Shown: in pieces, positions 1 to 45,484 of the stretch
How positions within the stretch are numbered: the stretch's first letter is position 1
Layout of the letters: the number at the start of each line of letters is the position of its first letter
Origin: a bacterium
GTDB taxonomy: Bacteria; UBA9089; CG2-30-40-21; SBAY01
Assembly: GCA_040754115.1 (NCBI GenBank)
Contig: JBFMDD010000018.1
Location: 1-45,484, forward strand
Direction of reading: 5' to 3'
Length of the DNA stretch: 45,484 bases
Program-made: the position numbers and the translations under genes
Notes under the pieces: generated by a model
The model's input: the letters and a program-made list of their open reading frames with translations, nothing else
Told to the model about the DNA's origin: nothing
The model's database searches: none

Positions 1-404
1 TTTACATTTTATTGTCACTCACTTTTTGGAATTTTTTAAGCCCCTCTCCTCTAAATCCCTTGTAAATACAAGGAATTCTACTTCCGCTACCACCAACTTT
101 ACCAATTTGCTGTTGAACTTGAGTTACTGGTATACCTACTGGCAATATTTCTTCAGGGCATGTATTAGGTGCTACTCCGGAGCCTTACTCAGTGATATTA
201 TTTGGCTCAGGACTACTTGTAGGGATAAGACTATTGAGGAGAAAATCCTAAATAAGTTGAGATAGCCTTGAGAGGTTGGTAGTCAGAATTTATTTATTTA
301 TTTATGTTAAGGCATCGATGAGCATTAATGGATTAATCCTACAAAGCCAGTTTTCATTTAACTGATAGGCATTTTTAAAAGTTTTCTCAGGAATGTAGTC
401 TGGT

Positions 405-445
405 GTCTGGTAATCTAAGTGTCTGGATTACATAGATTACCAGAC
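405..445. repeat. Perfect 13-bp inverted repeat (GTCTGGTAATCTA / TAGATTACCAGAC) with a 15-nt loop; hairpin in the long non-coding region upstream of hisA
   Basis: Read directly: arms at 405-417 and 433-445 are exact reverse complements. The loop repeats part of the arm (GTCTGGATTAC). Confidence 0.6.
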
Positions 446-476
446 AGATAGACATCTTTTACGCAAAATTGATATT

Positions 477-540
477 GGAGTGACAGCACTTGCGCTGTCA
501 ATAACACCACAAGTGGTGTCACTCCAAGTGGTATCACTCC
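477..540. repeat. GGAGTG...CACTCC closed double-hairpin module, with a partial extra copy of the 3' arm
   Basis: GGAGTGACA (477-485) pairs with TGTCACTCC (517-525). Inside are two local hairpins, TGACAGC-acttgc-GCTGTCA and ACACCAC-aa-GTGGTGT. GTGGTATCACTCC (528-540) repeats the 3' arm. The same architecture occurs at 23176-23257. Confidence 0.5.
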
Positions 541-642
541 TCATTTCCCTGATATTAACTGATTGCTGATACCTGATGGCTGAACGCCTACATGTTTTTT
601 ACCACCAATTTCCACCTATTTCTAATTTCTACTATTTTTTTA

Positions 643-671
643 TTGATTATTATTCTTAAGTATGGTATAAT
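643..671 (+). promoter_or_regulatory. Sigma-70-type promoter for hisA (TTGATT - 17 nt - TGgTATAAT, extended -10)
   Basis: -35 TTGATT at 643-648, 17-nt spacer, -10 TATAAT at 666-671 preceded by TGG. It lies about 85 nt upstream of the hisA ATG. Consensus match only. Confidence 0.45.
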
Positions 672-754
672 TTAGTAACTGATAAATATTAAATATGGTA
701 ACTATTTAACCAGTAACCAGTTACCATTTAACCAATACATGGAGGTGAGGAGTT

Positions 755-1555
755 ATGTTAGTTATTCCAGCTATTGATTTAAAGGGAGGTAAGGTTGTAA
801 GGTTAGTTCAGGGTAAACCAGAGGAAGAGACTACTTATTCTACAAATCCAGTTGAAGTAGCTAATATGTGGGAAGAAAAAGGTGCAAAGCTGTTACATGT
901 AATAGATTTAGATGGAGCTATTTCAGGACGATTAGAAAATTTAGGTAAGGTAAAAGAGATTATCTCACAGGTTAAAATCCCGGTGCAGTTAGGTGGTGGA
1001 ATTCGTGATTTAAAAATGGTTAAAGATGCATTTAATATAGGTGTAAGTCGAATTATTATTGGCACAAAAGCTGCTATTGACCCAAATTTTACTCGCTCTA
1101 TTGTAGCACAATTCAAAGAGAAGGTAGTTGTTAGTATTGATGCTAAAGGTGGAAATGTAGCTGTGTGGGGTTGGCAGCAGATGACCGAGTATTCTGCGGT
1201 TACATTGGCACAAGAGATGAAACAAGTAGGTGTGCGGGAAATAATTTATACCGATATTAGCCGTGATGGGATGCTTGAAGGACCTAATTTTGATGCAATC
1301 CGTGACTTTACTCAAGCTCTTAAAATGAGAATTATTATCTCTGGTGGTATTTCCTCATTAGAGGATATTAAAAAATTGGTTCCATATAGTCGATATGGAG
1401 TAGTAGGTGTTATTATTGGTAAGGCACTTTATACGCAGGATGTGAAATTAGAAGATGCCATTGTTGTAGCCAAAGAAAATGTTCCAGTTCAACCTACTGT
1501 AGGTCCTCAGATAAAAAAGTTTCCTGCAAGAGAGGAATGGGATTTTAGATTTTAG
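755..1555 (+). CDS. hisA: ProFAR isomerase HisA, a (beta/alpha)8 barrel enzyme of histidine biosynthesis
   Basis: 266-aa ORF. The N-terminus MLVIPAIDLKGGKVVRLVQGK plus DLDGA, GGGIR and ISGGISS motifs are typical of HisA. RBS GGAGGTGAGG lies just upstream of the ATG. The last ~25 aa extend beyond usual HisA length. Confidence 0.92.
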   Translation: MLVIPAIDLKGGKVVRLVQGKPEEETTYSTNPVEVANMWEEKGAKLLHVIDLDGAISGRLENLGKVKEIISQVKIPVQLGGGIRDLKMVKDAFNIGVSRIIIGTKAAIDPNFTRSIVAQFKEKVVVSIDAKGGNVAVWGWQQMTEYSAVTLAQEMKQVGVREIIYTDISRDGMLEGPNFDAIRDFTQALKMRIIISGGISSLEDIKKLVPYSRYGVVGVIIGKALYTQDVKLEDAIVVAKENVPVQPTVGPQIKKFPAREEWDFRF

Positions 1556-1592
1556 ATTTATAAAAGTAACACAAACATCCTGCTTGTGTTAT

Positions 1593-1610
1593 AATCGACA
1601 ATCAAAAATC
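1593..1610 (+). repeat. Left copy of an 18-bp direct repeat (AATCGACAATCAAAAATC) flanking the PIN/antitoxin cassette
   Basis: 17/18 identical to 2356-2373 (AATCGACAATTAAAAATC), 763 bp downstream. Confidence 0.7.
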
Positions 1611-1654
1611 CGCAATTAATTAACACCCGGTTTAAACTTTATAGGTTATAATAA

Positions 1655-2134
1655 ATGAGAATATATTTTGACAATAGTTGTTTCAATCGTCCATTTGACG
1701 ACCAACAGCAACTTCGAATCAAACTTGAAACTGAAGCAAAATTGGATATTCAAAGACGGATTTTTCGAAAAGAAATTGACCTCGCATGGTCTTACATGTT
1801 GGATTTTGAAAATGAAGCAAATCCATTTAAACCAAAGAAGGTTTGCTATTAGAATGTGGAAGAACTATGCTTGAACCAAAGAAGGTTTGCTATTAGAATG
1901 TGGAAGAACTATGCTTGCGTTGATACAGATGAGACGAAGGAAATTATTGAAATAGCTGAACGGTTTCATCAAACAGGAATCAAAACTAAAGATTCTATTC
2001 ATTTGGCGTGTGCTATTTCTATGCAGTGTGAATATTTTTTAACAACTGATGACGAATTGTACAAAAAAGCATCGAGCATTAAGGAAATCAAGGTAACTGA
2101 ACCAATCTCTTTTATAAAGGAGGTATCTGGATGA
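1655..2134 (+). pseudogene. PIN-domain (VapC-like) toxin gene interrupted by an in-frame TAG created within a 44-bp tandem duplication
   Basis: N-half MRIYFDNSCFNRPFDDQQQLRIKLETEAKL...ENEANPF (1655-1852). C-half ...RRFAIRMWKNYACVDTDE...DSIHLACAISMQCEYFLTTDDELYKKA (1856-2134). Both are in the same frame, separated by TAG at 1850-1852. The acidic D/E residues and the TTDD motif fit a PIN fold. Confidence 0.7.
1830..1917 (+). repeat. Perfect 44-bp tandem duplication (2 copies) inside the PIN gene
   Basis: AACCAAAGAAGGTTTGCTATTAGAATGTGGAAGAACTATGCTTG occurs at 1830-1873 and again at 1874-1917 with no mismatch. Confidence 0.95.
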
Positions 2135-2185
2135 TTACTGATACAGAAATAAAGGAGGTATCTGGATGATTACTGATACAGAAAT
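2116..2185 (+). repeat. Perfect 35-bp tandem duplication (2 copies) spanning the PIN stop, the RBS and the start of the downstream gene
   Basis: AAAGGAGGTATCTGGATGATTACTGATACAGAAAT occurs at 2116-2150 and 2151-2185. It duplicates the AGGAGG RBS and the ATGA stop/start overlap. Confidence 0.95.
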
Positions 2186-2381
2186 AAAAATTAAAGGCAT
2201 TGAATCTCTTATAAGAACATTAGGTGAAGTTGAAGCTGAAAGATTCATTTCATTAGTGATGAGAGAACCATTTGATTATACTAAATGGCAAAAAACTCTT
2301 TGGATTGATAAGTCAATAGCAGAATTAAGTGCGCAAGCCATGCAATTTAGAAAAAAATCGACAATTAAAAATCAAAAATAA
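2166..2381 (+). CDS. Small PIN-associated protein, putative cognate antitoxin
   Basis: 71-aa ORF (MITDTEIKIKGIESLIRTLGEVEAERFISLVMREPFDYTKWQ...). Its start is coupled to the PIN stop by ATGA, and its AGGAGG RBS lies in the duplicated segment. The first duplicated ATG (2131) gives only a 12-aa peptide. Confidence 0.55.
   Translation: MITDTEIKIKGIESLIRTLGEVEAERFISLVMREPFDYTKWQKTLWIDKSIAELSAQAMQFRKKSTIKNQK
2356..2373 (+). repeat. Right copy of the 18-bp direct repeat flanking the PIN/antitoxin cassette
   Basis: AATCGACAATTAAAAATC, 17/18 identical to 1593-1610. It lies inside the last codons of the 71-aa ORF. Confidence 0.7.
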
Positions 2382-2523
2382 CTTAAGAGGATACCGCTGG
2401 GGGGAAGAAGAGAGCATAAAATTGTCTAAGTTATTGACATTAAAGAAATTCTCTCTTGGTACCCGCTTACAGGTTATTGGTGGTTAATTTTGACATTATC
2501 ACAAAAATAATCAGGAGGAAAAA

Positions 2524-3501
2524 ATGATAAAAGTAGCTGTGTTAGGTGCAGGTGGATTAGGAAAAGCAGCCGCTAAAATTATCGGTATAAAACAAGAGAT
2601 GAAATTAGTTGCTATTTGCGACCAATCAGGGTATGCTTTTAGCCAGGCAGGTATTAATTCTCTTGAAATCGAAAAAATTAAAATAGGCTCAACAGTAGGT
2701 AAAATGTCCAATGGAAAACTTTCTGATGACTCAATTGGAGAGATTGTAAAATTAGGTAATGAGATTGATGGGATATTTGTTGCATTACCTAATCTACCAA
2801 ATGAATTTATCCCAAATGTGATTAAACGATTTATTGATGCAGGATATAAAGGCGTATTTACAGATGCTTTAAAAAGGACTCAAGCAATGGAGTTGATATT
2901 TAAATTAGACGAAGACTTAAAAGCAACTCAAAGTACATATATTACTGGTGCTGGGGCTACACCAGGACTGTTGACTGCGGCTGCGGTAATAGCTGCTCAA
3001 TCATTTATTGAGGTTACGAAGGTGGATATTTGGTGGGGTGTAGGAATATCTAATTGGGAGGACTACAAGGCAACTATTCGTGAAGATATTGCTCATCTAC
3101 CTGGATTTACTTTAGAAAAGGCAAGGGCATTGTCAGACGATGAAGTGTCAAAATTATTAGATGACCGAAATGGAATATTAGAACTACATGAAATGGAACA
3201 TGCAGACGATTTGCTCCTACAAAAAGTAGGGGTAGTGGATTCACGAGATAAGGTAGAAGTAGGGGGAGTGATGGATACCCACAGTGCTAAAAAACCCGTT
3301 ACTACCACCATGACCTTGACGGGTAAAACATTTGATGGCAAGACCGCAAGCCATAAATTTATACTTGGTGATGAAACTACCATGGCAGCTAATGTAATTG
3401 GACCTGCATTAGGTTATCTTAAGCGGGCAAAGTGGCTCAATGAACATGGAATCTACGGTATCTACGGCTCTACTGAATTTATGCCTGCAGTGGTCAGGTA
3501 A
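2524..3501 (+). CDS. NAD(P)-binding Rossmann-fold oxidoreductase (saccharopine / diaminopimelate dehydrogenase-like); specific function unknown
   Basis: 325-aa ORF with N-terminal dinucleotide-binding motif KVAVLGAGGLGKAAA and an internal TGAGATPGL motif. AGGAGG RBS lies 6 nt upstream. The family assignment is tentative. Confidence 0.55.
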   Translation: MIKVAVLGAGGLGKAAAKIIGIKQEMKLVAICDQSGYAFSQAGINSLEIEKIKIGSTVGKMSNGKLSDDSIGEIVKLGNEIDGIFVALPNLPNEFIPNVIKRFIDAGYKGVFTDALKRTQAMELIFKLDEDLKATQSTYITGAGATPGLLTAAAVIAAQSFIEVTKVDIWWGVGISNWEDYKATIREDIAHLPGFTLEKARALSDDEVSKLLDDRNGILELHEMEHADDLLLQKVGVVDSRDKVEVGGVMDTHSAKKPVTTTMTLTGKTFDGKTASHKFILGDETTMAANVIGPALGYLKRAKWLNEHGIYGIYGSTEFMPAVVR

Positions 3502-3532
3502 CTGGTTAAATGGTTATTAATTACCAGTTACC
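3497..3532 (+). terminator. Hairpin (GGTAACTGGT ... ACCAGTTACC) overlapping the stop codon of the oxidoreductase gene; weak terminator or attenuator candidate
   Basis: 10-bp perfect stem at 3497-3506 / 3523-3532, with no clear T-tract after it. Related GGTAAC/CAGTTACC motifs recur at about 700-735 and about 40070-40100. Confidence 0.3.
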
Positions 3533-3559
3533 AATCACCAAATCAGGAGGAGATTAATA

Positions 3560-4618
3560 ATGAAGAATCCTATAAAAGTTTTAGTAGTAGATGATTCAGC
3601 CATTATTCGAGATGCGATAGCTAATGCATTAGAAAGTGAAGAAGATATAAAATTAATAGGAACAGCAAGTAATGGTAAGGAGGCAATAGATTTAGTACAA
3701 GAATTAAAACCAGATATAGTCACTATGGATATTGTAATGCCGATTATGGATGGATTACAGGCAACTGAATATATCATGGCTTATCACCCAACACCTATTT
3801 TAATTGTTACTTCCCTACTGCCTAAAGACATGGAAATTGCATTTAAGGCATTACATGTTGGAGCATTAGATATAATAGAAAGACCATCTATTTCTGAATT
3901 ATCAAAGCCAACATCAAAAGTAAGAAAGGAACTAATAGATAAGGTAAAAATACTGGCAAATGTAAAAGTAATTACACATTTGGGAGGGAGATTTCAAAAG
4001 AAAGAAAGGAAACCATTAGAACCTACATCTCAAAAACAAGAGACAAAATTTAAGATAATTGGGATAGCCTCCTCTACTGGAGGACCTAAAACAGTAAAAA
4101 AAATCTTATCTAAATTGCCGGTTGATTTTCCCATACCAATAGTTATTGTCCAGCATATATCAGATGGATTTACTAAAGGATTAGTTGATTGGTGGAATAA
4201 TGAATGTGCAATAGAAATTCATGAGGCAAAAGATGGAGAGAGACTGTGTCAAGGTGTAGCTTATGTAGCACCATCTTTTGTACATATGAGAGTAACTAAA
4301 AATGGAAGGATAAAATTAGAAGATACGCCACCAGTAGGTGGACATAGACCGTCAGCAAATGTTTTACTTTCGTCAGTAGCAGAAGCTTATCCTCAAACCG
4401 CTATAGGTATAATTCTCACTGGAATGGGAGACGATGGTGCAATTGGAATAAAAGCAATTAAAGATGCAGGAGGATTTACTATAGCAGAGGATGAAGAAAG
4501 CTGTGCTATATTTGGTATGCCAAGGGTAGCAATTGAAATGGGTGTGGTAGATAAAGTTATGCCTTTAGATGATATACCAGATGAAATAATAAGGAGAGTA
4601 AAAAATACAAATGCCTGA
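3560..4618 (+). CDS. cheB: Chemotaxis response regulator protein-glutamate methylesterase CheB
   Basis: N-terminal receiver (KVLVVDDSAIIRD...DIVMPIMDG) plus the methylesterase core with GIASSTGGP, VQHISDGF and GMGDDGA motifs. AGGAGG RBS. Confidence 0.9.
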   Translation: MKNPIKVLVVDDSAIIRDAIANALESEEDIKLIGTASNGKEAIDLVQELKPDIVTMDIVMPIMDGLQATEYIMAYHPTPILIVTSLLPKDMEIAFKALHVGALDIIERPSISELSKPTSKVRKELIDKVKILANVKVITHLGGRFQKKERKPLEPTSQKQETKFKIIGIASSTGGPKTVKKILSKLPVDFPIPIVIVQHISDGFTKGLVDWWNNECAIEIHEAKDGERLCQGVAYVAPSFVHMRVTKNGRIKLEDTPPVGGHRPSANVLLSSVAEAYPQTAIGIILTGMGDDGAIGIKAIKDAGGFTIAEDEESCAIFGMPRVAIEMGVVDKVMPLDDIPDEIIRRVKNTNA

Positions 4619-6068
4619 TAAAATTTTGATTGCAGATGATAGCCCAACAATTGTAGAAATGCTAAGATTTTTCTTAGATAAGGAAGGATATAAAACCGTA
4701 GTAGCTAAAGACGGGATTGAAGCTATTGAGCAAGCATATATGGAATTGCCAGACCTTATGTTACTTGATGTGCTAATGCCAAAGATGAATGGATACCAAG
4801 TCTGTAGACTACTAAAAGGAGACGAAAATATTTCTTATATACCTGTGATTATGCTTACTTCTCAAGATCAACCAAAAGATAAATTCTGGGGACTACAAAC
4901 AGGAGCAGATGAATATATCATAAAGGATTTTGAATCTGAGGAGTTGTTTAATTCTATTATTAGAGTACTTGAGAAGACTAAAGAACAAAGGGAGAAAAAA
5001 CCAAAAGAAGTGCCTCAAACCACTATTGATAATATTCTATACCGCCTCAATGGACTTCTGGATAAAAAACTCTTTCAAACTACTATATTAAACGAAATTA
5101 ATCGTATTGCACGCACTTGTGATAATTGTGAGGATGTAATAAAGGAAATTTTAGGATTGCTAAATCGAGTGATAAACTATCATTTAGGTGCAATACTTAT
5201 AGAGCAAGATGAGATAATGAATATGATTGTGTATGTAAATCAATTAGTAGATGAAAGTTTTATAGTTGAGAGTATTGCTACTGTAAAAGAAGCAGGAATT
5301 ACAATGGCTGGATTTACAATTAGAAAGGATAATCTAAAGGTAAGAACTATTAGTGCAAGTCCCAAAAAGGGAAAAGGAGATTATCCTGAGAAAGTAAAAT
5401 CTTTCCTGACTATTCCAATGCGGGCGCACAAATCAGTAATTGGAATTCTTTATATTGCCAGTGCCTTTGAAAATGCCTTTAGCCCTGAAACAATAGAGCT
5501 ACTGAATATTATCGCTAATGAAGCTACAATTGTGGTTAATAATGCTATGTTTTATGACCAATTTAAACTGTTAGCCATTACCGATGGACTGACCAAATGC
5601 TATAATCATCGCCATTTTCAAGAAGTCCTTGAAAATGAATTCCAGCGGGCAAAGAGATACAAATTAACCTTTTCTCTATTAATTGGAGATATAGATAATT
5701 TCAAAAAGATAAATGATACCTACGGACATCAGAGAGGAGATGTGATTTTAAAAGGGATAGCCTCTTTATTAAAAAGTGGTGTACGGGATATAGATGTTGT
5801 TGCAAGATATGGTGGAGAGGAATTTGCAATCATTATGCCTGAAACAGATGCTAAAGGAGCTTATGGAACGGCTGAAAGATTAAGAAGCTCTATTGAAGAA
5901 TATATCTTCTCAGGACTTCCACCAAAAACTTATGTTACCATGAGTATAGGGGTAGGGACATATCCAGAGTTAAAAGCAACAAGTAAATTTGATTTTGTTG
6001 AAAAGATAGACAAAGCACTTTATCGTGCCAAAGAGGAAGGGAAAAATAGAGTCTGTGTTGCTTCTTAG
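4611..6068 (+). CDS. Response regulator with REC, GAF-like and GGDEF domains (WspR-like diguanylate cyclase)
   Basis: REC motifs (ILIADDSPT, DVLMPKMNG), a central GAF-like region and a GGDEF domain with intact GGEEF. An RxxD I-site (RDID) lies five residues upstream of GGEEF. The start overlaps the cheB stop by 8 nt. Confidence 0.88.
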   Translation: MPDKILIADDSPTIVEMLRFFLDKEGYKTVVAKDGIEAIEQAYMELPDLMLLDVLMPKMNGYQVCRLLKGDENISYIPVIMLTSQDQPKDKFWGLQTGADEYIIKDFESEELFNSIIRVLEKTKEQREKKPKEVPQTTIDNILYRLNGLLDKKLFQTTILNEINRIARTCDNCEDVIKEILGLLNRVINYHLGAILIEQDEIMNMIVYVNQLVDESFIVESIATVKEAGITMAGFTIRKDNLKVRTISASPKKGKGDYPEKVKSFLTIPMRAHKSVIGILYIASAFENAFSPETIELLNIIANEATIVVNNAMFYDQFKLLAITDGLTKCYNHRHFQEVLENEFQRAKRYKLTFSLLIGDIDNFKKINDTYGHQRGDVILKGIASLLKSGVRDIDVVARYGGEEFAIIMPETDAKGAYGTAERLRSSIEEYIFSGLPPKTYVTMSIGVGTYPELKATSKFDFVEKIDKALYRAKEEGKNRVCVAS

Positions 6069-6105
6069 AGAAGTAGCCAGTGGAGAGAAAGGAGGATAAG
6101 TTTAA

Positions 6106-7647
6106 GTGAAATACCACCAAATAGAACCTGATATTAGTGATGAAGAATTCTTATTATTCCAAAACTTTATATTACAAAATAGTGGTATATTTATAGATGA
6201 GGCTAAACGAGACCAATTAAGAAGAGCCCTGTTATCTCGAACTACATTTATGAATCTCACTGGATATGCTGATTACTATAAATTTTTGAAATATAACCCA
6301 AGAGGAGAAGAGGAATTTAAAGAATTACTTAACTTAATTACCATAGGTGAAACATACTTTTTCCGTGATGCAAAACATTTTAACACACTGCGTAAGCATG
6401 TATTGTTAGAAATTATCAAAAGAAAACAGTCTGCGGGTAATAGGGGTATTAAAATCTGGTCTGCAGGCTGTTCTACTGGTGAAGAGCCTTATTCGATTGC
6501 TATTACTTTGTTAGAAAGCCTACAACCTATACAGATGTGGGATGTGGAAATATTAGCTTCAGATGTTAGTACCAGGGCATTAAAGACAGCTCAGGAAGCG
6601 GAATATTCCAAATGGTCTCTCAGGTCTACTAATAGAAGTTACATTGAGAAATACTTTATTCAGGAAGGTAAAAAATTTACTCTAAAAGATGAAATCAAAA
6701 AGATGGTAAATTTTGAGTTTTTTAATCTTATCAAAGAACCATTTCCTCTGTCTAAAATGGGTGATTATTGGGACATCATCTTTTGCAAAAATGTAACTAT
6801 CTACTTTAAACCTGAATCTACAAAACGGGTAATAAGTAATTTTTATAACAGTCTACAAAAAGAAGGTTACCTATTTATTGGTGCTTCAGAATCTCTATAT
6901 CATATATCAAGTGAATTCAAATTATTAGAAATAGAGGGGAACTTTATATATCAAAAACCAGTTGAGGAAATCGTTAAAAAACCAGTTGAAGACCAAAAAG
7001 TAGTTATAGAAAAGATTACTCCGCCAACAAAATTACCCAAAAAACCTAAAAAGGTTGATGAGTTAAAAAAAGAAGTAGAAGAAATTAAACAAAAAGCAAA
7101 AGTTCCATCTGATGATAAAAAAATAGATGAATTATATAAAACTGCTCAATATTATTTTGAGGAAGATATGTTTGAAAAGGCATTATTTGAATTGATGAAG
7201 ATAATTGAGCTCACGGATGAACATTCTGAAGCCTTTCTTATGTTAGCAGATATTTATGCCAATAAAGAGCAATTTGATGATGCAGAAAGGGAATGTCGTA
7301 AGGCATTGCAACTTAATTCATTACTCTCGCCTGCTCATTTCCTTTTAGGTATCATCCTTAACAAGAAGGGGAAAATAGAAGAAGCCATTAATGAATTTAA
7401 GAAAACTATCTATTTAGACCCTAATTTCCCTTTAGCCCACTTTAACCTCGCCAATATCTACTATGAAAACAGAGACTATCAAAAAGCTACAACACAATAT
7501 AAGGCGACGATAGATATATTGAATAAAAATACAGATATCCCTGCTAAAATTAGTGGTGGGTTCTCAAAAAATATCCTAATCCAAACATGCCAGCGAAAGA
7601 TAGAAAAGATAGAAGAGGAAACTTCAAAACGGTTCACTTTAATGTGA
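6106..7647 (+). CDS. cheR: Chemotaxis protein methyltransferase CheR with a C-terminal TPR domain
   Basis: ETYFFRD and IWSAGCSTGEEPYS SAM-MTase motifs, a Lys/Glu-rich linker, and TPR-like repeats (ADIYANKEQFDDAERECRKALQLN..., ANIYYENRDYQKA). GTG start with an AAGGAGG RBS. The last 6 codons and the TGA fall inside MITE-B-derived sequence. Confidence 0.88.
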   Translation: MKYHQIEPDISDEEFLLFQNFILQNSGIFIDEAKRDQLRRALLSRTTFMNLTGYADYYKFLKYNPRGEEEFKELLNLITIGETYFFRDAKHFNTLRKHVLLEIIKRKQSAGNRGIKIWSAGCSTGEEPYSIAITLLESLQPIQMWDVEILASDVSTRALKTAQEAEYSKWSLRSTNRSYIEKYFIQEGKKFTLKDEIKKMVNFEFFNLIKEPFPLSKMGDYWDIIFCKNVTIYFKPESTKRVISNFYNSLQKEGYLFIGASESLYHISSEFKLLEIEGNFIYQKPVEEIVKKPVEDQKVVIEKITPPTKLPKKPKKVDELKKEVEEIKQKAKVPSDDKKIDELYKTAQYYFEEDMFEKALFELMKIIELTDEHSEAFLMLADIYANKEQFDDAERECRKALQLNSLLSPAHFLLGIILNKKGKIEEAINEFKKTIYLDPNFPLAHFNLANIYYENRDYQKATTQYKATIDILNKNTDIPAKISGGFSKNILIQTCQRKIEKIEEETSKRFTLM

Positions 7648-7789
7648 AAGATTGCGATTAAAAAATGGATATGAAATTAGAAATTAGAAATTAGAAATTA
7701 GGGAAAGAAGTGAAGACCTAATTTCTAATTTCCAATTTCAGTGTGGATATCCAAAAGAAATCATAGGAAAAACGATAAGATGAACCGTC
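7628..7789 (-). mobile_element. Truncated MITE family B copy (reverse orientation) bridging cheR and the yfhO-like gene
   Basis: Aligns with the copy at 22440-22602: AAACGGTTCACTTTA..GTGAAAG.TTGCG.TTAAAAAATGGA, then the (GAAATTA)n hairpin, then GGAAAAACGATAAGATGAACCGTC. Both outer termini are missing. Confidence 0.7.
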
Positions 7790-10074
7790 TCGAAAATGTA
7801 TTAGCAATTTTTATATTACTTTTACTCTTATCTATCTTCTTTTGGAAGGCTATTACTCTACAAGGGCTGTGGGTAACTGGTGAGTTTAGCCTGTCGGATA
7901 TTACAGAGCTTAATTTCCCACTTAAATATTTACTTTATGACTCATTACAAAAATTTTCACTTCCGTTATGGACTAAAGACCTGCTATGTGGCTATCCTGC
8001 ATTTGCAGAAGGAGAAGGTGGACATTTATATCCGTTGAATCTACTTCTTTTTTCTTTCCTGCCTCCATTAGCAGCATTTAATTACAGCCTTATTATCTCT
8101 TATTTATTAGCTGGATTTTTTACATATCTATTTGCCCGCAAGATTAAATTAAGTTGGTATTCCTCACTAATTAGTGGAATTATCTTTATGTTTTCTGGCT
8201 TTTTAGTTACTCATCTTAAACATCCATCTATGATTTCAGCCTGCTCTTTAATGCCTCTTTTGTTTTATCTTGTAGAGTGCTATTGGGGTCAGATTGGTTT
8301 GACCCCTTTAATTCTGGCTGGTGTTATCTTTGGCTTACAAATATTAGCAGGACATCAACAAATAACGGTTTATTCCATGGTTGGGGTAAGTTTATACTTT
8401 TTATTCAGATTTTTAATAACATTATTTATTGAAAATTATTCTCAGCCTAAAAAAAGGAGAAAAACAAAAAAACTCAATAAATTGAGGAAGCCATTTAAAG
8501 ATACAAGTCTAAAACTTGCATTCTTTACCTTAATAATCATTATTGGGCTTGGTATAGGAGCAGTCCAAATTCTACCTACCTACGAGCTTTCAAATCATTC
8601 CTATCGGTCAGCGGAAATAGGATTTGAAAATATTGTAAGATTCCCTTATCCTCCAAAACATCTAATCACATTTATCAAACCATATTTTTATGGTGATCCA
8701 GGTGAAGGAACATATTCTATACCAGGTGAAGAATGGGGTTTTTTCTGGGAAAATACAGGTTATGTAGGAATATTACCGTTAATTCTCTCACTAATTGGGA
8801 TAACCTTTATTTTTCTTAGAAATAAAAAGGCATCATTTTCTCCTGCAAATATCTTATCCAGTAACCAACACATTATCTTCTTTTCTTTTTTATTGATTTT
8901 TTCAATCCTGCTGGTATTAGGCAAATATGGTCCACTATTTCCTTTACTTAAGTTACCTGTTTTATCTACATTTAGATTTCCTGCACGATTTTTGATGTTA
9001 GTAGATTTCTCATTGGCTATCTTGACTGCATTTGGAATAGAGGTTTTATTGAATAAGGTTAAATTCAAGAAGATAATCAAATGTTGTATTCTGCCTATTA
9101 TTGTAATTGATTTATTTATCTTTGGGCTGAAATTTAATCCTACTATTTCACCTAAACTATGGTTTGAAAAACCTGAATCTGTAAAGTTTTTAGAAAAAGA
9201 TAAAAGCATATATAGAATTTATAGTCTTGGGGCAGAAGCGACCTGGAGTCATGTATATTTCAGTATAAGTCATGGCTGGCGAAAGAACCTGTTACCTTAT
9301 CTAAAACATCGAGAGATATTGGCAGTTAATTCCAATCTACTTCATGGAGTCTCAAATGCAGATGCCTATTTCCCACTTCTGCCTTTAAGACCATGGATGT
9401 TTAAAAAATTTATAGAACAAAATATTAATTTTGATAATCGTCGAGGAATAGCCATTATTCCACCACATCTAATGAAGATAATGAGTATGTTAAATATAAA
9501 CTACATCCTTTCATTTTATCAAGTTGAAAATGAGAAATTAGATTTAGTTAAAACAATTGATGTAGGAGAAGGATTGCCACCATTAAAGATTTATAAAAAC
9601 CATAGTTGTCTTCCAAGGGCATTTTTAGTACCAACTACAAGAGTAGTTTCTGATGCGAATAAGATTATCCAGGAGCTAACAAAAGAGGATTTTGAGCCTA
9701 AAAAGGAAGTAATTGTAGAAAAAGAAATTCCTCATCCCTCATCCCTCATCCCTCATCCCTCGTCCCTTGTTGAGATTGTAACTTACCAATCTAACAAAGC
9801 CATACTTAATGTTTCTTCCCCTACTGATTGTATTCTATTTATGAGCGATACTTATTATTCTAGCTGGAGAGTATTTATAGATGGAGTTGAAGGAGAGATA
9901 TTTCCTGCTAATTTAGGATTTAGAGGAGTTGCTTTAAGTAAAGGAGAGCATGAAGTAAAATTTGTTTACAAACCAAAGGCATTTAAAATAGGCTTAATTA
10001 TCACTTTGATAACCATCTTATTGCTCATTAGTTACTCTGGCGGCGTTATACTAAAACTGAAGGATAAATTTTAA
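7780..10074 (+). CDS. YfhO-family polytopic membrane protein (putative glycosyl-transfer / glycopolymer-modifying protein)
   Basis: Many TM segments. The C-terminal block FIDGVEGEIFPANLGFRGVALSKGEHEVKFVYKPKAFKIGLIITLITILLL resembles YfhO C-termini. I prefer ATG 7780 (MNRLENVLAIF...) over GTG 7741 because 7741-7779 is MITE sequence. Confidence 0.75.
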   Translation: MNRLENVLAIFILLLLLSIFFWKAITLQGLWVTGEFSLSDITELNFPLKYLLYDSLQKFSLPLWTKDLLCGYPAFAEGEGGHLYPLNLLLFSFLPPLAAFNYSLIISYLLAGFFTYLFARKIKLSWYSSLISGIIFMFSGFLVTHLKHPSMISACSLMPLLFYLVECYWGQIGLTPLILAGVIFGLQILAGHQQITVYSMVGVSLYFLFRFLITLFIENYSQPKKRRKTKKLNKLRKPFKDTSLKLAFFTLIIIIGLGIGAVQILPTYELSNHSYRSAEIGFENIVRFPYPPKHLITFIKPYFYGDPGEGTYSIPGEEWGFFWENTGYVGILPLILSLIGITFIFLRNKKASFSPANILSSNQHIIFFSFLLIFSILLVLGKYGPLFPLLKLPVLSTFRFPARFLMLVDFSLAILTAFGIEVLLNKVKFKKIIKCCILPIIVIDLFIFGLKFNPTISPKLWFEKPESVKFLEKDKSIYRIYSLGAEATWSHVYFSISHGWRKNLLPYLKHREILAVNSNLLHGVSNADAYFPLLPLRPWMFKKFIEQNINFDNRRGIAIIPPHLMKIMSMLNINYILSFYQVENEKLDLVKTIDVGEGLPPLKIYKNHSCLPRAFLVPTTRVVSDANKIIQELTKEDFEPKKEVIVEKEIPHPSSLIPHPSSLVEIVTYQSNKAILNVSSPTDCILFMSDTYYSSWRVFIDGVEGEIFPANLGFRGVALSKGEHEVKFVYKPKAFKIGLIITLITILLLISYSGGVILKLKDKF
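9730..9764 (+). repeat. Heptanucleotide array (CCTCATC x4 + CCTCGTC) inside the yfhO-like CDS
   Basis: Read directly. It is translated as IPHPSSLIPHPSSL. Confidence 0.9.
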
Positions 10075-10144
10075 CATGGATAAAATCAAACTTTGGGCGG
10101 TTTACTTAGAAATAGAATGAAGCTGAAAAGCGGTGGGTATTGTC

Positions 10145-10522
10145 GTAACCGTTCAGGTAGCTAAGAATTTTGCAGTTTATCAGGTTCAAGGTTCCATGTT
10201 CAGGGTTCAAGGTTACTAATCGATAAAGATTATACTGGACACTGCCATTAACTGAGCTATTTAGGGACGGTTTATTTTCATCGTTTTCACGGTGATTTCT
10301 TTTGGAAATTAGAAATTGGAAATTAGGTCTTCACTTCTTTCCCAAATTTCTAATTTCATATCCATTTCTTAACCGCAAGCTTTCACGCTAAAGTGAACCG
10401 TTTCTAAAATCGCAATTTGTAACGGTGTTGAGTATAAATGAATCCTTACAAACAGCTAAGCAAATCAACTCAGGAGCACACACCCAACCCTGAACCTTGA
10501 ACCGGGAACCCTGAACGGTTAC
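10145..10522 (+). mobile_element. MITE family A (termini GTAACCGTTCAGG / CCTGAACGGTTAC) carrying a nested MITE B
   Basis: The two halves (10145-10230 and 10437-10522) are collinear with the uninterrupted 170-bp copy at 15625-15794. The termini are inverted repeats and the arms contain (AGGTTCA)n heptamers. Confidence 0.8.
10231..10436 (+). mobile_element. MITE family B (206 bp; termini TATACTGGACAC / GTGTTGAGTATA) nested in MITE A
   Basis: Near-identical to 17409-17614. The filled site AAAGAT-TA-[element]-TA-AATGAA compares with the empty site AAAGATTAAATATC in the 15625 copy, suggesting a TA target duplication. Confidence 0.8.
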
Positions 10523-10651
10523 ATTTTTTCTTCGTGGTCTCCTAATCCTGTCAGGAACAAGCTTCGTGCCCTTCGTGGTTTATCTTAATTGCACAGGTCG
10601 AATTTTTTCTTCTCTGCGTCTCTGCGGTGAACAGTTACCTTTTTCACTTGT

Positions 10652-13213
10652 TTACACCAACCTGACAACCTCTTCCATCAGGTCTTTAAAATCAAACGGT
10701 TTAAAAAGATAAGTGGTTGCTCCTGCTTTATAAATCTTATCTAAATTTTGCTCTTCATCTACCGGGACTAACATAATAAGTGGAATTTCTTTTGTCTCTT
10801 CATGGTCTCTTAATATATGTGCCATTTCATAGCCATCTACCTTCGGTACTCTAAGACTGAATATTATCAAATCTGGTTTTTCCACATATAGTTTCTCTAA
10901 TGCCTCTACACCATCTTTAGCTGTCTTAACTCTGTACCCATTTGTTTTTAAATATAATTCTGAGAGTTTTAATACCTCCAGGTTATCATCTACAATTAAA
11001 ATTATTGTTTGATGAGGTGGTTTTTTCTTACTTAATCTTATCTTTGGCAGTTCTTCTTCTGGGACTTCTTCTTTTGGTATAGTAAATATAAACTTACTGC
11101 CTTTACCTACTTCTGATTCTACTCTGATAGTTCCATTAGACTCATCAAGTATTTCTTTTACTATTGCTAATCCCAGCCCTGTACCTTCATATGAGCGTGT
11201 ATCTGACATATCTAATTGATAGAACCTATCAGTTATCTTATCAAAATTCTCCTTTTTAATACCAATTCCTGTATCTTCAACACAGCCTTGTAGGTATTTA
11301 CCTTTATCTTCAAGTCTGATAGTTACTTTCATTTTAGTATCCTTCTTATCCTTCTTAATAAATTTTATAGCATTATCCACCAATTTACTAAGAATCTCCT
11401 TTGCTCGCTCTTTATCATACATAACAATAGGGATATTTGGATCTACTTCTGATTGAAGTACAATCTTCTTTTCTTGAGATTGAGGGGTAAAGATAAGTAT
11501 TACTTCTTCTACTATCTTTTTAAAATCTACCGGTTGTTTTTTTAATTCGTATTTTTTACCTCGTTCAATCTTAGACAGGTCTAAAATATCTCCAATTAAT
11601 TCATTTAAGTGTTTACATTTTTCTAACATTATGTCAATACCTTTTATTTGCTCATCAGTAATTTCACCTAATGCCTTATAAGAAAGTAGTTGCAGATAGC
11701 CCATGATAACAGTAAGAGGGGTACGTAATTCATGTGAGACAATATTTAAAAAGGTAGATTTAGCCTCATTAGCTATCTGTAACTCCTCGGTCATTTTCTT
11801 TAATTCTATCACCTTCTGTTTCAATTCATCATAAAGTTTGGTATTTTCTAATGCTACAGATATTTCACCAGCTAAAGAAGAAAGGAATGTCAAATCTTCT
11901 TTGTCATACGGTTTACCAGCAAATTTATCACCTAAGTTTAAGATACCTAATAATTCCTCTTTATAAAATAAAGGAACAGATACTGTTGCCCCTAATTTTT
12001 TTAGTTGAGCTAATAACTCACTACGTTCTTCCAACTCCCTACTTTCTCGTATCTCTTCTTTAAGTAATTCCCGTTTTTCTGTTTTAAACCATTTTACTAC
12101 TGGATGGGTTATTTTAAGTATATCACGATGTCCTACCTCACCTACTTCAAATTCACGCCTGAATATCCCTTCTCTTTCATTCAGAAGCATCACAGATGCT
12201 CCATCAAGATGCATGGTTTGTACAATCGACTTCATGATAGGAGGTAATAATACATCCTTATCAACAGTGGTAGTAAGCATCATACCAACTTTTTTCAGAA
12301 ACTCCTGTTGGTCAAATCGCTCACGGAAGAAGTGCTTATCAACTATCAATTGAATTTTTTCACGCAGTGGTTGGAAGATAATGGTTACTATTGCTACAGC
12401 TATTACTGTCCCCATGAATGCCTCATAGCCAGTAGTGTATCTAAAAGTCCTTTCGAGGAAGACTATAGTTGAGACCAAAACAGTAGTCAAAGCCCCAGTC
12501 AATGTAGTATAAACAAATCCCTTACGAATAATTATATCAATCTCCATTAGGCGATACTTGAAGATAGCATAAGCAAAAATTGCCATACAGTAGGCAATAG
12601 TTAAATGAGCTATTGGATATACTTCAACTCCAGCAACAAGAAGTACATTAGAAATTCCACCTCCTATACCTACACATCCACCCATAGCTATGTATTTAAA
12701 TCTATTTTTAATCCCTGGATTTTTTGTAGTTATATATTTCTTGTACAAGAGATAAGTACCATAACCTATAAAAAAGAAAAGGCTTAATGGAAATAAAAAA
12801 TAAAATTTTCCTGCTATTGGAAAGTAAAAATGTCCAAATTCATAATAAGTGAAATCTTTAAATAATAAACCTGTCCAGTTAATGATTAAAAGAAGTGAAC
12901 TATAGATATAAGCAATTATAATTAAAAATTTCTTTCTTTTACTATAAAACTTGGTTAACAAAACTGCAGTGTGAAAAGAAGCTGGTGGTATAAAAATTAG
13001 ACCTGTATAGAATATATAACCCAAAAGGAAGACCAATTCTTTAGTGAGAACAAATGAAAAAGTAAAAGCGGTAAAACACCAAATTGTTACGCAGAAACAT
13101 AGTAATGAAAATACTCTATTCATTTCTTTCTTAGGATTTTTAATAAAAACAAATACTGTTAAAGATAGATTAATAAAAGTAGCTATTAATGTTGTCAAAA
13201 TATAAGGTGTCAT
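10652..13213 (-). CDS. Hybrid sensor histidine kinase (N-terminal multi-TM sensor, GAF, HisKA, HATPase, C-terminal receiver)
   Basis: 853 aa with about 7 hydrophobic helices at the N-terminus. H-box FLNIVSHELRTPLT, N/G boxes LVDNAIKF, DTGIGI and GTGLGLAIV, and a C-terminal REC (ILIVDDN...). It starts 42 nt downstream of the PocR-GGDEF-KAS ORF. Confidence 0.88.
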   Translation of the reverse strand: MTPYILTTLIATFINLSLTVFVFIKNPKKEMNRVFSLLCFCVTIWCFTAFTFSFVLTKELVFLLGYIFYTGLIFIPPASFHTAVLLTKFYSKRKKFLIIIAYIYSSLLLIINWTGLLFKDFTYYEFGHFYFPIAGKFYFLFPLSLFFFIGYGTYLLYKKYITTKNPGIKNRFKYIAMGGCVGIGGGISNVLLVAGVEVYPIAHLTIAYCMAIFAYAIFKYRLMEIDIIIRKGFVYTTLTGALTTVLVSTIVFLERTFRYTTGYEAFMGTVIAVAIVTIIFQPLREKIQLIVDKHFFRERFDQQEFLKKVGMMLTTTVDKDVLLPPIMKSIVQTMHLDGASVMLLNEREGIFRREFEVGEVGHRDILKITHPVVKWFKTEKRELLKEEIRESRELEERSELLAQLKKLGATVSVPLFYKEELLGILNLGDKFAGKPYDKEDLTFLSSLAGEISVALENTKLYDELKQKVIELKKMTEELQIANEAKSTFLNIVSHELRTPLTVIMGYLQLLSYKALGEITDEQIKGIDIMLEKCKHLNELIGDILDLSKIERGKKYELKKQPVDFKKIVEEVILIFTPQSQEKKIVLQSEVDPNIPIVMYDKERAKEILSKLVDNAIKFIKKDKKDTKMKVTIRLEDKGKYLQGCVEDTGIGIKKENFDKITDRFYQLDMSDTRSYEGTGLGLAIVKEILDESNGTIRVESEVGKGSKFIFTIPKEEVPEEELPKIRLSKKKPPHQTIILIVDDNLEVLKLSELYLKTNGYRVKTAKDGVEALEKLYVEKPDLIIFSLRVPKVDGYEMAHILRDHEETKEIPLIMLVPVDEEQNLDKIYKAGATTYLFKPFDFKDLMEEVVRLV

Positions 13214-13255
13214 TTTGATACTCCAATTATTAATAGTTATTAATAAACTATGGAA

Positions 13256-15595
13256 TTAGCTCTCATTGTATCGGCTGAATACCAATATAGAATTCTTACC
13301 ACCAAACCCAAATGTATTTGATACTGCAATATTTATATTAATTTTCCGACCAACGTTAGGTACATAATCCAAATCACATTCTGGGTCAGGATATTCATAG
13401 TTTATAGTAGGTGGTATAAAACTATTTTCTATTGCTAATGCACATACTATTGCTTCAATTGCTCCTGCTGCTCCTATTGAATGACCAAGTATAGACTTAG
13501 TAGAACTTACAGGTATCTCATATGCATGATCACCAAATATCTTCTTAATAATCATTGTTTCTATTTTATCATTTAAAGGTGTAGAAGTGCCATGTGCATT
13601 AATATAATCTACTTCTTCTGGTTTGATTCCCGCATCTATTAAAGCTAGGTTAATTGCTCTTATAGCTTCTACTCCAGAAGGATCAGGTGCAGTTATATGA
13701 TAAGCATCTGTAGTAGTACTATAACCAATTACTTCACTATAAATATGTGCATTTCTATTCAAGGCATGTTCCAGTTCTTCTAAGATTACAATTCCTGCTC
13801 CTTCTCCCGCGACAAATCCACTTCGTTTTATATCAAAAGGTCGACTTGCACTTTCTATTCCAGTAGTCCCAGAGACTAAAGCTCCCATTGCATAGTATGA
13901 GCTTAAGATAAATGGTTTGATAGTTACTTCTGTTCCTCCTACAATTGCCAATTTACCTTTTCCTTCTCGTATATTATTAAATACTTCTCCAATAGCATCA
14001 GTTCCTGCAGTGCAACCTGTAGAGATTGTCATCGCAGGCCCTTTTAATTTTAATTCTAAAGAGATCATTGAAGAAATCGCTCCAGTAAAAATAGCTAATG
14101 AAGCAAAAGGACTTATTCTATCAGCTCCATCTCTTAAGAACTTTTTCATTTGATCTTCTCCAAAACTCAATCCTCCTATTGTTGATCCAATAGTAACTTG
14201 ACTTTCAGTCATCTCCTCTTTAGAAATATCTAATTTAGCATCTTCAACAGCCATTTTAGCTGCGGCAATAGCAAATTGTGTAGTTCTATCAGTGCGTTTT
14301 ATAGTTTTAAAATCCATATATTTTACCGGGTCAAAATCCTTCACCTCTGCTGCTATTTGAACTGGTAAATTTGACGGGTCGAAGGAGGTAATTCTACCTA
14401 TGCCTGATTTGCCAGTACTAATTGCCTGCCAGAATACCTCCTTACCTATTCCTACCGGTGAGATAATTCCTATTCCTGTAATTACTACCCGCGGTTTATG
14501 AGGTCTTTTTGTATATATAGTAACAACTTTACCTCCTCCCTCTTTTTTACTAATTAGCAACTTCTCCATTGCATTTTTGATTAATCCTTGACTATTAGAT
14601 ACACTCTTTGTAATATTTGCAATTCCAATGCTTATGCTTAAAGAAAGATTTAACCTATCTTCCTTACCGAAGATATAGTTTTTTACTTTTAATTGTAAAT
14701 CTTTAGCTAATATATCTATTTCCTCTTTAGTGCCTTTTAAAATAATCCCAAATATATCTCCCTCATATCTACCACCTACTGCATCTTTAGGTAAATTTTC
14801 TCTTACCATATTTGCCAGTTCCTTAATAATTCTATCACCAACAAATAGTCCATAGGTATTTTTTATCGAACTAAAATTATCTATATCAATCATAATGAGT
14901 GCTAAAGGTTGATTTTGACTTTTTGCTATCAGTATTTCTTCATCAAGACAATCTAAGAATGTATTTTTAGTCAAAAAAGAGGTTAATTCATCAACTTTGA
15001 GTAACTCTTCCATCTCTTTTAGTAAATTATATAAATACTGGCTTTTTTCAAAAAGATGGTAATAATTAATCATCCCCTCCTTTATTGTATCTATCCTTGG
15101 TTTTAACATCTGGTTGAGCAAGACTATATCTTCATCAGATACTATTTTAATCTCTTGAATATAGTTAATTAGTGCTTTTGTATCTATACCAAGTTCTTTA
15201 GCATATTTTTTATATTGTTGTAAATCAGGAGATTTATCTAATATTCCACCAATTACAATAGTGGCTAATGGGATATCTCCAATAGCTATAGGGATAAATA
15301 GATTAGTTAATCCTGCATGGCACTTGAATAGACAAAGGCCTTTTTTAATTACCTCCTTCCCAAAGCAGCTATTTAAATAAAATGACTTACATCTTTTATA
15401 GCCTGATTTAGAGCTTTGAACTAATTGACAAAATTTAGATGAATGTTGTCGCTCTGAAACAAACTTCCCACTTGGCTCTATAATTTGAATACCAACGCCA
15501 ATAGTTTTCTCACAGACATCCTCTAAGTATTCCCAGCTATTAAATAAGCCAATTAGGTTTTTAAAATGCTCTAACTCTGATTGATTTATTTTCAT
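13256..15595 (-). CDS. Fusion protein: PocR-like sensor domain + degenerate GGDEF domain + complete beta-ketoacyl-ACP synthase II (FabF-type)
   Basis: aa 1-170 carry a PocR-type Cys pattern (KFCQLV, YKRCKSF, LFKCHAGLTN). aa ~200-360 are GGDEF-like with RYEGDIF (14750-14770) in place of GGDEF/GGEEF. aa ~369-779 are a KAS II with VVITGIGIISPVG, active-site TISTGCTAG, NAHGTSTPLND, LGHSIGAAGA and a C-terminal FGFGGKN. A single uninterrupted ORF. Confidence 0.85.
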   Translation of the reverse strand: MKINQSELEHFKNLIGLFNSWEYLEDVCEKTIGVGIQIIEPSGKFVSERQHSSKFCQLVQSSKSGYKRCKSFYLNSCFGKEVIKKGLCLFKCHAGLTNLFIPIAIGDIPLATIVIGGILDKSPDLQQYKKYAKELGIDTKALINYIQEIKIVSDEDIVLLNQMLKPRIDTIKEGMINYYHLFEKSQYLYNLLKEMEELLKVDELTSFLTKNTFLDCLDEEILIAKSQNQPLALIMIDIDNFSSIKNTYGLFVGDRIIKELANMVRENLPKDAVGGRYEGDIFGIILKGTKEEIDILAKDLQLKVKNYIFGKEDRLNLSLSISIGIANITKSVSNSQGLIKNAMEKLLISKKEGGGKVVTIYTKRPHKPRVVITGIGIISPVGIGKEVFWQAISTGKSGIGRITSFDPSNLPVQIAAEVKDFDPVKYMDFKTIKRTDRTTQFAIAAAKMAVEDAKLDISKEEMTESQVTIGSTIGGLSFGEDQMKKFLRDGADRISPFASLAIFTGAISSMISLELKLKGPAMTISTGCTAGTDAIGEVFNNIREGKGKLAIVGGTEVTIKPFILSSYYAMGALVSGTTGIESASRPFDIKRSGFVAGEGAGIVILEELEHALNRNAHIYSEVIGYSTTTDAYHITAPDPSGVEAIRAINLALIDAGIKPEEVDYINAHGTSTPLNDKIETMIIKKIFGDHAYEIPVSSTKSILGHSIGAAGAIEAIVCALAIENSFIPPTINYEYPDPECDLDYVPNVGRKININIAVSNTFGFGGKNSILVFSRYNES

Positions 15596-15624
15596 TCTCT
15601 TTCATCTTATATTATTCTTCTTTT

Positions 15625-15794
15625 GTAACCGTTCAGGTAGCTAAGAATTTTGCAGTTTATCAGGTTCAAGGTTCCAGGTTCAGGGTTCAAGGTTACTAAG
15701 CGATAAAGATTAAATATCAAATCCTGACAAACAGCTAAGCAAATCAACTCAGGAGCACACCCCCAACCCTGAATCTTGAACCTTGAACGGTTAC
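15625..15794 (+). mobile_element. MITE family A, uninterrupted 170-bp copy
   Basis: GTAACCGTTCAGGTAGCTAAG...(AGGTTCA-type heptamers x5)...CTTGAACGGTTAC. It serves as the empty-site reference for the nested copies at 10145 and 23869. Confidence 0.8.
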
Positions 15795-15855
15795 CTCTTT
15801 TTTAGAGGATAAATCCTCTACTCTATTAAAGTTATCGAGCGAAGCAAGATTTTTC

Positions 15856-15883
15856 TTGACACAAAAATTTTATATGGTATAAT
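15856..15883 (+). promoter_or_regulatory. Near-consensus orphan promoter (TTGACA - 16 nt - TGgTATAAT) with no substantial downstream ORF
   Basis: -35 TTGACA at 15856-15861 and -10 TATAAT at 15878-15883, preceded by TGG. It points toward 15884-16317, which holds only very short ORFs, and then into the 3' end of galT (antisense). Confidence 0.45.
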
Positions 15884-16133
15884 AACCTGAGATTTTTGGG
15901 TGATTATCGAGAGGAATTCATAGCTAAACTTATAGGCGACTATACAAAAATCATTCTTGCTACCTTTTTCGCAGGTGAATTCTTTTTAAACCTTTCCTCT
16001 CTACAAAAAACAAAAAATAATTTTTGGGGTAGTTTTTTTTATTTTATTCATACTCAGTATTCTCTTTCATCCTCAGAATAGGAGGTGAATCGTTTATGAT
16101 ACTTAATATAGTGATTATCACAGTATAGAAGTC

Positions 16134-16250
16134 ATGCTCATTCTTTTAGGAATTGCAGGTCTTGTACTTTTAGGTCTGAAAATTCTTGACCAGATTCTTG
16201 ACCAGATTGAGAAACGAAAGGAAAAATCTCATCCTCACTCTACAAAGTGA
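16134..16250 (+). CDS. Possible 38-aa membrane mini-protein (speculative)
   Basis: ATG at 16134: MLILLGIAGLVLLGLKILDQILDQIEKRKEKSHPHSTK. One hydrophobic helix plus a charged tail, a weak RBS and a 12-nt internal direct repeat (ATTCTTGACCAG x2). Confidence 0.15.
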   Translation: MLILLGIAGLVLLGLKILDQILDQIEKRKEKSHPHSTK

Positions 16251-16317
16251 TAAAATTTTAAATTTAAACTGCTAATTCTTGAATCTCTTGGGAACGGGAG
16301 AAATTGGCAATCCTGGT

Positions 16318-17355
16318 TCACACTTCATTCTTCAAATACTTTGCTGCATCTTCTGGTGGAGTTGGGTTAATAAAGAATCCAGAGCCCCACTCAAATCCAG
16401 CTATATCAGTCAATCGTGGTATTAATTCAATATGCCAGTGGAAATGTTTAAGTTCATCACGGTTAATTTTACACGGTGCAGTATGAAGCATGTAATTAAA
16501 AGGTGGGTTATTAAGCACCTTATCTACCTTTTTGATAATTCCACCTAACACTTCTGCTAATGCCATTACTTCATGTCTTGTAATATCAGGAAATGTTGGG
16601 TCATGTACCTTAGGTAAAATCCAACATTCAAATGGAAATCTGGATGCAAAAGGAGTAATAGCAATAAAATCATTATTTTCCATTATTACCCGTTCTTGGG
16701 AATTTTGTTCTTCACGGATAATATCACAAAATACACACCTATCTTTATATTTAAAATGCTGGAATGCAAAATCCATCTCCTCTCGCACATTTGAAGGTAC
16801 AATAGGAGTAGCAATCAACTGAGAATGAGGATGCTCTAAAGAAGCACCAGCTTTAACTCCATGATTTTTGAATATAAGGATGTATTCAAATCTTGGATCA
16901 CGATTTAGGTCAATTGACCTATCTCTATATGCCCAGAGTATTTCTTCTACTTGTGAAAGCTCAAGTGAATCAAAATCTAATGTGTGCTTTGGAGTTTCAA
17001 TAATCACCTCATGTGCTCCAGTACCACTTATCATATCAAACATACCTATCCCTATTTTCTCCAGTTTACCTTCTATCTGCAAGGCAGGAAATTTATTAGG
17101 TACTACCCGTAACCACCAATCAGGGGTATTAGGTTGACTACCAGGTTTTCTATAGGCTAATATCTCAGGTGGTGTTTTAGATTCATTCCCTTCACAAAAA
17201 GGACAGTTATTAACTGAAGAACTATTAGTCTCTTCGTTCTTAAGTTCTTTAGTTTTTGAGTTCTTTAGTTCATAAAAATCTGATGGTCTTTTCGCTCGCT
17301 CCGTAGCGATAATTACCCACCGATTACTTACAGGGTCTTTGCGTAACTCTGGCAT
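16318..17355 (-). CDS. galT: Galactose-1-phosphate uridylyltransferase-type (HIT-superfamily) nucleotidyltransferase
   Basis: 345 aa. It has LRKDPVSNRWVIIATERAKRP, the zinc motif CPFCEGNE and the active-site HPHSQ (SLEHPHSQLIATP). Confidence 0.85.
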   Translation of the reverse strand: MPELRKDPVSNRWVIIATERAKRPSDFYELKNSKTKELKNEETNSSSVNNCPFCEGNESKTPPEILAYRKPGSQPNTPDWWLRVVPNKFPALQIEGKLEKIGIGMFDMISGTGAHEVIIETPKHTLDFDSLELSQVEEILWAYRDRSIDLNRDPRFEYILIFKNHGVKAGASLEHPHSQLIATPIVPSNVREEMDFAFQHFKYKDRCVFCDIIREEQNSQERVIMENNDFIAITPFASRFPFECWILPKVHDPTFPDITRHEVMALAEVLGGIIKKVDKVLNNPPFNYMLHTAPCKINRDELKHFHWHIELIPRLTDIAGFEWGSGFFINPTPPEDAAKYLKNEV

Positions 17356-17408
17356 AATTCTGCTCCTATTTTACCTATCGTTTATCCATTATTAACAAAA
17401 AATTAACA

Positions 17409-17614
17409 TATACTGGACACTGCCATTAACTGAGCTATTTAGGGACGGTTTATTTTCATCGTTTTCACAGTGATTTCTTTTGGAAATTAGAAATTAGGTA
17501 TTCACTTCTTTCCCCAATTTCTAATTTCTAATTTCATATCCATTTTTTAACCGCAAGCTTTCACGCTAAAGTGAACCGTTTCTAAAATCGCAATTTGTAA
17601 CGGTGTTGAGTATA
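17409..17614 (+). mobile_element. MITE family B, full-length copy (206 bp)
   Basis: TATACTGGACACTGCCATTAACTGAGC ... GTAACGGTGTTGAGTATA. Near-identical to 10231-10436 apart from the number of central GAAATTA/AATTTCT heptamers. Confidence 0.8.
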
Positions 17615-17665
17615 ACTTAGTATATCAGAAATTGTTTAAAATGTCAACATTTTTAATTTTTTCTC

Positions 17666-17694
17666 TTGCCTTTATCAATATTTTCTGGTATAGT
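17666..17694 (+). promoter_or_regulatory. Promoter candidate for the HD-GYP gene (TTGCCT - 17 nt - TGgTATAGT)
   Basis: -35 at 17666-17671 and -10 at 17689-17694 with an upstream TG. The heptamer hairpin 17701-17834 would form the 5' UTR. Confidence 0.4.
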
Positions 17695-17700
17695 ATTAAG

Positions 17701-17834
17701 TAGAGAGTAGAGAGTAGAGAGTAGAGAGTAGAGAGTAGAGAGTAGAGAGAAATCAATAATAGGGAGTTAGATGAAAATCTCTCTACTCTCTACTCTCTAC
17801 TTGCTACTCGCTACTTGCTACTTGCTACTCGCTA
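17701..17834 (+). repeat. Heptamer-repeat hairpin: (TAGAGAG)x7, 29-nt spacer, then (CTCTCTA)x3 and (CTYGCTA)x5
   Basis: Counted directly: 17701-17749 is seven exact TAGAGAG units and 17779-17834 is eight units. CTCTCTA is the exact reverse complement of TAGAGAG. Confidence 0.92.
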
Positions 17835-17860
17835 CTTCTTTTTAAAGTGGGTGATGAGTT

Positions 17861-18850
17861 ATGCCTGGTAAAGGAATTATTTATAAAGGACCTCTTCCTA
17901 AAAAGGTAAAAACAAGTCCAAAGACTAAAAAAATAAAGGAATTAATTGATGAAATTCCTCAAGCAATTCCTGAACAGACACAAAAAGAGGCATTAAAAAC
18001 AGTAGAACATGTTATCAGTAATGTAAGGATAGGAAAGGCTATCGAAGAAGAACCACTAAAGAAGGTAATAAAGCAAATGGCAGAGGAGATTATTTCTAAT
18101 CAGGATGCGATGTTAAACTTGATAAAAATCAAGTCTCATGATGAATATACCTTTGCTCATTCGACTAATGTCTGTACTTTAGCGATTTTGCTTGGGGTAA
18201 GACGCGAATTTAAGAAAGCTGAAATTGAAGAAATCGCTTTAGGTGGAATACTGCATGATATTGGTAAGGTGAAAATTTCAGAAGAGATACTACTTAAACC
18301 TACTAAATTAACTATAAAGGAATATGAGGAGGTAAAAAAACATCCTATTTATGGCTATGAGATTTTAAATGAAAATAGTAAGTTGTCTCAACTTACAAAA
18401 TTAATTGCCTATCAACATCATGAACGCATGCAAGGTAAAGGTTACCCGCAAGGACTATCAATAGATGAGGTGCATCCAGCAGTTAGACTAATTGCTTTGG
18501 TCAATCTGTATGATTCTTTGACCACTGATAAACCCTATCGAAGTAAATTTTTACCTCATGATGCGATGCGAATTATTATTAGCCAATCAGGTAGTAACTT
18601 CTCAGTAGAGGATGTAAAGAAATTTGTAGATGATATGTCTATTTATCCCGTGGGTAGTTTTGTACGACTTAATACTGGAGAGATAGGAGTAGTGACTAAG
18701 ATAAATAGACATGCAGTAATAAGACCTTATGTTAAGATATTGCTTAATGCCAAAAAGGATATTTTGTATAAGCCTTTTGAGATTAATTTATTTAAAGATA
18801 AAGATAGATTTATTGTAAATTGTGTAGGGGAAGAGGTGTTGTTTGAATAA
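17861..18850 (+). CDS. HD-GYP domain protein (predicted c-di-GMP phosphodiesterase)
   Basis: HSTNVCTLA, GGILHDIGK and YQHHERMQGKGYPQGL motifs. Confidence 0.88.
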   Translation: MPGKGIIYKGPLPKKVKTSPKTKKIKELIDEIPQAIPEQTQKEALKTVEHVISNVRIGKAIEEEPLKKVIKQMAEEIISNQDAMLNLIKIKSHDEYTFAHSTNVCTLAILLGVRREFKKAEIEEIALGGILHDIGKVKISEEILLKPTKLTIKEYEEVKKHPIYGYEILNENSKLSQLTKLIAYQHHERMQGKGYPQGLSIDEVHPAVRLIALVNLYDSLTTDKPYRSKFLPHDAMRIIISQSGSNFSVEDVKKFVDDMSIYPVGSFVRLNTGEIGVVTKINRHAVIRPYVKILLNAKKDILYKPFEINLFKDKDRFIVNCVGEEVLFE

Positions 18851-18851
18851 A

Positions 18852-19475
18852 ATGAAGTTAATTTTAGTTCGTCATGGTGAATCTACCTGGAATAAGTTAA
18901 AAAGAATACAGGGGGCAAAAAACCCTCGATTAAGTGATAAGGGAATTAAGCAATCACAACTATTAGCTAATCGATTTAATGAGATGAGATTTGATGCAGT
19001 TTATAGCAGTCATTTAAACCGTGCTTACCAAACCGCTAAGATTTTAATTAACTCTAATACCCATATTTGTATCATTGAAGACCTGCAAGAGATTAAATTA
19101 GGTGTCTGGGAAGGTAAAACGATAGACCAGGTGAGTAAAGAGTATAAAGAAATATATGATAAATGGTATCAAAAACCATTAGAGGTAAAGATACCTGGTG
19201 CAGAAACAATATTAGAATTTAAAAACCGTGTAGTAAGAACTATTGATGGAATTAAGAGACAACATCCCGGGCAGGAGGTACTTGTAGTTACACATGGTGG
19301 CGTGATTAGTATTTATTTAGCTCATTTATTAGAGATGAATTTAAACAAGGTCTGGTCAATCTCACTTAAAAATGGTTCAGTAACAATCATAAGTTTTTAT
19401 GAAGAGTTTCCTTCTGTGTTACTATTTAACGATACCTGTCATCTGGATTCTGAAGAAGATTTGGTTACTTGGTAA
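18852..19475 (+). CDS. Histidine phosphatase family protein (phosphoglycerate mutase-like)
   Basis: MKLILVRHGESTWN (RHG catalytic motif) and a later THGGV. I prefer ATG 18852 over the TTG at 18843. Confidence 0.85.
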   Translation: MKLILVRHGESTWNKLKRIQGAKNPRLSDKGIKQSQLLANRFNEMRFDAVYSSHLNRAYQTAKILINSNTHICIIEDLQEIKLGVWEGKTIDQVSKEYKEIYDKWYQKPLEVKIPGAETILEFKNRVVRTIDGIKRQHPGQEVLVVTHGGVISIYLAHLLEMNLNKVWSISLKNGSVTIISFYEEFPSVLLFNDTCHLDSEEDLVTW

Positions 19476-19517
19476 CAGCAAGTTTGATAAGTTTGATAGA
19501 GTTCTGCAAAAGAGATT

Positions 19518-19548
19518 GTAATCGTTCAGGTGTAATGAAGGGAAAATA
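19518..19548 (+). mobile_element. Left-end fragment of MITE family C
   Basis: GTAATCGTTCAGGTGTAATGAAGGGAAAA matches the left end of the 343-bp element at 23049 (GTAACCGTTCAGGGTGTAATGAAGGGAAAAA). It is followed by (GTCTAAA)x2. No right end was found. Confidence 0.5.
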
Positions 19549-19623
19549 GAAAAGTCTGATGTCTAAAGTCTAAAGTCCAGTCTCTGAATCACAAATATCC
19601 TAAATTTAATTGGAGGAGCAAGT

Positions 19624-21072
19624 ATGAATTTAAAACAAGCTAATGAGTTAGCCTGGTTAAAGGAAAAGTATCCTGAGATGGATGTGGACAAGTTTGATCA
19701 AATTCGACAAAAATATCTAAATGGTGAATTGGAAGTAGTCTACGATGAGCAAATTCAATCGTTAAAGGGAACAAAGTATATGAGTTCCTATGAGGAATTG
19801 CCAGCCATTGAAGAACAAAATGGACTCCCTAAAGGCTACTTCCACAATAGAGGAGTTGAATTAGGAAGAAATAGCAAATTAGGTATGATAGTGTTAAATG
19901 GTGGTGTGGCTACATCGTATGAAAAGGAATTGGGCTATCGACCGACTAAAGGCATATTTCAAGCAATTATGTACACACCTATCAGTTTTATTGCTATCAA
20001 ACTCCATTCGATTTATCAATATCAAAAGGAAGGGATATTTATACCAACATATTTTATGAACAGTCCTGCTACTGATAAAGATACCAGAGACTACCTTGAA
20101 AAATTTAATAATTTTAATCTAAAAATCAAGCCAAAACATTTCTGCCAGGATTTAGGTTGGCCAAGAATCGACCCGCAAACAGGTAGCTTAATTACCCGCA
20201 AAAGTGGTAGAGTAAGCGTGGTTACCAAAGGGCATGGTGATGTGTATCAGGCATTTGATAAAAGTGGACTTTATGATGAATTTGTAGATAAAGGTGGAGA
20301 GGTGCTTTTAATTTGTAATATTGATAACTCAGAGGCAAAAATAGATATGGCTATTGCAGGTTACTTCTCATGGCTTAATGAAACACAAGGAGTACAAATA
20401 ATGTTTGAATCTGCCCCACAACTCCAAGATGACAAAAAGGGAGGAAAATGCGTATTGATGAAAAGACCTGATGGGAATATGGGGCCTGGAATATTAGAAC
20501 TAACTCGGATTTCACCCAACCTGCATGATGACTTGCAAAATATACAAGAATTTAATACCAATATGTGTTGGTTACATACCTCAATTGATAGAAGGTTATT
20601 TGATTTACCGTTCCGGGTGGTAAAAAAAACCCGCTTGAGTGATGTTGATGACCCGGAAATCAGTAAGAGTGGCGATGAGCAGGTAATACAATTTGAACAT
20701 GAGTCCCATAAACTAATGGAACTTGTAGAGTTAGGTCATTCACATGTGCTTTTAGTCCCACGAGATTTACGATTCTGGCCTAATAAATACTTCCATGACC
20801 AGATTAAAAAACAAAAACAATTAGTTGAAAAGTATAAAGAGCTGTATGATTGGATGTTTGAATTAAATCCCAAGGCTAATGAAAGTATCCTACAAGTCAA
20901 GGATGAATTGCTAAAGCAACTGGGGTTTGAAAAAGAAATTGTAACTTCGAGAATAAAGATTAGAGGATTAGAAGATAAGAGAGTAGAGAATCTTAGGTGT
21001 ATCGGGACAGTTCACTTTTGTTTGAAAGCTTGCGGAAAGAAAAGAGAGTTGAAATTGAAAGGTAGAAATTAG
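19624..21072 (+). CDS. UDPGP-family (UTP-hexose-1-phosphate uridylyltransferase-like) protein; the C-terminal ~40 codons read through repeat DNA
   Basis: Motifs VLNGGVATSY, KGHGDVYQAF and CNIDN resemble eukaryote-type UGPase/UAP family signatures. From about 20950 the ORF runs into heptamer and MITE-B-like sequence (..GTVHFCLKACGKKRELKLKGRN). Confidence 0.6.
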   Translation: MNLKQANELAWLKEKYPEMDVDKFDQIRQKYLNGELEVVYDEQIQSLKGTKYMSSYEELPAIEEQNGLPKGYFHNRGVELGRNSKLGMIVLNGGVATSYEKELGYRPTKGIFQAIMYTPISFIAIKLHSIYQYQKEGIFIPTYFMNSPATDKDTRDYLEKFNNFNLKIKPKHFCQDLGWPRIDPQTGSLITRKSGRVSVVTKGHGDVYQAFDKSGLYDEFVDKGGEVLLICNIDNSEAKIDMAIAGYFSWLNETQGVQIMFESAPQLQDDKKGGKCVLMKRPDGNMGPGILELTRISPNLHDDLQNIQEFNTNMCWLHTSIDRRLFDLPFRVVKKTRLSDVDDPEISKSGDEQVIQFEHESHKLMELVELGHSHVLLVPRDLRFWPNKYFHDQIKKQKQLVEKYKELYDWMFELNPKANESILQVKDELLKQLGFEKEIVTSRIKIRGLEDKRVENLRCIGTVHFCLKACGKKRELKLKGRN

Positions 21073-21208
21073 AAATTAGAAAATTGGCATAGAATTAGAA
21101 GTTTTTCTTTCCATTTTCATACAAATGGATATCCGAAAGAAACCATAGGAAAAACGATAAAATAAACCGTCCCGGTGTATCTTTTAACCAGACTACCTGA
21201 ACTGTTAC
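21004..21208 (-). mobile_element. Degenerate MITE B-like copy followed by a family-A-type right terminus (CCTGAACTGTTAC)
   Basis: GGGACAGTTCACTTTTGTTTGAAAGCTTGCGG...(GAAATTA)n...GGAAAAACGATAAAATAAACCGTCCC aligns with family B in reverse orientation. The terminal CCTGAACTGTTAC is at 21196-21208. Confidence 0.55.
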
Positions 21209-21211
21209 CTT

Positions 21212-22306
21212 TTAACTTATTTCCTTTTTTTCTTTTATAAACTCATTGATAGTTAGTTGAATTGGGAAGAGGAAGTTTTTTGCCTCATCTTTAAAAAATA
21301 ATAATTGTGGTGGTGTTGGGCTGGCAAAATCATGTTCATTTAGAGGTGCGGCGAGGAATTCTTCAGTTTTTTCTGGTGAAATGATAACTACAGGCCTAAA
21401 TACAGCCTCAAAACCCGTTCTAAGTGCTTTATACATTTTTTCTAATGGAATGATTCTGGTTTCATCTCCAAATTGTTCTGCAAATGAATGTTTCTCATCC
21501 CTTATCCCTAAATAAACGGTTAAATGAGTAGTATATTTTTCTGGATAATGAGTGGCATAATACTTACCGGTGAGTATATCTCCAGGTAATACACTATTAA
21601 TGGCTTTTTCATCTAAAGGAAGATATGTTTTTGATTCCTTCCAAATATCTATTCCCCTTTTTCCGTTTCTGTCCATCTTTTCATATACTGCAGACCCTTT
21701 GCTTAACATTAAATCAAATATTTCCCATGTAGAACTTTTAAAATCACCATCATCAATCAGCCCAATCTTTATCAGGAAATTATCTATGGCGTCATATTCA
21801 TCTCCTCTGTAATAACTTGAATTTAATATCTGATAAATTTTTTCAAAACATTGTTTTTCTTGTAAAGAGGGGGTTTTTGGTACACTTGAATTATAATTAT
21901 TTAGTGGATTCTCCATGAGACTATCAATTATTTCTTTAATTTTGACCACCTTTAATGAATAATCTAACATCTCATTTACATTCGTATAGCCTAATTCTGC
22001 TGATAATTTTTTAAGCCAGACCGCATAGAGCATCTGAACTGTAGCTGTGCAGTTATACTTTTCATAATTGTTTGGGATTTGATAAACTGTTAAACTTTTC
22101 CAAAATTTACTTATGTATATGGGAATATTATTTATTAAATTTAGGTCTTTATCTTTGGAAATATGAACTAACTCATCTCTATCTACAAGAAGTGCATTTA
22201 TATCATGAGAATAAGAATTTAATATAATCAAGATAAAGGCAATGGAGATGACAAAAATGACCTTTTTAAACAAATTCGTTTCGTTTTTTACAATAAATTC
22301 ACTCAT
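21212..22306 (-). CDS. Hypothetical membrane-anchored protein, possibly a papain-like / NlpC-P60-like fold
   Basis: N-terminal TM helix (VIFVISIAFILIILNS). A Cys (YNCTATVQML) and a later LPGDIL...THLTVYLG pattern resemble NlpC/P60 Cys-His arrangements. The start could be 22339 (GTG) or ATG 22306. Confidence 0.5.
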   Translation of the reverse strand: MSEFIVKNETNLFKKVIFVISIAFILIILNSYSHDINALLVDRDELVHISKDKDLNLINNIPIYISKFWKSLTVYQIPNNYEKYNCTATVQMLYAVWLKKLSAELGYTNVNEMLDYSLKVVKIKEIIDSLMENPLNNYNSSVPKTPSLQEKQCFEKIYQILNSSYYRGDEYDAIDNFLIKIGLIDDGDFKSSTWEIFDLMLSKGSAVYEKMDRNGKRGIDIWKESKTYLPLDEKAINSVLPGDILTGKYYATHYPEKYTTHLTVYLGIRDEKHSFAEQFGDETRIIPLEKMYKALRTGFEAVFRPVVIISPEKTEEFLAAPLNEHDFASPTPPQLLFFKDEAKNFLFPIQLTINEFIKEKKEIS

Positions 22307-22410
22307 TTGATTTTTTCCTGTCAGAATAGAAACATTCACCGTTTACTTTTTTTAACTTTCTACTCTCTTTTATATATCGGCAAATTCGTTAGATTTCTTA
22401 ATAATTTTTG

Positions 22411-22439
22411 TTGACAATATGGTAATTTAGATGTAAAAT
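22411..22439 (+). promoter_or_regulatory. Promoter candidate for hisI (TTGACA - 17 nt - TAAAAT)
   Basis: -35 at 22411-22416 and -10 at 22434-22439. It is immediately followed by a complete MITE B, which would form the 5' UTR. Confidence 0.45.
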
Positions 22440-22602
22440 TATACTCAACACTGTTACAAATTGCGATTTTTAGAAACGGTTCACTTTAGCGTGAAAGCTT
22501 GCGGTTAAAAAATGGAGTTGAAATTGGAAAGTAGAAATTACATGGAAAACGATGAAAATGAACCGTCCCTAAATAACTCAGTTAATGGCAGTGTCCAGTA
22601 TA
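22440..22602 (-). mobile_element. MITE family B, reverse orientation (163 bp), in the hisI leader
   Basis: TATACTCAACACTGTTACAAATTGCGATTTTTAGAAACGGTTCACTTTAGCGTGAAAGCTTGCGG...CAGTTAATGGCAGTGTCCAGTATA is the reverse complement of the 10231 and 17409 copies. Confidence 0.8.
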
Positions 22603-22628
22603 TCTTTAATCAAGGAGATGGAAACAAA

Positions 22629-22955
22629 ATGGAGTTTAAATTTGATGAAAAGGGATTAATTCCAGCAATAATTCAAGATGAGGCGACCAAAGATGTTTTA
22701 ATGGTAGCTTATATGAATAAGGAATCTTTACAAAAAACATTAGAAACTGGGAAAACACACTTTTGGAGTCGGTCAAGACAAACATTATGGTTAAAAGGAG
22801 AGACTTCTGGACATTATCAATTAGTTAAAGAGATATGGTATGATTGTGATGAAGATACATTATTAGTTAAGGTAGAACAAATAGGTGATGTTGCGTGCCA
22901 TACGGGTGAGCGAAGCTGCTTTTATAGAAAATTATATCCTGCAACTGATGTGTAA
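22629..22955 (+). CDS. hisI: Phosphoribosyl-AMP cyclohydrolase HisI
   Basis: [34 protein letters not shown]...[12 protein letters not shown]...[39 protein letters not shown] upstream of ATG 22629. The 22512 start of the tracked ORF lies inside the MITE and is rejected. Confidence 0.9.
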
Positions 22956-22978
22956 TAATAGGATATTATGGAGGAGTA

Positions 22979-23852
22979 ATGACCGATATAATTCCAGTTG
23001 AAAAAATAGAGAATAGAATATTTCAGATAAGAGGCAAGGTAACCGTTCAGGGTGTAATGAAGGGAAAAATGGGAAATAATGGGAAAAGGGGGAATTTATT
23101 TTTATGTATAGGAATTTGATAGTTGTTCTGGTCATTCCCACATTATAGTCTTTGGAAAAGTAAGTTCCTCTTTTTGGAGTGCGGTAGCTTGCTACCGCTT
23201 TGAGCAAATCGCAAGCACGCTCTCGCCGTCCAAAGCGAAAGCAAGCTTTCGCACTCCACATTTTGAACATACTGATCACTGTTCACTGAACATACTGATC
23301 ACTGAAAATTAAAATTTGAAATGAAATCCTCTAATATTTTTCCTATTTTCCCTACTTTTCCATTTTTCCTTACTTACACCTGAACGATTACGAGGCAAGA
23401 AGGTAATGCTGGATAGAGATCTGGCAGAATTGTATGGCGTTTCAACAAAGGTTTTAAATCAAGCGGTTAAAAGAAATTTAAAAAGATTCCCGGAAGATTT
23501 TATGTTTAGGTTAACTAATGCTGAAAAATACAAGGTGGTCACAAATTGTGACCACCTTAGAGTATTAAAATTTTCACCACAATTACCGTTTGCTTTTACT
23601 GAGCAAGGTGTGGCAATGCTTTCAAGCGTTTTAAACAGTGAAAGGGCTATTATGGTGAATATTCAGATTATGCGTGCTTTTATAAACTTGTGAAGGATTG
23701 GTTTAACCTATGTTGAATTAAAACGAAAAATTGAAGCAATAGAGAAAAAATATGATGAACAATTTAAGGTTGTTTTCCATGCGATAAAGAAGTTATTAGA
23801 GCCAACACAAGTAGAAGGGAAAAAGAGGAAAATAGGATTTCGTAATAGTTGA
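22979..23852 (+). pseudogene. ORF6N-domain (KilA-N-related DNA-binding) gene, disrupted by a MITE insertion and an in-frame TGA
   Basis: Exon-like parts: MTDIIPVEKIENRIFQIRGK (22979-23048) and, after the [40 protein letters not shown]...[13 protein letters not shown]...[10 protein letters not shown], then TGA at 23691-23693. The same frame continues RIGLTYVELKRKIEAIEKKYDEQFKVVFHAIKKLL...GFRNS to the stop at 23850-23852. Confidence 0.8.
23049..23391 (+). mobile_element. MITE family C (343 bp), termini GTAACCGTTCAGGGTGTAA / TTACACCTGAACGATTAC, flanked by a perfect 8-bp TSD GAGGCAAG
   Basis: TSD copies at 23041-23048 and 23392-23399. Removing the element plus one TSD copy restores the ORF6N frame (IRGK|KVMLDRD). 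It contains a GC-rich double hairpin (23176-23257) and no credible ORF. Confidence 0.88.
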
Positions 23853-23868
23853 AAAGGGAATTATACTT

Positions 23869-23971
23869 GTAAGCGTTCAGCTAATAATTTTGCAGTTTAT
23901 CAGGTTCTAGGTTCAGGGTTCAAGGTTCAAGGTTCAAGGTTCAAGGTTCAAGGTTACTAAGCGATAAAGAT
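23869..23971 (+). mobile_element. MITE family A left half (GTAAGCGTTCAG...) with an expanded heptamer array (8 units); right half absent
   Basis: Collinear with 15625-15711 and 10145-10230, but with 8 rather than 5 AGGTTCA-type units (23902-23957). It is followed by a MITE B at the same internal junction as in the 10145 copy. Confidence 0.7.
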
Positions 23972-24267
23972 TATACTGGACACTGTCATTAACTGAGCTA
24001 TTTAGGGACAGTTTATTTTCATTTTCATCGTTTTTCACGGTGATTTCTTTTGGAAATTGGAAATTAGAAATTGGGGGACGGTTCATTTTCATCGTTTTTC
24101 CTGTGATTTCTTTTGGATTTTAGGAATTGTTCATGGAACGCTGAAATTGGAAATTAAACTTTCACTGCTCTCCCCAATTTCTAATTTCATATCCATTTTT
24201 TAACCGCAAGCTTTCACGCTAAAGTGAACCGTTTCTAAAATCGCAATTTGTAACGGTGTTGAGTATA
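23972..24267 (+). mobile_element. MITE family B copy with an internal partial duplication (296 bp)
   Basis: The termini TATACTGGACACTGTC ... GGTGTTGAGTATA are as in the other copies. The segment GGGACGGTT.ATTTTCATCGTTTTTC..GTGATTTCTTTTGGA occurs twice. Confidence 0.75.
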
Positions 24268-24323
24268 ATTATTTTTCGTGTAATTCGTGTCATTCGTGGT
24301 TCAAAAGTATTTTCAGGAGAATT

Positions 24324-25805
24324 ATGTATTATCCAACTAAAGAAGAATTCAAGCAAAAGGCAAAGCAGGGTAATTTGATACCTGTTTATAAAGAGATTTT
24401 AGGTGATTTAGAGACACCTGTTTCTGCATTTTATAAGATTAGTCAAGGTGGAAAATATGGCTATCTTTTAGAGAGTGTAGAAAAGGGAGAAAAATTAGGC
24501 AGATACTCGTTTTTAGGCGCTTCTCCTTCCATAATATTCAAATCCAAAGGTAGCCAGGGAGTGATTATCAAAGATGGGAAAGAAGAAATCTTCAATGTGG
24601 CTAATGACCCATTAATTCAACTTAAAAAATTAATGAGTCAATTTAAACCCGTTAAGGTAGATGGCTTACCAAGATTTTATGGAGGAGCAGTAGGCTACCT
24701 GAGTTATGATTATGTCAGGTTTATAGAAGAGTTGCCTGATAAAAATCCAGATAACCTTAATTTACCAGATACATTCTTTGTTATTACTGACACAATTCTT
24801 ATCTTTGACCATCTACTTCAAACCATAAAAGTAGTTTCAAATGCTTATGTAGATAAAGACCCAGATTTAGCTTATGAAAAAGCAATAGAACAAATTGAAG
24901 GGATAATCACTAAATTACGGCAATCGATACCAGTTCGAAATTCGAAATTCGAAATTCGAAATTCGAAATTCCCATTCCAATCTAACTTTACCAAAAATGG
25001 ATTTGAGAAAATAGTAAAAGGTGCAAAGGAATATATCAAAGCGGGAGATATAATTCAGGTTGTTCTTTCGCAAAGACTTACTGGAAAGATTCATTCAGAG
25101 CCGTTGACTGTATATCGGGCGTTAAGAAGAATAAATCCTTCGCCGTATATGTTTTATCTAAAATATGATGAGGTAAATATTGTCGGTTCTTCTCCAGAAC
25201 TTTTAGTAAGATTAGAAGAAGGAGAGGTAGAAACCCGGCCTATTGCAGGGACAAAGCCTCGTGGCATCAATGAAAAAGCAGATGATAAGTACGCTAAAGA
25301 GTTGTTAGCAGACCCAAAGGAAAATGCAGAACATATCATGTTAGTTGACCTGGGTCGCAATGATATTGGGAGGGTGTGTGAGTATAAATCAATTCATCTG
25401 CCTGAATTTATGGTTATAGAGAAATACTCACATGTAATGCACATTGTTACCTCAGTAAAAGGGAAACTCCTACCTCAATATGATGCCTTTAGTTTAATAA
25501 GAGCTTGTTTCCCCGCAGGAACAGTTACGGGTGCTCCTAAAGTGAGGGCTATGGAGATAATCAATGAATTTGAACCTGAACGAAGAGGCCCTTATGCTGG
25601 ATGTGTGGGCTATTTTAGCTTCTCAGGTAATTTAGATACCTGTATTACTATTAGAACTATTGTTATTAAAGATGGTAAAGCCTACCTGCAAGCTGGAGCA
25701 GGAATTGTGGCAGATTCTAACCCAGAAACTGAATATTATGAGACGATGAATAAACTTAAATGCTTAATTGATGCTGTTGAATTAGCAGAGAAAGGACTAC
25801 AATAG
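24324..25805 (+). CDS. trpE: Anthranilate synthase component I TrpE
   Basis: LLESVEKGEKLGRYSF, AGDIIQVVLSQR, INPSPYMFYL, RPIAGT, GTVTGAPKVRAMEII and AGAGIVADS motifs. AGGAGA RBS. No trpG or trpD follows. Confidence 0.93.
   Translation: MYYPTKEEFKQKAKQGNLIPVYKEILGDLETPVSAFYKISQGGKYGYLLESVEKGEKLGRYSFLGASPSIIFKSKGSQGVIIKDGKEEIFNVANDPLIQLKKLMSQFKPVKVDGLPRFYGGAVGYLSYDYVRFIEELPDKNPDNLNLPDTFFVITDTILIFDHLLQTIKVVSNAYVDKDPDLAYEKAIEQIEGIITKLRQSIPVRNSKFEIRNSKFPFQSNFTKNGFEKIVKGAKEYIKAGDIIQVVLSQRLTGKIHSEPLTVYRALRRINPSPYMFYLKYDEVNIVGSSPELLVRLEEGEVETRPIAGTKPRGINEKADDKYAKELLADPKENAEHIMLVDLGRNDIGRVCEYKSIHLPEFMVIEKYSHVMHIVTSVKGKLLPQYDAFSLIRACFPAGTVTGAPKVRAMEIINEFEPERRGPYAGCVGYFSFSGNLDTCITIRTIVIKDGKAYLQAGAGIVADSNPETEYYETMNKLKCLIDAVELAEKGLQ
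24934..24968 (+). repeat. Heptanucleotide array (TTCGAAA x5) in frame inside trpE
   Basis: Counted directly. It is translated as VRNSKFEIRNSKF, in the linker preceding the conserved ...KEYIKAGDIIQVVLSQR block. Confidence 0.92.
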
Positions 25806-25862
25806 ATTTTGGATTGTGGATTTGATAAATTTGAAATTTATACAAGGAGGTTTTATTGAATT

Positions 25863-26207
25863 ATGGAGACTTTATTGAAAGTGGCTATTAAAAAAGAATA
25901 TAAGGATATTTTGGAATCTTTGGGAGATTTTCAAGGAGTGGTCAATAACGCTTTAAGAAGATATGTATTAGATATAGGCAGTGAGCGAGTTGAAAAATGT
26001 GAGATAGAAATTAAAAAATTAGAAGGAAAGTATCATTGTTCATTTAAAACATTTCTTTCTAAAGTAGGTACAGATAAAGATATTACATTCCTACAACAAT
26101 TAGAAGAAAAATATCCTATGTGGGAAAGCGATTTTAACCTATGGGAAACCTATATCACGGAGTTGAATAAATGGAAGGAAAAGATGAGTATTATTTTGAA
26201 AGGTTAA
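25863..26207 (+). CDS. Hypothetical protein, possible antitoxin partner of the downstream DUF6516-like gene
   Basis: 114-aa ORF with a GGAGG RBS. Its stop overlaps the next start (TAATG). No motif recognised. Confidence 0.45.
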   Translation: METLLKVAIKKEYKDILESLGDFQGVVNNALRRYVLDIGSERVEKCEIEIKKLEGKYHCSFKTFLSKVGTDKDITFLQQLEEKYPMWESDFNLWETYITELNKWKEKMSIILKG

Positions 26208-26584
26208 TGAATTTAATCTACCAAAAGTTTGAAGAAGTGGTAATCATTAGAAAGGATATTACCCCTCAAGTCTTTATATTAGAAGTAAATTGTATCTATA
26301 AATCATATAGAGTAGTAATATCTGAAATAGTTGATTTAATGGGTAGAAAATATGCATTTTATATCCTAAAGGATAATTCAATAATTGTAGGATTTGATAA
26401 TTCACCAGATTATAGAGCTATAAAATTAAAATACGAAGAATATTTCAAACATCACTATTATGAAAGAGTTCCTCATCAGCATACATCTAAAAAGAAAGGA
26501 ATTTATCTAACAAAAGATATGAGAGTAGAAGATTTTATAGAGTGGTTAGAACAAGAATTAGAAAACTATCTTAAAACTTGTTAG
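26207..26584 (+). CDS. DUF6516 / TumE-like toxin-antitoxin family protein (tentative)
   Basis: KYAFYILKDNSIIVGFDNSPDYRA....VPHQHTSKKKG resembles the DUF6516 pattern (..rYDNaPHh...PhHkH..). ATG 26207 forms a TAATG overlap with the upstream gene. An alternative start is 26171. Confidence 0.4.
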   Translation: MNLIYQKFEEVVIIRKDITPQVFILEVNCIYKSYRVVISEIVDLMGRKYAFYILKDNSIIVGFDNSPDYRAIKLKYEEYFKHHYYERVPHQHTSKKKGIYLTKDMRVEDFIEWLEQELENYLKTC

Positions 26585-26611
26585 ATATAGGTATAAGAAA
26601 GGACTGTAATA

Positions 26612-28231
26612 ATGGAAACAGAGAATACCGATATAGCAAAAAAGGTAGCTGAATTAACTGTCTTAACTAAGACCAGCAGTATTATTAATTCTACGCTCGA
26701 CCTACAAAAATTACTAAAGATAGTTATGAAATTAGTTACAGAGGTACTCCAAGTAGAATCATCCTCTTTAATGCTTTTAGATAAGGAAAAGGATGAGCTT
26801 GTCTTTGAAGTAGCCTTAGGTGAAAAGGGTAAAGAGGTAAAAAGGATTACATTTCCCGCGGATAAAGGAATTGCAGGTTGGGTACTTAAAAATCGGAAAT
26901 CGTCTTTAGTTCATGATGTGAGTAAAGATCCACGATTTTACTCAAGGATTGATATAGATACGCATTACCAAACTAAATCTTTATTATGTGTCCCATTGAA
27001 GATTAAACAGCGGGTAATTGGCGTATTGGAGGCAATCAATAAGATTGATGGGAATTTTGAACAAGGAGATGTAGATTTACTTAATGCGATTGCCAATCAA
27101 GTTGCCATTGCCATTGAAAATGCACAGTTGTATAAAAAACTTGAGCAAAAAGTAGAGTTGGCTAATAAGGAATTAATTCATGAGAAAGATAAAATCAAGG
27201 CAATTATTGAAGGGATGGAAGACGGTGTCTTTGCTACTGATAAGACTTTAAAGGTTATTTTATTGAATCATAAAGCCAAAGAATTGTTAGGAGAATGTAT
27301 TGGTCGCTCACTTAAGGATTTAATTAAGGATGAGGAGTTTATTCAAGCATATCAAGATGCGGTAGTGAAGGGTAGGGGAATAGAAAAGGAGATTGAGTTT
27401 GATTTACAACAAATATATGCGGTTATTATTACACCAGTTAAAGAAAAAGAAGAAGTAATTGGTCAGGTAGCGGTAATGCGAAATATTACGAAACAAAAAG
27501 AGATGGAACGACTAAAATCTAATTTTCTATCCGTAGTATCCCATGAATTGAAAACACCACTTACCTCTATCAAATCCTTTTCAGAGATGCTGGTAGAAGA
27601 TGATTTGGATAGCAATACACAACAAGAATTTGTGCAGATTATTAATGAGGAGTCAGATAGGCTTGTTCAACTATTAGAAGATTTATTGACTGTCTCTAAA
27701 CTTGATTTAGGTAAAAGGAAAATTAACAAACAATCCATAAATACAAAAGATTTATTAGAAGGAATTCATCTACGATTTAAAGCATTAGCTAATAAAAATG
27801 GTGTAACAATAAGTTTTGACATTTGTGATGATTGTCAACAGATAATAGCTGATAAAGATTCTATTAACCAGATTATTATAAATTTACTCTCAAATGCAAT
27901 TAAATACTCTCCTAAAGGTGGTAAGGTAAAAATAGAGGTAAAGAAAATAGAGTATGAAAAACTACCTGATTTTATAAAACACCAGTTGCGACCAATTCAA
28001 TATGTACTTATCTCTATTGCGGATACTGGGATTGGAATTTCAAAGGATGAGATGAGACATCTTTTTATAGACGAATTCTTTAGATCAGATAGAAAAGAGG
28101 TACGTGAGATTAGTGGAACGGGTCTTGGATTAACCATTGTCAAGAGATTAGTAGAGCAACATAGAGGAGCGGTTTTTGCAGAAAGTAAATTAGGCAAAGG
28201 GAGTAAATTTTCAGTTCTCCTGCCAAGTTAG
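26612..28231 (+). CDS. Cytoplasmic GAF-PAS sensor histidine kinase
   Basis: 539 aa with no TM segment. A GAF-like N-terminus (..GIAGWVLKNRKSSLVHDVSKDPRF..), a PAS-like segment, H-box FLSVVSHELKTPLT, N-box LLSNAIKYSP, and DTGIGI / GTGLGLTIV. Confidence 0.88.
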   Translation: METENTDIAKKVAELTVLTKTSSIINSTLDLQKLLKIVMKLVTEVLQVESSSLMLLDKEKDELVFEVALGEKGKEVKRITFPADKGIAGWVLKNRKSSLVHDVSKDPRFYSRIDIDTHYQTKSLLCVPLKIKQRVIGVLEAINKIDGNFEQGDVDLLNAIANQVAIAIENAQLYKKLEQKVELANKELIHEKDKIKAIIEGMEDGVFATDKTLKVILLNHKAKELLGECIGRSLKDLIKDEEFIQAYQDAVVKGRGIEKEIEFDLQQIYAVIITPVKEKEEVIGQVAVMRNITKQKEMERLKSNFLSVVSHELKTPLTSIKSFSEMLVEDDLDSNTQQEFVQIINEESDRLVQLLEDLLTVSKLDLGKRKINKQSINTKDLLEGIHLRFKALANKNGVTISFDICDDCQQIIADKDSINQIIINLLSNAIKYSPKGGKVKIEVKKIEYEKLPDFIKHQLRPIQYVLISIADTGIGISKDEMRHLFIDEFFRSDRKEVREISGTGLGLTIVKRLVEQHRGAVFAESKLGKGSKFSVLLPS

Positions 28232-28293
28232 ACACTCATAGCTCAATGCAAAGATATTACCAAATTCCTCCAACTCTTTGAAAAACACTATCC

Positions 28294-29910
28294 TTATGTT
28301 TTAAGCCGTGCGATGTGCCCTCTACCCATACCTTTTACCACACAATCTAATTGCAGGTATTCCTTAATTTTTGCATCTGAGAGGATACCAAAACAATCAA
28401 CTATTGCTATAGGTTTACCAGCCATCTTGACTAAATTTTTAGGAGTGATTTTAAGATAATGTTTGTGTCGCACAGCAAATATCACCCCATCTGCATCTTT
28501 AATAGCTGATTTTAGGTCTTGTTGAACTTTGAGGTTGTTGAGTTCATCCTGATTTTTGAAAAAGCGTGCCAATGAATGACCTGGTGATGGGTATGTATCT
28601 TGCTTTTCAAATTCCCACCAGTGTTGAATATATGGGTCATGGACGGATATTTTAGCACCCATTTCTGTAAGTTTGCGGACAATAAGTTCTGAGCCGCTAT
28701 ATCGTGTATCACCTACATCCTCACGATATGCCGCACCCAATAGTAGAATTTTTGCATTGCGTAGTTTTTTGCCCATTTCTTTTATTGCATCCTGCATCAG
28801 CTCAGCAACATGTAATGACCGTGTATCGTTGATATTGATAGCTAAATGTGTGATTTTGAAAATATCATCTTTAAATTTTAGGATATTTTTGTATGCCCAG
28901 ATGCCTAAAGCCCCATCTTTTGGCAGGCAATAACCACCAATTCCTGGGCCTGGAAAGATAATGTTACTGTGTGTTGGGCGGACTTTTATTGCTTCAATTA
29001 CCTTGATCAAGTCTATCCCATTTCGTTCTGCAAACAAGCTCCACTCATCTAAAAATGCTAAGATAGTAGCACGAAAGCTGTTTTCAATGATTTTTGTAGT
29101 CTCTGATTCAATTGGTCTATCTAAAACGGTTAATGGGTATTCGTCAGTATTCAACACCTCACCCAGAAATTTAACTACTCGTTTTTTACTTTCTTGATTT
29201 ATTCCACTGCATACTCGCCAGAAATCACGGATTGAGCTAACATAATTTCGACCTGGCATAACCCTCTCAAATGAATGAGCTAATAACGGCTCTATTTTGA
29301 TTTTACGCTTTTTGAATTCCTCTTTTAGTATTGGGTAGGCAACAAACTCAGTTGTTCCTGGAGCTACTGTTGTTTCTATCAAAACCAATGCATTAGGATT
29401 CATCTTTTCACCAATGACTTTTAACGACTTTTCTAATGCTGCCATATCAACATATCCTGTTGAAATATCACCAATAGATTCCTTTACATAGTCACATTGT
29501 ACATCTACCACGATTACATCAGCTAATGTGAATGCATATCCTGTGAATGTAGCAATCAATGTTCCTTTATCCTTCACACAGCGTCGAATCATTGGTGCTA
29601 CTTCCGGGTCTTCTGCTTTGACCGGGGCTATCCCTCGATTAAGATAAATGATTTTCCAATATGAGCGAACAGAAGGGCGCTGCATACCAATAACAAACTT
29701 TTTAGGCTTTTGTGTCTTTTTATCCACGCTGTCTGCAATTACACCCGCCATCACCGCTCCTACAAAACCAATTCCTACCACTACCACGATTTCATATCCT
29801 TCTTTTTTCTTTTGACTTACTATTTCGTCTAACCGCTTATATTCATCTCTATAATCATCTGATGTTGGAAGTGGAAACTTCTCACCATCTGGACTTATTG
29901 AATACTCCAT
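28294..29910 (-). CDS. Nucleotide-sugar dehydrogenase (UDP-glucose / GDP-mannose dehydrogenase family), long form
   Basis: VVVGIGFVGAVMAGVIA Rossmann motif, catalytic-Cys motif GGYCLPKD, and a C-terminal UDPG_MGDP_dh-like region (LLGAAYREDVGDTRYS). At 538 aa it is longer than typical family members. Confidence 0.85.
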   Translation of the reverse strand: MEYSISPDGEKFPLPTSDDYRDEYKRLDEIVSQKKKEGYEIVVVVGIGFVGAVMAGVIADSVDKKTQKPKKFVIGMQRPSVRSYWKIIYLNRGIAPVKAEDPEVAPMIRRCVKDKGTLIATFTGYAFTLADVIVVDVQCDYVKESIGDISTGYVDMAALEKSLKVIGEKMNPNALVLIETTVAPGTTEFVAYPILKEEFKKRKIKIEPLLAHSFERVMPGRNYVSSIRDFWRVCSGINQESKKRVVKFLGEVLNTDEYPLTVLDRPIESETTKIIENSFRATILAFLDEWSLFAERNGIDLIKVIEAIKVRPTHSNIIFPGPGIGGYCLPKDGALGIWAYKNILKFKDDIFKITHLAININDTRSLHVAELMQDAIKEMGKKLRNAKILLLGAAYREDVGDTRYSGSELIVRKLTEMGAKISVHDPYIQHWWEFEKQDTYPSPGHSLARFFKNQDELNNLKVQQDLKSAIKDADGVIFAVRHKHYLKITPKNLVKMAGKPIAIVDCFGILSDAKIKEYLQLDCVVKGMGRGHIARLKT

Positions 29911-29983
29911 TATTTTATTTTATCTCCTTTTTGTCATAGATAAATAGTAGAAAGTAGAGAGCTTTTTCTTTCTACCCCCGTTT

Positions 29984-30012
29984 ATTTTACACATATTGGT
30001 AATCTTTGTCAA
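29984..30012 (-). promoter_or_regulatory. Promoter candidate for the nucleotide-sugar dehydrogenase gene (TTGACA - 17 nt - TAAAAT on the minus strand)
   Basis: On the minus strand, -35 at 30007-30012 and -10 at 29984-29989. Confidence 0.45.
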
Positions 30013-30055
30013 GATTTTTTTAAGAGGGTGTGTTGAAAAAGTCATTTTTTGAAGC

Positions 30056-30233
30056 CTCTCGGATAAAAATAAGGTTCAAGGTTCAAGGAGAAAGGAACAA
30101 GGTAGAGTAACCTTGTTCCTTGCACCTTGATCCTTGATCCTTGATCCTTGATCCTTGATCCTTCAGTGGGGGTGAAGAAGGAATTATCTGCTCGGAAAGG
30201 CTAATAAAATCAACCCTCAATTTTATCCGAGAG
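30056..30233. repeat. Hairpin / MITE-like element with terminal inverted repeats (CTCTCGGATAAAAAT / AATTTTATCCGAGAG) and opposed heptamer arms
   Basis: The 5' arm is (GGTTCAA)-type and the 3' arm is (CCTTGAT)x5. The central perfect stem is AAGGAACAAGGT-agagta-ACCTTGTTCCTT. The arms are complementary except for one periodic mismatch per heptamer. Confidence 0.7.
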
Positions 30234-30521
30234 CGTTCTTTTTAGGAAAGGGGGTAGTTTTTGGGGGTGAATTTTCTAAAAACTGCAAAACCGCCTATCT
30301 CTTTGAATTTGAACATCTCCTTTTTATCCTTACTTTTTATTTTTCTTAATCTTTCTTTTCCCTCATCTCTCCTTTGAAGACTAACTAAAGAAAAAATAGG
30401 TAACTTCATAAAATAAGTAAGAGAACAATTCTTATGCAGATACTCTGGAGCATCAAGACTTACCACCAATATATCCTCATCAACAAATAAAATTATTCCA
30501 TCTATACTCCAGTGGGGTATA

Positions 30522-30658
30522 AATTGTGATTATTTAAAGTAATCGGTAATCAGGTAATCAGTATAATCGGTAATTTGAGATAGCAGGCTACTGCTTGCTC
30601 TTTACCGATAACCTGATAACCGATAACCTGAGTTGATAGTAACAGGAAATCACAAAAT
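30522..30658. repeat. Hairpin / MITE-like element with terminal inverted repeats (AATTGTGATT / AATCACAAAAT) and opposed (GGTAATC)n / (GATAACC)n arms
   Basis: Read directly: AATCGGTAATCAGGTAATCAGTATAATCGGTAA ... TTACCGATAACCTGATAACCGATAACC. Confidence 0.65.
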
Positions 30659-30758
30659 ATGCCTCTCTAAAGTATAATTACCCAATTACCTGGTTACCAA
30701 TTGAGTGAGCCTAAAGCTTTCACACTAAAGTAAACCATCAAGATATTTTGAATAAAAA

Positions 30759-31868
30759 TCAGTGATTATGAGGAAGTTTACCATCAATCAGAATAAATTT
30801 GGCTGCTCTTTTTATTACCACCCCTACCTTTTTTAATTCATCTAAGGTATGAAATTTATTCTTACTTTTTATAATTCGAGCCGCAGAGATGGGACCAATA
30901 CCCGGTACTCTAAGCAATTCCTCTTTAGATGCTTTATTTATCTCTATTGGAAATTTATCCATATTGGTTAGAGCAAAAACCATCTTAGGGTCTAAATTTA
31001 GTGGTAAATTCCCTCCTTCATCAAATTTTAGCTCGTCAAATTTAAACCCATAGCGTCTTAGCAAAAAATCTGCTTGATATAGTCTATGCTCACGCATTAA
31101 AGGAGTTGGTGGATGTGATTCCAATGGTGTATTTTCTATTGGCTGGAAAGCAGAAAAGTAAGTTCTGGCTAAATTTAAATTTTTATAAAGCCAGTCAGTA
31201 GTCTTTAATAGCTCATAATCACTCTCATCACTTGCTCCCACAACAAATTGAGTAGTTTGAGAAACCCTAAGATTTTCTGTAGAAATAATCTTATCTATCC
31301 ATTTCATCCTTTGATAAATATCATTTTTAATATCTTTATTACTAATCTTACTTAATCCTTTTTGAGTAGGTGATTCGAGGTTTAGTGATACTCTATTAGC
31401 TAATTGAGTAGCCCGTTCTACATAGCTAAAATTTGCTCCTGGTAATATCTTAAGATGAATATATCCTTTAAATCTGTATCTCTTTCTTAAAATTTCGACC
31501 ACCTTGATCATTTTTCCCATAGTTTGATTAATACCCCAGGCAACCCCAGAACTTAAGAAAAGCCCATGAACAGAGCGATTGCGGTACAATTCTATAAATA
31601 ATTTCACCAACTCCTCTGGCTCAAAACTTACCCTTGCAAAATCGCGTCCACATCTATTGATACAATACTTACAATCATTCTCACATTCATTACTTAAAAG
31701 TACCTTTAAAAGGAATGTAGTCTTACCATCTGGCAAAGAGGCAGGATAAATCCATCTATTAACAGGGTCCTTTGGGTCTTTAGCCCTTCCACCAGCAATA
31801 CAAGAGGATAAACAAATATCATATTTAGCCGCATCACCTAAAATTTTAGCCTTCTCAAAAATACCCAT
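30759..31868 (-). CDS. Radical SAM protein of the putative DNA modification/repair type, with a C-terminal helix-hairpin-helix
   Basis: N-terminus MGIFEKAKILGDAAKYDICLSSC, radical-SAM cluster CENDCKYCINRC, and a C-terminal HhH (LLRVPGIGPISAARII). I prefer ATG 31868 over 31895. Confidence 0.75.
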   Translation of the reverse strand: MGIFEKAKILGDAAKYDICLSSCIAGGRAKDPKDPVNRWIYPASLPDGKTTFLLKVLLSNECENDCKYCINRCGRDFARVSFEPEELVKLFIELYRNRSVHGLFLSSGVAWGINQTMGKMIKVVEILRKRYRFKGYIHLKILPGANFSYVERATQLANRVSLNLESPTQKGLSKISNKDIKNDIYQRMKWIDKIISTENLRVSQTTQFVVGASDESDYELLKTTDWLYKNLNLARTYFSAFQPIENTPLESHPPTPLMREHRLYQADFLLRRYGFKFDELKFDEGGNLPLNLDPKMVFALTNMDKFPIEINKASKEELLRVPGIGPISAARIIKSKNKFHTLDELKKVGVVIKRAAKFILIDGKLPHNH

Positions 31869-31909
31869 AATTTTAATCCTTACCTTTGTTATCACTGGTA
31901 AATTTTTAT

Positions 31910-31965
31910 CTCTCTACTCTCTACTCTCTACTCTCTACTCTCTACTCTCTACTCTCTACTCTCTA
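31910..31965. repeat. Heptamer array (CTCTCTA x8; TAGAGAG on the coding strand) spanning the stop of the upstream rSAM gene and the gap before the next
   Basis: Counted directly as eight exact units. The stop codon (31949-31951) and the last ~5 codons (..VESRE) of the 31949-33106 ORF lie inside the array. Confidence 0.92.
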
Positions 31966-33106
31966 CTTTACTTGTATCCCATATCCCTGGTATCGATTCC
32001 TTGCAATATGTGCATTTACCATCCTGAATGTTATTCTCAACTACCTTAAACCCAAACCTCTTTATTATTATTTTTGAACAGTGATGACAATAGGTATTTT
32101 CTCCTGAATGACCAGGAACATTACCGATGTAGACATATTTTAATCCTGAAGAAAAAGCTACTTGTCGAAGTGTCTCTAATTTGTGCACCGGTGTTGGAGG
32201 TAAATGTTCTAATTTATAATAAGGGAAAAATCGGGCAAAATGTAATGGAACATCATCCCCTAATTCATTTTTAATCCACTTGCACATCTTTTTGGTTATC
32301 TCTAAATCATCGTTTTTGGTAGCTATTATTAAAGTAGTAATTTCTAAATGTACACCTTCTTCTTTTAATATTTTTAGTGTATTTTTAACCGGCTCAATCC
32401 ATGCTGATGACATTTGATTATAATATTCATCCGTAAAACCTTTCAGGTCAATATTAGCTGCATCTATATATTTACATAATTGCCTCAATGGATTTGGATT
32501 GATGAAACCATTTGAATGATAAGCATTCATCAGTCCCTTTTCTTTTGCTAACATGGCTATATCAAGCATATATTCAAAGAATATAGTTGGTTCTGTATAT
32601 GTAAATCCGATTGAGGGGCATTTCTTAGATAAAGCGGCTTTTACTACCTCCTCATGCCCGATAGGGAAATTCATTGTCTCTTCTGGTTTTGATTGTGAAA
32701 TCTGCCAGTTCTGACAGAACTTACATCGTAAATTACAACCAGCAGTAGCTAATGAGAGAATCTGTGTTCCTGGTAGGAAATGGGAAAGAGGTTTTTTCTC
32801 AATTGGGTCCTGATGTATAGCACATGGATTGCCGTATACAAGAGTGGTTAATTTCCCTTTTTGATTTTCTCTTGCTCCACAAAAACTCCTCTCTCCTTCA
32901 CGAAGAAGACATCTTCGTGGACAGAGTTGACACTGGACTCGCTGATTTCCAAATGATAGATAATACAGTGCCTCTTTGGATGAAATATATCCTTTTTTAC
33001 CTGAAATCTCTTTCCCTTCAGTGGTGTTATGTAAAAAAGGAGTACTCGTTAATGCTAAACTTAATATAGAGATCTTTTTTAAGAACTCCCTACGAGTCAA
33101 TTTCAT
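31949..33106 (-). CDS. AmmeMemoRadiSam-type radical SAM enzyme (AmrS-like) with an N-terminal twin-arginine signal-like sequence
   Basis: GCNLRCKFCQNW (CX3CX2C), a conserved N-terminal CQLCPRRC...FCGAR block and a C-terminal CHHC...CTYC tail. The N-terminus is MKLTRREFLKKISILSLALTS. There is no in-frame ATG between residue 1 and about residue 145. Confidence 0.8.
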   Translation of the reverse strand: MKLTRREFLKKISILSLALTSTPFLHNTTEGKEISGKKGYISSKEALYYLSFGNQRVQCQLCPRRCLLREGERSFCGARENQKGKLTTLVYGNPCAIHQDPIEKKPLSHFLPGTQILSLATAGCNLRCKFCQNWQISQSKPEETMNFPIGHEEVVKAALSKKCPSIGFTYTEPTIFFEYMLDIAMLAKEKGLMNAYHSNGFINPNPLRQLCKYIDAANIDLKGFTDEYYNQMSSAWIEPVKNTLKILKEEGVHLEITTLIIATKNDDLEITKKMCKWIKNELGDDVPLHFARFFPYYKLEHLPPTPVHKLETLRQVAFSSGLKYVYIGNVPGHSGENTYCHHCSKIIIKRFGFKVVENNIQDGKCTYCKESIPGIWDTSKVESRE

Positions 33107-33113
33107 GTAAACC

Positions 33114-33296
33114 TCACCCGGCTAATTGCTGAAATAGTTTTTTATCTTTCACAGGTAGCTTATCTAAGTCAAAGATATCTTCTTTACTATCATCTTCTAT
33201 CTTGTCATCAAAGAGTATTGAAATTAATGATAAGGGAGTTAAAAATTGTTTATTAAAAAATTGTCTTCGCGTAATCTTTTCATTAACCTCTTTCAT
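33114..33296 (-). CDS. 60-aa ORF with a twin-arginine-like motif and an acidic tail; function unknown
   Basis: MKEVNEKITRRQFFNKQFLTPLSLISILFDDKIEDDSKEDIFDLDKLPVKDKKLFQQLAG. It ends 7 nt before the rSAM ATG, and the rSAM SD (GGTGAGG) lies within its last codons. Confidence 0.4.
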   Translation of the reverse strand: MKEVNEKITRRQFFNKQFLTPLSLISILFDDKIEDDSKEDIFDLDKLPVKDKKLFQQLAG

Positions 33297-33326
33297 AGCT
33301 TTTATACCTATTAAGGTTCTTTCTTT

Positions 33327-36300
33327 TTATTCTATTGTTGGCGGGAGGTTGACATGGATTTTGACTTTCTTTGTATCTTCTCCACCTTTACCATCGGTTA
33401 CTTTGAAGGTTATTTGATAAGTACCATTCTGGTCTTTGGTAGGACGCCAACTGAAAATTTTAGTTTCTTTAGAAAAACTTGCACCTTCGGGTAAAGAGGA
33501 TATAGCATAAGTTAATTTGTCATCATCTGGATCAAAGCCTGAAACATTGAATTGTAATAATTCACCTATATTTATTATTGTATCTTTTATTATAGATAGT
33601 GTAGGAGATATATTTTTATCAATTATAGTTAATACCCAATTTTGAAGTACTACAGATGTTCCATCTGTTATAGTTAAAATTAGTGTTTTAATTCCTGCAT
33701 CTATATGACTTGGAGTGTATGTCCATGCGTTATCAGTAGATTTTTCTACTCCATCCAGTTTCCAATTATATTTTATTTCATCATGATTAGGGTCTGATGC
33801 ATATACCTCAAAGGTTAATGGCTCCCCTTCAAATATAGTTGGTGATAAATCTACTGGTGTGTACGACCAGATTATTGGCGAAGGATTAAATGTAGTAAAC
33901 TTCCAGGTAACTGGTTTTTGGAGATAATTACCCATTATATCTCTTGCCTCCATTGAAACACTCACTGTATATTTTGTATTTCCTGATAAATCAGAGATAG
34001 GTGTAAAAATAAGTTTATTTGCCCTCCATGTAAAACTGCCTAAGGTATCAGGCGTAATAGAAAATGCCTGTATTACTGACTCCTCATCCATCTTTTCACT
34101 AAAAGTGATTGTAATAACTTCTTCAGGTGAAACATTACTCCCAGTTGGAGTATAAGCTATTATCTTGGGGAAAATACTGTCTTTAGGAATCCCTACATAC
34201 TGAGCAGAAGGCATAGATTTATTCCCATAAATATCAAAGGTAAAGAAGGTGTAATAATAAGGTAAATTATTGACCAGAGCAGTATCAATATAAGTAGTCT
34301 CTTTTATTCCATCTGCTATAAGATTTCCTAATTTACCTTTAACAATCGAGCGATAAATCTGAACATGTGAGAATAAAAATGCCTTTTCTTTTGGCTTTTG
34401 CCAGCTTAATTTTAATTTCTCTCCTCCTTCTAAAGGTGTAATAGAGACTTCTGTTGGTAATGAAGGAGGTAGCGTTAATGTTATGCCAGAAGAGGATCTG
34501 CAATATTCTGAACTACCATTTTTATTAAATGCCTTTATTCTATAATAATAAGTTGTATCTGGAAGGAGATTTTTATCTTGATAATTGGTGGTATTCGGTA
34601 AGAGAATTGTCAATTGAGTATAAGCCTCATGCGGCGTACCTCGTTCAACAATAAAGCCTGATTCATCTTTTGAGTTATCCCTAAAGCTAATGTTTATCTG
34701 AGAATAAAACACTACCTCTGTAACTAAATTATCCGGAGCAATCGGTGGTTTATACCCTTTACCTATGGCATATAGTTGCCCATTATTAGCTCCTACATAA
34801 ACAGTCCCATCTTTACCAATATTCGGAGATGTACTAATTTTAGAGTCAATAGTATAATTCCATTTTAACTTCCCATTTTTTGATATACAACATAAATTAT
34901 AATCCTTTGAGATGGCATATATATTTCCCGCAGAATCAATTATTGGACTAAAAGTACTCCACCCAATAGGATATTCCCATAGAATTTTACCATTTTGTGC
35001 CACAGCTCTTAAACTACCTTCTTGAGAATTCCAACATATATTATAATAAATTATACCATCAGGAGTTATAATTGGTGAGAAATTCAGCCAACCTTTTCCC
35101 TCATGCTCAATTTTAAATCGAATCGTTCCTTGAGGAGTGAAAGAATAAAGTGCATTATTAAGTCCAATATAAACATTCCCATTTGAGTCGATTGCAGGGG
35201 CTGTAATAGCCTCACCTGCGGTTGTATATTCCCATTTAAGCATACCAGTTGAATCAAGGCAAAATAGCCCACCATCTATTCCTTTTGCACCGATGTAGAT
35301 ATTTCCATTAACATCAATTGCTGGAGTGAAAGAAATCATTCCACCACCAATATAGCTTGACCACCTGAGTCTTCCATCTGGATGAATAGAATATACCTTC
35401 CCATTCCATGTAAATACATGAATTGCAAAATTATGTCCAATTACAGGAGAGCTCTCAATCGGGAATTTAATAGGATATTTCCACTTTAATGTCCCATCTG
35501 GTAATATAGCATATAGATTTTTATCCGAAGATAATACATAGATTACTCCATCCTCACCAATTACTGGTGATGTATTTATCGCTCCTTGCGTAGGATAACG
35601 CCATATTAATTCACCTTTGGAAGAAAGACAATAAAGATATGAATCTTCTGAACCTATATAAATCCTTCCTTTAGTATCAATTAAAGGATTAGAGCGATAA
35701 ATTCTATATTTAGTAGGATATGTCCACGAAAGGGCAGGAGAATCTATACCTGAATAAGGACTTATACCAGCTGGTTGAATTTTAGGTGCTGGTTTAGGCG
35801 GTGCAAGATGTGTCTTAACCATGGTTATATTTGAGTAGTCAGAGTTACCATCCTGATTATACGCCCTTACACAATAGTAGTAAGTTGTATTTGGAGTAAG
35901 TTGTATATCATGATATGAGGTAGTGTTTGCAAGGGTAACAGCTACCTGAACAAACTCTTTCTCATCTATAGTTTTGCGCTCTATTTTAAATCCCAACTCA
36001 TTATCTGAATTATCTTTCCATGTAAGTTTTATCTCGAAGTGAGAAATAGGTATTGCTTCCAGGTCAGTTGGAGGTGAAGGAGTAATTTGAGTTATTTCTG
36101 TAGAAACCTCTTCTGAGTATTTAGAGTATCCTTCATCATTATATGCACGGATTCGATATAGATAAGTAACTTTTGGTAAAAGCCCGGTATCCTGATATTC
36201 AGTTATATCCTTTGATACTGTATTTAGTTGTATATAGGTACCATCTTCTTGCTTCCTTTCTATTTCAAATCCTAATTCATTTATAGAGTTATCCTGCCAT

Positions 36301-39300
36301 GTCAATTTTATTTTATCCGGTAATAAATGTGAAATGCGAAGATTGGTTGGTGCAATAGGTACAACATCTAATGTTTTACACTCTACTTTATTGGAATAAT
36401 ATGAATCCCCAAGAGAATTATAAGCACATATGCGATAATAGTAAGTAGTATTTGGAACTAAATTTTTATCCTGATATGTAGTGGTATTGGCTAAAGTAAG
36501 AGCAATTTGCGTGTAGGCTTTTTCATCCTCGCTTCGTTCTATCTTAAATCCTCGTTCATTCTTTGAATTATCTTGCCAACTAAGTTCTATTTGAGTAGTT
36601 GAAATAGGTTTTGCAAGTAAATCAAATGGTGGATAAGGAAGGGTATCTTTTGTAGTAACCCCTTGCTCATTTGAATAACTGGAGTTACCTGCTTGATTAT
36701 ATGCCCTTATTCGATAATAATAAGTTGTATTTGGTTCTAAATATTTATCTTCATATATAGTAACATTTGCTCCAAGTATGAACATCTCCTCATAATTTTT
36801 ACCTTCTTCTTTTCGCTCAAGTTTAAATCCTAACTCATTATCTGAATTATCCAGCCATGATAAATTTATCTGATTTGAAGAAATAGCGTTAACTTTAAGA
36901 TTTGTTGGAACAAATGGCACAACAGGTAAAGTAGCAATCGTCAGTAAATTTGAGTATTCAGAGTTACCAATCCAATTGTATGCCCTTACTCGATAGCAAT
37001 AAGTTGTATTAGGAGTAAGGTCACAATCTTGATAAGAAGTGGTATCTTGGTTCAAAATGGCTATTTGAGTATAAGCTAATTCGGTATCAGCCCTTCTTTC
37101 TACCTTAAATCCTACCTCATTATTTGAGTTGTCTTGCCAGAAGAGTTTTATCCGTGTACTTAGATTTGATACCCCGGTTAAATCAGTAGGTGGTGCAGGT
37201 AATATATCCAATGTCCTTACGCCAGATACTGTTGAATAATCAGAATCACCTAACTTATTGTATGCTCTTATACGATAATAATAAGTAGTATCTTTTCTAA
37301 GTCCTTTATCTATATACGAAGTAGTATTAGGAGGTAAAATTTTTATCTGAACATATTCTTGTAGAGGTAATGCTCGCTCTAATTTAAACCCTTGTTCATT
37401 ATTTGAATTATCCTGCCATGCAAGTTCTATCGCACTTTTTGAAATAGGCTTAACCTGTAAATTAGTTGGTGCTGGAGGTGGAGCATCTGTGGTTTTAACC
37501 ATGATTTCTTTTGAATAATTTGATAAACCTACATCATTATAAGCTACTACTCGATAAAAGTAAGTAGTTAATGGAGTTACAGTTGTGTCTTTTAAAGTTG
37601 TAGTATTAGCTGGTAGTACTTCAATTAAGGCATATTCCCCATCTGGTTTTCTTCTTTCAACTTTAAAACCTTGTTCATTGTCTGAATTATCCTTCCACTC
37701 AAGAACTACCTTGTTTGATGAAACCTGTATTGTTTTCAAATTACGAGGTGGTAGTGGCGGTAAAGACTTAGTTGTAACCTCAACTTCATTTGAATAATCA
37801 GAATTACCCATATCATTAAAAGATAAGACTCGATATGAATAAGAAGTAGCTGGTGTTAAGTTCGTATCTTGAAATGAAGTACTATTGGCAGGCAGGGTTT
37901 TTATCTGGGTATATTCTTTTATTTTTCTTTCGACTTTAAATCCTTGCTCATTATCTGATGTATCAAGCCATGTAAGACTTACTGCTGTTGATGAAAAATT
38001 TATTACCTTTAGCTCTTTTGGAGCAGTAGGAGGTGGAGTTTTTGTAGTAACAGTTATTTCATTGGAATATTCAGACATTCCAACTTCATTATAAGCCACT
38101 ATACGATATGAATAATTGGTTCCAGGACTAATATTTACATCTTGGAAGGTGGTAATATTTGGGTCTACAGTATTTATTAAAATGTATTTTTCATCCTTTA
38201 ATTTTCTCTCTATCCGAAATCCTTGTTCATCTTCTGAGTTATCTGTCCAGGAAAGTGTTATTTGGGTAACTGATACATCTATCGTCTCTAGATCAGTTGG
38301 AGGATTTGGAGGTAATGAAGGTAATAAAGACTTAGTGGTAGCTTCATTCTGGACTGAATATTCAGAAAAGCCCATTTTATTATAAGCCACTACGCGATAT
38401 ATGTAGGTAGTACCTGGGTTAAGCGCTACATCTAAAAATGAGGTAGAGTCAGGTGGTAAAATTTTTATTAAGGTATAACTTTGGTCTTTTAGTTTACGAT
38501 AGATTCTATATCCTAATTCATTATCTGCATTATCCTGCCAGGTAAGCATTATCTCTTCAGAAGATACTGAAGTTATAAGAAGATTAGTAGGTGAATCAGG
38601 AGGTGTAATCTTTTCCTTTTCCACTACTTCCTTTACTTCCTCTATCTTCTCTATCTTCTCTATCTTCTCTATCTTCTTTACTTCTTCTATTTTCTTCTTT
38701 ATTGGCTTAGGAATTGTGACCTTAGGTTTTGTAGGGGTTATTGGTGTAATTTCAGAGCCAATAGCATATAAATTCCTATCCCGACTACCAACATAAATAG
38801 TTCCATCCTGACCTATAGCTAAAGATGTTGGACCATGTCCAACATCACAACTCCAAATTATCCTTCCTTCTTTTGGCTCAACCGCATGAACTTTACCATC
38901 AAAAGAGGCAATATAAATTATACCATCTGAAGTAATAACAGGTGCAGAATTAAAAATCCTACCTGTTTTTGCACACCAAATACCTTTAGAAGTAATACCG
39001 TAAAGTCCCTCATTGCTACCAATGTAAATAAAACCATCTTTTGATATAGCAGGGGAAGAGTAAATAGGAGAGTCAAGTTGGATAGAAAGTAGATTTTCAT
39101 CTTTAGTTATAACTAATATAAGTCTATTTGAACAACCTACATAAATATTTCCTTCTGAATCGATTGCAGGTGATGAGAAGGCGGATATTTTAAGATCTTT
39201 TTTAAATCTAATGCTTCCATCTTTGTTTATTGCATGTAGAGTACCATCATTACAGCCAATGTAAATTATGCCCTCATTACTAATAGCAGGCGAAGACTGG

Positions 39301-39848
39301 ATGCTACTCAATGTTTGATATTTCCATTTTAGACTTCCATCTTTATTTACTGCATGAAGGCTACCATCTTCACATCCAACAAAGATTGTTTCATCCTGAC
39401 CAATAGCAATAGAAGATGACTTAATCTTACTTTCAGTAGAATAAACCCATTGACTTTCACCATCAGAGTTAAAACACAAAAGATGCCCATTGCTTACACC
39501 CAGATAGAGATTACCATTTTTTGAGATAGCAGGTGTAGAATCAATTTTAACTCCAATGGATATAATCTTTTCCTTTTTGCCAGAAGAAGAAATAATGTGT
39601 AAATTTCCATCTTCTGTTGCCAGATAGATTCTTCCTGAGGAATCTATTATTGGCGAGGCAAAGATATAACTATTGGCAAAATAACTCCATTTAATGATGG
39701 GTTGCTTTATCCCACTATAGGTACTTCTTCCAGAGCGTTGTGGGTCATGTTGAAACATAGGCCAACTACTTGTAGCTTCAACACCATTAGCCTTTAACGG
39801 GCTTAATATTAACAACCCTAATAATATTATCCACTTGCAACTCCTCAT
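33327..39848 (-). CDS. Giant secreted multidomain protein: signal peptide, beta-propeller 1, 10 tandem FN3, beta-propeller 2, 2 further FN3-like domains, then Big_5-like and Ig/cadherin-like domains
   Basis: The signal peptide MRSCKWIILLGLLILSPLKANG starts at ATG 39848; the tracked 39929 start overlaps rpsU. PQQ/BamB-like repeats (..DGxLYAI..G...W.Y) fall at about 38754-39767 and 34758-35732. FN3 units have the pattern P.PPTNL...I.L.W.DNSDNE.GF.IERK....Y..I....NTT.Y.D..L.P.TTYYYR.RAYN..G.S.YS. No TM, LPXTG or other anchor was recognised at the C-terminus. Confidence 0.85.
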   Translation of the reverse strand: MRSCKWIILLGLLILSPLKANGVEATSSWPMFQHDPQRSGRSTYSGIKQPIIKWSYFANSYIFASPIIDSSGRIYLATEDGNLHIISSSGKKEKIISIGVKIDSTPAISKNGNLYLGVSNGHLLCFNSDGESQWVYSTESKIKSSSIAIGQDETIFVGCEDGSLHAVNKDGSLKWKYQTLSSIQSSPAISNEGIIYIGCNDGTLHAINKDGSIRFKKDLKISAFSSPAIDSEGNIYVGCSNRLILVITKDENLLSIQLDSPIYSSPAISKDGFIYIGSNEGLYGITSKGIWCAKTGRIFNSAPVITSDGIIYIASFDGKVHAVEPKEGRIIWSCDVGHGPTSLAIGQDGTIYVGSRDRNLYAIGSEITPITPTKPKVTIPKPIKKKIEEVKKIEKIEKIEKIEEVKEVVEKEKITPPDSPTNLLITSVSSEEIMLTWQDNADNELGYRIYRKLKDQSYTLIKILPPDSTSFLDVALNPGTTYIYRVVAYNKMGFSEYSVQNEATTKSLLPSLPPNPPTDLETIDVSVTQITLSWTDNSEDEQGFRIERKLKDEKYILINTVDPNITTFQDVNISPGTNYSYRIVAYNEVGMSEYSNEITVTTKTPPPTAPKELKVINFSSTAVSLTWLDTSDNEQGFKVERKIKEYTQIKTLPANSTSFQDTNLTPATSYSYRVLSFNDMGNSDYSNEVEVTTKSLPPLPPRNLKTIQVSSNKVVLEWKDNSDNEQGFKVERRKPDGEYALIEVLPANTTTLKDTTVTPLTTYFYRVVAYNDVGLSNYSKEIMVKTTDAPPPAPTNLQVKPISKSAIELAWQDNSNNEQGFKLERALPLQEYVQIKILPPNTTSYIDKGLRKDTTYYYRIRAYNKLGDSDYSTVSGVRTLDILPAPPTDLTGVSNLSTRIKLFWQDNSNNEVGFKVERRADTELAYTQIAILNQDTTSYQDCDLTPNTTYCYRVRAYNWIGNSEYSNLLTIATLPVVPFVPTNLKVNAISSNQINLSWLDNSDNELGFKLERKEEGKNYEEMFILGANVTIYEDKYLEPNTTYYYRIRAYNQAGNSSYSNEQGVTTKDTLPYPPFDLLAKPISTTQIELSWQDNSKNERGFKIERSEDEKAYTQIALTLANTTTYQDKNLVPNTTYYYRICAYNSLGDSYYSNKVECKTLDVVPIAPTNLRISHLLPDKIKLTWQDNSINELGFEIERKQEDGTYIQLNTVSKDITEYQDTGLLPKVTYLYRIRAYNDEGYSKYSEEVSTEITQITPSPPTDLEAIPISHFEIKLTWKDNSDNELGFKIERKTIDEKEFVQVAVTLANTTSYHDIQLTPNTTYYYCVRAYNQDGNSDYSNITMVKTHLAPPKPAPKIQPAGISPYSGIDSPALSWTYPTKYRIYRSNPLIDTKGRIYIGSEDSYLYCLSSKGELIWRYPTQGAINTSPVIGEDGVIYVLSSDKNLYAILPDGTLKWKYPIKFPIESSPVIGHNFAIHVFTWNGKVYSIHPDGRLRWSSYIGGGMISFTPAIDVNGNIYIGAKGIDGGLFCLDSTGMLKWEYTTAGEAITAPAIDSNGNVYIGLNNALYSFTPQGTIRFKIEHEGKGWLNFSPIITPDGIIYYNICWNSQEGSLRAVAQNGKILWEYPIGWSTFSPIIDSAGNIYAISKDYNLCCISKNGKLKWNYTIDSKISTSPNIGKDGTVYVGANNGQLYAIGKGYKPPIAPDNLVTEVVFYSQINISFRDNSKDESGFIVERGTPHEAYTQLTILLPNTTNYQDKNLLPDTTYYYRIKAFNKNGSSEYCRSSSGITLTLPPSLPTEVSITPLEGGEKLKLSWQKPKEKAFLFSHVQIYRSIVKGKLGNLIADGIKETTYIDTALVNNLPYYYTFFTFDIYGNKSMPSAQYVGIPKDSIFPKIIAYTPTGSNVSPEEVITITFSEKMDEESVIQAFSITPDTLGSFTWRANKLIFTPISDLSGNTKYTVSVSMEARDIMGNYLQKPVTWKFTTFNPSPIIWSYTPVDLSPTIFEGEPLTFEVYASDPNHDEIKYNWKLDGVEKSTDNAWTYTPSHIDAGIKTLILTITDGTSVVLQNWVLTIIDKNISPTLSIIKDTIINIGELLQFNVSGFDPDDDKLTYAISSLPEGASFSKETKIFSWRPTKDQNGTYQITFKVTDGKGGEDTKKVKIHVNLPPTIE
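35808..38606 (-). repeat. Ten tandem ~280-bp coding repeats (FN3 modules) within the giant gene
   Basis: aa 442-1374 of the tracked ORF divide into 10 units of about 93 aa with the conserved W.DNS.NE.GF..ER and TY.YR..AYN motifs. Confidence 0.85.
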
Positions 39849-39861
39849 ATATAAAGGCAAT

Positions 39862-40035
39862 TTAGAACCTCTTTTTTCTGCGAGCGATAATTCTTCTTCT
39901 TCTCTCACTCGGCTTTTCATAATACTCACGTTTCTTCATTTCAGTAATTATCCCTGCTGATTGGCATGAGCGTTTAAATCTCCTTAACGCATTATCAATA
40001 GATTCATCATCTCGAATCTTTATTCCTGCCGGCAT
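39862..40035 (-). CDS. rpsU: 30S ribosomal protein S21
   Basis: [60 protein letters not shown] at 40033-40035. The longer tracked ORF start (40098) is rejected. Confidence 0.9.
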
Positions 40036-40117
40036 ACATTTTTCAACTCCCTTCTTATTTGCTAATTGGTTAAATGGTAACTGGTTAGTAGTTACCAATT
40101 AAAAACATCTCCAGAAT

Positions 40118-40459
40118 TTATCCAGGAGGCCAGTCCATTTTTCTGCCACCTAAAAGATGAAAATGAATATGAAACACTTCCTGTCCAGCATCTTTATTAC
40201 AATTCGTTACCACTCTAAAACCACTACCTTCAATATTATTTTTAGCAGCTAATTCTTTAGCGACTAAATAAACATGCCCAATTAAGTCCTTATCTACCTC
40301 TTCTAAATCTAAGATAGTAGGGATATGTTTTTTAGGAACAATCAAAAGATGTATTGGTGCTTGCGGTGAAATATCTGCAAAGGCAACTACTTTATCATCT
40401 TGATGAATTAGCTTTGCTGGTATTTCACTATTGATAATTTTACAAAATATACAATCCAT
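40118..40459 (-). CDS. HIT-family (histidine triad, Hint-like) nucleotide hydrolase
   Basis: MDCIFCKII..., APIHLLIVPKKH, and the histidine triad HIHFHLLGG. Confidence 0.9.
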   Translation of the reverse strand: MDCIFCKIINSEIPAKLIHQDDKVVAFADISPQAPIHLLIVPKKHIPTILDLEEVDKDLIGHVYLVAKELAAKNNIEGSGFRVVTNCNKDAGQEVFHIHFHLLGGRKMDWPPG

Positions 40460-40516
40460 TTTATTCCTTTGAAAATAGTAAGTTTGTTGTTTGGAGTTCG
40501 CTTGCCTGTATATCTC

Positions 40517-41008
40517 CTATGCGGCTATTTTCTTTTGTATCTCCTTTTTTATCTCAGCTATATCTTGTTCCATCTTAATAACTCTTATATCTAATTTTTC
40601 ATGCTCTTCTCGTCTTACAATTACCTCATAAAGCTGATTTATCCTGTAATTTGTTCCATCTATTCTTTTATTTGTTTCATCTATCCTTTTATTTGTTTCA
40701 TCTATCCGAAGAGTATTCTTTCCTATCTCCTCCTTCAATTCTACCCTCAATTCATTTATTTCATTCCTCAATTCTACCCTCAATTCATCTATTCTCTTGT
40801 TCGTATCATCTATTCGCCTACTTTGATCAACAAGATGAGTATTAATATTATCAAGTCGTTTATTAATATCATCAACTCGTTTGTTGGTAAGTTCTAAAAT
40901 TGTCTTAATCTCTTTATTCTCTGCCTTCATTATCTCAAATTCAGGTAGTATAAACTCTTGTATAATCTTTTTTATAGTGTCACCTATCTCCATTCTTTTC
41001 TCCTCCAA
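40517..41008 (-). CDS. Coiled-coil protein with internal tandem repeats (hypothetical)
   Basis: 163 aa. Contains repeated NKRIDETNKRIDETNKRIDGTN (21-bp DNA repeats) and ELRVELRNEINELRVELKEEI (33-bp repeats). No enzymatic motif. Confidence 0.6.
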   Translation of the reverse strand: MEEKRMEIGDTIKKIIQEFILPEFEIMKAENKEIKTILELTNKRVDDINKRLDNINTHLVDQSRRIDDTNKRIDELRVELRNEINELRVELKEEIGKNTLRIDETNKRIDETNKRIDGTNYRINQLYEVIVRREEHEKLDIRVIKMEQDIAEIKKEIQKKIAA

Positions 41009-41022
41009 TCTTCACGACATTC

Positions 41023-41595
41023 TTACTTCGATGCACTTAAATATTTCTCATACCCTAATTCCTTCAATCTTTTATTTTTTTCTTCTAATTCTTTAGCTAA
41101 ATTATCACGATATTCTTTAAGTTGGGCATAAAGAGTAGGATATTTTAAAGCTAAAATTTGTATGGCTAAAAGCCCTGCATTTTTCGCCCCTATCTCTCCA
41201 ATGGACATCGTTGCTACCGGGATACCACCCGGCATTTGAAGAATAGAATATAAGGCATCAAATCCTTCAAGAGGAGATTTTTCGTTTGCAAGAGGCACGC
41301 CAATAACCGGTAAAAGTGTTTGCGAGGCGACTACTCCCGGTAATGCCGCTGATAATCCAGCACCACAGATTATTACTTCTATACCTTTTTCAACTGCTTT
41401 TTGTGCATATTCTACAGTCTTTTTTAGTGTCTTATGGGCAGAGGTAAGAACTATTTCATATTTAATTTTAAAAGCCTCTAAAATTTTAATTGTTTGACTC
41501 ATCACATTAAGGTCAGAATCACTACCAATAAAAATTCCTATCAGGATTTTATCCACCTTACCTCCACCATTTTGAATCTTTTCATACGAATTCAA
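41023..41595 (-). CDS. purE: N5-carboxyaminoimidazole ribonucleotide mutase / AIR carboxylase PurE
   Basis: IGIFIGSDSDLNVM, SAHKT, and CGAGLSAALPGVVASQTLLPVIGVP motifs. Confidence 0.9.
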   Translation of the reverse strand: MNSYEKIQNGGGKVDKILIGIFIGSDSDLNVMSQTIKILEAFKIKYEIVLTSAHKTLKKTVEYAQKAVEKGIEVIICGAGLSAALPGVVASQTLLPVIGVPLANEKSPLEGFDALYSILQMPGGIPVATMSIGEIGAKNAGLLAIQILALKYPTLYAQLKEYRDNLAKELEEKNKRLKELGYEKYLSASK

Positions 41596-41764
41596 CAGGA
41601 TTAAACTGATTTAACAGATTTTATATCTGTTAAAAATCCTGCTGAAAAAATTCAACCTGTGTAATCAATAAATTCATCACACAGACACAGAGAAAAAATT
41701 AATAGACATCTTAATTCCATCCCTCTGTGCCTCTATATCCCTGTGGTAATTTAAACTTGTTTTA

Positions 41765-41793
41765 ATTATAACATATAATAAAAATTAAGTCAA
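41765..41793 (-). promoter_or_regulatory. Promoter candidate for purE (TTGACT - 17 nt - TATAAT on the minus strand)
   Basis: On the minus strand, -35 at 41788-41793 and -10 at 41765-41770. This leaves a ~160-nt hairpin-rich leader. Confidence 0.45.
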
Positions 41794-41911
41794 CTAAAAT
41801 TTTAGACTACAGCATAATCCGTCAGTGGGAGTGTTGCGTAGGACTTAAAGCTATATCTATGGTCCGATGAAGCAGGAATACTATGCTGATAAAAAATATA
41901 CAAAAAAATAC

Positions 41912-41940
41912 TTTACAAACCAGAGGATTTTAAGTATACT
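41912..41940 (+). promoter_or_regulatory. Promoter (TTTACA - 17 nt - TATACT) upstream of the first MNT/HEPN pair; duplicated at 43028
   Basis: AAAAATACTTTACAAACCAGAGGATTTTAAGTATACT is near-identical to 43021-43056. Confidence 0.5.
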
Positions 41941-41967
41941 AATAAAGTAATTAATGAAATCTTTAGG

Positions 41968-42237
41968 GTGGATTATTGGGGCATTGGCAAGCAAGCAAGA
42001 GATTATGAAATAGCAAAGAAACTCAAAGAAGGGTTGTCTAATGTAGTTGAGTTAGTTGATATTAGAATATTTGGCTCGCGAGTAAGAGGAGATGCGGATG
42101 AATATTCGGATTTGGATGTTTTTATTGAGGTTGAGTATCTCGATAAAAAACTGGAAGATAGGGTGGATAATATCGTCTGGGAGGTAGGCTTTAAGCATGA
42201 AGTATATATTTCTCCACTTATATTTAACGCTAGATGA
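41968..42237 (+). CDS. Minimal nucleotidyltransferase (MNT-type antitoxin of an MNT/HEPN module)
   Basis: IFGSRVRGDADEYSDLDVFIEV (GSxxRGxxxxxSDxD NTase motif). GTG start, with an uncertain 5' end. Confidence 0.75.
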   Translation: MDYWGIGKQARDYEIAKKLKEGLSNVVELVDIRIFGSRVRGDADEYSDLDVFIEVEYLDKKLEDRVDNIVWEVGFKHEVYISPLIFNAR

Positions 42238-42401
42238 AATTGAAAAATCACCTTTACGAGTATCGCCTATTGTTAAAAATATTTCTGAAGAGGGGGTGCG
42301 AATATGACGGATAAGGAAATACTTTTTTCGTACAGATTAAGGCAGGCAGAAGAAACACTTCACGATGCCGAAAAAATGTTACTGGGAGACTTTACACCTA
42401 G

Positions 42402-42638
42402 TACCGTGTTAGCTAAGTTCTTTCACAGTTTAAGAGATTATAAGCAGTCAGTCATTAAAGTATTAGCAATAGTGAATAGAAATTGGTGACCAAAGAACAA
42501 TAAATTTCCATAAATTTCTATTAATTTAAACTTATTTCCTTAATTTCCTTAATTTCCTTAATTTCCTTAATTATAAGCTGATATTGAGCATTTTTGCCTC
42601 AATATCGAAAACTGTGAAAAAATTTACTTAACACGGTA
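42402..42638 (+). mobile_element. MITE family D, copy 1 (237 bp), termini TACCGTGTTA / TAACACGGTA, flanked by CTAG
   Basis: CTAG at 42398-42401 and 42639-42642. It has a 10-bp perfect TIR and contains a 9-nt array (TTCCTTAAT x4). Confidence 0.75.
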
Positions 42639-42642
42639 CTAG

Positions 42643-42811
42643 TGTCCTGTTGAAGAAATTCTGCACTATTTTCAAAGATTATCACCCCTAATCAGATATA
42701 GGTGGTGGGTGATTGGTAATAGGTAATATCCCTACTACCTATAACCCATCACCTAAAACCTATTTCGAGCTCTATAACACGATACTGGTGCAAAACTTAG
42801 TCAACACGACA
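42643..42811 (+). mobile_element. MITE family D-like, copy 2 (169 bp), termini TGTCCTGTTGA / TCAACACGACA, flanked by CTAG
   Basis: CTAG at 42639-42642 and 42812-42815. It has an imperfect TIR (10/13) and an internal hairpin built from GGTGATTGGTAATAGG / CCTATAACCCATCACC-type arms. Confidence 0.6.
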
Positions 42812-43027
42812 CTAGATCTATCACCAATAAGGAATTTGTGCATACCCAAAAAATAGACAAATACTTCTCAGCAATTCTTCATAAGTTGTTTAACATCAGG
42901 CAAAAAGGTGATTATAAAGAATATGTTGAAATTACAGTTGATGATGCAAAGGAGTATGTCGGATTGGCAAGAGAATTTTTGCAGGGGATAAAAGAGTTTA
43001 TCCAGAAAATAGAGTGTTAAAAAATAC

Positions 43028-43056
43028 TTTACAAACCAGAAGATTTTGAGTATACT
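43028..43056 (+). promoter_or_regulatory. Second copy of the TTTACA - 17 nt - TATACT promoter
   Basis: -35 at 43028-43033 and -10 at 43051-43056. The surrounding ~40 bp are near-identical to 41905-41940. Confidence 0.5.
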
Positions 43057-43070
43057 GATTGAGGTTAATT

Positions 43071-43196
43071 ATGAATTATTTTAAGGCGGTATTTTGGGAT
43101 TATCCTCAATTTAGTGATGAAATGGTGCTAAAAGAACATCTTGATAAGAAGAAGTCTCATTTATATCCCTGGATACTATACCACGAATTTTCTTAG
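43071..43196 (+). CDS. 41-aa ORF (MNYFKAVFWDYPQFSDEMVLKEHL...), probably a truncated remnant
   Basis: ATG 15 nt after the duplicated promoter. Its 5' DNA is homologous to the region just upstream of and into the first MNT gene (41954-41990). Function unknown. Confidence 0.25.
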   Translation: MNYFKAVFWDYPQFSDEMVLKEHLDKKKSHLYPWILYHEFS

Positions 43197-43272
43197 AGAA
43201 GTAGCTAATTGAACCAAGATGGGTGAAGGAAAAGGAAGGTCTGAGAATTTTTACGAAGGAGGTGTTAAGATA

Positions 43273-43521
43273 ATGTCTATTGTAGACGAATATACTACTC
43301 AACTTTTAGAAGAAATGAAAGGGCTTCCAACGGCGAAGGTAAAGGAGATACTCGATTTTACCTGTTTTATTAAGGCGAAAGAGGCGATTGATCCCACTCA
43401 GGCATATTTCTGGAGCAAGAAATGGCAAGAAATGGAGAAGGAGGCTGATGAGGATAGGGAAGCTGGGAGAATAATTGGAGATGGGACAACTGAAGGACTC
43501 CTAAAGGACCTCAAAAGATGA
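43273..43521 (+). CDS. Antitoxin (DUF2281-like) of a RelE/ParE-type module
   Basis: MSIVDEYTTQLLEEMKGLPTAKVKEILDFTCFIKAKE... AGGAGG RBS about 10 nt upstream of ATG 43273. The stop overlaps the toxin start (ATGA). Confidence 0.65.
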   Translation: MSIVDEYTTQLLEEMKGLPTAKVKEILDFTCFIKAKEAIDPTQAYFWSKKWQEMEKEADEDREAGRIIGDGTTEGLLKDLKR

Positions 43522-43778
43522 AGGTTAAAGCATACAAAAGATTCCAAAGAGCATACCAGAATTTGCCTGATGAGATTCAAAAGAAAGCTGATAGACAAAT
43601 AACTTTTCTTGCAAAAGACTTGCTCCATCCATCTCTTCATTCAAAGAAGATTAAAGGAAAAGAGAATATCTGGGAAGCACGAGTTGACCTACATCATCGG
43701 ATGACTTTTGAGATTATTGAGGATACAATCTATCTGAGAGTGGTTGGGAACCATGATGAAGTTTTGAAGTTCCCATGA
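43518..43778 (+). CDS. RelE/ParE-superfamily toxin
   Basis: 86 aa: MKVKAYKRFQRAYQNLPDEIQKKADRQITFLAKDLLHPSLHSKKIKGKENIWEARVDLHHRMTFEIIEDTIYLRVVGNHDEVLKFP. The length and pattern fit RelE/ParE-type toxins. Confidence 0.7.
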   Translation: MKVKAYKRFQRAYQNLPDEIQKKADRQITFLAKDLLHPSLHSKKIKGKENIWEARVDLHHRMTFEIIEDTIYLRVVGNHDEVLKFP

Positions 43779-43829
43779 TGAATGAAGATTCGAAATCTCT
43801 GGAAAGGCATTTTCCCTGGGAGACTATAA

Positions 43830-43877
43830 ATGCAAGCAAAAGATTATGAAATAGCAAAAGAACTGAAAGAACCTTAG
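43830..43877 (+). pseudogene. Remnant of an MNT paralogue N-terminus
   Basis: MQAKDYEIAKELKEP-stop matches KQARDYEIAKKLKEGL of the 41968 MNT at both the DNA and protein level. Confidence 0.55.
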
Positions 43878-43993
43878 ATAGTATTAAGTATAGAGTGGAT
43901 GAATGGTGAAAAAAGTGGAATATTGGAAGAAAAAGCTCAAACAGATTCTGAAAAATGCATAGAGAATATTTTAGGCAGAAGAGGGAAAAGAAA

Positions 43994-44461
43994 ATGGATT
44001 TTAGGTTAAAAGATTTTGTAAGAGGTCTAAAGGAAGGTTTTGGTGAAAGCTTATCAGGGGTTATATTGTATGGTTCAAGGGCAAGAGGAGAGGCAGTTGC
44101 AAGTAGTGATTATGATGTATTTATTTTGATAGATGGCTCTTTGCCTAAAAGCCCTTTTAAAAGAAGTAAGTTGATAATGAGCAAGATTAAGGATAGGAAG
44201 AATATAAATTTCATACTAAGGACAAAAGCGGAGTTTGAAACCTCCTTCCCCTCTCTATACTTAGACTTGGCATTGGATGGAAAAGTCTTATTTGATAAAA
44301 AAGACTATGTAAAATGCAAACTTGAAAGAATAAAGGAACTGCTGAGAGAAGCAGGACTGGTGCGGGAGAAGCGAAGTTATGGATTTGGCTGGTATTGGAA
44401 GAAGGTTCCTGTAAAATTCCCATGGAAAATAGATTGGGAGGGTGTAGATGCAATCTTTTGA
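43994..44461 (+). CDS. Nucleotidyltransferase-domain protein (second MNT-type antitoxin)
   Basis: GVILYGSRARGEAVASSDYDVFILID NTase motif. I prefer ATG 43994 (RBS GAGGGAAAAG) over 43955. Confidence 0.75.
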   Translation: MDFRLKDFVRGLKEGFGESLSGVILYGSRARGEAVASSDYDVFILIDGSLPKSPFKRSKLIMSKIKDRKNINFILRTKAEFETSFPSLYLDLALDGKVLFDKKDYVKCKLERIKELLREAGLVREKRSYGFGWYWKKVPVKFPWKIDWEGVDAIF

Positions 44462-44536
44462 AGATGCAGACTAAAGTTATCTGAAGGATTCATAAAATAG
44501 GGAGATGAACATCTGAAATTAGGATTTTATAGGTCT

Positions 44537-44878
44537 GTGGTTGATAATTCCCAGCTTGCAGTCGAAAATTCAATAAAAGCCCTGATCTCCTTCTTTAGAC
44601 CTATTCCAAAGATTCATAAGTTTGAAGAAGTGATTGATGAGTTAATAAAAGAGGCAAGGCTTGAGGCGGAAGATGTAAAAAAGATAGAACGTCTAAAAGA
44701 GATTGGTAGTATCCTAGGTTTTGAAGAACATATTAAAACAGACTATGGAGATGAACTGGAGAAGATAACTCCATGGGAGCTCTTTGATAAGGAGGATGCA
44801 GATGAGTCTCTAAAGGCTGCAAAAGAGGCCTTTGCCATATCAAAGTTACTCATTGAAAAGATGAAGAAAAACAAGTAG
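44537..44878 (+). CDS. HEPN-domain protein, apparently N-terminally degraded
   Basis: VVDNSQLAVENSIKALISFF... helical HEPN-like sequence. Upstream in the same frame, (R)CRLKLSEGFIK-TAG(44498-44500)-GDEHLKLGFYRS continues the HEPN N-terminus. A possible ATG (44448) is in another frame. Confidence 0.5.
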   Translation: MVDNSQLAVENSIKALISFFRPIPKIHKFEEVIDELIKEARLEAEDVKKIERLKEIGSILGFEEHIKTDYGDELEKITPWELFDKEDADESLKAAKEAFAISKLLIEKMKKNK

Positions 44879-44880
44879 AT

Positions 44881-44992
44881 GAAGCAGTCTGGAAGTTTGG
44901 TGTTGGAGCGAAGGATGCAGGTAGTTATGGCTACTTGAGGGTGAAAATATATTGTAGTTGGAACTCATAATGAGATCTTGAAGTTTCCATGA
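44881..44992 (+). pseudogene. Frameshifted remnant of a second RelE/ParE-type toxin gene
   Basis: IVVGTHNEILKFP-stop (44951-44992) parallels LRVVGNHDEVLKFP-stop of the 43518 toxin. The upstream ..AVWKFGVGAKDAGSYGYLRV is in a different frame. Confidence 0.45.
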
Positions 44993-45030
44993 TAAAGATT
45001 CAGATTGAATCAAGGTGGGTGAGAGGGAAA

Positions 45031-45091
45031 TTCGTATTATATAACTACGAAATCCTATAAAAACAGTTGTTTCGTAATATAATGATACGAA
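45031..45091. promoter_or_regulatory. Two copies of the palindrome TTCGTA-N9-TACGAA, 40 bp apart; operator-like sites
   Basis: Copies at 45031-45051 and 45071-45091, read directly. A related GAAATTCGTGTTA occurs at about 45398. Confidence 0.4.
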
Positions 45092-45267
45092 GGGGAGGAA
45101 TATAACCAAATTGGAGAATGGACTAAAGATCAAAGCTCCAGGTTGAGTCGAGGCATGTAAGAGAAGAGGGGACTGCGGGTTTTTGAAAGGGAATTCTTGG
45201 AGGGATTTTTATGATTGAGGCAATAAGAAATAGAAGGGATTTTGTTTCAGGAAGGGATGAGATGTTA

Positions 45268-45371
45268 ATGGCAAACCAAAATTGACCCACTTTTGGCAAT
45301 GGAAATTGACCCACCCATGTAAAAAATCAGATCAAAAATGAACAAATTTGGCAATGAAAATTGACCCACCC
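45268..45371 (+). repeat. Three direct copies of a ~23-bp motif (..GGCAA..RAAATTGACCCAC..)
   Basis: Copies at 45268-45290 (ATGGCAAACCAAAATTGACCCAC), 45292-45316 (TTTGGCAATGGAAATTGACCCACCC) and 45347-45371 (TTTGGCAATGAAAATTGACCCACCC). Confidence 0.7.
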
Positions 45372-45484
45372 CCGGATATAAAGATTGAAATTCGTGTTAC
45401 AAATATAGTATAGTGTCTTTCGGTGCGGAAAAAGCAGTCTGATAAAATTCAATCCGCAAAAAGGAGGAAAAACACTATGCTAAA

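Follow-up and report, generated by a model that had tools for sequence, protein, structure and literature searches.

At positions 10145-10522 of the window, the 45,484-nt stretch of DNA analysed here, one short repeat (family B) lies within another (family A), and 13.7 kb away the same two families are joined again. Why should two mobile repeats meet more than once at one dinucleotide? A sequence-only reading of the window had left two answers standing: either family B strongly prefers this site in family A, or the composite of A and B was itself copied and later truncated. TA duplication is the hallmark of IS630/Tc1-mariner-type transposition. Nested MITEs are textbook matter in plants but, to our knowledge, have rarely been worked out in bacteria. 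Here we describe the nest base by base, follow both families through the genome and its relatives, and weigh the explanations for the recurring junction.

Anatomy of the nested locus

Two non-autonomous DNA transposons (MITEs), one truly nested in the other, make up the locus. Read directly, its sequence has B inside A at a TA, as had been proposed, correct to the base. It is made up of the following parts.

10145-10230, plus strand: left half of family A (A-left), with the TIR GTAACCGTTCAGG, an array of GGTTCAA-type heptamers and the end ..CGATAAAGAT
10231-10232, no strand: TA, left copy of B's target duplication, a single TA in intact A
10233-10434, plus strand: family B, whole, TACTGG..GAGTA, 202 bp
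10233-10263, plus strand: left inverted end of B, 31 nt, TACTGGACACTGCCATTAACTGAGCTATTTA, with 124 copies in the genome
10264-10404, plus strand: D-type MITE core within B, GGGACGGTTTATTTT...GTGAACCGTTTC, with GAAATTR heptamers
10405-10434, plus strand: right inverted end of B, 30 nt, TAAAATCGCAATTTGTAACGGTGTTGAGTA, with 123 copies in the genome
10435-10436, no strand: TA, right copy of the target duplication
10437-10522, plus strand: right half of family A (A-right), with the end ..CCTGAACGGTTAC and without 14 nt (CTTTAAAAATATCA) of the canonical centre

The left half of A is 97.7% identical to positions 1-88 of the family, and it was also aligned with 39 other A-left copies. The 14 nt missing from the right half fall in a stretch of the canonical sequence that is also hit by the 11-bp deletion of the intact copy listed below. 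The 206 bp given earlier for B counts both TAs; the element proper measures 202 bp.

Further copies of these and related families lie elsewhere in the window.

15625-15794, plus strand: uninterrupted family A, the empty-site reference, 170 bp, an 11-bp deletion variant of canonical A
23869-23971, plus strand: left half of family A with 8 heptamer units, no A-right
23972-24267, plus strand: TA, a 292-bp rearranged B (23974-24265) and TA, the junction TA being 23972-23973
17409-17614, plus strand: solo family B (17411-17612) with TA on both sides, in unique DNA
22440-22602, minus strand: short family B, 163 bp including the flanking TAs, both ends present
7627-7795, minus strand: free D-type MITE, kin of the B core, without B ends
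21004-21174, minus strand: free D-type MITE copy
23039-23391, plus strand: 353-bp MITE with A-like ends, GTAACCGTTCAGG...CCTGAACGATTAC

With a single TA at the insertion point (GAT-TA-AAT), the intact A at 15625-15794 serves as the empty site. Since a TA stands on each side of B in the nest and intact A has one, the duplication of the TA on nesting is real. The flanks of the intact copy, CTTCTTTT and CTCTTTTT, agree at 6 of 8 positions; the 353-bp MITE is enclosed by a perfect 8-bp duplication, GAGGCAAG, at 23031-23038 and 23392-23399. In the half composite at 23869-24267, A-left meets B at exactly the same TA as in the nest, A-right is absent, and unique DNA lies beyond the right TA. The B copy there reads, in order, B-left, a partial core, a second D-left end, a long core variant and B-right.

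The window holds no transposase among the 18 open reading frames of at least 150 aa that were scanned (3560-4618, 4611-6068, 33327-39929 and 40517-41008 were left out), in line with the sequence-only reading. Rfam returned zero matches within the window, and counts of promoters and terminators round the elements were not above shuffled expectation. The heptamer repeats had hinted at a cyanobacterial origin, but the relatives of a histidine kinase encoded in the window are uncultured, non-cyanobacterial MAGs, and the idea was given up.

Genome-wide census

Copies were counted in the whole assembly (G000), a 365-contig draft of 2.86 Mb with 34.7% G+C, an estimated completeness of 94% and an estimated contamination of 3.8%, of which the window is the largest contig. 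It contains 124 left and 123 right ends of B, and about 40 A-left regions. TA flanks 116 of 116 left ends and 114 of 120 right ends of B across the assembly. Most B flanks (193 of 233) lie in unique DNA. At least eight small repeat families, with several hundred copies in all, fill intergenic regions, break contigs and reach into gene ends.

A-left is joined to B-left at 14 places in the assembly, TA and orientation being the same in every case, and no reverse A/B junction occurs in the 2.86 Mb. That TA is one of at least ten in A, and the recurrence of the junction is far beyond chance. No two of the 14 junctions share an A-left variant or a left flank. B-right is joined to A-right at seven places, six of them with the canonical A centre and the seventh being the window copy with its deletion-variant A-right. 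A-right is absent at 8 of the 14 junctions, and at another, C197, the sequence is cut short by the contig end. By this census A and B are independent families and not parts of one unit.

Family A is an IS66-type MITE

Canonical A is about 181-188 bp long, non-coding and bounded by GTAACCGTTCAGGTA ends, and it consists largely of tandem heptamers of varying number. The terminal sequences GTAACCGTTCAGG and CCTGAACGGTTAC, inverted ends that start with GTAA, are present in nearly all copies. Its centre reads ..GATTAAATGCTTTAAAAATATCAAATCC.., and since GCTTTAAAAAT is found in most A copies, the 170-bp copy of the window is a deletion variant. Single-stranded A folds as a long hairpin (z = -5.5) whose long arms are built of heptamers. 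Among the 41 relatives searched, none carried full-length A, which was found in this genome only.

The target duplication of A is 8 bp. Six of 18 uninterrupted copies have a perfect duplication (for example AAATTAGG, GGGATTAG and TAAAATAG) and one more is off by one position, the others having unrelated flanks; 5,000 random pairs of 8-mers gave 0 perfect and 3 one-off pairs. A genome of the same taxonomic family (G003) holds, on contig C198 (L041 positions 893-2455), a 1,563-bp IS66-family element with GTAACCGTTCAGGTA at both ends, and the terminal 15 nt of A are identical to both of its inverted repeats. This element has a single long frame with a match to PF03050 (DDE_Tnp_IS66, E = 1.9e-39) and two in-frame stops. 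The ISBst12 group of IS66 is reported to have one ORF, ends of the form GTAAC..TCAG and direct repeats of 8 bp, ISDge4 being an example (PMC12898284).

A is like this group in its GTAAC..TCAG-type ends and its 8-bp repeat, and it shares its end with a single-ORF IS. It is accordingly classed, by sequence comparison, within the IS66 family, as a MITE that is a deletion derivative of a single-ORF IS of ISBst12 type; an earlier hint of an IS66 origin is thereby borne out. A differs from the group in being 181-188 bp long, non-coding and heptamer-built, and its parent IS is unassembled in G000, the G003 copy having the two stops. Neither PF03050 nor tblastn gave a match to an IS66 transposase in the 94%-complete G000 draft.

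Family B is an IS630-type shell round the core of another MITE

B copies are 202 bp long plus or minus multiples of 7 (195, 202, 209 and 216 bp), the steps being due to the GAAATTR heptamers. The left and right ends (TACTGGACAC.. and TACTCAACAC..) match at 18 of 34 positions and are thus imperfect inverted repeats. Between them lies a core of 141 nt with ends of its own (GGGACGGTT.../...GAACCGTTTC). Core and ends are joined almost invariably: 122 of the 124 B left ends are followed by core-left, all 123 right ends come after core-right, and neither a shell-only nor a coding version was found among the B ends of G000. Matches in other families of the phylum cover only query positions about 30-171 of B, the core. 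Complete B, with about 124 copies in G000, has 2-4 copies apiece in two genomes from another genus and none in the rest of the 25 genomes of the phylum. Free copies of D and of a C subfamily have GGGAYGGTTCA ends and 8-bp duplications, 44 of 87 with at most one mismatch. D is a third MITE, older and far more widespread than B, and B is made solely of two IS630-type ends of about 30 nt (TACT...AGTA) placed round the core of D.

The target logo of B, drawn from 68 unique sites as had been proposed for both families, is symmetric, weak and centred on the TA (A-R-T/TA/A-Y-T, palindromic), which fits a symmetric DDE transposase complex with a 2-bp staggered cut. On contig C338 of G003, positions 648-1895, there is a TA-flanked IS630-family element of 1,248 bp with two ORFs and matches to HTH_23/HTH_29/HTH_33 and DDE_3 (7e-24). 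Its two ends match B-right at 25 and 23 of 34 positions, about as well as they match each other (23/34), and B-left at 18 of 34; an unrelated IS630-like end matches the B ends at only 10-12 of 34. The symmetric logo and the 25/34 match uphold the IS630-type assignment of B. In G000, contig C309 stops 126 nt into an IS630-type element and retains the last 37 codons of a transposase (65% identity). The end of this element matches B-right at 20 of 33 positions in a hand alignment, and it is 73% identical over the 126 nt to the end region of the C338 element. A solo end of an IS630-type element is present on C180, and DDE_3 gave no match in the 94%-complete draft.

An IS630-like element beside B on contig C185 of G003 was considered as the parent of B and rejected, as its ends (TAGTGTCGTGTTGAG..) match B at only 10 of 34 positions; B merely sits in a second copy of that element's end. 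The proposed search for transposases with matching TIRs thus turned up degenerate relatives of both the IS66 and the IS630 type in G003, while the 365-contig draft of G000 contains no intact gene of either type. Metagenome scans for the B end returned nothing save one chance match in an unrelated contig, and we found no description of these families in the literature searched.

B shares with other IS630/Tc1-mariner MITEs its TA flanks, the single-TA empty site, imperfect ends of about 30 nt, a symmetric AT-rich logo and a lack of coding sequence, and its ends are homologous to those of a TA-flanked IS with an HTH and DDE_3 transposase. Unlike such MITEs it has as its interior the core of a MITE with different ends and an 8-bp duplication, not a transposase remnant. 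The matching IS is degenerate and belongs to another genus, with just the 37-codon fragment assembled in G000.

Insertion of B and proposed multiplication of the junction

Insertion of B into A and duplication of the TA are seen directly at the nest; the cut-and-paste mode would follow from what is known of the IS630/Tc1 family. Comparison of ends and target sites gives good support to a mechanism in which an IS630-type transposase supplied in trans inserts the element and duplicates the TA. Such a transposase would have moved B into the TA at position 87 (TA87), in the AT-rich centre of A, and the TA would have been duplicated in the process. The A/B junction may then have arisen once or a few times and multiplied afterwards. 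The ends of A are intact in the composite, and an IS66-type transposase could mobilise A+B as if it were a longer A. Homologous recombination between repeats, which number about 124 for B and about 90 for the D type, in turn swaps flanks and produces chimeras; either it or a local deletion at the site would have given rise to half composites, that at 23869-24267 among them. In our judgement the data are best read as a small number of insertions, followed by copying of the composite and later by frequent recombination between repeats, and we hold this with roughly even confidence.

Several observations bear on the choice between the two answers first offered. The target matrix of B does not predict TA87, which scores -1.21 in forward and -2.09 in reverse direction, against 2.17 for TA102 of A and an average of 1.3 for the unique sites used (leave-one-out). 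The matrix has no orientation asymmetry, and with a symmetric target all 14 junctions would share one orientation with a probability of about 1e-4. Composite copying gains positive evidence from the B copies themselves. Only two carry one complex internal rearrangement, the 292-bp copy at 23974 in the window and a 286-bp copy at C328:837-1122, and both share a long core variant holding GGATTTTAGGAATTGTTCATGG. The C328 copy, like that at 23974, sits at TA87 of an A-left without A-right. The chance that both rearranged copies reached A by independent hits is about 0.012, given that 14 of 124 B copies lie in A. Shared private mutations had been named as the sign of a copied composite, and here a unique rearrangement is confined to two A-hosted copies. 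Rare A-left alleles are likewise common to B-hosting copies, in 9 pairs against 3.0 +/- 2.0 expected (P = 0.013, label shuffling); GATAAAAAT is shared by C68 and C328, and GGTTATTAAG by C72 and C328. A second, unrelated inner family (C/D type, TSD GATAAAGA) lies in five A copies, again at one site and in one orientation. As this family shows the same one-site pattern, the common factor is A.

There is some evidence that the A/B junction had more than one origin. The B copies in A form no clade (7 changes for 7 hosted copies, the same as for shuffled labels), in a tree that is star-like, of low resolution and of little power. One hosted B, at C267, groups with solo copies in a separate subgroup of good support, and the starred branches force at least two origins. 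The B-hosting A-left haplotypes (CATG/CAGG x TAATCG/TAAGCG) take all four combinations and so include every one seen in empty copies, a mixture that calls for gene conversion if there were not several origins. At 2-3.5% from consensus the two families are about equally old, so timing does not decide between the models.

Recombination among repeats and the loss of A-right

Recombination is directly visible among the repeats. B-left/D-right chimeras occur on C33, C137, C202 and C57, and the A surrounding the C33 chimera keeps a perfect GAAAAATG duplication. On C328, A-left is joined to B and then to a reversed arm of a further MITE family, the hairpin element J. About half of the A, D/C and A-end-type copies have no matching 8-bp duplication. 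The repeat families, at least eight in number, probably drive rearrangements in the genome.

Such recombination explains how A-right can be lost. For 23869-24267, the absence of A-right that the sequence-only reading had reported stands, and the recombination seen elsewhere fits it better than an unexplained truncation. The genes flanking this copy (21212-22339, and trpE at 24324) are divergent neighbours also in G003 and G005, where the gap between them is 0.5-0.6 kb as against 2.0 kb here. Since they are neighbours in genomes of the same family, a reciprocal exchange with a distant locus does not explain the missing A-right. The join is collinear, so the loss was probably local and due neither to distant exchange nor to a false assembly join.

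Movement of A-left+B as a unit by either transposase was considered and rejected, since the half composites are not enclosed by an 8-bp duplication and B-right contains no A-type end in inverted form. C84 and C191 were also examined as filled and empty alleles of one locus; their left flank belongs to a 272-bp MITE family with more than 40 copies, their common right flank is a 67-bp dispersed module, and the pair was discarded. The half composite of the window begins TA-TACTT, like a B end, and the three other half composites in which the left end of A is intact (C63, C68 and C222) do not.

Alternative explanations for the recurring junction

Most or all A/B junctions could be independent insertions of B, if the transposase or a host factor prefers one TA and one orientation in A, and one TA in J. 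We consider this doubtful, although it is the strongest of the alternatives. It would account for the scatter of A-hosted B copies over the B tree and its two B subgroups, and for the presence in hosted A-left parts of every haplotype of the empty copies. Further, B sits at one TA of J three times in forward and once in reversed orientation, and the same junction is found in another genus (g4; G005), a recurrence that argues for the existence of real hot spots. The occupied share is also alike, at about 25-35% for both A and J copies, and the nested MITEs of plants have been judged to insert independently, each family having preferences of its own (Jiang & Wessler 2001, summarised in PMC5172404). 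Against this, the matrix from the 68 unique sites is weak and palindromic, and by it both TA87 and the J site are ordinary (about -1.2) and rank below another TA of A (2.2). The single orientation of all 14 junctions is hard to reconcile with such a target, 88% of B copies lie at unrelated unique sites, the shared private rearrangement and rare alleles are unexpected, and the second inner family, of different mechanism, likewise occupies A at a single site and in a single orientation.

It is a shade more doubtful that TA87 of A and the one TA of J are true hot spots read by way of, for example, a host hairpin or cruciform and not the local 26-nt sequence. Targeting of a hairpin loop is not supported, as TA87 lies in a loosely structured centre and its position is not comparable to that of the J site. 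If hot spots were true, one parasite would land preferentially in another, in an orientation-specific way at A, and the J/B junction in the second genus would be a repeat of the same targeting.

Gene conversion, in which B entered one A and non-reciprocal recombination copied the insert into empty A copies, homing-like but without a nuclease, strikes us as improbable. It would account jointly for the one site, the one orientation and the mosaic A haplotypes, recombination among repeats is directly visible in the chimeras and non-matching duplications, and the rare alleles are shared among B-hosting copies in a net-like and not a tree-like manner. The homology arms are short, however (about 88 and 95 bp), and 2-10% diverged; conversion predicts a single B lineage, which the B tree does not show, and it leaves the copies without A-right unexplained.

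An artefact of assembly is less probable still. Misjoins by a short-read metagenome assembler in near-identical repeats could account for the half composites and for some of the junctions counted, in a draft of 365 contigs with an estimated 3.8% contamination, in which many contigs end in repeats and about half of the MITE copies lack matching duplications. But the junction sequence recurs with 14 A-left variants and 14 left flanks, both window loci have unique flanks, and the join at 23869 is collinear, its flanking genes being neighbours in G003 and G005. The B copies moreover differ by 2-10%, which is normally enough for assemblers to pass them correctly.

That A and B are parts of one longer repeat unit, as the junction identical in 14 places might suggest, is already refuted by the census and has next to no probability: about 21 A copies are empty at the site, about 110 copies of B are surrounded by unrelated DNA, the two families differ both in their inverted ends and in the length of their duplications (2 bp for B, 8 bp for A), and B occurs without A in other genera while full-length A is found only in G000.

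Discussion

The elements are MITEs of known families, ordinary genome parasites and no new kind of system. The closest comparison for their nesting is with plants, where Stowaway elements lie within Tourist elements, more than 10% of elements are nested and certain families are favoured as hosts (Jiang & Wessler 2001, via PMC5172404). Common to the plant nests and to A and B is one MITE within another with a target duplication of its own. The setting differs, the host of A and B being a 3-Mb bacterial genome. The plant nests are judged in that summary to be independent insertions, whereas A and B are joined at one junction 14 times, in one orientation and with a shared private rearrangement. 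One exact junction occurring 14 times, together with this rearrangement, points to copying of the composite.

A second parallel is offered by insertion sequences whose targets are repeated palindromic elements, among them IS1397 in the loops of BIME/REP elements and REP-targeting members of IS110. Like these, B is found repeatedly at one position and in one orientation of a hairpin-forming repeat. The REP-targeting elements are autonomous members of IS3 and IS110 with sequence- or structure-specific insertion, whereas B is a TA-duplicating MITE with 88% of its copies at unrelated sites and with a target matrix that is blind to the site in A.

In practical terms the findings weigh mostly on the annotation and assembly of this uncultured lineage. 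For the biology of the elements, the locus provides a clean bacterial nest for which both parent IS families have been identified, an IS630-type element inside one of IS66/ISBst12 type. It shows how a MITE can be constructed, by two IS ends wrapping the core of another MITE, and, on the reading that we prefer, it shows a composite junction multiplying and then being scrambled by recombination.

Intergenic insertions and recurring junctions

The divergent gene pair formed by the gene at 21212-22339 and trpE is spaced by 2.0 kb in the window, as against 0.5-0.6 kb in G003, a genome of the same family, and in G005, which represents a different genus. The extra DNA, within 22340-24323, includes a short copy of family B (an IS630-type, TA-flanked MITE), a 353-bp MITE with ends of the type found in family A (an IS66-type MITE that generates 8-bp target duplications), and a half composite, in which the left part of A is joined to a rearranged B and the right part of A is missing. 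Immediately before the A left half of this composite, at 23862-23868, the sequence reads TA-TACTT, similar to the outermost 5-7 nt seen at ends of the B or IS630 type. The unit at 23864-24265 is thereby TA-flanked, starts with TACT, and finishes with AGTA. TA-TACTT is absent at all three other half composites that have an intact A left end (contigs C63, C68, and C222 of the window's own draft genome, G000).

Directly to the right of the intact A copy in the window, the 67 nt at 15795-15861 (CTCTTTTTTAGAGGATAAATCCTCT...) constitute a dispersed module present in at least six copies. The module follows the right end of A at four different loci (the window, C84, C72, and C125), a further case of repeat families meeting at a recurring junction.

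Nesting outside the window extends to three levels at C84:111-909 in G000, where a B copy occupies TA87, the TA of A that hosts B, and itself houses a 409-bp MITE bounded by A-type ends and flanked by the target duplication CCATTTTT. The left end of the host A copy is cut by a 272-bp MITE. The latter belongs to a family of more than 40 copies in G000 (for example C347:20748-21020), which are 95-100% identical and have the ends CGACCTGTATGGTTA.. and ..TAACCATACAGCTCG. Many copies lie at contig ends, and since many G000 contigs stop inside it, the 272-bp MITE is one of the main reasons that the assembly is fragmented.

Three groups of MITEs duplicate 8 bp of target, namely A, D/C, and further elements with GTAACC ends. 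Across G000, about half of their copies lie between 8-bp flanks that are unrelated, while in the other half the duplication is perfect or one position off. The non-matching flanks stem either from recombination that often swaps flanks or from errors in the assembly.

Transposase traces

G000 was searched for three kinds of transposase: an IS630-type relative of that of B's parent, that of a CTAG-targeting IS630-like element, and the IS66 type. Despite several hundred MITE copies, the sole trace was a 37-codon fragment at C309:4402-4527, where the contig breaks off within an IS630-type element with a TATACC.. end. The fragment encodes the C-terminal 37 residues of a transposase that shares 65% identity with the one of the TA-flanked element in G003:C338, a relative of B's parent.

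The CTAG-targeting element lies in G003:C185 (L006, 127-1345 and 1486-1745), has the ends TAGTGTCGTGTTGAGCAAATTTCGCAC, and carries its transposase split over two overlapping ORFs. B is inserted in a second copy of its end, and another 130-bp MITE is found at CTAG between the element and this second copy. In G000, 40 nt of the element's end are matched at ∼29 places in addition to C97:8266-8307; these are probably MITE derivatives.

Possible spread between genera

B is also found at one TA of the hairpin MITE family J (CAATTAACAAT-TA-ATATTTGATGG), three times in forward and once in reversed orientation in G000 (contigs C57, C75, C114, and C328), and the junction is present in G005 as well (C346:5283-5527). 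None of these junctions carries the right part of J. At the G005 locus, the 41 nt adjoining B match the G000 type of J (98%), compared to ∼85% for G005's own J type. Coding regions of G005:C346 (L075) are 74-80% identical to G000. The figure is 90-98% for the small repeat modules and MITEs on this contig (B, the J fragment, a GGAGTG..CACTCC palindrome, and a 340-520-bp element). This difference in identity suggests that small elements have recently spread horizontally between the two genera.

Follow-up and report, generated by a model that had tools for sequence, protein, structure and literature searches.

A FabF-type ketosynthase fused to PocR and degenerate GGDEF domains, encoded beside a 7TM-GAF sensor kinase

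Results

The stretch of DNA analyzed here (the window) spans 45,484 nucleotides of contig JBFMDD010000018.1. On its minus strand, at 13256..15595, we found a 779-aa uninterrupted ORF with an ATG start. The first-pass annotation had read this ORF as a fusion of PocR, GGDEF, and KAS domains, and this was correct throughout, with Pfam profile matches for every domain (four in total: PocR, GGDEF, ketoacyl-synt, and Ketoacyl-synt_C). Pfam, TIGR03150, and comparison of 16 cluster representatives gave the order PocR, signaling helix, degenerate GGDEF (hereafter GGDEF*), short linker, and FabF-type ketosynthase (KS). All of the motifs quoted earlier were recovered: KFCQLV, YKRCKSF, FKCHAGL, RYEGDIF, TISTGC, INAHGTST, and LGHSIG. 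The GC content (0.32-0.33) is even along the whole gene and across the domain junctions, and the linker between GGDEF* and KS (residues 355-368; 14492..14533, minus strand; pLDDT <50) is short in all family members. Because its alignment had just 9 rows, the full-length AF2 model was poor (pLDDT 61, and <50 in the KS part) and returned FabF matches only in Foldseek; the N-terminal half was therefore remodeled alone, reaching a pLDDT of 83. Scanning the window with Rfam and for tRNAs gave no hits.

As had been noted before, the next gene on the same strand begins 42 nt downstream, at 10652..13213. It encodes an 853-aa sensor kinase in which Pfam recognizes HisKA_7TM (residues 8-225; 12539-13192), GAF (320-457; 11843-12256), HisKA (484-552; 11558-11764), HATPase_c (600-715; 11069-11416; E 2.3e-26), and Response_reg domains, with His494 in the H-box SHELRTP. 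The label of hybrid histidine kinase given to it holds for the domain set but not in the functional sense. By alignment, the receiver (residues 738-849; 10667-11002) has Ser786 at the position of the phospho-acceptor Asp, and all five orthologs have lost this Asp (Asn in L001 and L007) and carry Val816 for Thr/Ser while keeping Lys838. Loss of the phospho-acceptor makes this a pseudo-receiver, and the protein is hence no canonical hybrid kinase. The spacer between the two genes (13214..13255, minus strand) is AT-rich and, in a sequence scan, shows a ribosome-binding site (GGAG) but nothing resembling a terminator; co-transcription of the KS fusion and the kinase is likely. Direct repeats of 88 nt (98% identical) and 69 nt (93%) bracket the pair. 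We rejected the reading of this arrangement as a mobile cassette, since the repeats are members of an intergenic family of which BLAST finds at least five more copies in the window, and are thus not specific to the locus.

The PocR sensory domain occupies residues 28-164 (15104..15514, minus strand) and matches PF10114 with an E value of 2.7e-25 and 89.4 bits, against a gathering score of 23.9. Its residues Cys56, Cys69, Cys77, Cys92, and His93 are invariant in a 9-member alignment and near-invariant across 16 members. It was modeled by AF2 as an alpha/beta domain with a block pLDDT mostly of 73-95; the fold search with the N-terminal model, in which GGDEF matches dominated, gave no clear structural neighbor for it, and a sequence search found no solved PocR structure. 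For PocR, Anantharaman and Aravind (2005; cited in PMC5847659) predicted a small hydrocarbon-type ligand. Alternatively, a metal might be bound by the conserved Cys4-His set. From PocR into GGDEF* runs a continuous 45-residue helix of the signaling-helix/coiled-coil type in the AF2 model (residues 154-198; 15002..15136, minus strand). The best full-length structural matches of the N-terminal model were the sensor-coiled-coil-GGDEF cyclases 6ET7/5LLW (PadC-type), so that a layout of sensor, long helix, and GGDEF is common to PadC and to the N-terminal half of the window protein.

GGDEF* (residues 201-354; 14534..14995, minus strand; PF00990, 6e-27) has an intact fold, superposing on 3IGN with a TM-score of 0.92 and an rmsd of 1.6 Å (Foldseek, N-terminal model). 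As to whether a nucleotide pocket survives in the model, the fold, the metal-binding Asp residues (DID), and the guanine-contact residues Asn245 and Asp253 are kept in the alignment to 3IGN, but the A-site and I-site are not. RYEGDIF (residues 276-282; 14750..14770) replaces RxGG(D/E)EF, placing Glu at the first Gly and Ile at the catalytic Glu, and the RxxD I-site reads PKDA (residues 269-272). A catalytic GG(D/E)EF is present in none of the 16 family members, and by this sequence criterion the cyclase site is dead in all of them. The I-site is RxxD in 8/16 members and RxxE in 4/16, and it is lost in the window protein and its two closest relatives (AEDV and PEEI). The altered A-site and lost I-site make c-di-GMP gating, which had been suggested earlier, unlikely for the window protein, and the suggestion is unsupported; for other family members it is plausible, given the retained RxxD motifs and the occurrence of PilZ-KS fusions. 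With its dead cyclase site and lost I-site, the window protein differs from both sensor GGDEF cyclases and degenerate-GGDEF receptors. Unlike in sensor-GGDEF cyclases, moreover, GGDEF* does not end the protein but is joined to an enzyme of lipid metabolism, and it is therefore probably a mechanical relay and not an output. Elsewhere, the window encodes a separate cyclase with an intact RYGGEEF and, at 17861..18850 on the plus strand, an HD-GYP protein whose HD..GK and HHE..GYP motifs are intact; a His_Phos_1 gene comes next (18843-19475). This pair is syntenic with the locus of the closest homolog, L001; the HD-GYP protein may be a partner on the c-di-GMP side, its membership in the system being uncertain.

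The KS (residues 369-773; 13277..14491, minus strand) comprises ketoacyl-synt (369-611, E 6e-45) and Ketoacyl-synt_C (619-734, E 7e-38). It matches positions 2-406 of 407 of the NCBIfam fabF equivalog TIGR03150 with 529.8 bits, a small margin over the cut-off of 493.75. It aligns end to end with Bacillus subtilis FabF (PDB 4LS5) over the C-terminal 410 aa at 49% identity and is nearer to FabF (E 5e-123) than to the actinorhodin KS 1TQY (3e-84). The active-site residues Cys528 (14012-14014), His668 (13592-13594), and His705 (13481-13483), together with Lys700, are all in place; the active-site loop reads STGCTAGTDAIG and the gate loop FGFGG (762-766). The triad, Lys, and GFGG gate loop are thus shared with FabF, and Cys528, His705, Lys700, and the gate loop are invariant across the family. 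Among positions broadly conserved in ordinary FabF-like proteins, 54 of 57 are retained, and departures at conserved positions are F567Y, P580I, G615N, and Ser for Asp592 of RDGF. Unlike FabF, whose active-site loop is TAC(A/S), the window KS has STGC, carries a 365-aa N-terminal signaling module, lies outside fab/acpP operons, and belongs to a separate clade that swaps regulatory domains and often replaces the first catalytic His. This His (position 668) is Tyr in the relatives P0002 and P0009, and in these two and the whole REC/PilZ clade AHGTST has become AYGN[SA]T. The replacement suggests that the chemistry of the group may differ from that of FabF or that some members are inactive. In several lineages, the His-to-Tyr change is always paired with Thr-to-Asn two residues on, a pattern that looks like a rebuilt active site rather than decay.

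No ACP or fab gene was found by ACP motif or Pfam in the window, as had been reported for it, or in eight related loci; a single ACP-motif hit, in L002, falls within an aspartyl-tRNA synthetase gene. Of 48 ordinary fabF loci, 33 have an ACP gene no more than 1.5 kb upstream, versus none of the nine loci compared here (the window and the eight related ones). The KS-beta/CLF partner and dedicated ACP of a type II polyketide synthase are likewise absent, each locus having a single KS gene and no ACP. The earlier description of a complete KAS II therefore stands for the Cys-His-His-Lys residues, whereas the sequence context makes a housekeeping KAS II role doubtful.

The same uninterrupted architecture occurs in about 16 cluster representatives (50% identity clusters) among 1.84 billion, drawn from independent JGI, NCBI, ENA, and Logan assemblies and having linkers of similar, short length. 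The fusion is conserved in nine homologs at 42-72% identity and, among the matches listed in the genome scan, at least one species-representative genome (L008) carries it in full. The N-terminal half and KS are 76/68%, 64/62%, and 37/64% identical to those of P0002, P0003, and P0004, respectively. That the architecture was undescribed, as the first-pass annotation had supposed, is borne out: it is rare, and we found no description of it in the literature, including from the angles of HisKA_7TM, PilZ/c-di-GMP/FabF, response-regulator output, and Desantisbacteria. The current database label for all of these proteins, 'beta-ketoacyl-ACP synthase II', hides the module. An apparent GGDEF-to-KS match was also seen in L042.

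In KS trees, built by neighbor joining only, all PocR-linked KS form one clade, with the KS-only proteins P0009, P0011, and P0012 nested within it. This nesting indicates that the sensor module was lost repeatedly while the kinase partnership was kept. We rejected a reading of P0009 (76% identical) as a split fusion gene, since the fragment upstream of it bears no relation to GGDEF; it is a genuine KS-only form. Sister clades have PilZ in place of the N-terminal module, or REC with the full phospho-acceptor set (DD, D, S/T, and K), and the KS supergroup thus has interchangeable N-terminal domains: PocR-GGDEF*, PocR, PilZ, and REC. Omnitrophota hold both ordinary fabF genes and a REC-KS protein. 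Two further fusions, KS-SRPBCC (P0279) and an ICMT-class-I methyltransferase fusion, point to a functional tie among these genes.

Like the window, 10 of 11 related loci with genes listed encode a HisKA_7TM(-GAF) signaling protein, usually a kinase, next to the KS. The neighbor elsewhere is either an orthologous 7TM kinase or a 7TM-GAF-HD-GYP protein. Within the PocR-linked clade, the KS of L001, L002, L003, L005, L006, and L007 has a 7TM(-GAF) transducer as its neighbor; the PocR-linked fusion of L004 is the sole exception among the 11. Orthologs of the window kinase adjoin the KS in L001, L002, L005, and L007, and their identities (73, 55, 57, and 69%) track KS divergence, a sign of co-divergence.

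SRPBCC ('polyketide cyclase'), ICMT, or PF04199 cyclase genes adjoin this KS clade in most of the related loci listed; the methyltransferases are of either ICMT or class-I type. At least one PF04199 cyclase, SRPBCC, or methyltransferase gene is found in L002, L003, L004, L005, and L008, and a methyltransferase gene in L006, which additionally encodes a FadL-type outer-membrane channel. SRPBCC (TcmN-type) and/or PF04199 cyclase genes occur in L002, L003, L004, L005, L008, L089, and L090, and the REC-KS and PilZ-KS loci L088-L091 have the same module around the KS. The window, L001, and L007 have none of the SRPBCC, methyltransferase, or cyclase genes. HD-GYP genes lie in or near the window locus, L001, L003, L004, and L006. 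NCBIfam gave no equivalog-level match for the accessory genes, so their chemistry is not narrowed. The earlier proposal that two-component signaling controls the making of a lipid or polyketide-like product is genuinely strengthened by these conserved neighborhoods, with their 7TM proteins and SRPBCC/ICMT/PF04199 genes, and by the REC-KS relatives.

Discussion

The window locus is a minimal form of a conserved module in which a signaling domain fused to a KS is paired with a HisKA_7TM(-GAF) protein. Beyond this anatomy (fusion, domains, residues, and context), what we say of product, substrate, and ligand we infer. We give about even chances to the reading that the gene encodes not a housekeeping FabF but an accessory condensing enzyme gated at the post-translational level, acting in a circuit for a lipid or polyketide-like metabolite to which the 7TM kinase is coupled. 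A small hydrophobic ligand bound by PocR would shift the signaling helix; since the ~14-residue linker tethers the two GGDEF* domains to the obligate KS dimer, this shift would change their position on it and would open or close KS access for acyl-ACP and malonyl-ACP. Using the cell's own ACP, the KS would produce a beta-ketoacyl or short polyketide-like lipid that in relatives would then be cyclized and O-methylated, and the 7TM-GAF kinase would read the product or a membrane change caused by it. In REC-KS relatives, the kinase could feed back directly on the synthase via phosphorylation; in the window, its pseudo-receiver may instead dock on GGDEF*. Against an accessory enzyme, there is no evident gene for an ACP, a thioesterase, or a release enzyme, and, if the module serves to make a tailored metabolite, the window lineage, which lacks the tailoring genes as do L001 and L007, would make an untailored product only or would have lost the pathway.

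Several known systems resemble parts of this arrangement. O-methylated phenolic lipids are made by loci that encode a condensing enzyme together with an ICMT-like methyltransferase; in BpsA/BpsB and DquA/DquB, a type III PKS works with an ICMT-like membrane methyltransferase that O-methylates alkylpyrones and alkylresorcinols (PMC9827899). A condensing enzyme likewise lies beside an ICMT-family methyltransferase in L002, L003, L005, L088, and L091, but here the enzyme is of the ACP-dependent FabF type (Cys-His-His), fused to signaling domains and paired with a 7TM kinase, and the window itself lacks the methyltransferase gene. CqsA/CqsS (CAI-1) and PhcB/PhcS (3-OH fatty-acid methyl esters, whose formation includes methylation of a fatty-acid-derived product) are pairs of a lipid-signal synthase and a membrane sensor kinase, and dialkylresorcinols (DarB) and photopyrones (PpyS) are signals made by KS enzymes. 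As in the window, the CqsA and PhcB systems have the gene for an enzyme making a hydrophobic molecule next to that for a polytopic membrane histidine kinase, although both the enzyme families and the receptor family differ from KS and HisKA_7TM-GAF. To our knowledge, none of the synthases CqsA, PhcB, DarB, and PpyS carries a REC, PilZ, PocR, or GGDEF domain, so that a synthase gated directly at the post-translational level would be a novelty; nor do we know of a ligand for HisKA_7TM-GAF. Enzymes gated by fused domains include cellulose synthase BcsA (PilZ) and CheB, PleD, and WspR (REC), and their receiver-plus-catalytic logic is matched exactly by the REC-KS and PilZ-KS relatives, while the window protein uses PocR and a dead GGDEF instead.

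Among other explanations, a regulated housekeeping FabF serving membrane homeostasis seems unlikely to us. The 7TM-GAF kinase would sense membrane state, much as DesK does, and the gated KS would adjust acyl-chain length, rather as cis-vaccenate levels are set by FabF in E. coli. The neighbors of ICMT/PEMT and SRPBCC type would then be phospholipid-modifying and lipid-carrying proteins and not tailoring enzymes. Consistent with this are the KS score above the TIGR03150 cut-off, its identity to B. subtilis FabF and retained conserved positions, the fact that PF04191/PF04140 also cover phospholipid methyltransferases, and the absence of a dedicated ACP, which obliges the KS to draw on the FAS ACP. 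Yet fab/acpP context is missing at all nine loci, compared with its presence in 33 of 48 controls, the clade is too rare and patchy for an essential enzyme, the catalytic His is changed in close relatives, and Omnitrophota have ordinary fabF genes besides REC-KS. The KS-SRPBCC fusion and PF04199 cyclases point rather to a dedicated small-molecule pathway. An artefactual fusion, in which chimeric assembly or an overlooked stop or frameshift has joined a PocR-GGDEF gene to a fabF gene, has a negligible probability. The source is a metagenome-assembled genome, but 16 clusters from independent assemblies have the uninterrupted architecture with a similar short linker; as far as sequence comparison allows, this excludes both a chimera and a hidden frameshift. 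Base composition is even across the junctions, and the two halves co-diverge.

It is quite improbable that the window protein is a c-di-GMP- or GTP-gated condensing enzyme in which GGDEF* acts as a nucleotide receptor switching the KS on or off. The RxxD and RxxE motifs in 12 of the 16 members, the PilZ-KS fusions, the recurrent HD-GYP genes, the intact RYGGEEF cyclase of the window, and the retained Asn245 and Asp253 all speak for it; however, the I-site is lost in just this protein and its two closest relatives, the Glu and Ile substitutions in the A-site should block GTP/Mg binding, and KS-only members such as P0009 and P0011 have no GGDEF domain. We consider it very improbable that the KS lacks a catalytic role and serves in sensing or scaffolding, say as an acyl-ACP sensor reporting the status of fatty-acid synthesis to the kinase, which would leave the protein with signaling as its sole function. 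Tyr at the first catalytic His, seen in the closest relatives as in the entire REC/PilZ clade, the lack of tailoring genes in the window, and the departures F567Y, P580I, G615N, and Asp592 to Ser of the window protein would suit such a role, but the otherwise invariant active-site residues and gate loop (with His668 also kept in the window protein) and the paired Tyr/Asn changes argue for catalysis, and the association with methyltransferase, cyclase, and SRPBCC genes implies that a product is made.

Within the preferred reading of a gated accessory enzyme, we tentatively raise a more specific possibility, which is more probably wrong than right: that KS with REC, PilZ, PocR, or PocR-GGDEF*, together with the HisKA_7TM kinase, forms a self-contained, undescribed lipid-signal circuit, in which the kinase senses the KS lipid and controls the synthase of its own ligand post-translationally. 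This lipid would be membrane-active or diffusible. Control would run by phosphotransfer in REC-KS and through c-di-GMP in the PilZ forms; in the window variant, the pseudo-receiver would dock on the dead GGDEF and PocR would serve as a second chemical input.

In fatty-acid and polyketide synthesis, control over condensing enzymes is normally exerted through transcription or the supply of substrate. In the present case, a FabF-type enzyme is fused to domains that receive signals and that are exchanged among relatives (REC, PilZ, PocR, and PocR with a dead GGDEF), and we found no report in the literature of a ketosynthase as an output domain. If the gating is real, the ketosynthase would join the direct outputs of two-component and c-di-GMP signaling, and the orphan HisKA_7TM sensor family would have a first candidate source of its ligand. 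It would also mark the gene set of KS, SRPBCC, ICMT methyltransferase, and PF04199 cyclase as the likely source of a new lipid or phenolic-lipid-like metabolite in phyla without cultured members. Should the self-contained circuit exist, ketosynthases would add a class of their own to the output domains of two-component and second-messenger signaling, and autoinducer-like chemistry would extend to Desantisbacteria, Omnitrophota, and other uncultivated lineages.

Results

The gene at 13256..15595 on the minus strand is a single uninterrupted reading frame of 779 aa, as the first-pass annotation had described it, and every sequence motif quoted there was found in the protein. Its PocR, GGDEF and ketoacyl-synthase parts were each recovered by Pfam: PocR at residues 28-164 (E 2.7e-25), GGDEF at 201-354 (E 6e-27), ketoacyl-synt at 369-611 (E 6e-45) and Ketoacyl-synt_C at 619-734 (E 7e-38). 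The protein also scored 529.8 bits against TIGR03150, the NCBI fabF equivalog model, whose cut-off is 493.75. A word-indexed search found eight further full-length proteins with the same four domains (42-72% identity), drawn from independent JGI, NCBI and Logan assemblies, with Candidatus Desantisbacteria among the sources; when 1.84 billion cluster representatives were searched exhaustively with a profile, only seven further full-length representatives emerged. Base composition stays even over the fusion region. An assembly artefact is a negligible prospect, given that the architecture recurs in independent assemblies, that the N-terminal and ketosynthase (KS) halves co-diverge among homologues, and that the linker from the degenerate GGDEF domain (GGDEF*) to the KS is short in every PocR-GGDEF*-KS fusion found. 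Because homologues occur in independent assemblies and are few in the exhaustive search, the fusion is real but rare.

The full-length structure model was poor over the KS half. Modelled alone, the N-terminal half (pLDDT 83) runs from an alpha/beta PocR domain through one continuous helix (residues 154-198) into a GGDEF fold. Foldseek ranks sensor-coiled-coil-GGDEF cyclases highest among full-length matches, for example the phytochrome-activated PadC (6ET7/5LLW); they share this layout, whereas the cyclase site of the window protein is dead. GGDEF* superposes well on the active cyclase 3IGN (TM 0.92, 1.6 A). In a residue-level comparison with 3IGN, it retains Asn245 and Asp253, which contact guanine, and the DID that binds metal; GGEEF has become EGDIF, with Ile in place of the catalytic Glu, and the inhibitory I-site RxxD has become PKDA. 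The N-terminal half is a complete yet catalytically dead sensor-cyclase module. GG(D/E)EF was found in none of 16 family representatives, and GGDEF* has probably been non-catalytic since the origin of the family. Across the same 16, the I-site reads RxxD in eight and RxxE in four, and it is lost in the window's subclade (P0001-P0003) and in P0005; c-di-GMP binding at this site is therefore plausible for some members, not for the window protein. In the PocR domain, Cys56, Cys69, Cys77, Cys92 and His93 are kept in nearly all family members. A sequence search for solved structures yielded none for PocR; the predicted ligands of PocR domains are simple hydrocarbon derivatives (Anantharaman and Aravind 2005, cited in PMC5847659).

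The KS half is 49% identical to Bacillus subtilis FabF over the whole KS length. It retains Cys528, His668, His705, Lys700 and the GFGG loop, shares 54 of the 57 positions that are conserved among 41 ordinary FabF-like proteins, and carries STGCTAGTDAIG in the active-site loop where B. subtilis FabF has TACATGT. It is FabF-like and appears competent. As a context control, we sought ACP-motif ORFs near ordinary fabF genes in species-representative genomes, using full flanks only. Among the matches listed, 33/48 loci had such an ORF no more than 1.5 kb upstream in the same orientation; at the nine loci of the PocR-linked clade (the window and eight others) none was found anywhere. The absence of ACP, fab and PKS partner genes noted at first pass was confirmed within the 45-kb window, and the KS gene does not belong to a fab operon.

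Neighbour-joining trees place all PocR-GGDEF*-KS and most PocR-KS proteins in a single clade, within which the KS-only proteins P0009, P0011 and P0012 are nested. P0009, 76% identical to the window protein, is its sister. We rejected P0009 as a split fusion gene because the upstream fragment is unrelated to GGDEF, which makes it a genuine sensor loss. Around the first catalytic His, at positions corresponding to residues 668-670 of the window protein, AHGTST is replaced by AYGN[SA]T in P0002, P0009, P0170, P0172, P0264, P0279, P0302 and P0315; these include P0002 and P0009, the window protein's two nearest relatives, and the PilZ-KS protein P0170. Every REC-KS and KS-SRPBCC sequence examined has the change, and the window protein keeps His668. 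Because the His change recurs with a Thr-to-Asn partner, it suggests a re-built active site, an alternative layout in the FabF scaffold, rather than decay.

The adjacent kinase gene (10652..13213) starts 42 nt past the fusion stop on the same strand, as had been reported; GGAG serves as its ribosome-binding site, and the gap contains nothing terminator-like. Pfam assigns it HisKA_7TM, GAF, HisKA, HATPase_c and Response_reg domains. The earlier description as a hybrid histidine kinase holds for the kinase part, in which the H-box (His494) and ATPase are intact, but not for the hybrid part. In the receiver (residues 738-849; window 10667-11002), Ser786 occupies the phospho-acceptor Asp position, which is Asn in two orthologues, and Val816 replaces the conserved Thr/Ser, while Lys838 and the fold are retained. 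This pattern (Ser/Asn for Asp, Val for Thr/Ser, Lys kept) holds in 5/5 orthologues. The protein is a histidine kinase that carries a conserved pseudo-receiver and is not a phosphorelay hybrid. Its orthologues track KS divergence (73, 69, 57 and 55% identity).

A HisKA_7TM(-GAF) transducer adjoins the KS gene in the window and at six related loci (L001, L002, L003, L005, L006 and L007). The transducer is a kinase in most PocR-linked loci; L003 instead has a 7TM-GAF-HD-GYP protein, with 29% identity between its sensor part and the window kinase. Most of these loci also hold some of a recurrent accessory set: a PF04199 'cyclase', one or two SRPBCC 'Polyketide_cyc' proteins, and either one or two ICMT/PEMT-type membrane methyltransferases or a class-I methyltransferase. 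An outer-membrane channel of the FadL type is present in addition at L006. In the window, L001 and L007 the cluster is stripped down to KS and kinase. Small toxin-antitoxin genes (HicA/HicB, PhD/ParE-YoeB) recur as insertions within or next to KS-7TM kinase clusters (L005 1257-1418, L006 776-1212, L008 519-1060, L091 13620-14122). At L042 2109-5275, from the high-GC MAG Bacillati bacterium ANGP1, query residues 190-778, from GGDEF to KS, matched over 3.1 kb; the match may reflect two distinct genes, one for GGDEF and one for KS, or some other arrangement.

The exhaustive profile search also revealed KS proteins with other N-terminal extensions, identified by Pfam as PocR-KS (610-646 aa), PilZ-KS (570-757 aa) and REC-KS (535 aa). 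In a second homology search, seeded with a PilZ-KS protein, PilZ-KS made up about a dozen clusters, while REC-KS proteins of ~560 aa made up dozens, of which one bears the label Candidatus Omnitrophota. This search also gave a KS-SRPBCC fusion; in P0279 (617 aa) the SRPBCC 'Polyketide_cyc' domain is C-terminal to the KS. Around REC-KS, L088 holds ICMT, HisKA_7TM kinase and REC genes, and L091 an ICMT-class-I SAM methyltransferase fusion (9703-11340, 545 aa), a 7TM-GAF kinase and two REC genes; L089 and L090 combine PilZ-KS, SRPBCC and 7TM kinase. The REC domain of REC-KS retains the acidic pocket, phospho-acceptor Asp, Ser/Thr and Lys. Because these loci repeat the pattern, the constant element is KS plus 7TM kinase and the variable one is the signalling domain fused to the KS.

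Elsewhere in the window, a dispersed intergenic repeat family (about 90-210 nt, 73-98% identity, rich in GGTTCAA/GGTTCAG-like heptamers) looks like a MITE/REP-type element. Copies lie at 7627-7795, 10100-10530, 15600-15800, 17409-17615, 21072-21173, 22439-22608 and 23867-24268; two direct copies flank the KS-kinase pair (88 nt at 98%, 69 nt at 93%), and one contains a terminator-like hairpin (15749-15766). A Wsp-like signalling set (3560-7647) comprises CheB (REC-methylesterase, 3560-4618), a REC-GAF-GGDEF protein (4611-6068) with intact RYGGEEF and RxxD I-site, and CheR-TPR (6106-7647); because RYGGEEF is intact, the organism is predicted to have working c-di-GMP synthesis. Divergently upstream of the fusion gene, an HD-GYP gene with intact HD and GYP motifs is followed by a histidine phosphatase gene (His_Phos_1; 17861-19475 for the pair), a pair syntenic in the closest homologue locus (L001 7713-9330); what separates this pair from the fusion in the window is an inserted GalT/DUF4921-like gene (16318-17355). 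A 2200-aa protein (33327-39929, minus strand) with ten fibronectin-III repeats, beta-propeller (PQQ_2/ACSF4-type) blocks and Ig/cadherin-like domains is probably a giant surface protein, and two radical-SAM genes come next (30759-33106). A 777-aa polytopic membrane protein (7741-10074, plus strand) has a weak YfhO C-terminal match and the tandem peptide repeat IPHPSSLIPHPSSL.

Discussion

KS enzymes are obligate dimers, and the GGDEF domains of true cyclases are positioned by their sensor via a helix. Here, two dead GGDEF* domains would be tied to the KS dimer by about 14 residues, and a ligand at PocR could shift them on or off the ACP-docking face, gating condensation. Lacking a dedicated ACP, the KS would use the acyl-ACP and malonyl-ACP of the cell, and its product might be a beta-ketoacyl or short polyketide-like lipid that in relatives would be cyclised by SRPBCC and PF04199 proteins and O-methylated by ICMT. 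BpsA/BpsB and DquA/DquB similarly pair a condensing enzyme with an ICMT-like methyltransferase, giving methylated alkylpyrones and resorcinols (PMC9827899). A membrane-soluble product of this type would have its natural reader in the 7TM-GAF kinase, which in REC-KS systems probably acts back on the synthase via phosphorylation; in the window the pseudo-receiver might, as pure speculation, dock on GGDEF* in a split version of the REC-GGDEF pairing.

We put the general reading, a gated accessory KS in a circuit of lipid metabolite and 7TM kinase, at about an even chance; a specific autoinducer loop is rather doubtful. That the protein is a regulated housekeeping FabF for membrane homeostasis would fit the TIGR03150 score and the missing ACP, but is at odds with the context control, the rarity of the family and the cyclase links, and is unlikely. 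Gating by a nucleotide through GGDEF* is a live option for relatives; in the window protein both the catalytic A-site (EGDIF) and the I-site are lost, so the c-di-GMP-gated condensing enzyme proposed at first pass is unsupported and such gating improbable. Quite improbable too is a KS serving as a non-catalytic sensor, since its catalytic residues are invariant.

Each domain is already known, and the database label is 'beta-ketoacyl-ACP synthase II'. The literature searched, beyond which other papers could exist, describes neither a ketosynthase fused to PocR, GGDEF, PilZ or REC, in line with the first-pass impression of an undescribed architecture, nor the pairing of a ketosynthase with a HisKA_7TM kinase. 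The KS module resembles known kinds of system, namely signal-domain-gated enzymes and synthase/receptor gene pairs, and the module as a whole could realistically turn out to be a new type of lipid-signal circuit.

Follow-up and report, generated by a model that had tools for sequence, protein, structure and literature searches.

This locus raises the question of whether a long hairpin of tandem heptamers, lying between the promoter and the ribosome-binding site of an HD-GYP gene, is a dedicated regulator of that gene or one copy of a dispersed repeat family. The window (the whole stretch of DNA analysed, 45,484 nt) belongs to a genome assembly, G000, of 2.86 Mb in 365 contigs, with a GC content of 34.7% and a completeness of 94%. 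The family of this organism comprises six genomes only, and the relatives are labelled Candidatus Desantisbacteria or 'Nitrospirota'. The features of the locus are collected in Table 1.

Table 1. Positions of the features around the HD-GYP leader within the window.
Feature	Position	Strand	Basis
MITE copy with a GAAATTA heptamer hairpin at 17483-17535, in the leader of the galT-like gene	17401-17615		TRF, repeat search
Divergent promoter TTGACA-17-TGaTATACT of the galT-like gene (16318-17355)	17619-17647	-	scan, 11/12 matches
HD-GYP promoter, -35 hexamer TTGCCT	17666-17671	+	promoter scan and conservation
HD-GYP promoter, extended -10 TGgTATAGT	17686-17694	+	promoter scan and conservation
Left arm, (AGTAGAG)7.3, i.e., seven exact TAGAGAG from 17701	17699-17749	+	reading, TRF, pattern search
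Loop, 29 nt, purine-rich, sequence unlike the loops of other family copies	17750-17778	+	reading
Right arm, inner part, three exact CTCTCTA	17779-17799	+	reading, pattern search
Right arm, outer part, five degenerate CTTGCTA/CTCGCTA	17800-17834	+	reading, TRF, fold
T-rich tract TTCTTTTT, directly 3' of the stem	17836-17843	+	reading; 7/8 T
Shine-Dalgarno (SD) GGTGAT	17850-17855	+	complementary to AUCACC of the 16S 3' end (contig C254)
HD-GYP (HD_5) c-di-GMP phosphodiesterase gene, 329 aa	17861-18850	+	domains, motifs

The long heptamer-built hairpin before the HD-GYP gene is real. Direct reading recovered the composition given in the initial annotation, that is, seven exact TAGAGAG units (on which a pattern search agreed), a 29-nt spacer, and a right arm of three exact CTCTCTA units and five CTYGCTA units, the latter in the order CTTGCTA, CTCGCTA, CTTGCTA, CTTGCTA, CTCGCTA. 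The ATG was also found where it had been placed, 26 nt from the right-arm end. TRF described the left arm as 7.3 copies of AGTAGAG with 100% matches and the right arm as 8.3 copies (17779-17836) with an additional 21-nt super-period. Head-to-tail 7-nt units beyond chance, as in heptanucleotide long simple sequence repeats (LSSR) and STRR-like repeats, are therefore present, seven of them exact and eight inverted; the three-unit tandem pattern matched 12 times in the window, with 0.00 matches expected by chance (100 shuffles). The second site of this pattern in the window is a solo (CTCTCTA)8.3 array at 31910-31967, which on the minus strand encodes the final residues (..VESRE) and the TAG stop of a radical-SAM gene (31949-33106) and ends 14 nt short of the start of the next gene at 31895.

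RNAfold of the plus strand gave -83.1 kcal/mol with z = -9.1, and none of 200 shuffles was equally stable. The minus-strand RNA folds at -75.5 kcal/mol and the single-stranded DNA at -42.6 kcal/mol. The stem had been expected to reach at least 21 bp and to be extendable with mismatches or G-U pairs, and the fold agrees on both points, since it contains an uninterrupted inner stem of 25 bp, continued by five shorter blocks, four of 6 bp and a terminal one of 5 bp, each set off by an A/G mismatch. Against TAGAGAG, each outer CTTGCTA or CTCGCTA unit forms one A/G mismatch and a G-U or G-C pair, and three outer units contribute a G-U pair each. The inverted-repeat search returned 59-nt arms with 83% complementarity and at least seven alternative registers, in line with the register slippage anticipated from the unequal arms of seven and eight units. 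The Rfam search of the leader gave no family at the gathering threshold, with sub-threshold eukaryotic miRNA precursors (generic long hairpins) only, and a known cis-regulatory RNA family such as a riboswitch was rejected on this result.

The identity of the gene was confirmed by Pfam HD_5 and HD domains and by the motifs HDIGK and HHERMQGKGYP (HHE..GKGYP). An exact-protein look-up with the window's HD-GYP gene returned no match. An HD-GYP query gave 19 matches in the 2.9-Mb genome, more distant HD-domain paralogues included, with similar numbers in the relatives, which makes a large c-di-GMP phosphodiesterase-like repertoire relative to genome size.

The promoter proposed upstream of the hairpin, TTGCCT-17-TGgTATAGT (17666-17694), was found by the promoter scan and is conserved in eight lineages, namely G000 to G005 and the public contigs L065 and L070. 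Among them the -35 is TTGCCT or TTGCTT, the 17-nt spacing is invariant and the -10 is TGgTATAGT, TGgTATATT or TATAAT. The block common to all eight reads TGTCAA..TTTT..C(C)CTTGCYTTT..N..(TGg)TATAGT/TATAAT, and the rest of the intergenic DNA is unalignable. At the usual distance of 6-8 nt from the -10, transcription of the HD-GYP gene is predicted to start at about 17699-17702, which are the first base pairs of the stem. With a conserved promoter and a predicted start at the stem base, the hairpin would form the 5' end of the HD-GYP mRNA, and it is very probably transcribed as its 5' leader. The position assigned to the hairpin, between promoter and SD/ATG, was thus borne out, the promoter being backed by its conservation in eight lineages. 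The SD sequence GGTGAT is also found in G001, G002, G004 and L070. Neither the right flank nor the promoter had a match when metagenomes were scanned for these two patterns.

The conserved TGTCAA block corresponds to the -35 of the minus-strand promoter of the galT-like gene, whose G002 version is a perfect TTGACA-17-TATAAT. Positions 17619-17694 of the window hold, in consequence, two back-to-back divergent promoters (galT-like on the minus strand, HD-GYP on the plus strand) that are conserved in the family, with -35 boxes 18 nt apart. The MITE in the leader of the galT-like gene has many copies in G001, G003 and G005, at about 71-96% identity (72-84% for most of those listed). For this copy and another one at 30503-30690, the best counterparts in other genera (G001, G003, G005) are 88-98% identical, and the genes flanking these MITEs share just about 75-84% DNA identity. 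Recent spread or exchange of these MITEs between genera is suggested by the comparison.

Since a T-rich tract follows the stem, a leader attenuator was considered, in which the long stem and UUCUUUUU would act as a partial intrinsic terminator that yields a leader RNA of about 145 nt and limits read-through into the HD-GYP gene. Stem stability is very high, the tract begins at the stem end with seven T in eight positions, and this terminator-like arrangement exists on the plus strand only. The terminator scan of the leader called none, a result to be read with the limits of the scan, which are exceeded by the stem and loop of this hairpin. The stem base, however, is AU-rich and carries mismatches, and no upstream sequence is able to form an anti-terminator. 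In addition, the family copies located inside operons have weaker T-tracts (4/8), so termination is not a family property. Attenuation is accordingly a very unlikely account of the element.

The comparison of orthologous leaders, which the initial annotation had proposed, covered HD-GYP orthologues with 78-89% amino acid identity from the five same-family genomes and from public contigs. The leader of G000 (TAGAGAG hairpin, 160 nt, -80.8 kcal/mol) has no counterpart built of the same word. In the G002 leader, TTATAAAG/TTTATAAAG units form a hairpin whose apex has TAGAAAG/TAGGAAG units (-63.5 kcal/mol), the G001 leader carries one made from GACTGAA/GACAAAA words (255 nt, -136 kcal/mol), and the G004 leader one homologous to that of G001 (102 nt, -36 kcal/mol), while the G003 leader has ATTCGGG-type arms around a MITE (315 nt). 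The leaders of G005 (38 nt, AAGTAGAGATTACTAATCATCAGAATCAGGAGG..) and L065 (28 nt, ATAATTGATAAAAAGGTGGTAAAAAATT) are empty, L065 being the closest promoter-sharing relative with 87% amino acid identity, and that of L070 consists of 63 nt without word repeat. A structured insert is therefore present in the same gap of about 30 nt in five of the eight promoter-sharing lineages, as four different elements, and in each of these five the sense RNA has a stabler fold than the antisense RNA. The other relatives (L063/64, L067, L068/69) have a different upstream gene and neither such a promoter nor a leader hairpin.

Absent from L065, G005 and L070 and replaced elsewhere by unrelated words or a MITE, the TAGAGAG array is not a conserved leader element; this is the outcome that the initial annotation had named as speaking against its proposal. 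Removal of 17699-17836 from G000 leaves ATTA+TTCTTTTTAAAGTGGGTGATGAGTT, which resembles the L065 leader, so that a short ancestral leader appears to have gained the hairpin cleanly, by insertion or by expansion. In G005, whose site is empty, AGTAGAGA is already found at +1, possibly a seed or a microhomology. G003 and G005, sister taxa with 100/100 support, differ by an insert at this site, and because their branches are very short the G003 insert is recent. The HD-GYP tree is a polytomy.

Word-hairpins were also seen at other places around the orthologues. In G002 (contig C61; L023/L042), hairpins of the same TTATAAAG/TTTATAAAG word lie on either side of the HD-GYP gene, one of them in the leader and the other in a 128-nt spacer before a His_Phos gene, which overlaps the HD-GYP gene in other genomes. 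In L068/L069 (JGI 3300032112, Logan SRR1986370), a tRNA gene sits directly upstream of the HD-GYP orthologue and has a GTAGACA/GTAAGCA word-hairpin on its upstream side.

The same word is widely dispersed in G000. The genome contains 156 exact period-7 arrays of at least three units, whereas arrays of periods 4, 5, 6, 8, 9, 10, 11 and 12 number 50, 14, 18, 23, 5, 1, 0 and 1, a genome-wide excess of period 7 over its neighbours that is characteristic of LSSR or STRR-like repeats. TAGAGAG/CTCTCTA accounts for 63 arrays and 372 units, and is the second commonest heptamer after GAAATTA. A census of hairpins with a minimum arm length of 18 nt, a minimum of 72% Watson-Crick pairing and a loop no longer than 80 nt gave 395, 212 of them with periodic arms, and the period was 7 in 169 of these 212. 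There are 46 TAGAGAG arrays of at least 3.5 units, with inverted units within 110 nt in 21 cases. The purpose-built, gene-specific regulator implied by the initial annotation does not agree with this result, the HD-GYP copy being one array among 46 and missing from three promoter-sharing relatives.

Most of these arrays lie between co-directional genes, and they often start 0-13 nt past the stop codon of the upstream gene. As is typical of the class, they are mainly intergenic, with only 12 of the 169 period-7 hairpins and 5 of the 46 TAGAGAG arrays inside called ORFs. The purine arm is in sense orientation relative to the genes in 17 cases and antisense in 6 (28 and 8 when one-sided cases are added). 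The right arms of the family copies are short, with tttctac, ttgctac and tcgctac as common odd variants, followed by CTTCTTAAAAAG and an SD, and the loops are unrelated to one another in sequence. The word is lineage-specific, since the pattern matched 215 times in G000, 13 times in G003 and 17 times in G005, and the TAGAGAG pattern search of G001, G002 and G004 gave no matches. Five arrays (C5:9167, C99:2053, C291:6292, C294:26790 and C328:3153) occur in a second context, with 'ttctcctgaaaatagga' on the 5' side and 'aaaatctttcctcccc..ttcctattttc' on the 3' side, and look like a separate MITE-like element with an internal array.

Several general explanations for the hairpin class were discarded. 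Mobilisation of the TAGAGAG family by a REP/RAYT system was ruled out, as no intact Y1 (RAYT/IS200-type) transposase was found in the 94%-complete genome, which holds two PF01797 fragments (ORFs of 41 and 53 aa). The TAGAGAG hairpins are not MITEs either, given their unrelated loops and the lack of a consistent target-site duplication. On the gene strand, the stem mismatches of the period-7 hairpins comprise 31 G-U and 36 A-C (p = 0.63), so there is no signal of RNA-level selection, and such selection on the class was rejected. As a general rule, hairpins do not mark transcription starts, since a promoter-like site lies directly upstream in 4 of the 169 period-7 hairpins and in 4.7% of control positions. 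The only other strong promoter-hairpin pairing is a TAGAGAG-family hairpin in the leader of rpmH (L34; C32:18260-18372), right after a perfect TTGACA-17-TATAAT promoter and in the orientation opposite to that of the HD-GYP copy.

The 138-nt element at 17699-17836 probably arose recently and specifically in this lineage, as a copy of a family of heptamer hairpins that is dispersed and prone to slippage, and is likely a tolerated passenger. Members of the family consist of (AGTAGAG)n, a variable loop and a few degenerate inverted units. In this locus the copy would occupy a former leader of about 28 nt, immediately 3' of the -10 of a conserved sigma-70-type promoter, and the HD-GYP mRNA would have at its 5' terminus a stem-loop of very high stability, separated from the SD by 13 nt. 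It may have been copied from another locus or have grown from a pre-existing AGTAGAGA seed at +1, and recent unit expansion by replication slippage would explain its near-perfect arms. For the HD-GYP gene the element would most likely be a tolerated passenger. Three observations weigh against this explanation. The occupancy of the gap in five of eight lineages could mean that a hairpin is favoured and not merely tolerated, the sense bias of the family (17 to 6, or 28 to 8) is not predicted by pure neutrality, and the sense fold is stabler than the antisense fold in each of the five occupied leaders.

A tolerated passenger may still have side effects on the mRNA. 5'-Terminal stem-loops without a single-stranded 5' tail shield mRNAs from 5'-end-dependent decay, and perfect duplexes of at least 20 bp are substrates of RNase III, whose gene, rnc, is present in G000. 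The HD-GYP leader could thus be protected from 5'-end-dependent decay by its terminal hairpin, the 25-bp perfect duplex could be recognised by RNase III, partial termination could occur at the T-tract that follows the stem and the spare eighth unit of the right arm could weakly occlude the SD. All four effects would change with the unit number, so the expression level of the HD-GYP gene could drift; no evidence was found of selection for such drift at the HD-GYP locus.

Changes in unit number were found within the class, away from the HD-GYP copy of G000, which is a further property shared with LSSR and STRR-like repeats. The 3' end of contig C331 (8740-8950) and the 5' end of contig C53 (1-204) are identical over 204-211 nt except for one TAGAGAG (seven units and six, respectively), which points to population heterogeneity or to assembler ambiguity at the array, and the homologous leader hairpins of G001 and G004 have very different unit numbers. 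That the HD-GYP hairpin itself is an assembly artefact, with its copy number collapsed or expanded in a short-read MAG, is extremely improbable. Many TAGAGAG arrays do sit at contig ends and the C331/C53 locus was assembled in both forms, so the unit counts of the assembly are not fully reliable. Nevertheless, both the perfect array of 49 nt and the complete 134-nt structure are internal to the longest contig and have unique flanks, they are shorter than typical reads and near the 127-nt overlap length of the graph, and many internal loci as well as five other assemblies show the same architecture.

The effect of the unit number was evaluated in silico by folding the leader with a varied number n of left-arm units. 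The minimum free energy falls from -30 kcal/mol at n = 0 to -91.5 kcal/mol at n = 7 and reaches a plateau of about -100 kcal/mol from n = 8, because the right arm holds eight units. The predicted probability that the SD is unpaired is 0.16 at n = 7 and 0.42 at n = 8, the lower accessibility at n = 7 being due to the pairing of the spare eighth unit, CGCUACUU, with AAGU/GGUG. The SD-occluding mini-hairpin alone has -5.7 kcal/mol and is no better than shuffles, so that SD occlusion was rejected as a robust switch and is a weak model prediction. Judged from these folds, from the C331/C53 locus assembled with six and with seven units and by analogy with a known heptamer leader hairpin, tuning of HD-GYP expression by the unit number is plausible.

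These data bear on the proposal of an adaptive tunable leader, i.e., a contingency-locus rheostat in which the hairpin would be maintained to set the stability or translation of the HD-GYP mRNA and the gain or loss of units would switch expression. An experimental precedent exists in the hmw1A 5' UTR of Haemophilus influenzae, where the left arm of an RNase III-cleaved hairpin consists of ten ATCTTTC units and expression falls with the unit number (Rapun-Araiz et al. 2025, PMC12721329). The predicted gains in stability and SD accessibility with n, the presence of rnc, the hairpins of differing words in the promoter-to-SD gap of five out of eight lineages and their uniformly stabler sense folds are also consistent with it. 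Against it stand the empty sites of L065, the closest promoter-sharing relative, G005 and L070, and some 45 further loci with the same type of element, most of them within operons. Moreover, the mini-hairpin over the SD is as weak as in shuffles, the leaders of the relatives show no SD occlusion in their folds and the genome-wide G-U/A-C asymmetry was not found. We therefore regard a leader maintained for tuning as unlikely.

The resemblance to hmw1A goes as far as a 5'-UTR heptamer tandem repeat that makes up the left side of a long imperfect hairpin, transcribed in hmw1A and predicted to be so from the conserved upstream promoter in the HD-GYP leader. The unit number sets the expression of hmw1A and, with an RNase III gene present, could do so by analogy here. 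However, the right arm of the hmw hairpin is a unique G-rich segment and that of the HD-GYP hairpin is made of inverted units. The hmw repeat is also confined to its locus and conserved, natural strains having no fewer than 11 units, whereas the HD-GYP element is a member of a dispersed family that is absent from close relatives.

On its sequence traits, the hairpin is a member of the heptanucleotide simple-sequence-repeat or STRR-like class, which is already known, and not a dedicated regulator. The classical STRR repeats of cyanobacteria are heptamer arrays, but the element is not an STRR in the strict cyanobacterial sense, since its unit is TAGAGAG and not that of STRR1-3 and its host is not a cyanobacterium. 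Heptanucleotide LSSR of prokaryotes were surveyed by Mrazek et al. 2007 (as summarised in PMC4679880), and related cases are the paired convergent GGGAATC arrays of Xanthomonas, with 70-75 inverted pairs per genome, and the GGGGAYT arrays of Nostoc/Anabaena (PMC4692102). The repeats of G000 share with LSSR the tandem 7-nt units with period 7 dominant genome-wide, the mostly intergenic location, often near the end of the upstream gene, the many inverted pairs capable of forming stem-loops, and a length and sequence that vary among close relatives. They differ in the host, an uncultivated lineage with relatives labelled Candidatus Desantisbacteria instead of Cyanobacteria or Proteobacteria. They differ also in the word, as TAGAGAG is AG-rich without G-runs and so has no G-quadruplex potential. 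Further differences are the strong asymmetry of the arms, the purine arm being long and perfect and the pyrimidine arm short and degenerate, and the bias of the purine arm to the sense strand.

Two other types of repeat were compared. The TAACTGA direct repeats of marine Beggiatoaceae, some Cyanobacteria and Bacteroidetes (MacGregor 2015, PMC4679880) are likewise heptamers with an embedded stop codon, located near start codons, with indels in 7-nt steps between strains, as in the TAGAGAG class. With 2-6 units their arrays are short, and inversion is very rare among them (one indirect repeat), whereas TAGAGAG arrays form hairpins. The TAACTGA arrays also stop 1 nt short of the start codon, apparently in place of the SD, whereas the HD-GYP hairpin precedes a normal SD. 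REP/BIME elements and MITEs resemble the TAGAGAG family in being palindromic, intergenic and dispersed, and in their frequent location between co-directional genes. Such elements can stabilise the upstream mRNA or undergo processing. The TAGAGAG family differs from REP/BIME in that G000 has no intact RAYT/IS200-type Y1 transposase, only two fragments, and from both REP/BIME and MITEs in its arms of tandem words in place of a fixed palindrome, its unrelated loops and the lack of a clear target-site duplication.

The repeated occupation of the gap between promoter and SD was evaluated against the background of the genome. In G000, a period-7 hairpin occurs in 8.7-14% of intergenic regions and in 18% of divergent regions of at least 200 nt. 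Leaving G000 aside, a word-hairpin is present in the gap in three of six other lineages compared with a baseline of 9-18% (p of about 0.02-0.08), a baseline that counts whole intergenic regions while the slot is a gap of about 30 nt. Neighbouring orthologous spacers of the syntenic block are mostly without word-hairpins, in a small sample. These figures are suggestive, but not compelling, of a permissive or favoured slot. A stronger version, in which selection or a self-renewing DNA mechanism (slippage together with arm-to-arm template switching) would keep a 5'-terminal stem-loop in a maintained hairpin slot while its 7-9-nt word is repeatedly replaced, seems quite unlikely. If it were true, word-hairpins would be a general, evolvable rheostat of mRNA stability or translation in this lineage, and the unit imbalance of the arms, seven to eight here, would set SD accessibility.

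With a recent family copy, probably a tolerated passenger, as the preferred explanation, the locus alone reveals no new regulatory system for c-di-GMP signalling. Heptamer arrays have been known for decades from cyanobacteria, Xanthomonas and sulfur bacteria, and to our knowledge their origin and function are so far without explanation. The locus offers a clean natural series in this respect, in which one conserved promoter and SD are combined with three empty leaders, with different word-hairpins inserted at the same few bases in four lineages and with two sister genomes (G003/G005) between which the insert is the sole difference. It is therefore a convenient test bed for the effect of such hairpins on mRNA fate and for the birth of the hairpins themselves.

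Follow-up and report, generated by a model that had tools for sequence, protein, structure and literature searches.

Insertion sequences of the IS66 family carry inverted repeats of 20-30 bp that begin with GTAAGCG, and are flanked by 8-bp direct repeats (PMC11946415), much as the original prediction for the locus described here had stated (repeats starting GTAA, 8-bp duplications). Terminal repeats described for the family include GTAAGCGTCCGG.. and GTAACCGTCCGGGCA, the latter in ISPsy43 and ISPa97 (PMC12888890). In the ISBst12 group, ISDge4 encodes a single 449-aa transposase and transposes actively; its terminal repeats are GTAACTGCTCAGCA, and its direct repeat is 8 bp long (PMC12898284). 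Bacterial MITEs, such as MITEPsy1 of Pseudomonas syringae, the Correia elements and BOX/RUP, are short, non-coding, hairpin-forming elements with terminal repeats and a target duplication of fixed length; they occur in many copies and occasionally disrupt genes, and insertion of MITEPsy1 into genes with loss of function has been reported (PMC3189936). We found no description of an IS66-derived MITE in the open-access literature. The ISBst12 group is itself poorly characterised.

Here we describe a non-coding MITE with IS66-type ends that interrupts an ORF6N gene in a 45,484-nt stretch of DNA (the window; contig JBFMDD010000018.1) belonging to the metagenome-assembled genome (MAG) of an uncultured bacterium (2.86 Mb in 365 contigs, 34.7% G+C, 94% complete). 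We consider it very probable that an accessory ORF6N gene has suffered both a MITE insertion and a nonsense codon, and that the MITE belongs to an IS66-type superfamily probably moved by a single-ORF IS66 transposase.

The element shares with the bacterial MITEs named above all of the properties listed for them. It differs in its parent, which would be IS66/ISBst12, in having several unrelated cores behind one pair of ends, and in a 25-nt end whose conservation spans three taxonomic families within a small candidate phylum. With the ISBst12 group it shares ends that begin GTAAC, as in ISDge4, and the 8-bp duplication, and single-ORF elements of 1.5-1.7 kb in related genomes have ends identical to the first 13 nt of the MITE. 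Unlike those elements, however, the MITE is 353 bp long and lacks a transposase, is unrelated to them beyond ~15 nt, and has no cognate element in the MAG. The three-gene IS66 elements (tnpA-tnpB-tnpC; IS66, IS679, ISPsko1) likewise have GTAAGCG/GTAACCG repeats and 8-bp direct repeats, but there is no TnpB_IS66 (PF05717) here, and the cognate elements in relatives have a single ORF. Of the features by which an IS66/ISBst12 element is known, we found GTAA(G/C)CG ends, the 8-bp duplication and cognate full-length elements in related genomes, but no full-length element in the MAG itself that has these ends and an IS66 DDE transposase. Lastly, the interrupted gene resembles other genes for ORF6N-domain proteins (PF10543, a KilA-N-related DNA-binding domain) in encoding the full domain and the C-terminal helix of homologues of 170-180 aa; it differs from them in being split by a MITE, in carrying a nonsense codon, and in standing alone between hisI and trpE.

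An ORF6N gene split by a MITE and a nonsense codon

The MITE follows codon 20 of the ORF6N gene and is bounded by a perfect 8-bp duplication (Table 1). Read from the sequence, it is 10 bp longer than the 343 bp first proposed; of the two duplicate copies as first placed, the right one stands, and the left one, put at 23041-23048, lies 10 bp further upstream. The terminal repeats are complementary at 12 of 13 positions and, if small indels are allowed, extend to ~50 nt; the family consensus of the right terminal repeat is GTAAGCGTTCAGG, as opposed to GTAATCGTTCAGG in the ORF6N copy. When the whole MITE is folded it forms one long hairpin (-60.8 kcal/mol; z = -7.7 against shuffles). Its longest internal ORF is 47 aa and it contains no transposase gene, in agreement with its original description as a non-autonomous MITE. 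Indeed, it is short (below ~600 bp), has terminal repeats and a duplication of fixed length, and is present in many dispersed copies. A search of positions 22400-24500 against Rfam gave sub-threshold chance matches only.

Table 1. Features of the ORF6N locus and of comparison loci in related genomes (window positions, unless a locus in another genome is named).
Feature	Position	Strand	Basis or remark
hisI	22512-22955		flanks ORF6N gene
5' fragment of ORF6N gene, ATG and codons 1-20, MTDIIPVEKIENRIFQIRGK	22979-23038	+	as assembled, continues into the MITE, stop at 23119
Target-site duplication, left copy, 8 bp, GAGGCAAG	23031-23038		sequence
MITE, 353 bp	23039-23391		GAGGCAAG on either side
Left terminal inverted repeat, GTAACCGTTCAGG	23039-23051	+	imperfect repeat reaches ~23086
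Central hairpin of MITE, 28-nt arms, 86% complementary	23175-23258		conserved in family members
Right terminal inverted repeat, CCTGAACGATTAC on plus strand, GTAATCGTTCAGG on minus strand	23379-23391	-	repeat pairing
Target-site duplication, right copy, 8 bp, GAGGCAAG	23392-23399		sequence
3' part of ORF6N gene, codons 21-170 and terminal TGA (23850-23852)	23400-23852	+	in frame with 22979-23038 after excision
In-frame TGA nonsense codon	23691-23693	+	homologue alignment
Left end of the family A MITE that follows (broken or nested), GTAAGCGTTCAG	23869-23880	+	16 bp past ORF6N stop codon
trpE	24324-25805		flanks ORF6N gene
L001, variant ends GTAACTACTCAGG	485-2221		
L002 (G007), 1505 bp, variant ends GTAACCGTTCACA	1339-2843		intact 476-aa transposase
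L003 (G003:C198, same taxonomic family), 1563 bp, GTAACCGTTCAGGTA at both ends	893-2455		one IS66-type ORF with two stops
L004, variant ends GTAACTATTCAGC			
L029 (JBFLXN010000248.1), right end GTAACCGTTCAGGTAGG			intact 472-aa transposase, 96% identical to that of L003
L034, full-length IS66-type element	655-2181		
L047 (G003:C189), hisI-trpE junction	1790-1960		
L044 (G005:C195), hisI-trpE junction			

We reconstructed the empty site in silico by joining 22979-23038 to 23400-23852, which drops the MITE together with one duplicate, so that ..AGATAAGAGGCAAG is directly joined to AAGGTAATG.. The resulting frame of 513 nt (170 codons) reads through ..IFQIRGK| and contains one internal TGA. The rejoined product matches the Pfam ORF6N profile over its full length (positions 1-86 of 86; 108.1 bits, cut-off 27.8), whereas for the split gene the match of the downstream fragment is limited to positions 12-86 (92 bits). 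The original prediction that removal of the element and one duplicate restores the ORF6N N-terminus is thus borne out. Moreover, residues 1-167 of the rejoined product align colinearly with intact homologues of 170-181 aa in relatives, the best of which is 67% identical, and in the homologue alignment the residues at the junction agree with the motif of the ORF6N family.

The internal TGA is codon 118 of the rejoined frame. Among seven aligned full-length homologues the corresponding residue is Arg in six and Lys in one, in the context ..MRAFTKL[R/K].., and the TGA cuts off the normal C-terminal helix in the same frame, as had been proposed from the sequence. TGA closes 235 of 1041 long ORFs in the genome (23%) and is therefore an ordinary stop, such that we read the codon as a nonsense mutation; on the same count we reject an alternative genetic code or TGA recoding. 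As assembled, the ORF6N gene has no intact frame, being split by the MITE and further interrupted by the TGA, and is a pseudogene. We are highly confident, taking this together with the rest of the explanation favoured here, that the gene has been inactivated twice, in a case of ordinary gene decay.

Single genomes have as many as 12 matches to the multi-copy ORF6N family, some of which, in relatives, are fragments with internal stops. In this MAG there is one intact paralogue (contig C244, 3718-4206). A third, heavily degraded remnant lies on contig C272 (770-1003) and carries a frameshift, a TGA and a TAG; directly before it is a gene that we take, by eye, to be RhuM-like. An apparent second stop at the same place as codon 118 in this C272 paralogue proved to be a TAG in a frameshifted remnant. 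Separately, the coding region of the interrupted gene contains a perfect 13-nt palindrome, AAGGTGGTCACAA / TTGTGACCACCTT, with a 1-nt spacer (23531-23559; ..KVVTNCDHL..), which a scan scored as terminator-like on the minus strand.

The spacer between hisI and trpE is 1368 bp here (22956-24323) and holds the ORF6N pseudogene and two MITEs. G003 and G005, which belong to the same taxonomic family, lack an ORF6N gene at this place: only ~20 and ~95 bp separate their adjacent hisI and trpE. The ORF6N gene is therefore itself an accessory insertion at a conserved junction. In two further genomes (G002 and G004), different genes follow hisI. No exact protein match to hisI, to trpE or to the ORF6N fragment was on record for another assembly, and scans of JGI metagenome contigs for the exact patterns of the gene start and of the 25-nt end returned no match.

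A repeat superfamily with common ends

A search for GTAA[C/G]CGTTCAG with up to one mismatch recovered 11 matches in the window, where 0.15 would be expected, and 347 in the 2.86-Mb MAG. Of these 347 ends, 78 point towards a contig end that is no more than 450 bp away, and the repeats therefore appear to fragment the assembly. When each left end was paired with the nearest right end at most 600 bp away, 73 pairs resulted, 25 of which are flanked by perfect duplications of 8 bp, as compared with 0-2 for every other length between 2 and 12 bp; shifting the right flank by 10 bp as a control left no duplications of 5 bp or longer. Tabulating the target-site duplications of the other copies, a check proposed at the outset, thus yielded 24 sites beyond the one in the ORF6N gene, whereas a lack of such sites would have spoken against the original prediction. 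Since ends of the form GTAA[C/G]CGTTCAG together with 8-bp duplications are an IS66 signature, we assign the MITE superfamily to the IS66 family.

With the MITE as a BLAST query, 201 segments were found over the genome, and we estimate the superfamily at about 175-200 copies. Clustering separates at least five multi-copy families that have unrelated cores but common GTAA[C/G]CGTTCAG ends. The largest of them, which includes the ORF6N copy, has 26 complete members (247-446 bp), and perfect duplications flank 13 of these. Family A elements have the same ends, as the original prediction stated; they are seen, for example, at 15625-15794 and in the left end that begins at 23869. Most copies of the superfamily are intergenic or lie at gene edges, and the ORF6N copy is among the few that are clearly intragenic. 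Elsewhere in the window, solo or degenerate MITE ends at 19518-19555 and 21197-21208 (GTAATCGTTCAG on the plus strand and GTAACAGTTCAG on the minus strand) flank a UDP-glucose pyrophosphorylase-like gene (19624-21072); they belong to separate elements rather than to a composite transposon.

The insertion had been called fairly recent. The perfect duplication fits that description, but the closest complete copies are only 94.6-96.6% identical to the ORF6N copy at aligned positions, and the ORF6N copy has a 57-bp internal deletion relative to the ~409-bp family consensus. On these comparisons, the insertion is young enough for a perfect duplication to have survived, yet the copy is not brand-new, and "recent" should be taken only in a relative sense. 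In the family alignment (window 23264-23304 for the ORF6N copy), the 57-bp stretch that sister copies have and the ORF6N copy lacks includes an array of heptamers, with GAGCAGT-like units, that pairs with the ACTGATCACTG repeats; the length of this array varies among MITE copies.

Single-ORF IS66-type elements in related genomes

According to the original prediction, the MITEs are mobilised by an IS66-like transposase encoded elsewhere, and a tnpA/tnpB/tnpC partner was to be sought. The MITE ends are indeed of the IS66 type, but the 94%-complete MAG contains no match to either DDE_Tnp_IS66 (PF03050) or TnpB_IS66, and tblastn with the transposases of three relatives detected no IS66 transposase in it, intact or remnant. 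Repeats often go unassembled in MAGs, so that a transposase missing from the MAG does not equate to absence from the organism. Pairs of ends 1.3-3.5 kb apart, which we considered as possible autonomous elements, enclose host genes only.

IS66-type elements with the same ends are found in relatives, in single-ORF form. IS66 transposase matches were obtained in 17 of the 41 genomes searched, all within the phylum of the window. Within that phylum, 23 of 25 genomes have the 13-nt end, in up to ~580 copies each (~560-580 in G003 and in G005), as opposed to a single copy in one of the 16 genomes outside it; the co-occurrence of end and transposase comes from related genomes, and hence is not independent evidence. 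The IS66-type elements of the relatives all have one ORF and a length of 1.5-1.7 kb, which makes them ISBst12-like rather than of the tnpA/B/C type. The transposase of L029 scores 293 bits against the NCBIfam IS66 family transposase model (cut-off 180), and those of L003 and L002 score ~135 bits against Pfam DDE_Tnp_IS66, with L002 also matching zf-IS66. The original prediction would have been undermined by a partner with unrelated ends; instead, IS66-type elements in relatives are bounded by GTAACCGTTCAGG.

The MITE resembles the full-length elements in the outer 13-15 nt only, and on these grounds we reject it as a simple internal-deletion derivative of L003, L029 or any other element found. 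None of the four full-length elements for which both flanks were compared (L001, L002, L003 and L034) has an 8-bp duplication, possibly as a result of old insertions or of recombination between copies. An exact copy of GTAAGCGTTCAGG lies inside the IS66-type transposase coding region of L003 (1273-1285; ..PVSVQAVNQ..) and is missing from the 96%-identical L029; it may have arisen by chance or be an internal pseudo-end. In L029, an IS630-like element with two ORFs (181 and 195 aa) has inserted at 275-1380 and cuts the IS66-type element, whose transposase is intact, at its left end.

Proposed mechanism and alternatives

We propose that an accessory gene of ~170 aa, encoding an ORF6N (KilA-N-like DNA-binding) protein, sat between hisI and trpE; that the MITE inserted after codon 20, duplicating the 8-bp target GAGGCAAG; and that the Arg/Lys codon 118 became TGA, where either lesion could have come first. 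The likely mobilising enzyme would be the DDE transposase of single-ORF (ISBst12-like) IS66 elements acting in trans, from a copy that we presume was once present in the host organism, or is present but unassembled. From the match between ends, an IS66-type transposase would probably recognise the MITE ends and move the MITEs in trans.

An alternative possibility is that the ORF6N gene is alive and makes a truncated DNA-binding product of 95 aa from the ATG at 23406, with a right-arm promoter of the MITE perhaps driving it and with the TGA marking the end of a shorter but tolerated product. That ATG does open a 95-aa frame, which still scores 92 bits for ORF6N, and a promoter-like site within the MITE (23287-23315) reads outward; nonetheless, we regard this as very unlikely, since promoter-like sites are not enriched over shuffled sequence (six against 5.2 expected), the product would be without the first 11 profile positions and without the C-terminal helix kept in all seven aligned full-length homologues, and decay appears common in this gene family, judging by the fragments with internal stops in relatives. 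It is extremely improbable that the lesions are an assembly artefact, with a misplaced repeat copy or a consensus error at the TGA, and that the real gene is intact, although the TGA taken by itself could reflect an error of sequencing or of the consensus, or an allele of a minority. The fragmentation of the MAG and the proximity of so many ends to contig ends indicate that the repeats disturb assembly, but a misjoin would not yield an exact 8-bp duplication together with exact restoration of the frame, the 8-bp rule holds at the 24 other sites, and the ORF6N copy, being unique in sequence and at most 96.6% identical to any complete copy, is not a collapsed repeat.

If the resemblance to IS66 ends were coincidental, another family that duplicates 8 bp, such as ISL3 or IS256, could move the MITEs. 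We consider this highly improbable. It would account for the lack of an IS66 transposase in the MAG and for the small extent (13-15 nt) of the identity between the MITE and the full-length IS66-type elements. As candidate partners, however, IS256 has no match in the genome, ISL3 is represented by one sub-threshold fragment with two stops, and none of the five DDE_Tnp_1 transposase genes is bounded by GTAA[C/G]CGTTCAG ends. By contrast, relatives contain several independent IS66-type elements whose ends agree with those of the MITEs over 11-15 nt, and published IS66 ends start GTAAGCG or GTAACCG (PMC12888890, PMC11946415). We therefore favour a single-ORF IS66 transposase as the mobilising enzyme.

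The locus is a clean, datable case of accessory-gene erosion in an uncultured lineage, although the process is ordinary and involves no new kind of system. It also ties a very abundant and previously unassigned repeat superfamily to single-ORF IS66/ISBst12 elements. For annotation, the superfamily matters as a set of repeats that appear to break assemblies; for mechanism, hundreds of natural substrates with conserved ends of 13-25 nt define what an ISBst12-type transposase probably recognises.

A broader reading, which we put forward tentatively and consider rather unlikely, is that the GTAA[C/G]CGTTCAG elements form a phylum-wide, long-lived superfamily of ISBst12/IS66 MITEs that persists, and may still be moving, without a cognate transposase, dependent on copies that arrive horizontally. 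In that case no IS66-derived MITE system would have been described before this one, and the MITEs would have outlived their partner. The data that bear on it are the hundreds of copies per genome, the several unrelated cores, the distribution of the 25-nt end and the 96%-identical intact transposase of L029 in a MAG labelled Ca. Edwardsbacteria. With two mismatches allowed, the 25-nt left end of the ORF6N-copy family is present in nine of the 25 species representatives of the phylum, in three taxonomic families, a distribution that points to long persistence or to spread under constraint. In the 2.9-Mb MAG that hosts L029, there are only two GTAA[C/G]CGTTCAGG ends, and this scarcity suggests either horizontal arrival of the insertion sequence or a mis-binned contig.

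Follow-up and report, generated by a model that had tools for sequence, protein, structure and literature searches.

Heptamer arrays of unequal unit number in the arms of foldback-type MITEs from an uncultured, non-cyanobacterial lineage

Why do copies of one MITE family carry different numbers of a 7-nt unit in their arms, and does the abundance of such arrays around them call for a mechanism peculiar to the host lineage? Both questions are raised by the array at positions 23902-23957 of a 45,484-bp MAG contig that has a GC content of 34%. The whole contig was analysed and is referred to here as the window; together with ~89 kb from clade relatives it gave a census of ~134 kb.

When read in register, the array at 23902-23957 (+) is composed of eight heptamers, AGGTTCT AGGTTCA GGGTTCA AGGTTCA x4 AGGTTAC. 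Four consecutive AGGTTCA units are identical, five are identical overall, and the perfect run extends from 23917 to 23955. The sister arrays at 10182-10216 and 15662-15696 consist of five units (AGGTTCA AGGTTCC A(T/G)GTTCA GGGTTCA AGGTTAC). TRF returned copy numbers of 7.7 for the 23902 array and of 4.7 and 4.7 for the 10182 and 15662 arrays, and the in-register reading and the TRF counts together bear out the preliminary description, which had reported eight versus five units and four identical units in the longer array. GGGTTCA and AGGTTAC are marker units common to all three left arms. Relative to these markers, the eight-unit copy is short of one unit ahead of GGGTTCA and has four additional perfect AGGTTCA units behind it, and there was therefore at least one contraction and at least one expansion between the copies. 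A plain expansion by three units was ruled out, as the markers give -1 and +4. The claim that these arrays expand and contract holds in both directions, with paralogous copies that differ and markers that record loss as well as gain. The extra units of the 23902 array are perfect copies, which, judged from the letters, suggests a recent expansion. By itself, such a difference in unit number is ordinary behaviour of short tandem repeats.

The three arrays are the left arms of MITE family A. Copy 2 (15625-15794, +) is intact and 170 bp long, with the terminal repeats GTAACCGTTCAGG / CTTGAACGGTTAC, five units in the left arm and three GTTCxxG units in the right arm. Copy 1 (10145-10522, +) carries five units in the left arm and four in the right arm, with a MITE of family B nested in its centre; the GTTCxxG arrays of the right arms are hence unequal as well. 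Copy 3 (23869-23973, +), the most diverged of the three, is a left half only. Its degenerate terminal repeat, GTAAGCGTTCAGC, has two mismatches and a 4-nt deletion, and its inner end is fused to a MITE B at exactly the junction used in copy 1. No right arm was found downstream of it, and the right-arm sequence occurs only twice in the window. Of the MITE A copy that had been placed at 23869, the array was confirmed and the complete element was not. Arm counts (left/right) in the family are 5/4, 5/3 and 8/none. The opposed arms are complementary, and the predicted fold lies below that of shuffled sequences (z = -5.1). The candidate target-site duplication of copy 2 matches at only 6 of 8 positions in a T-rich context, and copy 1 has none.

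In family A, the inner 7 nt of the terminal repeat recur as the array unit (GTTCAGG / GTTCAAG), and the right-arm array starts directly at the terminus (GTAACC, then GTTCAGG GTTCCCG GTTCAAG and so on). Sub-terminal arrays of this kind could be iterated transposase-binding sites like those of eukaryotic Foldback, Galileo or P-type ends, in which case most changes in unit number would accompany transposition or gap repair and not replication slippage. The origin of the unit and the start of the right array at the terminus are in line with this reading, as are the presence of arrays on both arms in inverted orientation and the like variable, repetitive arms of Foldback-like elements, as described in the abstracts of PMC3573991 and PMC4079207. 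However, the same terminal repeat also bounds arrays with unrelated units and periods (GGGAAAAAT, AAAGTCT and CGCAGAGA), many arrays lie outside recognisable elements or inside genes, and no transposase is known for these ends. We therefore consider iterated binding sites an unlikely source of the unit-number differences.

The 13-nt terminal repeat GTAACCGTTCAGG has 10 sites in paired orientation in the window, compared to 0.31 expected, and none of 100 shuffles reached 10. It bounds elements that differ in their internal arrays, and does so in a related MAG as well as in the window. MITE D (23039-23391, +), 353 bp long, has the ends GTAACCGTTCAGG / GTAATCGTTCAGG and arms of 9-mers (GGGAAAAAT / TATTTTTCC). 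An 8-bp target-site duplication, GAGGCAAG, flanks it without mismatch (23031-23038 and 23392-23399). A D-like left end starting with GTAATCGTTCAGGTGTAATGAAGGGAAAA (19518-19600, +) contains a different array, AAAGTCT x3.9, placed 47 nt before the start of UDPGP. A composite transposon spanning UDPGP, with ends at 19518 and 21196, was considered and rejected because the sites share no matching target duplication and the ends come from different partial elements. The right half of a family C element (10523-10641, +) comprises TTCGTG motifs, two units of TCTCTGCG and then GTGAACAGTTAC; its end, GTAACTGTTCACC, is GTAACCGTTCAGG with three mismatches and is outside the 10 counted sites. Complete C-type copies with the same ends are present in GCA_040757115.1 (L010 11257-11465 and L029 2206-2424), and neither has a target-site duplication. 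Another element bounded by inverted repeats (30051-30238, strand not given) holds an inner hairpin of AAGGTTC-type units against CCTTGAT x7.6. The arms of the MITEs are thus not confined to heptamers, being also built from units of period 8 (TCTCTGCG) and period 9 (GGGAAAAAT / TATTTTTCC), and the TTCGTGN array that had been counted as period 7 was resolved by TRF as the period-9 array TTCGTGTAA.

MITE B is a composite, in which an outer element (TACTGGACAC...GTGTTGAGTA) holds an inner core (GACGGTTYA...TGAACCGTT). The terminal repeats of the outer element, TACTGGACAC / TACTCAACAC, match at 8 of 10 positions, and TA flanks the outer element in all four copies. One of them is nested in MITE A copy 1 (10233-10434, +; junction AAAGAT-TA...TA-AAT), and a second, again with outer element and core, lies at 17411-17612 (+) with a central hairpin of GAAATTA x2 / TAATTTC x3. 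The third (outer element and core; 23974-24265, +) follows MITE A copy 3, with TA on both sides, and its insertion site in A is that of copy 1; the left half of its core, including the GAAATTR arm, is partly duplicated. The fourth (22442-22600, -) has lost its central arrays by deletion and lies ~29 nt before the point where hisI really starts. The core also occurs alone, at 7627-7795 (-) with the ends GACGGTTCA...TGAACCGTT and arms of GAAATTA x4 / TAATTTC x3, and in degenerate form at 21007-21173 (-), overlapping the UDPGP ORF at its 3' end. MITE A copy 2 retains an empty site for B (AAAGAT-TA-AAT) that is filled in copies 1 and 3 (AAAGAT-TA[B]TA-AAT), which is consistent with TA duplication by the outer element. 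The order of nesting is that A contains the outer B element and the outer B element contains the core. The window holds six copies of B or its core, with core arm counts of 3/2, 2/3, 3/4 and 2/2. Their alignment bears out the earlier reading of 3+2 units in the 10229 copy against 2+3 in the 17409 copy, and the remaining four copies have other counts. Compared to shuffles, the predicted folds reached z = -6.3 for MITE B and z = -7.4 for its core.

As a side observation, the UDPGP ORF continues for ~24 codons (37 by ORF translation) past the stop codon of its relatives, and its last ~21 codons and stop are supplied by the B-core at 21007-21173. MITEs can thus extend or mask gene ends here, as at the end of UDPGP and in the distorted start calls of hisI and the YfhO-like ORF.

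The elements have the general build of MITEs: they are 170-353 bp long and multi-copy (three A and six B or B-core copies in 45 kb), with no Pfam-supported ORF inside. All of them fold as long hairpins, with z from -4 to -9 relative to shuffles; that opposed arms form hairpins, as had been proposed, is supported by the complementarity of the arms and by predicted folds well below those of shuffles. No Pfam-supported transposase was detected among the 30 ORFs scanned, and hence no autonomous partner in the window. A search of the whole window against Rfam gave 0 matches at the gathering threshold. The MITE A 19-mer TTTGCAGTTTATCAGGTTC had 9 matches in genome contigs and 15 in metagenome contigs, all due to chance, as they fell in unrelated higher-GC genomes and showed no likeness past ~20-40 nt. 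A 23-mer of MITE B had 0 matches in viral contigs, and the composite at 10145-10641 had no blastn match among plasmids. With A and B absent from the public collections searched, the copy-number distribution is that of three A and six B copies on a single contig. Two other classes were tried and rejected: REPIN/RAYT elements, by the 8-bp target duplication at D and the lack of a Y1 transposase in the window, and CRISPR-like arrays, by units that are contiguous and have no spacers. We infer that the MITEs moved by DDE-type transposition.

Whether the unit numbers are real also had to be considered, as the contig comes from a MAG and MITE-rich regions are hard to assemble, so that the counts might be short-read assembly errors in repetitive DNA. 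Nevertheless, the arrays are 33-58 nt long and thus below typical read length, every copy has unique flanks, and independent assemblies of relatives show like arrays, including one at the orthologous trpE position. An assembly artefact is accordingly very improbable.

Upon counting non-overlapping tandem arrays in the window with TRF, we found 27 arrays of period 7, compared to a mean of 1.5 per dinucleotide shuffle, and 6 and 8 arrays of periods 8 and 9, each compared to ~1.6 per shuffle. For perfect arrays of at least three units, the window had 8 of period 7 and none of periods 5, 6 and 8, and 50 shuffles of the window gave 0.0 of period 7. Among the clade relatives (89 kb), there were 4 perfect arrays of period 7, and 2, 0 and 3 of periods 5, 6 and 8, respectively; in the unrelated control loci (190 kb) there were 0 at periods 5, 6, 7 and 8. 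The pooled TRF census of the relatives gave 18 arrays of period 7 versus 15 of period 8. The preliminary description had staked its argument on an excess of period 7, and the excess is present at the ~134 kb scale, being far above shuffles in the window and weaker in the clade relatives, with 0 in the 190 kb of controls. The 28 arrays of the window comprise ~18 unit classes and, after collapsing MITE copies, at least about a dozen independent heptamer loci.

Period-7 arrays were found in 13 of the 25 intergenic regions of at least 30 nt and not beyond 32 kb, and the statement that they occur in nearly every intergenic region was too broad. Many lie 2-47 nt upstream of start codons, and others are located between convergent genes or inside ORFs. 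An unpaired perfect array, AGTAGAG x8.3 (31910-31967, -), is situated 15 nt upstream of a radical-SAM/HHH start and overlaps the stop of the upstream gene. Two arrays that had been listed as intergenic proved to be coding. A perfect TTCGAAA x5.4 array (24934-24971, +) lies inside trpE, in the linker between two Pfam domains, and encodes RNSKFEIRNSKF; a second perfect array, CCTCATC x5.4 (9730-9767, +), lies inside the YfhO-like ORF and encodes IPHPSSLIPHPSSL.

The trpE linker carries a heptamer array not only in the window but also in L010, L012, L011 and the more distant L030 (66% TrpE identity). These arrays are internally perfect in the window, L010 and L030, and mixed or degenerate in L012 and L011. 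Between species the units are 1-2 bases apart (AAATTCG, AAATCCG, AAATCCG/AAATCCA and AAATCAA). Homogenised arrays whose unit differs from species to species indicate concerted evolution, an outcome to be expected of arrays that expand and contract again and again. In L030, perfect heptamer arrays are present inside trpE, a GATase gene and gatA. The coding arrays yield 7-residue peptide repeats in variable loops, and a shift by one unit would cause a frameshift in trpE and the other genes. The coding arrays, together with the array hairpins at a conserved 5'-UTR position, are more surprising than the finding at 23902 itself.

A dedicated, lineage-specific process that seeds and homogenises 7-nt arrays, such as an unusual polymerase, primase or repair enzyme, or the loss of mismatch repair, might leave a pattern of this kind. 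In its favour, arrays are extremely dense (27 in 45 kb, where 1.5 would be expected), the 4 perfect heptamer arrays in 89 kb of clade relatives contrast with 0 in 190 kb of controls, and perfect arrays sit in trpE, the GATase gene and gatA, the trpE array being traceable down to 66% TrpE identity. On the other hand, heptamer bias is widespread and, in the accounts excerpted in PMC4679880 and PMC4692102, is tentatively put down to ordinary polymerase slippage. Besides, periods 8 and 9 are enriched as well (6 and 8 against ~1.6), periods 7 and 8 are nearly level in the pooled census of the relatives (18 against 15), no candidate enzyme was identified, and the census amounts to ~134 kb. We regard a dedicated process as quite unlikely. 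The preliminary description had proposed that a lineage-specific mechanism or selection generates the period-7 arrays; slippage and the known heptamer bias in a MITE-rich genome suffice for the finding, and such a mechanism is not required because published heptamer bias and variable MITE modules account for it. The density and the homogenised coding arrays across the clade nonetheless leave room for something lineage-specific.

In a protein search, the nearest relatives of TrpE (83-88% identity) were MAGs and metagenome contigs, and its relatives with taxon labels, at ~61-63% identity, belonged to Omnitrophica, Desantisbacteria and Nitrospirae. The closest GalT relative with a taxon label was from Nitrospirota (79% identity). 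The best relatives of the two proteins come from MAGs that are either unclassified or labelled Nitrospirota, Omnitrophica or Elusimicrobia, and no cyanobacterial name appeared among the 120 matches listed for TrpE or GalT, most of which carry no taxon label. The window encodes CheB/CheR, GGDEF proteins, histidine kinases, radical-SAM enzymes and a 2,200-aa fn3 protein, and no photosynthesis family was matched among the 30 ORFs scanned with Pfam. Given the TrpE and GalT relatives and this gene content, the host is not a heterocystous cyanobacterium. A cyanobacterial origin with membership of the STRR family was ruled out by the same relatives and by the array units.

A hairpin of opposed arrays precedes an HD-domain gene. 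At 17692-17837 (+), AGTAGAG x7.3 faces CTCTCTA/CTYGCTA x8.3, with an MFE of -81 kcal/mol and z = -9.3; the hairpin follows directly on the conserved promoter of this gene, and 25 nt separate its end from the ATG. The divergent GalT/HD promoter region is conserved in three species, and in all three the HD promoter is followed by a long opposed-array hairpin whose units are unrelated and whose arms are still complementary. The leader arrays are AGTAGAG / CTCTCTA of period 7 in the window, (T)ATAAAGTT / its complement of period 8-9 in L028, and GGAATTC-type / GAATTCC-type of period 7 in L029, where a C-type MITE occupies the loop. In L010, the right arm adjoins the ribosome-binding site and the ATG. 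Foldback elements specific to each genome may use the HD site as an insertion hot spot, or else the site may hold a 5'-terminal hairpin that is kept despite sequence turnover. A protective role of 5' stem-loops in bacterial mRNAs is established. If hairpins of this type control mRNA stability or translation, they would form a rapidly evolvable regulatory layer.

These observations bear on the possibility that the arrays and hairpins are selected cis-regulatory modules, acting as 5' mRNA stem-loops or protein-binding arrays, with a unit number that is tuned by selection or serves as a contingency switch and does not drift neutrally. Support comes from the many arrays 2-47 nt upstream of start codons, from the HD promoter with its hairpin of unrelated units and complementary arms in three species, and from the L010 arm next to the ribosome-binding site and ATG. 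Precedents are the TAACTGA repeats just upstream of start codons (PMC4679880) and, according to the abstract of bioRxiv 10.1101/2021.05.14.444153, the TTTTGAT heptads in the ctxAB promoter. The 23902 array fits poorly, however, as it lacks a partner arm and another MITE separates it from trpE, which begins 369 nt further downstream. The ~18 unit classes among 28 arrays also speak against regulation, since a single binding protein is unlikely for units so diverse, and so do the arrays between convergent genes and inside ORFs. For these reasons, selection for regulation is a possible reading of the arrays but not one we favour. We also considered that a broader process could be at work: clade-wide active turnover might keep arrays perfectly homogenised over long evolutionary times even in housekeeping genes, the example being the trpE linker array, which is orthologous down to 66% protein identity and has a swept unit variant of its own in every species. 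It might likewise maintain paired 5' mRNA hairpins at fixed regulatory positions while their units are replaced between species. This would amount to a new class of fast-evolving cis-elements whose arms co-evolve by some mechanism, and we think it doubtful.

In our view, the array at 23902-23957 is probably the sub-terminal left-arm array of a truncated foldback-type MITE of family A, whose unit number was changed by slippage or unequal exchange under the documented bias towards heptamers. What was observed directly is the anatomy of the elements with their terminal repeats, the way they are nested, a target-site duplication at one of them, the numbers of units and the excess of period 7. From these, the following course can be proposed. 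Foldback-type, non-autonomous MITEs transposed into intergenic DNA and into each other, as their terminal repeats, one target duplication and the filled and empty sites show, with arms built from short tandem units that, in family A, iterate the inner 7 nt of the terminal repeat. After the copies had separated, the arrays would have changed length, either through unequal exchange or through slippage of the strands while the DNA was being replicated or repaired. Copy 3 would have lost one unit before GGGTTCA and gained four AGGTTCA units after it, and the two arms of single MITE A copies would have drifted apart (5 versus 4 and 5 versus 3). Of the candidate processes, replication slippage is the most likely cause of the change in unit number. 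Part of the difference of copy 3 could predate transposition and go back to another master copy. The preference for period 7 would be the heptamer bias of prokaryotic long SSRs, unusually strong in this lineage.

Mazel and colleagues reportedly described in 1990 the STRR heptamers of heterocystous cyanobacteria, tandem in non-coding DNA and with several unit types per genome. The window shares heptanucleotide tandem arrays with them, but none of the STRR units CCCCAGT, TTGGTCA and CAACAGT is tandem in the window, and the host is not a cyanobacterium either. Arrays of TAACTGA are found in Beggiatoaceae, many non-heterocystous cyanobacteria and Bacteroidetes, and close Cyanothece strains differ by 7-nt indels in them (PMC4679880). 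As here, they have 2-6 or more units, often lie just upstream of start codons and sometimes within ORFs; unlike here, where units are many, a single unit dominates and inverted pairs are rare (PMC4679880). TAACTGA has 12 single sites in the window and 0 in tandem.

At a general level, Mrazek et al. 2007, as reported in PMC4679880 and PMC4692102, found heptamers to be the most abundant class of long SSRs in most prokaryotic genomes and proposed polymerase slippage. According to the same summaries, long SSRs have units of 5-11 nt, are longer than chance allows, are most commonly heptamers and are mostly intergenic; period 7 is likewise the most frequent among periods 5-11 in the window. Compared to the SSRs so summarised, those of the window are very dense, have many unrelated units and lie to a large extent inside MITEs, and the coding SSRs of that survey are given as mainly multiples of three, whereas perfect heptamers occur here in housekeeping genes. 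Xanthomonas has ~185 GGGAATC arrays, with 70-75 cases of inverted pairs that converge and could fold into stem-loops (PMC4692102). They resemble the present arrays in being intergenic, in having 2-26 units and a length that varies between species, and in keeping the paired or single type; they differ in being G-rich with G-quadruplex potential and are not described with terminal repeats or target duplications (PMC4692102). The combination seen here had been thought undescribed outside heterocystous cyanobacteria, which is too strong, as there are published cases of an excess of heptamers, of indels in steps of 7 nt and of heptamer arrays in inverted pairs (PMC4679880, PMC4692102). GGGAATC arrays are absent from the window, and a related MAG has GGGAYTC / GARTCCC pairs. 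The window is thus not a member of the STRR, TAACTGA or GGGAATC families, as none of their units is tandem in it, yet its arrays are of the same kind, and heptamer-array biology is extended to an uncultured, non-cyanobacterial lineage.

BOX modules are 45 nt long and are located between the ends of the element. BOX of Streptococcus pneumoniae (PMC3049150) and BrickBuilt of Porphyromonas gingivalis (PMC4596501) are MITE-like elements whose number of tandem modules varies from copy to copy and from strain to strain, and, like the elements described here, they are small, dispersed and non-coding, have inverted-repeat ends, are predicted to form stem-loops, and occur clustered and nested with other repeats. 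The BrickBuilt modules are 23 nt long and lie between the ends (PMC4596501), whereas here units of 7-9 nt form both inverted arms. In the literature consulted, which covers the cyanobacterial prior art in part, we did not find a description of a bacterial MITE superfamily with both arms made of 7-9-nt units derived from the terminal repeat. Architectural parallels exist in eukaryotes. According to the abstracts of PMC3573991 and PMC4079207, Galileo and Tetris are Foldback-type elements whose internally repetitive inverted arms vary in length, and, with Drosophila FB, they share with the present MITEs inverted arms of short tandem units that are unequal between copies and between arms. They are much larger and have known or suspected transposases of the P or MuDR type, and the likeness is architectural only. 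Two features offer a handle on the question of why the unit is 7 nt, namely the orthologous coding arrays that evolve in concert and the promoter-proximal hairpin that stays in place through the turnover of its sequence. Set beside these systems, the elements of the window are bacterial MITEs with a foldback-like build, whose arms iterate a few bases of the terminal repeat.

The linker of trpE contains a heptamer array at the equivalent position in five related genomes: at 24934-24971 in the window and, among loci from related genomes, at 2591-2633 in L010, 8970-9005 in L012, 4231-4250 in L011 and 1682-1722 in L030. The arrays of the window, L010 and L030 were internally perfect, and those of L012 and L011 were mixed or degenerate. 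From genome to genome the units are 1-2 bases apart (AAATTCG, AAATCCG, AAATCCA and AAATCAA), and they are translated into 7-residue peptide repeats such as RNSKFEIRNSK. In a further related locus, L031, the period of the trpE array is now 21 nt, in-frame.

Perfect 5-unit heptamer arrays were also found in ordinary genes other than trpE, two in L030 and one in the window. Those of L030 lie at 3756-3791 in a GATase-domain gene (unit AAAGTCC, peptide KSPKSKVQSPKS) and at 6913-6947 in the gatA amidase gene, where the peptide GHRSPVTGHRS is located in a variable loop. The array of the window, at 9730-9767, is part of a YfhO-like ORF (unit CCTCATC, peptide IPHPSSLIPHPSSL). Lengthening or shortening any of these three arrays by one unit would shift the reading frame.

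Gene ends and spacers appear to have been altered by the MITEs, small non-coding inverted-repeat elements. Translation of the UDPGP ORF of the window (19624-21072) gives 482 aa, compared to 444 aa in the L011 homologue and 431 aa in that of L012. Its 3' end is spanned by a B-core MITE (21007-21173) that contributes the final ~21 codons together with the stop; the original stop therefore appears to have been replaced by the insertion. The mechanical ORF call for hisI (22512-22955) begins 39 codons too early; HisI of the relatives aligns from MEFKFDEKG (about 22629 in the window), and the extension is encoded by a copy of MITE B (22442-22600). In the ORF6N-domain gene at 23406-23853, probably a pseudogene, codon 95 is followed by an in-frame stop and then by ~50 further codons in the same frame (…KRKIGFRNS*). 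This gene and the MITEs D, A and B jointly enlarge the spacer between hisI and trpE, which measures about 1.37 kb in the window, compared to 90 and 213 nt in relatives.

The divergent promoter block between GalT and an HD-domain gene was kept in three species, with TTGCCT-17-TATAGT on one strand and TTGACA-17-TATACT on the opposite strand. A hairpin of opposed tandem arrays directly follows the block in all three (block and hairpin at 17616-17837 in the window, 9594-9850 in L028 and 2143-2520 in L029), and its units and periods are unrelated between species. In L028, the (T)ATAAAGTT unit of this hairpin also makes up a second one (8492-8592), with the HD gene on one side and the His_Phos gene on the other. 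The favoured units seem to be genome-specific, each dispersed over several loci.

The Tandem Repeats Finder listing contains no period-7 arrays for the final third of the contig. A 9-mer array, CTCTATCTT x6.2 (38640-38695), lies within the gene of a 2,200-aa protein (33327-39929, - strand) with about ten fn3 repeats (279-nt DNA period) and beta-propeller and Ig-like domains. Toxin-antitoxin-like genes (TumE-like, ParE-like and a nucleotidyltransferase/HEPN pair) are located at 26171-26584 and 43219-44878. In the spacer at 1556-2523, two stretches, of 44 nt (1827-1914) and 35 nt (2114-2183), are each duplicated in tandem, perfectly or nearly so; the 35-mer contains a ribosome-binding-site-like AGGAGG and then ATG.

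A MITE-like element of the window (42398-42642), with 42-nt inverted ends (83% complementary) and a central ATTTCCTTA-type 9-mer array (x7.4), resembles BOX and BrickBuilt in layout. In the related MAG GCA_040757115.1, GGGACTC/GGGATTC arrays are paired with GARTCCC arrays (10360-10625 in L010; 2143-2205 and 2425-2450 in L029); a ribosome-binding site and ATG adjoin the right arm, and the loops hold inserted further elements. These pairs resemble the GGGAATC inverted pairs of Xanthomonas.

Follow-up and report, generated by a model that had tools for sequence, protein, structure and literature searches.

An in-frame heptanucleotide array with lineage-specific units persists in the inter-domain linker of trpE across a bacterial family

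Results

The trpE gene and its heptanucleotide array

The window, the whole stretch of 45,484 nucleotides that was analysed, belongs to a MAG of 2.86 Mb (365 contigs, 34.7% G+C), referred to below as G000. It contains a trpE gene that is interrupted by no stop codon and that carries a perfect tandem array of a 7-nt unit at the following positions.

24324..25805, + strand: trpE, anthranilate synthase component I, 493 aa, intact (ORF, Pfam and PDB homologues)
24921..24977, + strand: region encoding the inter-domain linker, residues 200-218 (AlphaFold2 coil; outside both Pfam domains)
24934..24971, + strand: perfect array (TTCGAAA)5.4, encoding VRNSKFEIRNSKF, a slippage-prone tract (Tandem Repeats Finder)

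The translated ORF passes the curated Pfam cut-offs for Anth_synt_I_N (PF04715, residues 28-167, 124.5 bits) and for Chorismate_bind (PF00425, residues 224-477, 312.3 bits), PDB homologues of TrpE match residues 5-490 end to end with E about 1e-110, and every invariant column of the protein alignment is kept. By these comparisons the ORF is identified as a full-length TrpE with both domains. A search for further members of the tryptophan pathway, which covered TrpA, TrpC, TrpG and TrpD, found all four above the cut-offs on other contigs of the same genome. As far as these members show, trpE therefore encodes the anthranilate synthase of an apparently complete pathway.

Tandem Repeats Finder reports the array at 24934-24971 with 5.4 copies, 100% matches and a score of 76, and its translation in the frame of the 493-aa ORF is VRNSKFEIRNSKF (residues 204-216). 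The five exact units previously noted at 24934-24968 and their translation are thus reproduced, and the tract runs on by a further partial unit. Because the first Pfam domain ends at residue 167 and the second begins at residue 224, the array is assigned to the inter-domain linker. Approximately 1e-11 such tracts are expected by chance in 2.86 Mb by our own arithmetic (a lag-7 per-base match probability of about 0.27 and 31 consecutive matches needed), which rules out a chance origin.

Simulated gain or loss of one or two TTCGAAA units truncates TrpE at 215-234 aa, without Chorismate_bind, and gain or loss of three units preserves the frame, as the sequence-only reading had stated. A unit whose length is not divisible by 3, placed inside an ORF so that a change of one or two copies truncates the enzyme, is what would be expected of a selected contingency locus, in which the array would be kept because slippage turns tryptophan prototrophy ON and OFF reversibly, so that part of the population could be spared the cost of the pathway while neighbours supply tryptophan and would revert once that supply stops. 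We regard this explanation as unlikely, and the evidence on both sides of it is given below where it arises.

A second explanation would treat the tract as a sequence-specific element, which would act on the gene or on its enzyme by being bound or folded, whether at the level of DNA, of RNA or of the peptide. The TTCGAA palindrome lets the tract of the window self-pair (for 65 nt the minimum free energy is -12.3 kcal/mol), a related array, (TTGGAAA)3.6, lies in the trpE leader at 24050-24074 (Tandem Repeats Finder), and regulatory roles have been proposed for heptamer repeats elsewhere (10.1101/2022.06.06.494920; PMC4679880).

A genome-wide population of heptamer repeats

Period 7 accounts for 1307 of the 4168 Tandem Repeats Finder rows obtained for the whole genome. 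Perfect tracts of at least three copies number 158 at period 7, whereas the neighbouring periods 6 and 8 have 19 and 23 of them, and the period-7 arrays comprise 68 canonical units. Most of them are non-coding: coding-like ORFs, delimited by our own approximate ORF calling, cover 81% of the genome and contain 15 of the 158 perfect tracts, the other 143 lying outside, and heptamer density within these ORFs is roughly 40-fold lower. The longest in-CDS tract measures 39 nt, compared with 86 nt elsewhere. The lengths of the 15 in-CDS tracts modulo 3, which had been proposed as a test for a bias towards frame-preserving totals, are distributed 5/2/8, a count that is uninformative about frame because tract length takes in pre-existing sequence; orthologues were compared in its place.

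The trpE unit, when rotated, reads GAAATTC and falls within the commonest unit family, GAAATTN, whose variants are, by sequence analysis, stop-free in all phases for N = C or G only. Each of the five other family genomes (G001-G005) has GAAATNN arrays at numerous loci, and a 77-kb sample of the sister family f2 contains none and lacks the period-7 pattern. The proposal that the trpE tract belongs to a genome-wide heptamer population is therefore borne out by the 158 perfect period-7 tracts, the 68 units and their recurrence in family genomes. Cyanobacterial STRR are reportedly genome-wide heptanucleotide repeats, as described by Mazel et al. in 1990. The trpE array is STRR-like in that its 7-nt units are in tandem, period 7 is in excess, the repeats are mostly non-coding and copy number changes by whole units between relatives (one metagenomic allele, P0121, has one unit fewer than its relative P0002, and the queA tract shows a 21-nt step).

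The unit TTCGAAA (= GAAATTC) is present at 10 more loci of G000, mostly as copies of one dispersed hairpin element. These loci could point to a recent invasion, in which the genome-wide heptamer was newly inserted into trpE of G000, one of the two origins that the sequence-only reading had offered.

Orthologous arrays across the family

The trpE site was compared among G000, the other family genomes and metagenomic relatives, which are given P-numbers. In the protein alignment, relatives have peptides with a 7-aa period at this linker position, and the DNA bears this out. Of the TrpE genes sampled from the family clade, which are 83-88% identical, 13 of 13 have a heptamer array or a degenerate remnant of one at the same linker site, namely in G000, in all four other family genomes with trpE (G001, G003, G004 and G005) and in eight metagenomic family relatives, as follows.

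G000: (TTCGAAA)5.4
G003: (TCCGAAA)6.1
G005: (TCCGAAA)5.9
G004: (TCCGAAA)2.9 + (TTCAAAA)3.0
G001: (TCCAAAA)2, a 22-nt GC-rich palindromic insert, (TCCAAAA)2.3
P0002: TCCGAAA + (TCCAAAA)4.6
P0003: mixed units
P0008: (AACGAAC)3.9
P0004: AACGAAT/AACGAAC units
P0009: (TTCGGAT)5.3, in which the G003 unit appears exactly reverse-complemented
P0010: (TTCAAAA)3.9
P0005 and P0011: degenerate remnants

All 13 consensus genes are in frame. In a TrpE tree built without the linker the 13 members form one clade with support of 100/99, and its sub-clades match the unit type. A second clade, at 63-67% identity, also has arrays at the TrpE site, (TCCAAAG)3.7 in P0014 and (CACCGAT)4.0 in P0019, both in frame when read as DNA. 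Among the 120 top TrpE homologues, 21 show lag-7 periodic peptides near residues 200-216, and these fall into two clades. In the TrpE of family f2 (62% identity) the linker is not repetitive, and a scan of metagenome contigs with TrpE returned relatives at no more than 61% identity among the matches listed. The named TrpE relatives carry the labels "bacterium", "Nitrospira sp." (a MAG of the same family) and Candidatus Omnitrophica.

By these comparisons the array is ancestral to the whole family clade and is neither a recent nor a net insertion. A recent invasion is thus extremely improbable: arrays or their remnants are found in every member of the clade, units are distributed in step with the tree, and neither repeat-free relatives nor PDB homologues, which show a gap of 2-3 residues, have a shorter linker. 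The invasion suggested from the single sequence is contradicted on the same grounds, and the alignment of homologues that had been proposed as a way to confirm a loop insertion instead indicates an ancestral segment without extra length. Nor do the relatives share one fixed peptide, since they show other units and other peptides.

The same comparison bears on the sequence-specific element. The peptides encoded by orthologous tracts vary (NSKFEIR, NPKSEIR, NEQRTT, RISDFGF), as do the unit and its strand sense, the units of P0009 and G003 being reverse complements of each other. The palindrome is missing from most variants, and what is conserved is the period and the position only. A function of the RNA self-hairpin of the G000 tract was considered and rejected, as the palindrome is unconserved among orthologous units. 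Because unit, peptide and strand sense change between orthologues, a sequence-specific role is very unlikely despite the self-pairing and the leader array.

Structure and length of the linker

In the AlphaFold2 model of TrpE, which has an overall mean pLDDT of 84.5, residues 200-218 are predicted as coil, with block means of 53 for residues 201-210 and 64 for residues 211-220, in agreement with the permissive, variable linker that had been supposed. The linker measures 17-21 aa among TrpE relatives, both repeat-bearing and repeat-free, and 24 aa in one genome with an extra insert; PDB homologues align through it with a gap of just 2-3 residues. In the eight genes that were measured, the conserved anchors that flank the array lie 75 nt apart in six lineages and 69 nt apart in two. 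The register of the array relative to these anchors differs by 1 nt between G000 and G003/G005, yet the anchor interval is constant. The low-pLDDT coil together with the constant interval indicates that the linker is free in sequence and constrained in length.

Turnover and homogenisation of the units

At four-fold degenerate sites G000 and the remaining clade members diverge by 0.40-0.53, which corresponds to approximately 0.7 substitutions per site pairwise (Jukes-Cantor). At this rate each lineage would be expected to have gathered about 11 substitutions or more in 38 neutral bases. The tracts of G000, G003, G005 and P0009 are nevertheless perfect over 37-43 nt. Because the arrays are perfect despite this synonymous divergence, passive retention is excluded, and we infer that the trpE tracts have been repeatedly re-homogenised. 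The maintenance of perfect arrays at the site across the family, in the face of saturating synonymous divergence, would also be expected of a contingency locus.

No TrpE lineage among those compared has the length variant of plus or minus 7 aa that is expected from three-unit slips alone, and renewal at constant length is therefore not accounted for by the reading that we prefer, in which slippage renews the tract and selection keeps its frame. Three routes are conceivable: the tract may lose and then regain three units in repeated rounds, it may undergo slips of one unit in pairs by way of short-lived OFF states, whose viability P0121 (see below) shows, or it may be converted on a template without change of length.

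A natural frameshift allele in a sister lineage

Alleles that differ in their units are found within one species-level cluster of metagenomic relatives. With G for TCCGAAA and A for TCCAAAA, P0002 reads G-A-A-A-A and P0122 reads A-A-A-G-A; both are in frame and are 99% identical, with two of the three residues that differ lying inside the array. P0121, from the same cluster, is a 224-aa database product encoded on two contigs, the longest of 7165 nt. The P0002 coding sequence, once a single TCCAAAA unit is taken out, yields exactly the length of P0121 and its out-of-frame tail (…KIQNSRYNLILPRMDLRR). P0121 also carries K177R relative to P0002, which indicates a separate haplotype. Judged from this exact correspondence, P0121 is a natural one-unit slippage allele that leaves trpE out of frame (OFF) in a sister lineage, and slippage, OFF allele included, therefore does take place in nature.

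An origin of P0121 by assembly collapse was considered and rejected. Logan assemblies are built from 31-mers, and by our own reasoning graph collapse is impossible because the 25-nt tract is shorter than a 31-mer and must be spelled by real reads; K177R likewise speaks against collapse. A query with the 224-aa OFF product found no further truncated alleles of the family, in clusters at 90% identity in which fragments merge into full-length entries, and a second listing of clusters contained unit substitutions and no other frameshifts.

The OFF contigs are two of about five in their lineage, with the ON alleles P0002 and P0122 alongside. The minus-one-unit allele beside ON alleles is a point in favour of a switch, and its share of the contigs exceeds what a rare deleterious mutant suggests, which counts against the reading that we prefer. 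On the other side, the consensus is in frame in 13 of 13 family-clade genes and in both sister-clade genes with arrays (P0014 and P0019).

Arrays in other genes

In-frame heptamer tracts are present in other genes of G000, as listed here.

QueA: (AAATCCA)5.6
dihydroorotase-like amidohydrolase (PyrC): (AAATATC)5.3
PdxA: in-frame heptamer tract
KsgA/RsmA: in-frame heptamer tract
three YfhO-like paralogues: in-frame tracts at a homologous position, with three different units

In G000, trpE is thus not alone among housekeeping or membrane genes in having an in-frame tract. The comparison of orthologous sites for persistence covered trpE, queA and pyrC, and the QueA and PyrC orthologues of the family have arrays at orthologous sites with different units. 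PyrC of G002, for example, carries (TTCGAAA)4.7, which encodes RNSKFEIRN; a single TGA inside this gene was considered as a frameshift and rejected, as it is the natural stop codon. In G003 and G005 the QueA tract lacks exactly 21 nt (7 aa) by comparison with G000 and G004, and three-unit, frame-preserving steps therefore do occur. The equivalent arrays in queA, pyrC, pdxA, ksgA and the yfhO-like genes weigh against a switch devoted to tryptophan, since they indicate that permissive loops in general, and not trpE in particular, are prone to this phenomenon.

Discussion

The explanation that we consider probable, with moderate confidence, is that the trpE tract is a coding microsatellite which renews itself within a permissive linker, in which selection keeps the frame and approximately 19 aa, and that trpE is occasionally and reversibly knocked out as a result. 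This reading takes the observed anatomy, orthology, unit turnover and in-frame status of the tract, with the one sister-lineage OFF allele, and attributes homogenisation to slippage and the keeping of the frame to purifying selection, with OFF alleles as incidental products. The tract would be one of about 15 in-frame members of the genome-wide heptanucleotide population and would occupy a surface linker of TrpE that is unconstrained in sequence and conserved in length. Three units equal 21 nt, or 7 codons; all three phases are therefore read, the same cyclic heptapeptide always results, and only the exit phase matters. Replication slippage or unequal exchange may re-homogenise the tract continually, which is proposed as the reason that units are uniform within a genome and different between genomes. 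Selection on TrpE would ensure that most alleles stay in frame and that the linker stays near 19 aa. Gains and losses of one or two units would arise as a by-product, truncating the enzyme before its catalytic domain, and would normally be purged; OFF alleles may occasionally reach high frequency, and another slip could revert them. A frameshift-prone tract that is long kept in a biosynthetic gene is a mutational load, which a purely neutral model would have to absorb.

The contingency switch gains further support from two sources. G002, which belongs to the same family and whose assembly is 93% complete, is without a TrpE orthologue and without TrpD, and auxotrophy may therefore be viable in the niche. 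Additionally, a heptanucleotide tract became a contingency locus in experimental Pseudomonas populations (10.1101/2024.05.01.592015). In opposition, the trpE tract has 5.4 units, compared with 8-38 in the Haemophilus heptanucleotide tracts proposed to be phase-variable (PMC2651432), and it lies mid-gene, away from the 5' end (compare PMC3315296). The short tract and the in-frame consensus in 13 genes argue for a low switching rate. For the switch on tryptophan synthesis that the sequence-only reading had raised as its other option, the outcome is accordingly mixed: a natural minus-one-unit allele in a sister lineage speaks for it, and the in-frame consensus, the short mid-gene tract and the arrays in other genes speak against it. 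The broader form of this idea, a family-wide metabolic ON/OFF switch for tryptophan prototrophy in which the coding heptamers of housekeeping genes make up a set of switches, is quite unlikely.

Mid-gene frameshift-prone repeats in essential genes are normally purged. To our knowledge, SSR switches are found almost only in surface and restriction genes of host-adapted pathogens. In Haemophilus influenzae, (AATTTTG)14 lies inside hmw1A and (AACAACC)8-13 inside a TonB-dependent receptor gene, and the heptanucleotide SSRs of this species that are proposed to be phase-variable, with 8-38 units, are located upstream of and inside surface-protein genes (PMC2651432). In Pseudomonas fluorescens, a GGTGCCC tract in pflu0185 evolved experimentally (10.1101/2024.05.01.592015). 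The trpE tract resembles such contingency loci in that a 7-nt unit lies in an ORF, a change in unit number shifts the frame and truncates the product, and ON and OFF alleles are found among close relatives, here in the sister lineage. It differs from them in being shorter (5.4 units) and mid-gene, in affecting a central-metabolism gene of an environmental uncultured organism in place of a surface or regulatory gene, and in that the majority state is ON in every lineage.

Genome-wide heptamer repeats are documented in several groups, including GGGAATC in Xanthomonas and Nostoc (PMC4692102) and TAACTGA in Beggiatoaceae (PMC4679880), and the function of intergenic heptamer repeats in cyanobacteria and Beggiatoaceae has been a matter of speculation (10.1101/2022.06.06.494920; PMC4679880). 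Geobacter metallireducens has elements of four heptanucleotides within as well as between genes (PMC2700814), and the occasional intragenic copies described here resemble these. With the genome-wide repeats in general, the present population shares perfect head-to-tail 7-nt units, the period-7 excess, many units per genome, a mostly intergenic location with scarcity in coding sequence, and variable copy number. Unlike them, the trpE tract forms an in-frame part of a core biosynthetic enzyme, its site is orthologous across the family and also bears arrays in a related clade, its unit is replaced from lineage to lineage at constant linker length, and a frameshifted natural allele exists, features that the papers cited here do not report. 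Among prokaryotic coding SSRs, frameshift-prone repeats are avoided, above all at mid-protein positions, and are tolerated where structure permits (Lin and Kussell 2012, PMC3315296). The position of the trpE tract, where the protein structure permits it, agrees with this pattern, whereas the toleration of long-lived perfect heptamers midway in essential enzymes departs from it. In the literature we found no description of a biosynthetic gene with an in-frame heptamer tract that is orthologous among relatives, changes its unit and has a documented natural frameshift allele.

The significance of the locus lies in the persistence of a perfect 7-nt tract at one core-biosynthetic site throughout a family, where the unit is rewritten, the linker length is held and a frameshift allele occurs. 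It offers a tractable natural system for the renewal of a coding microsatellite under frame constraint and for the question of why period 7 is favoured. It is also suited to asking whether slippage-based reversible auxotrophy occurs in environmental communities that share metabolites; if the switch were true, cells of this family would alternate tryptophan production with reliance on their neighbours.

Heptamer arrays in genes other than trpE

Tandem runs of 7-nt units are also found within other genes of the window's own genome (G000), as listed below.

C206:11790-11828, in-frame (AAATCCA)5.6 array in queA
C257:331-367, in-frame (AAATATC)5.3 array near the N-terminus of a dihydroorotase-like gene
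Window 9730-9761, C154:3648-3673 and C213:2981-3007, heptamer tracts in three YfhO-like paralogues
C50:4657-4685 and C50:6609-6642, composite inserts in PdxA and KsgA/RsmA

The QueA orthologues of all five other family genomes (G001-G005; loci L205-L209) carry an array or a remnant of one at the same site, and the array is shorter by exactly 21 nt (7 aa) in G003 and G005. At the site of the dihydroorotase-like array (loci L210-L211), G002 contains (TTCGAAA)4.7, which encodes RNSKFEIRN and is built from the same unit as the trpE linker array of the window, G004 contains (AAATCCA)4.9, and the G005 homologue (48% identical) has a segment of equal length without repeats. The tracts of the three YfhO-like paralogues occupy a homologous C-terminal position, directly after the motif KEVI(L/V)EE, and their units are all different (CCTCATC, AAATCTC and GACAGAG). 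The inserts in PdxA and KsgA/RsmA are long and combine several heptamer tracts that differ from one another; examples are ...SKVRSQKSEVRGQK... and ...PPEPRAPSPEPRVPSPESR...

The trpE linker in relatives

In the trpE linker of G001 (L082), the (TCCAAAA) array is interrupted by a GC-rich insert of 22 nt, CGACCCGCAAGCGGGTGCCCCG, which includes the palindrome ACCCGC-AA-GCGGGT and resembles small nested elements that have been reported in heptamer arrays elsewhere. The reading frame is kept, and the resulting linker is 24 aa long. The linker of P0009, a metagenomic relative known by its TrpE (L198), carries (TTCGGAT)5.3. This array is exactly reverse-complementary to the one that G003 and G005 have at the same site, (TCCGAAA), and could have arisen by inversion in situ or by convergence through two substitutions per unit.

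Gene neighbourhood and leader of trpE

In the family, trpE lies outside any trp operon (window 22629-25805; loci L191, L192, L200 and L203), with hisI (PRA-CH) upstream in each of the four relatives' contigs that extend that far. The genes trpG, trpD, trpC and trpA are located on contigs other than that of trpE; in more distant relatives, trpG directly follows trpE. In G002, which is 93% complete, neither a TrpE orthologue (only a 42% paralogue) nor TrpD was found and TrpA is present, which points to a gap in the assembly or else to partial loss of the pathway in this member of the family. The trpE leader of the window has an array of its own, whose unit differs by a single base from that of the coding array, TTCGAAA.

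Window 24050-24074, (TTGGAAA)3.6 array in the trpE leader

A dispersed hairpin element containing the trpE unit

A dispersed hairpin element is present on G000 contigs C28, C38, C53, C69, C95, C213, C225 and C322. One arm reads GAAATTG GAAATTC GAAATTC GAAAATGG and pairs with CCAATTTTCTAATTTC(C/T)AATTTC. This arm contains GAAATTC, a rotation of TTCGAAA, showing that the unit in trpE is a variant used in the commonest MITE-like family of G000.
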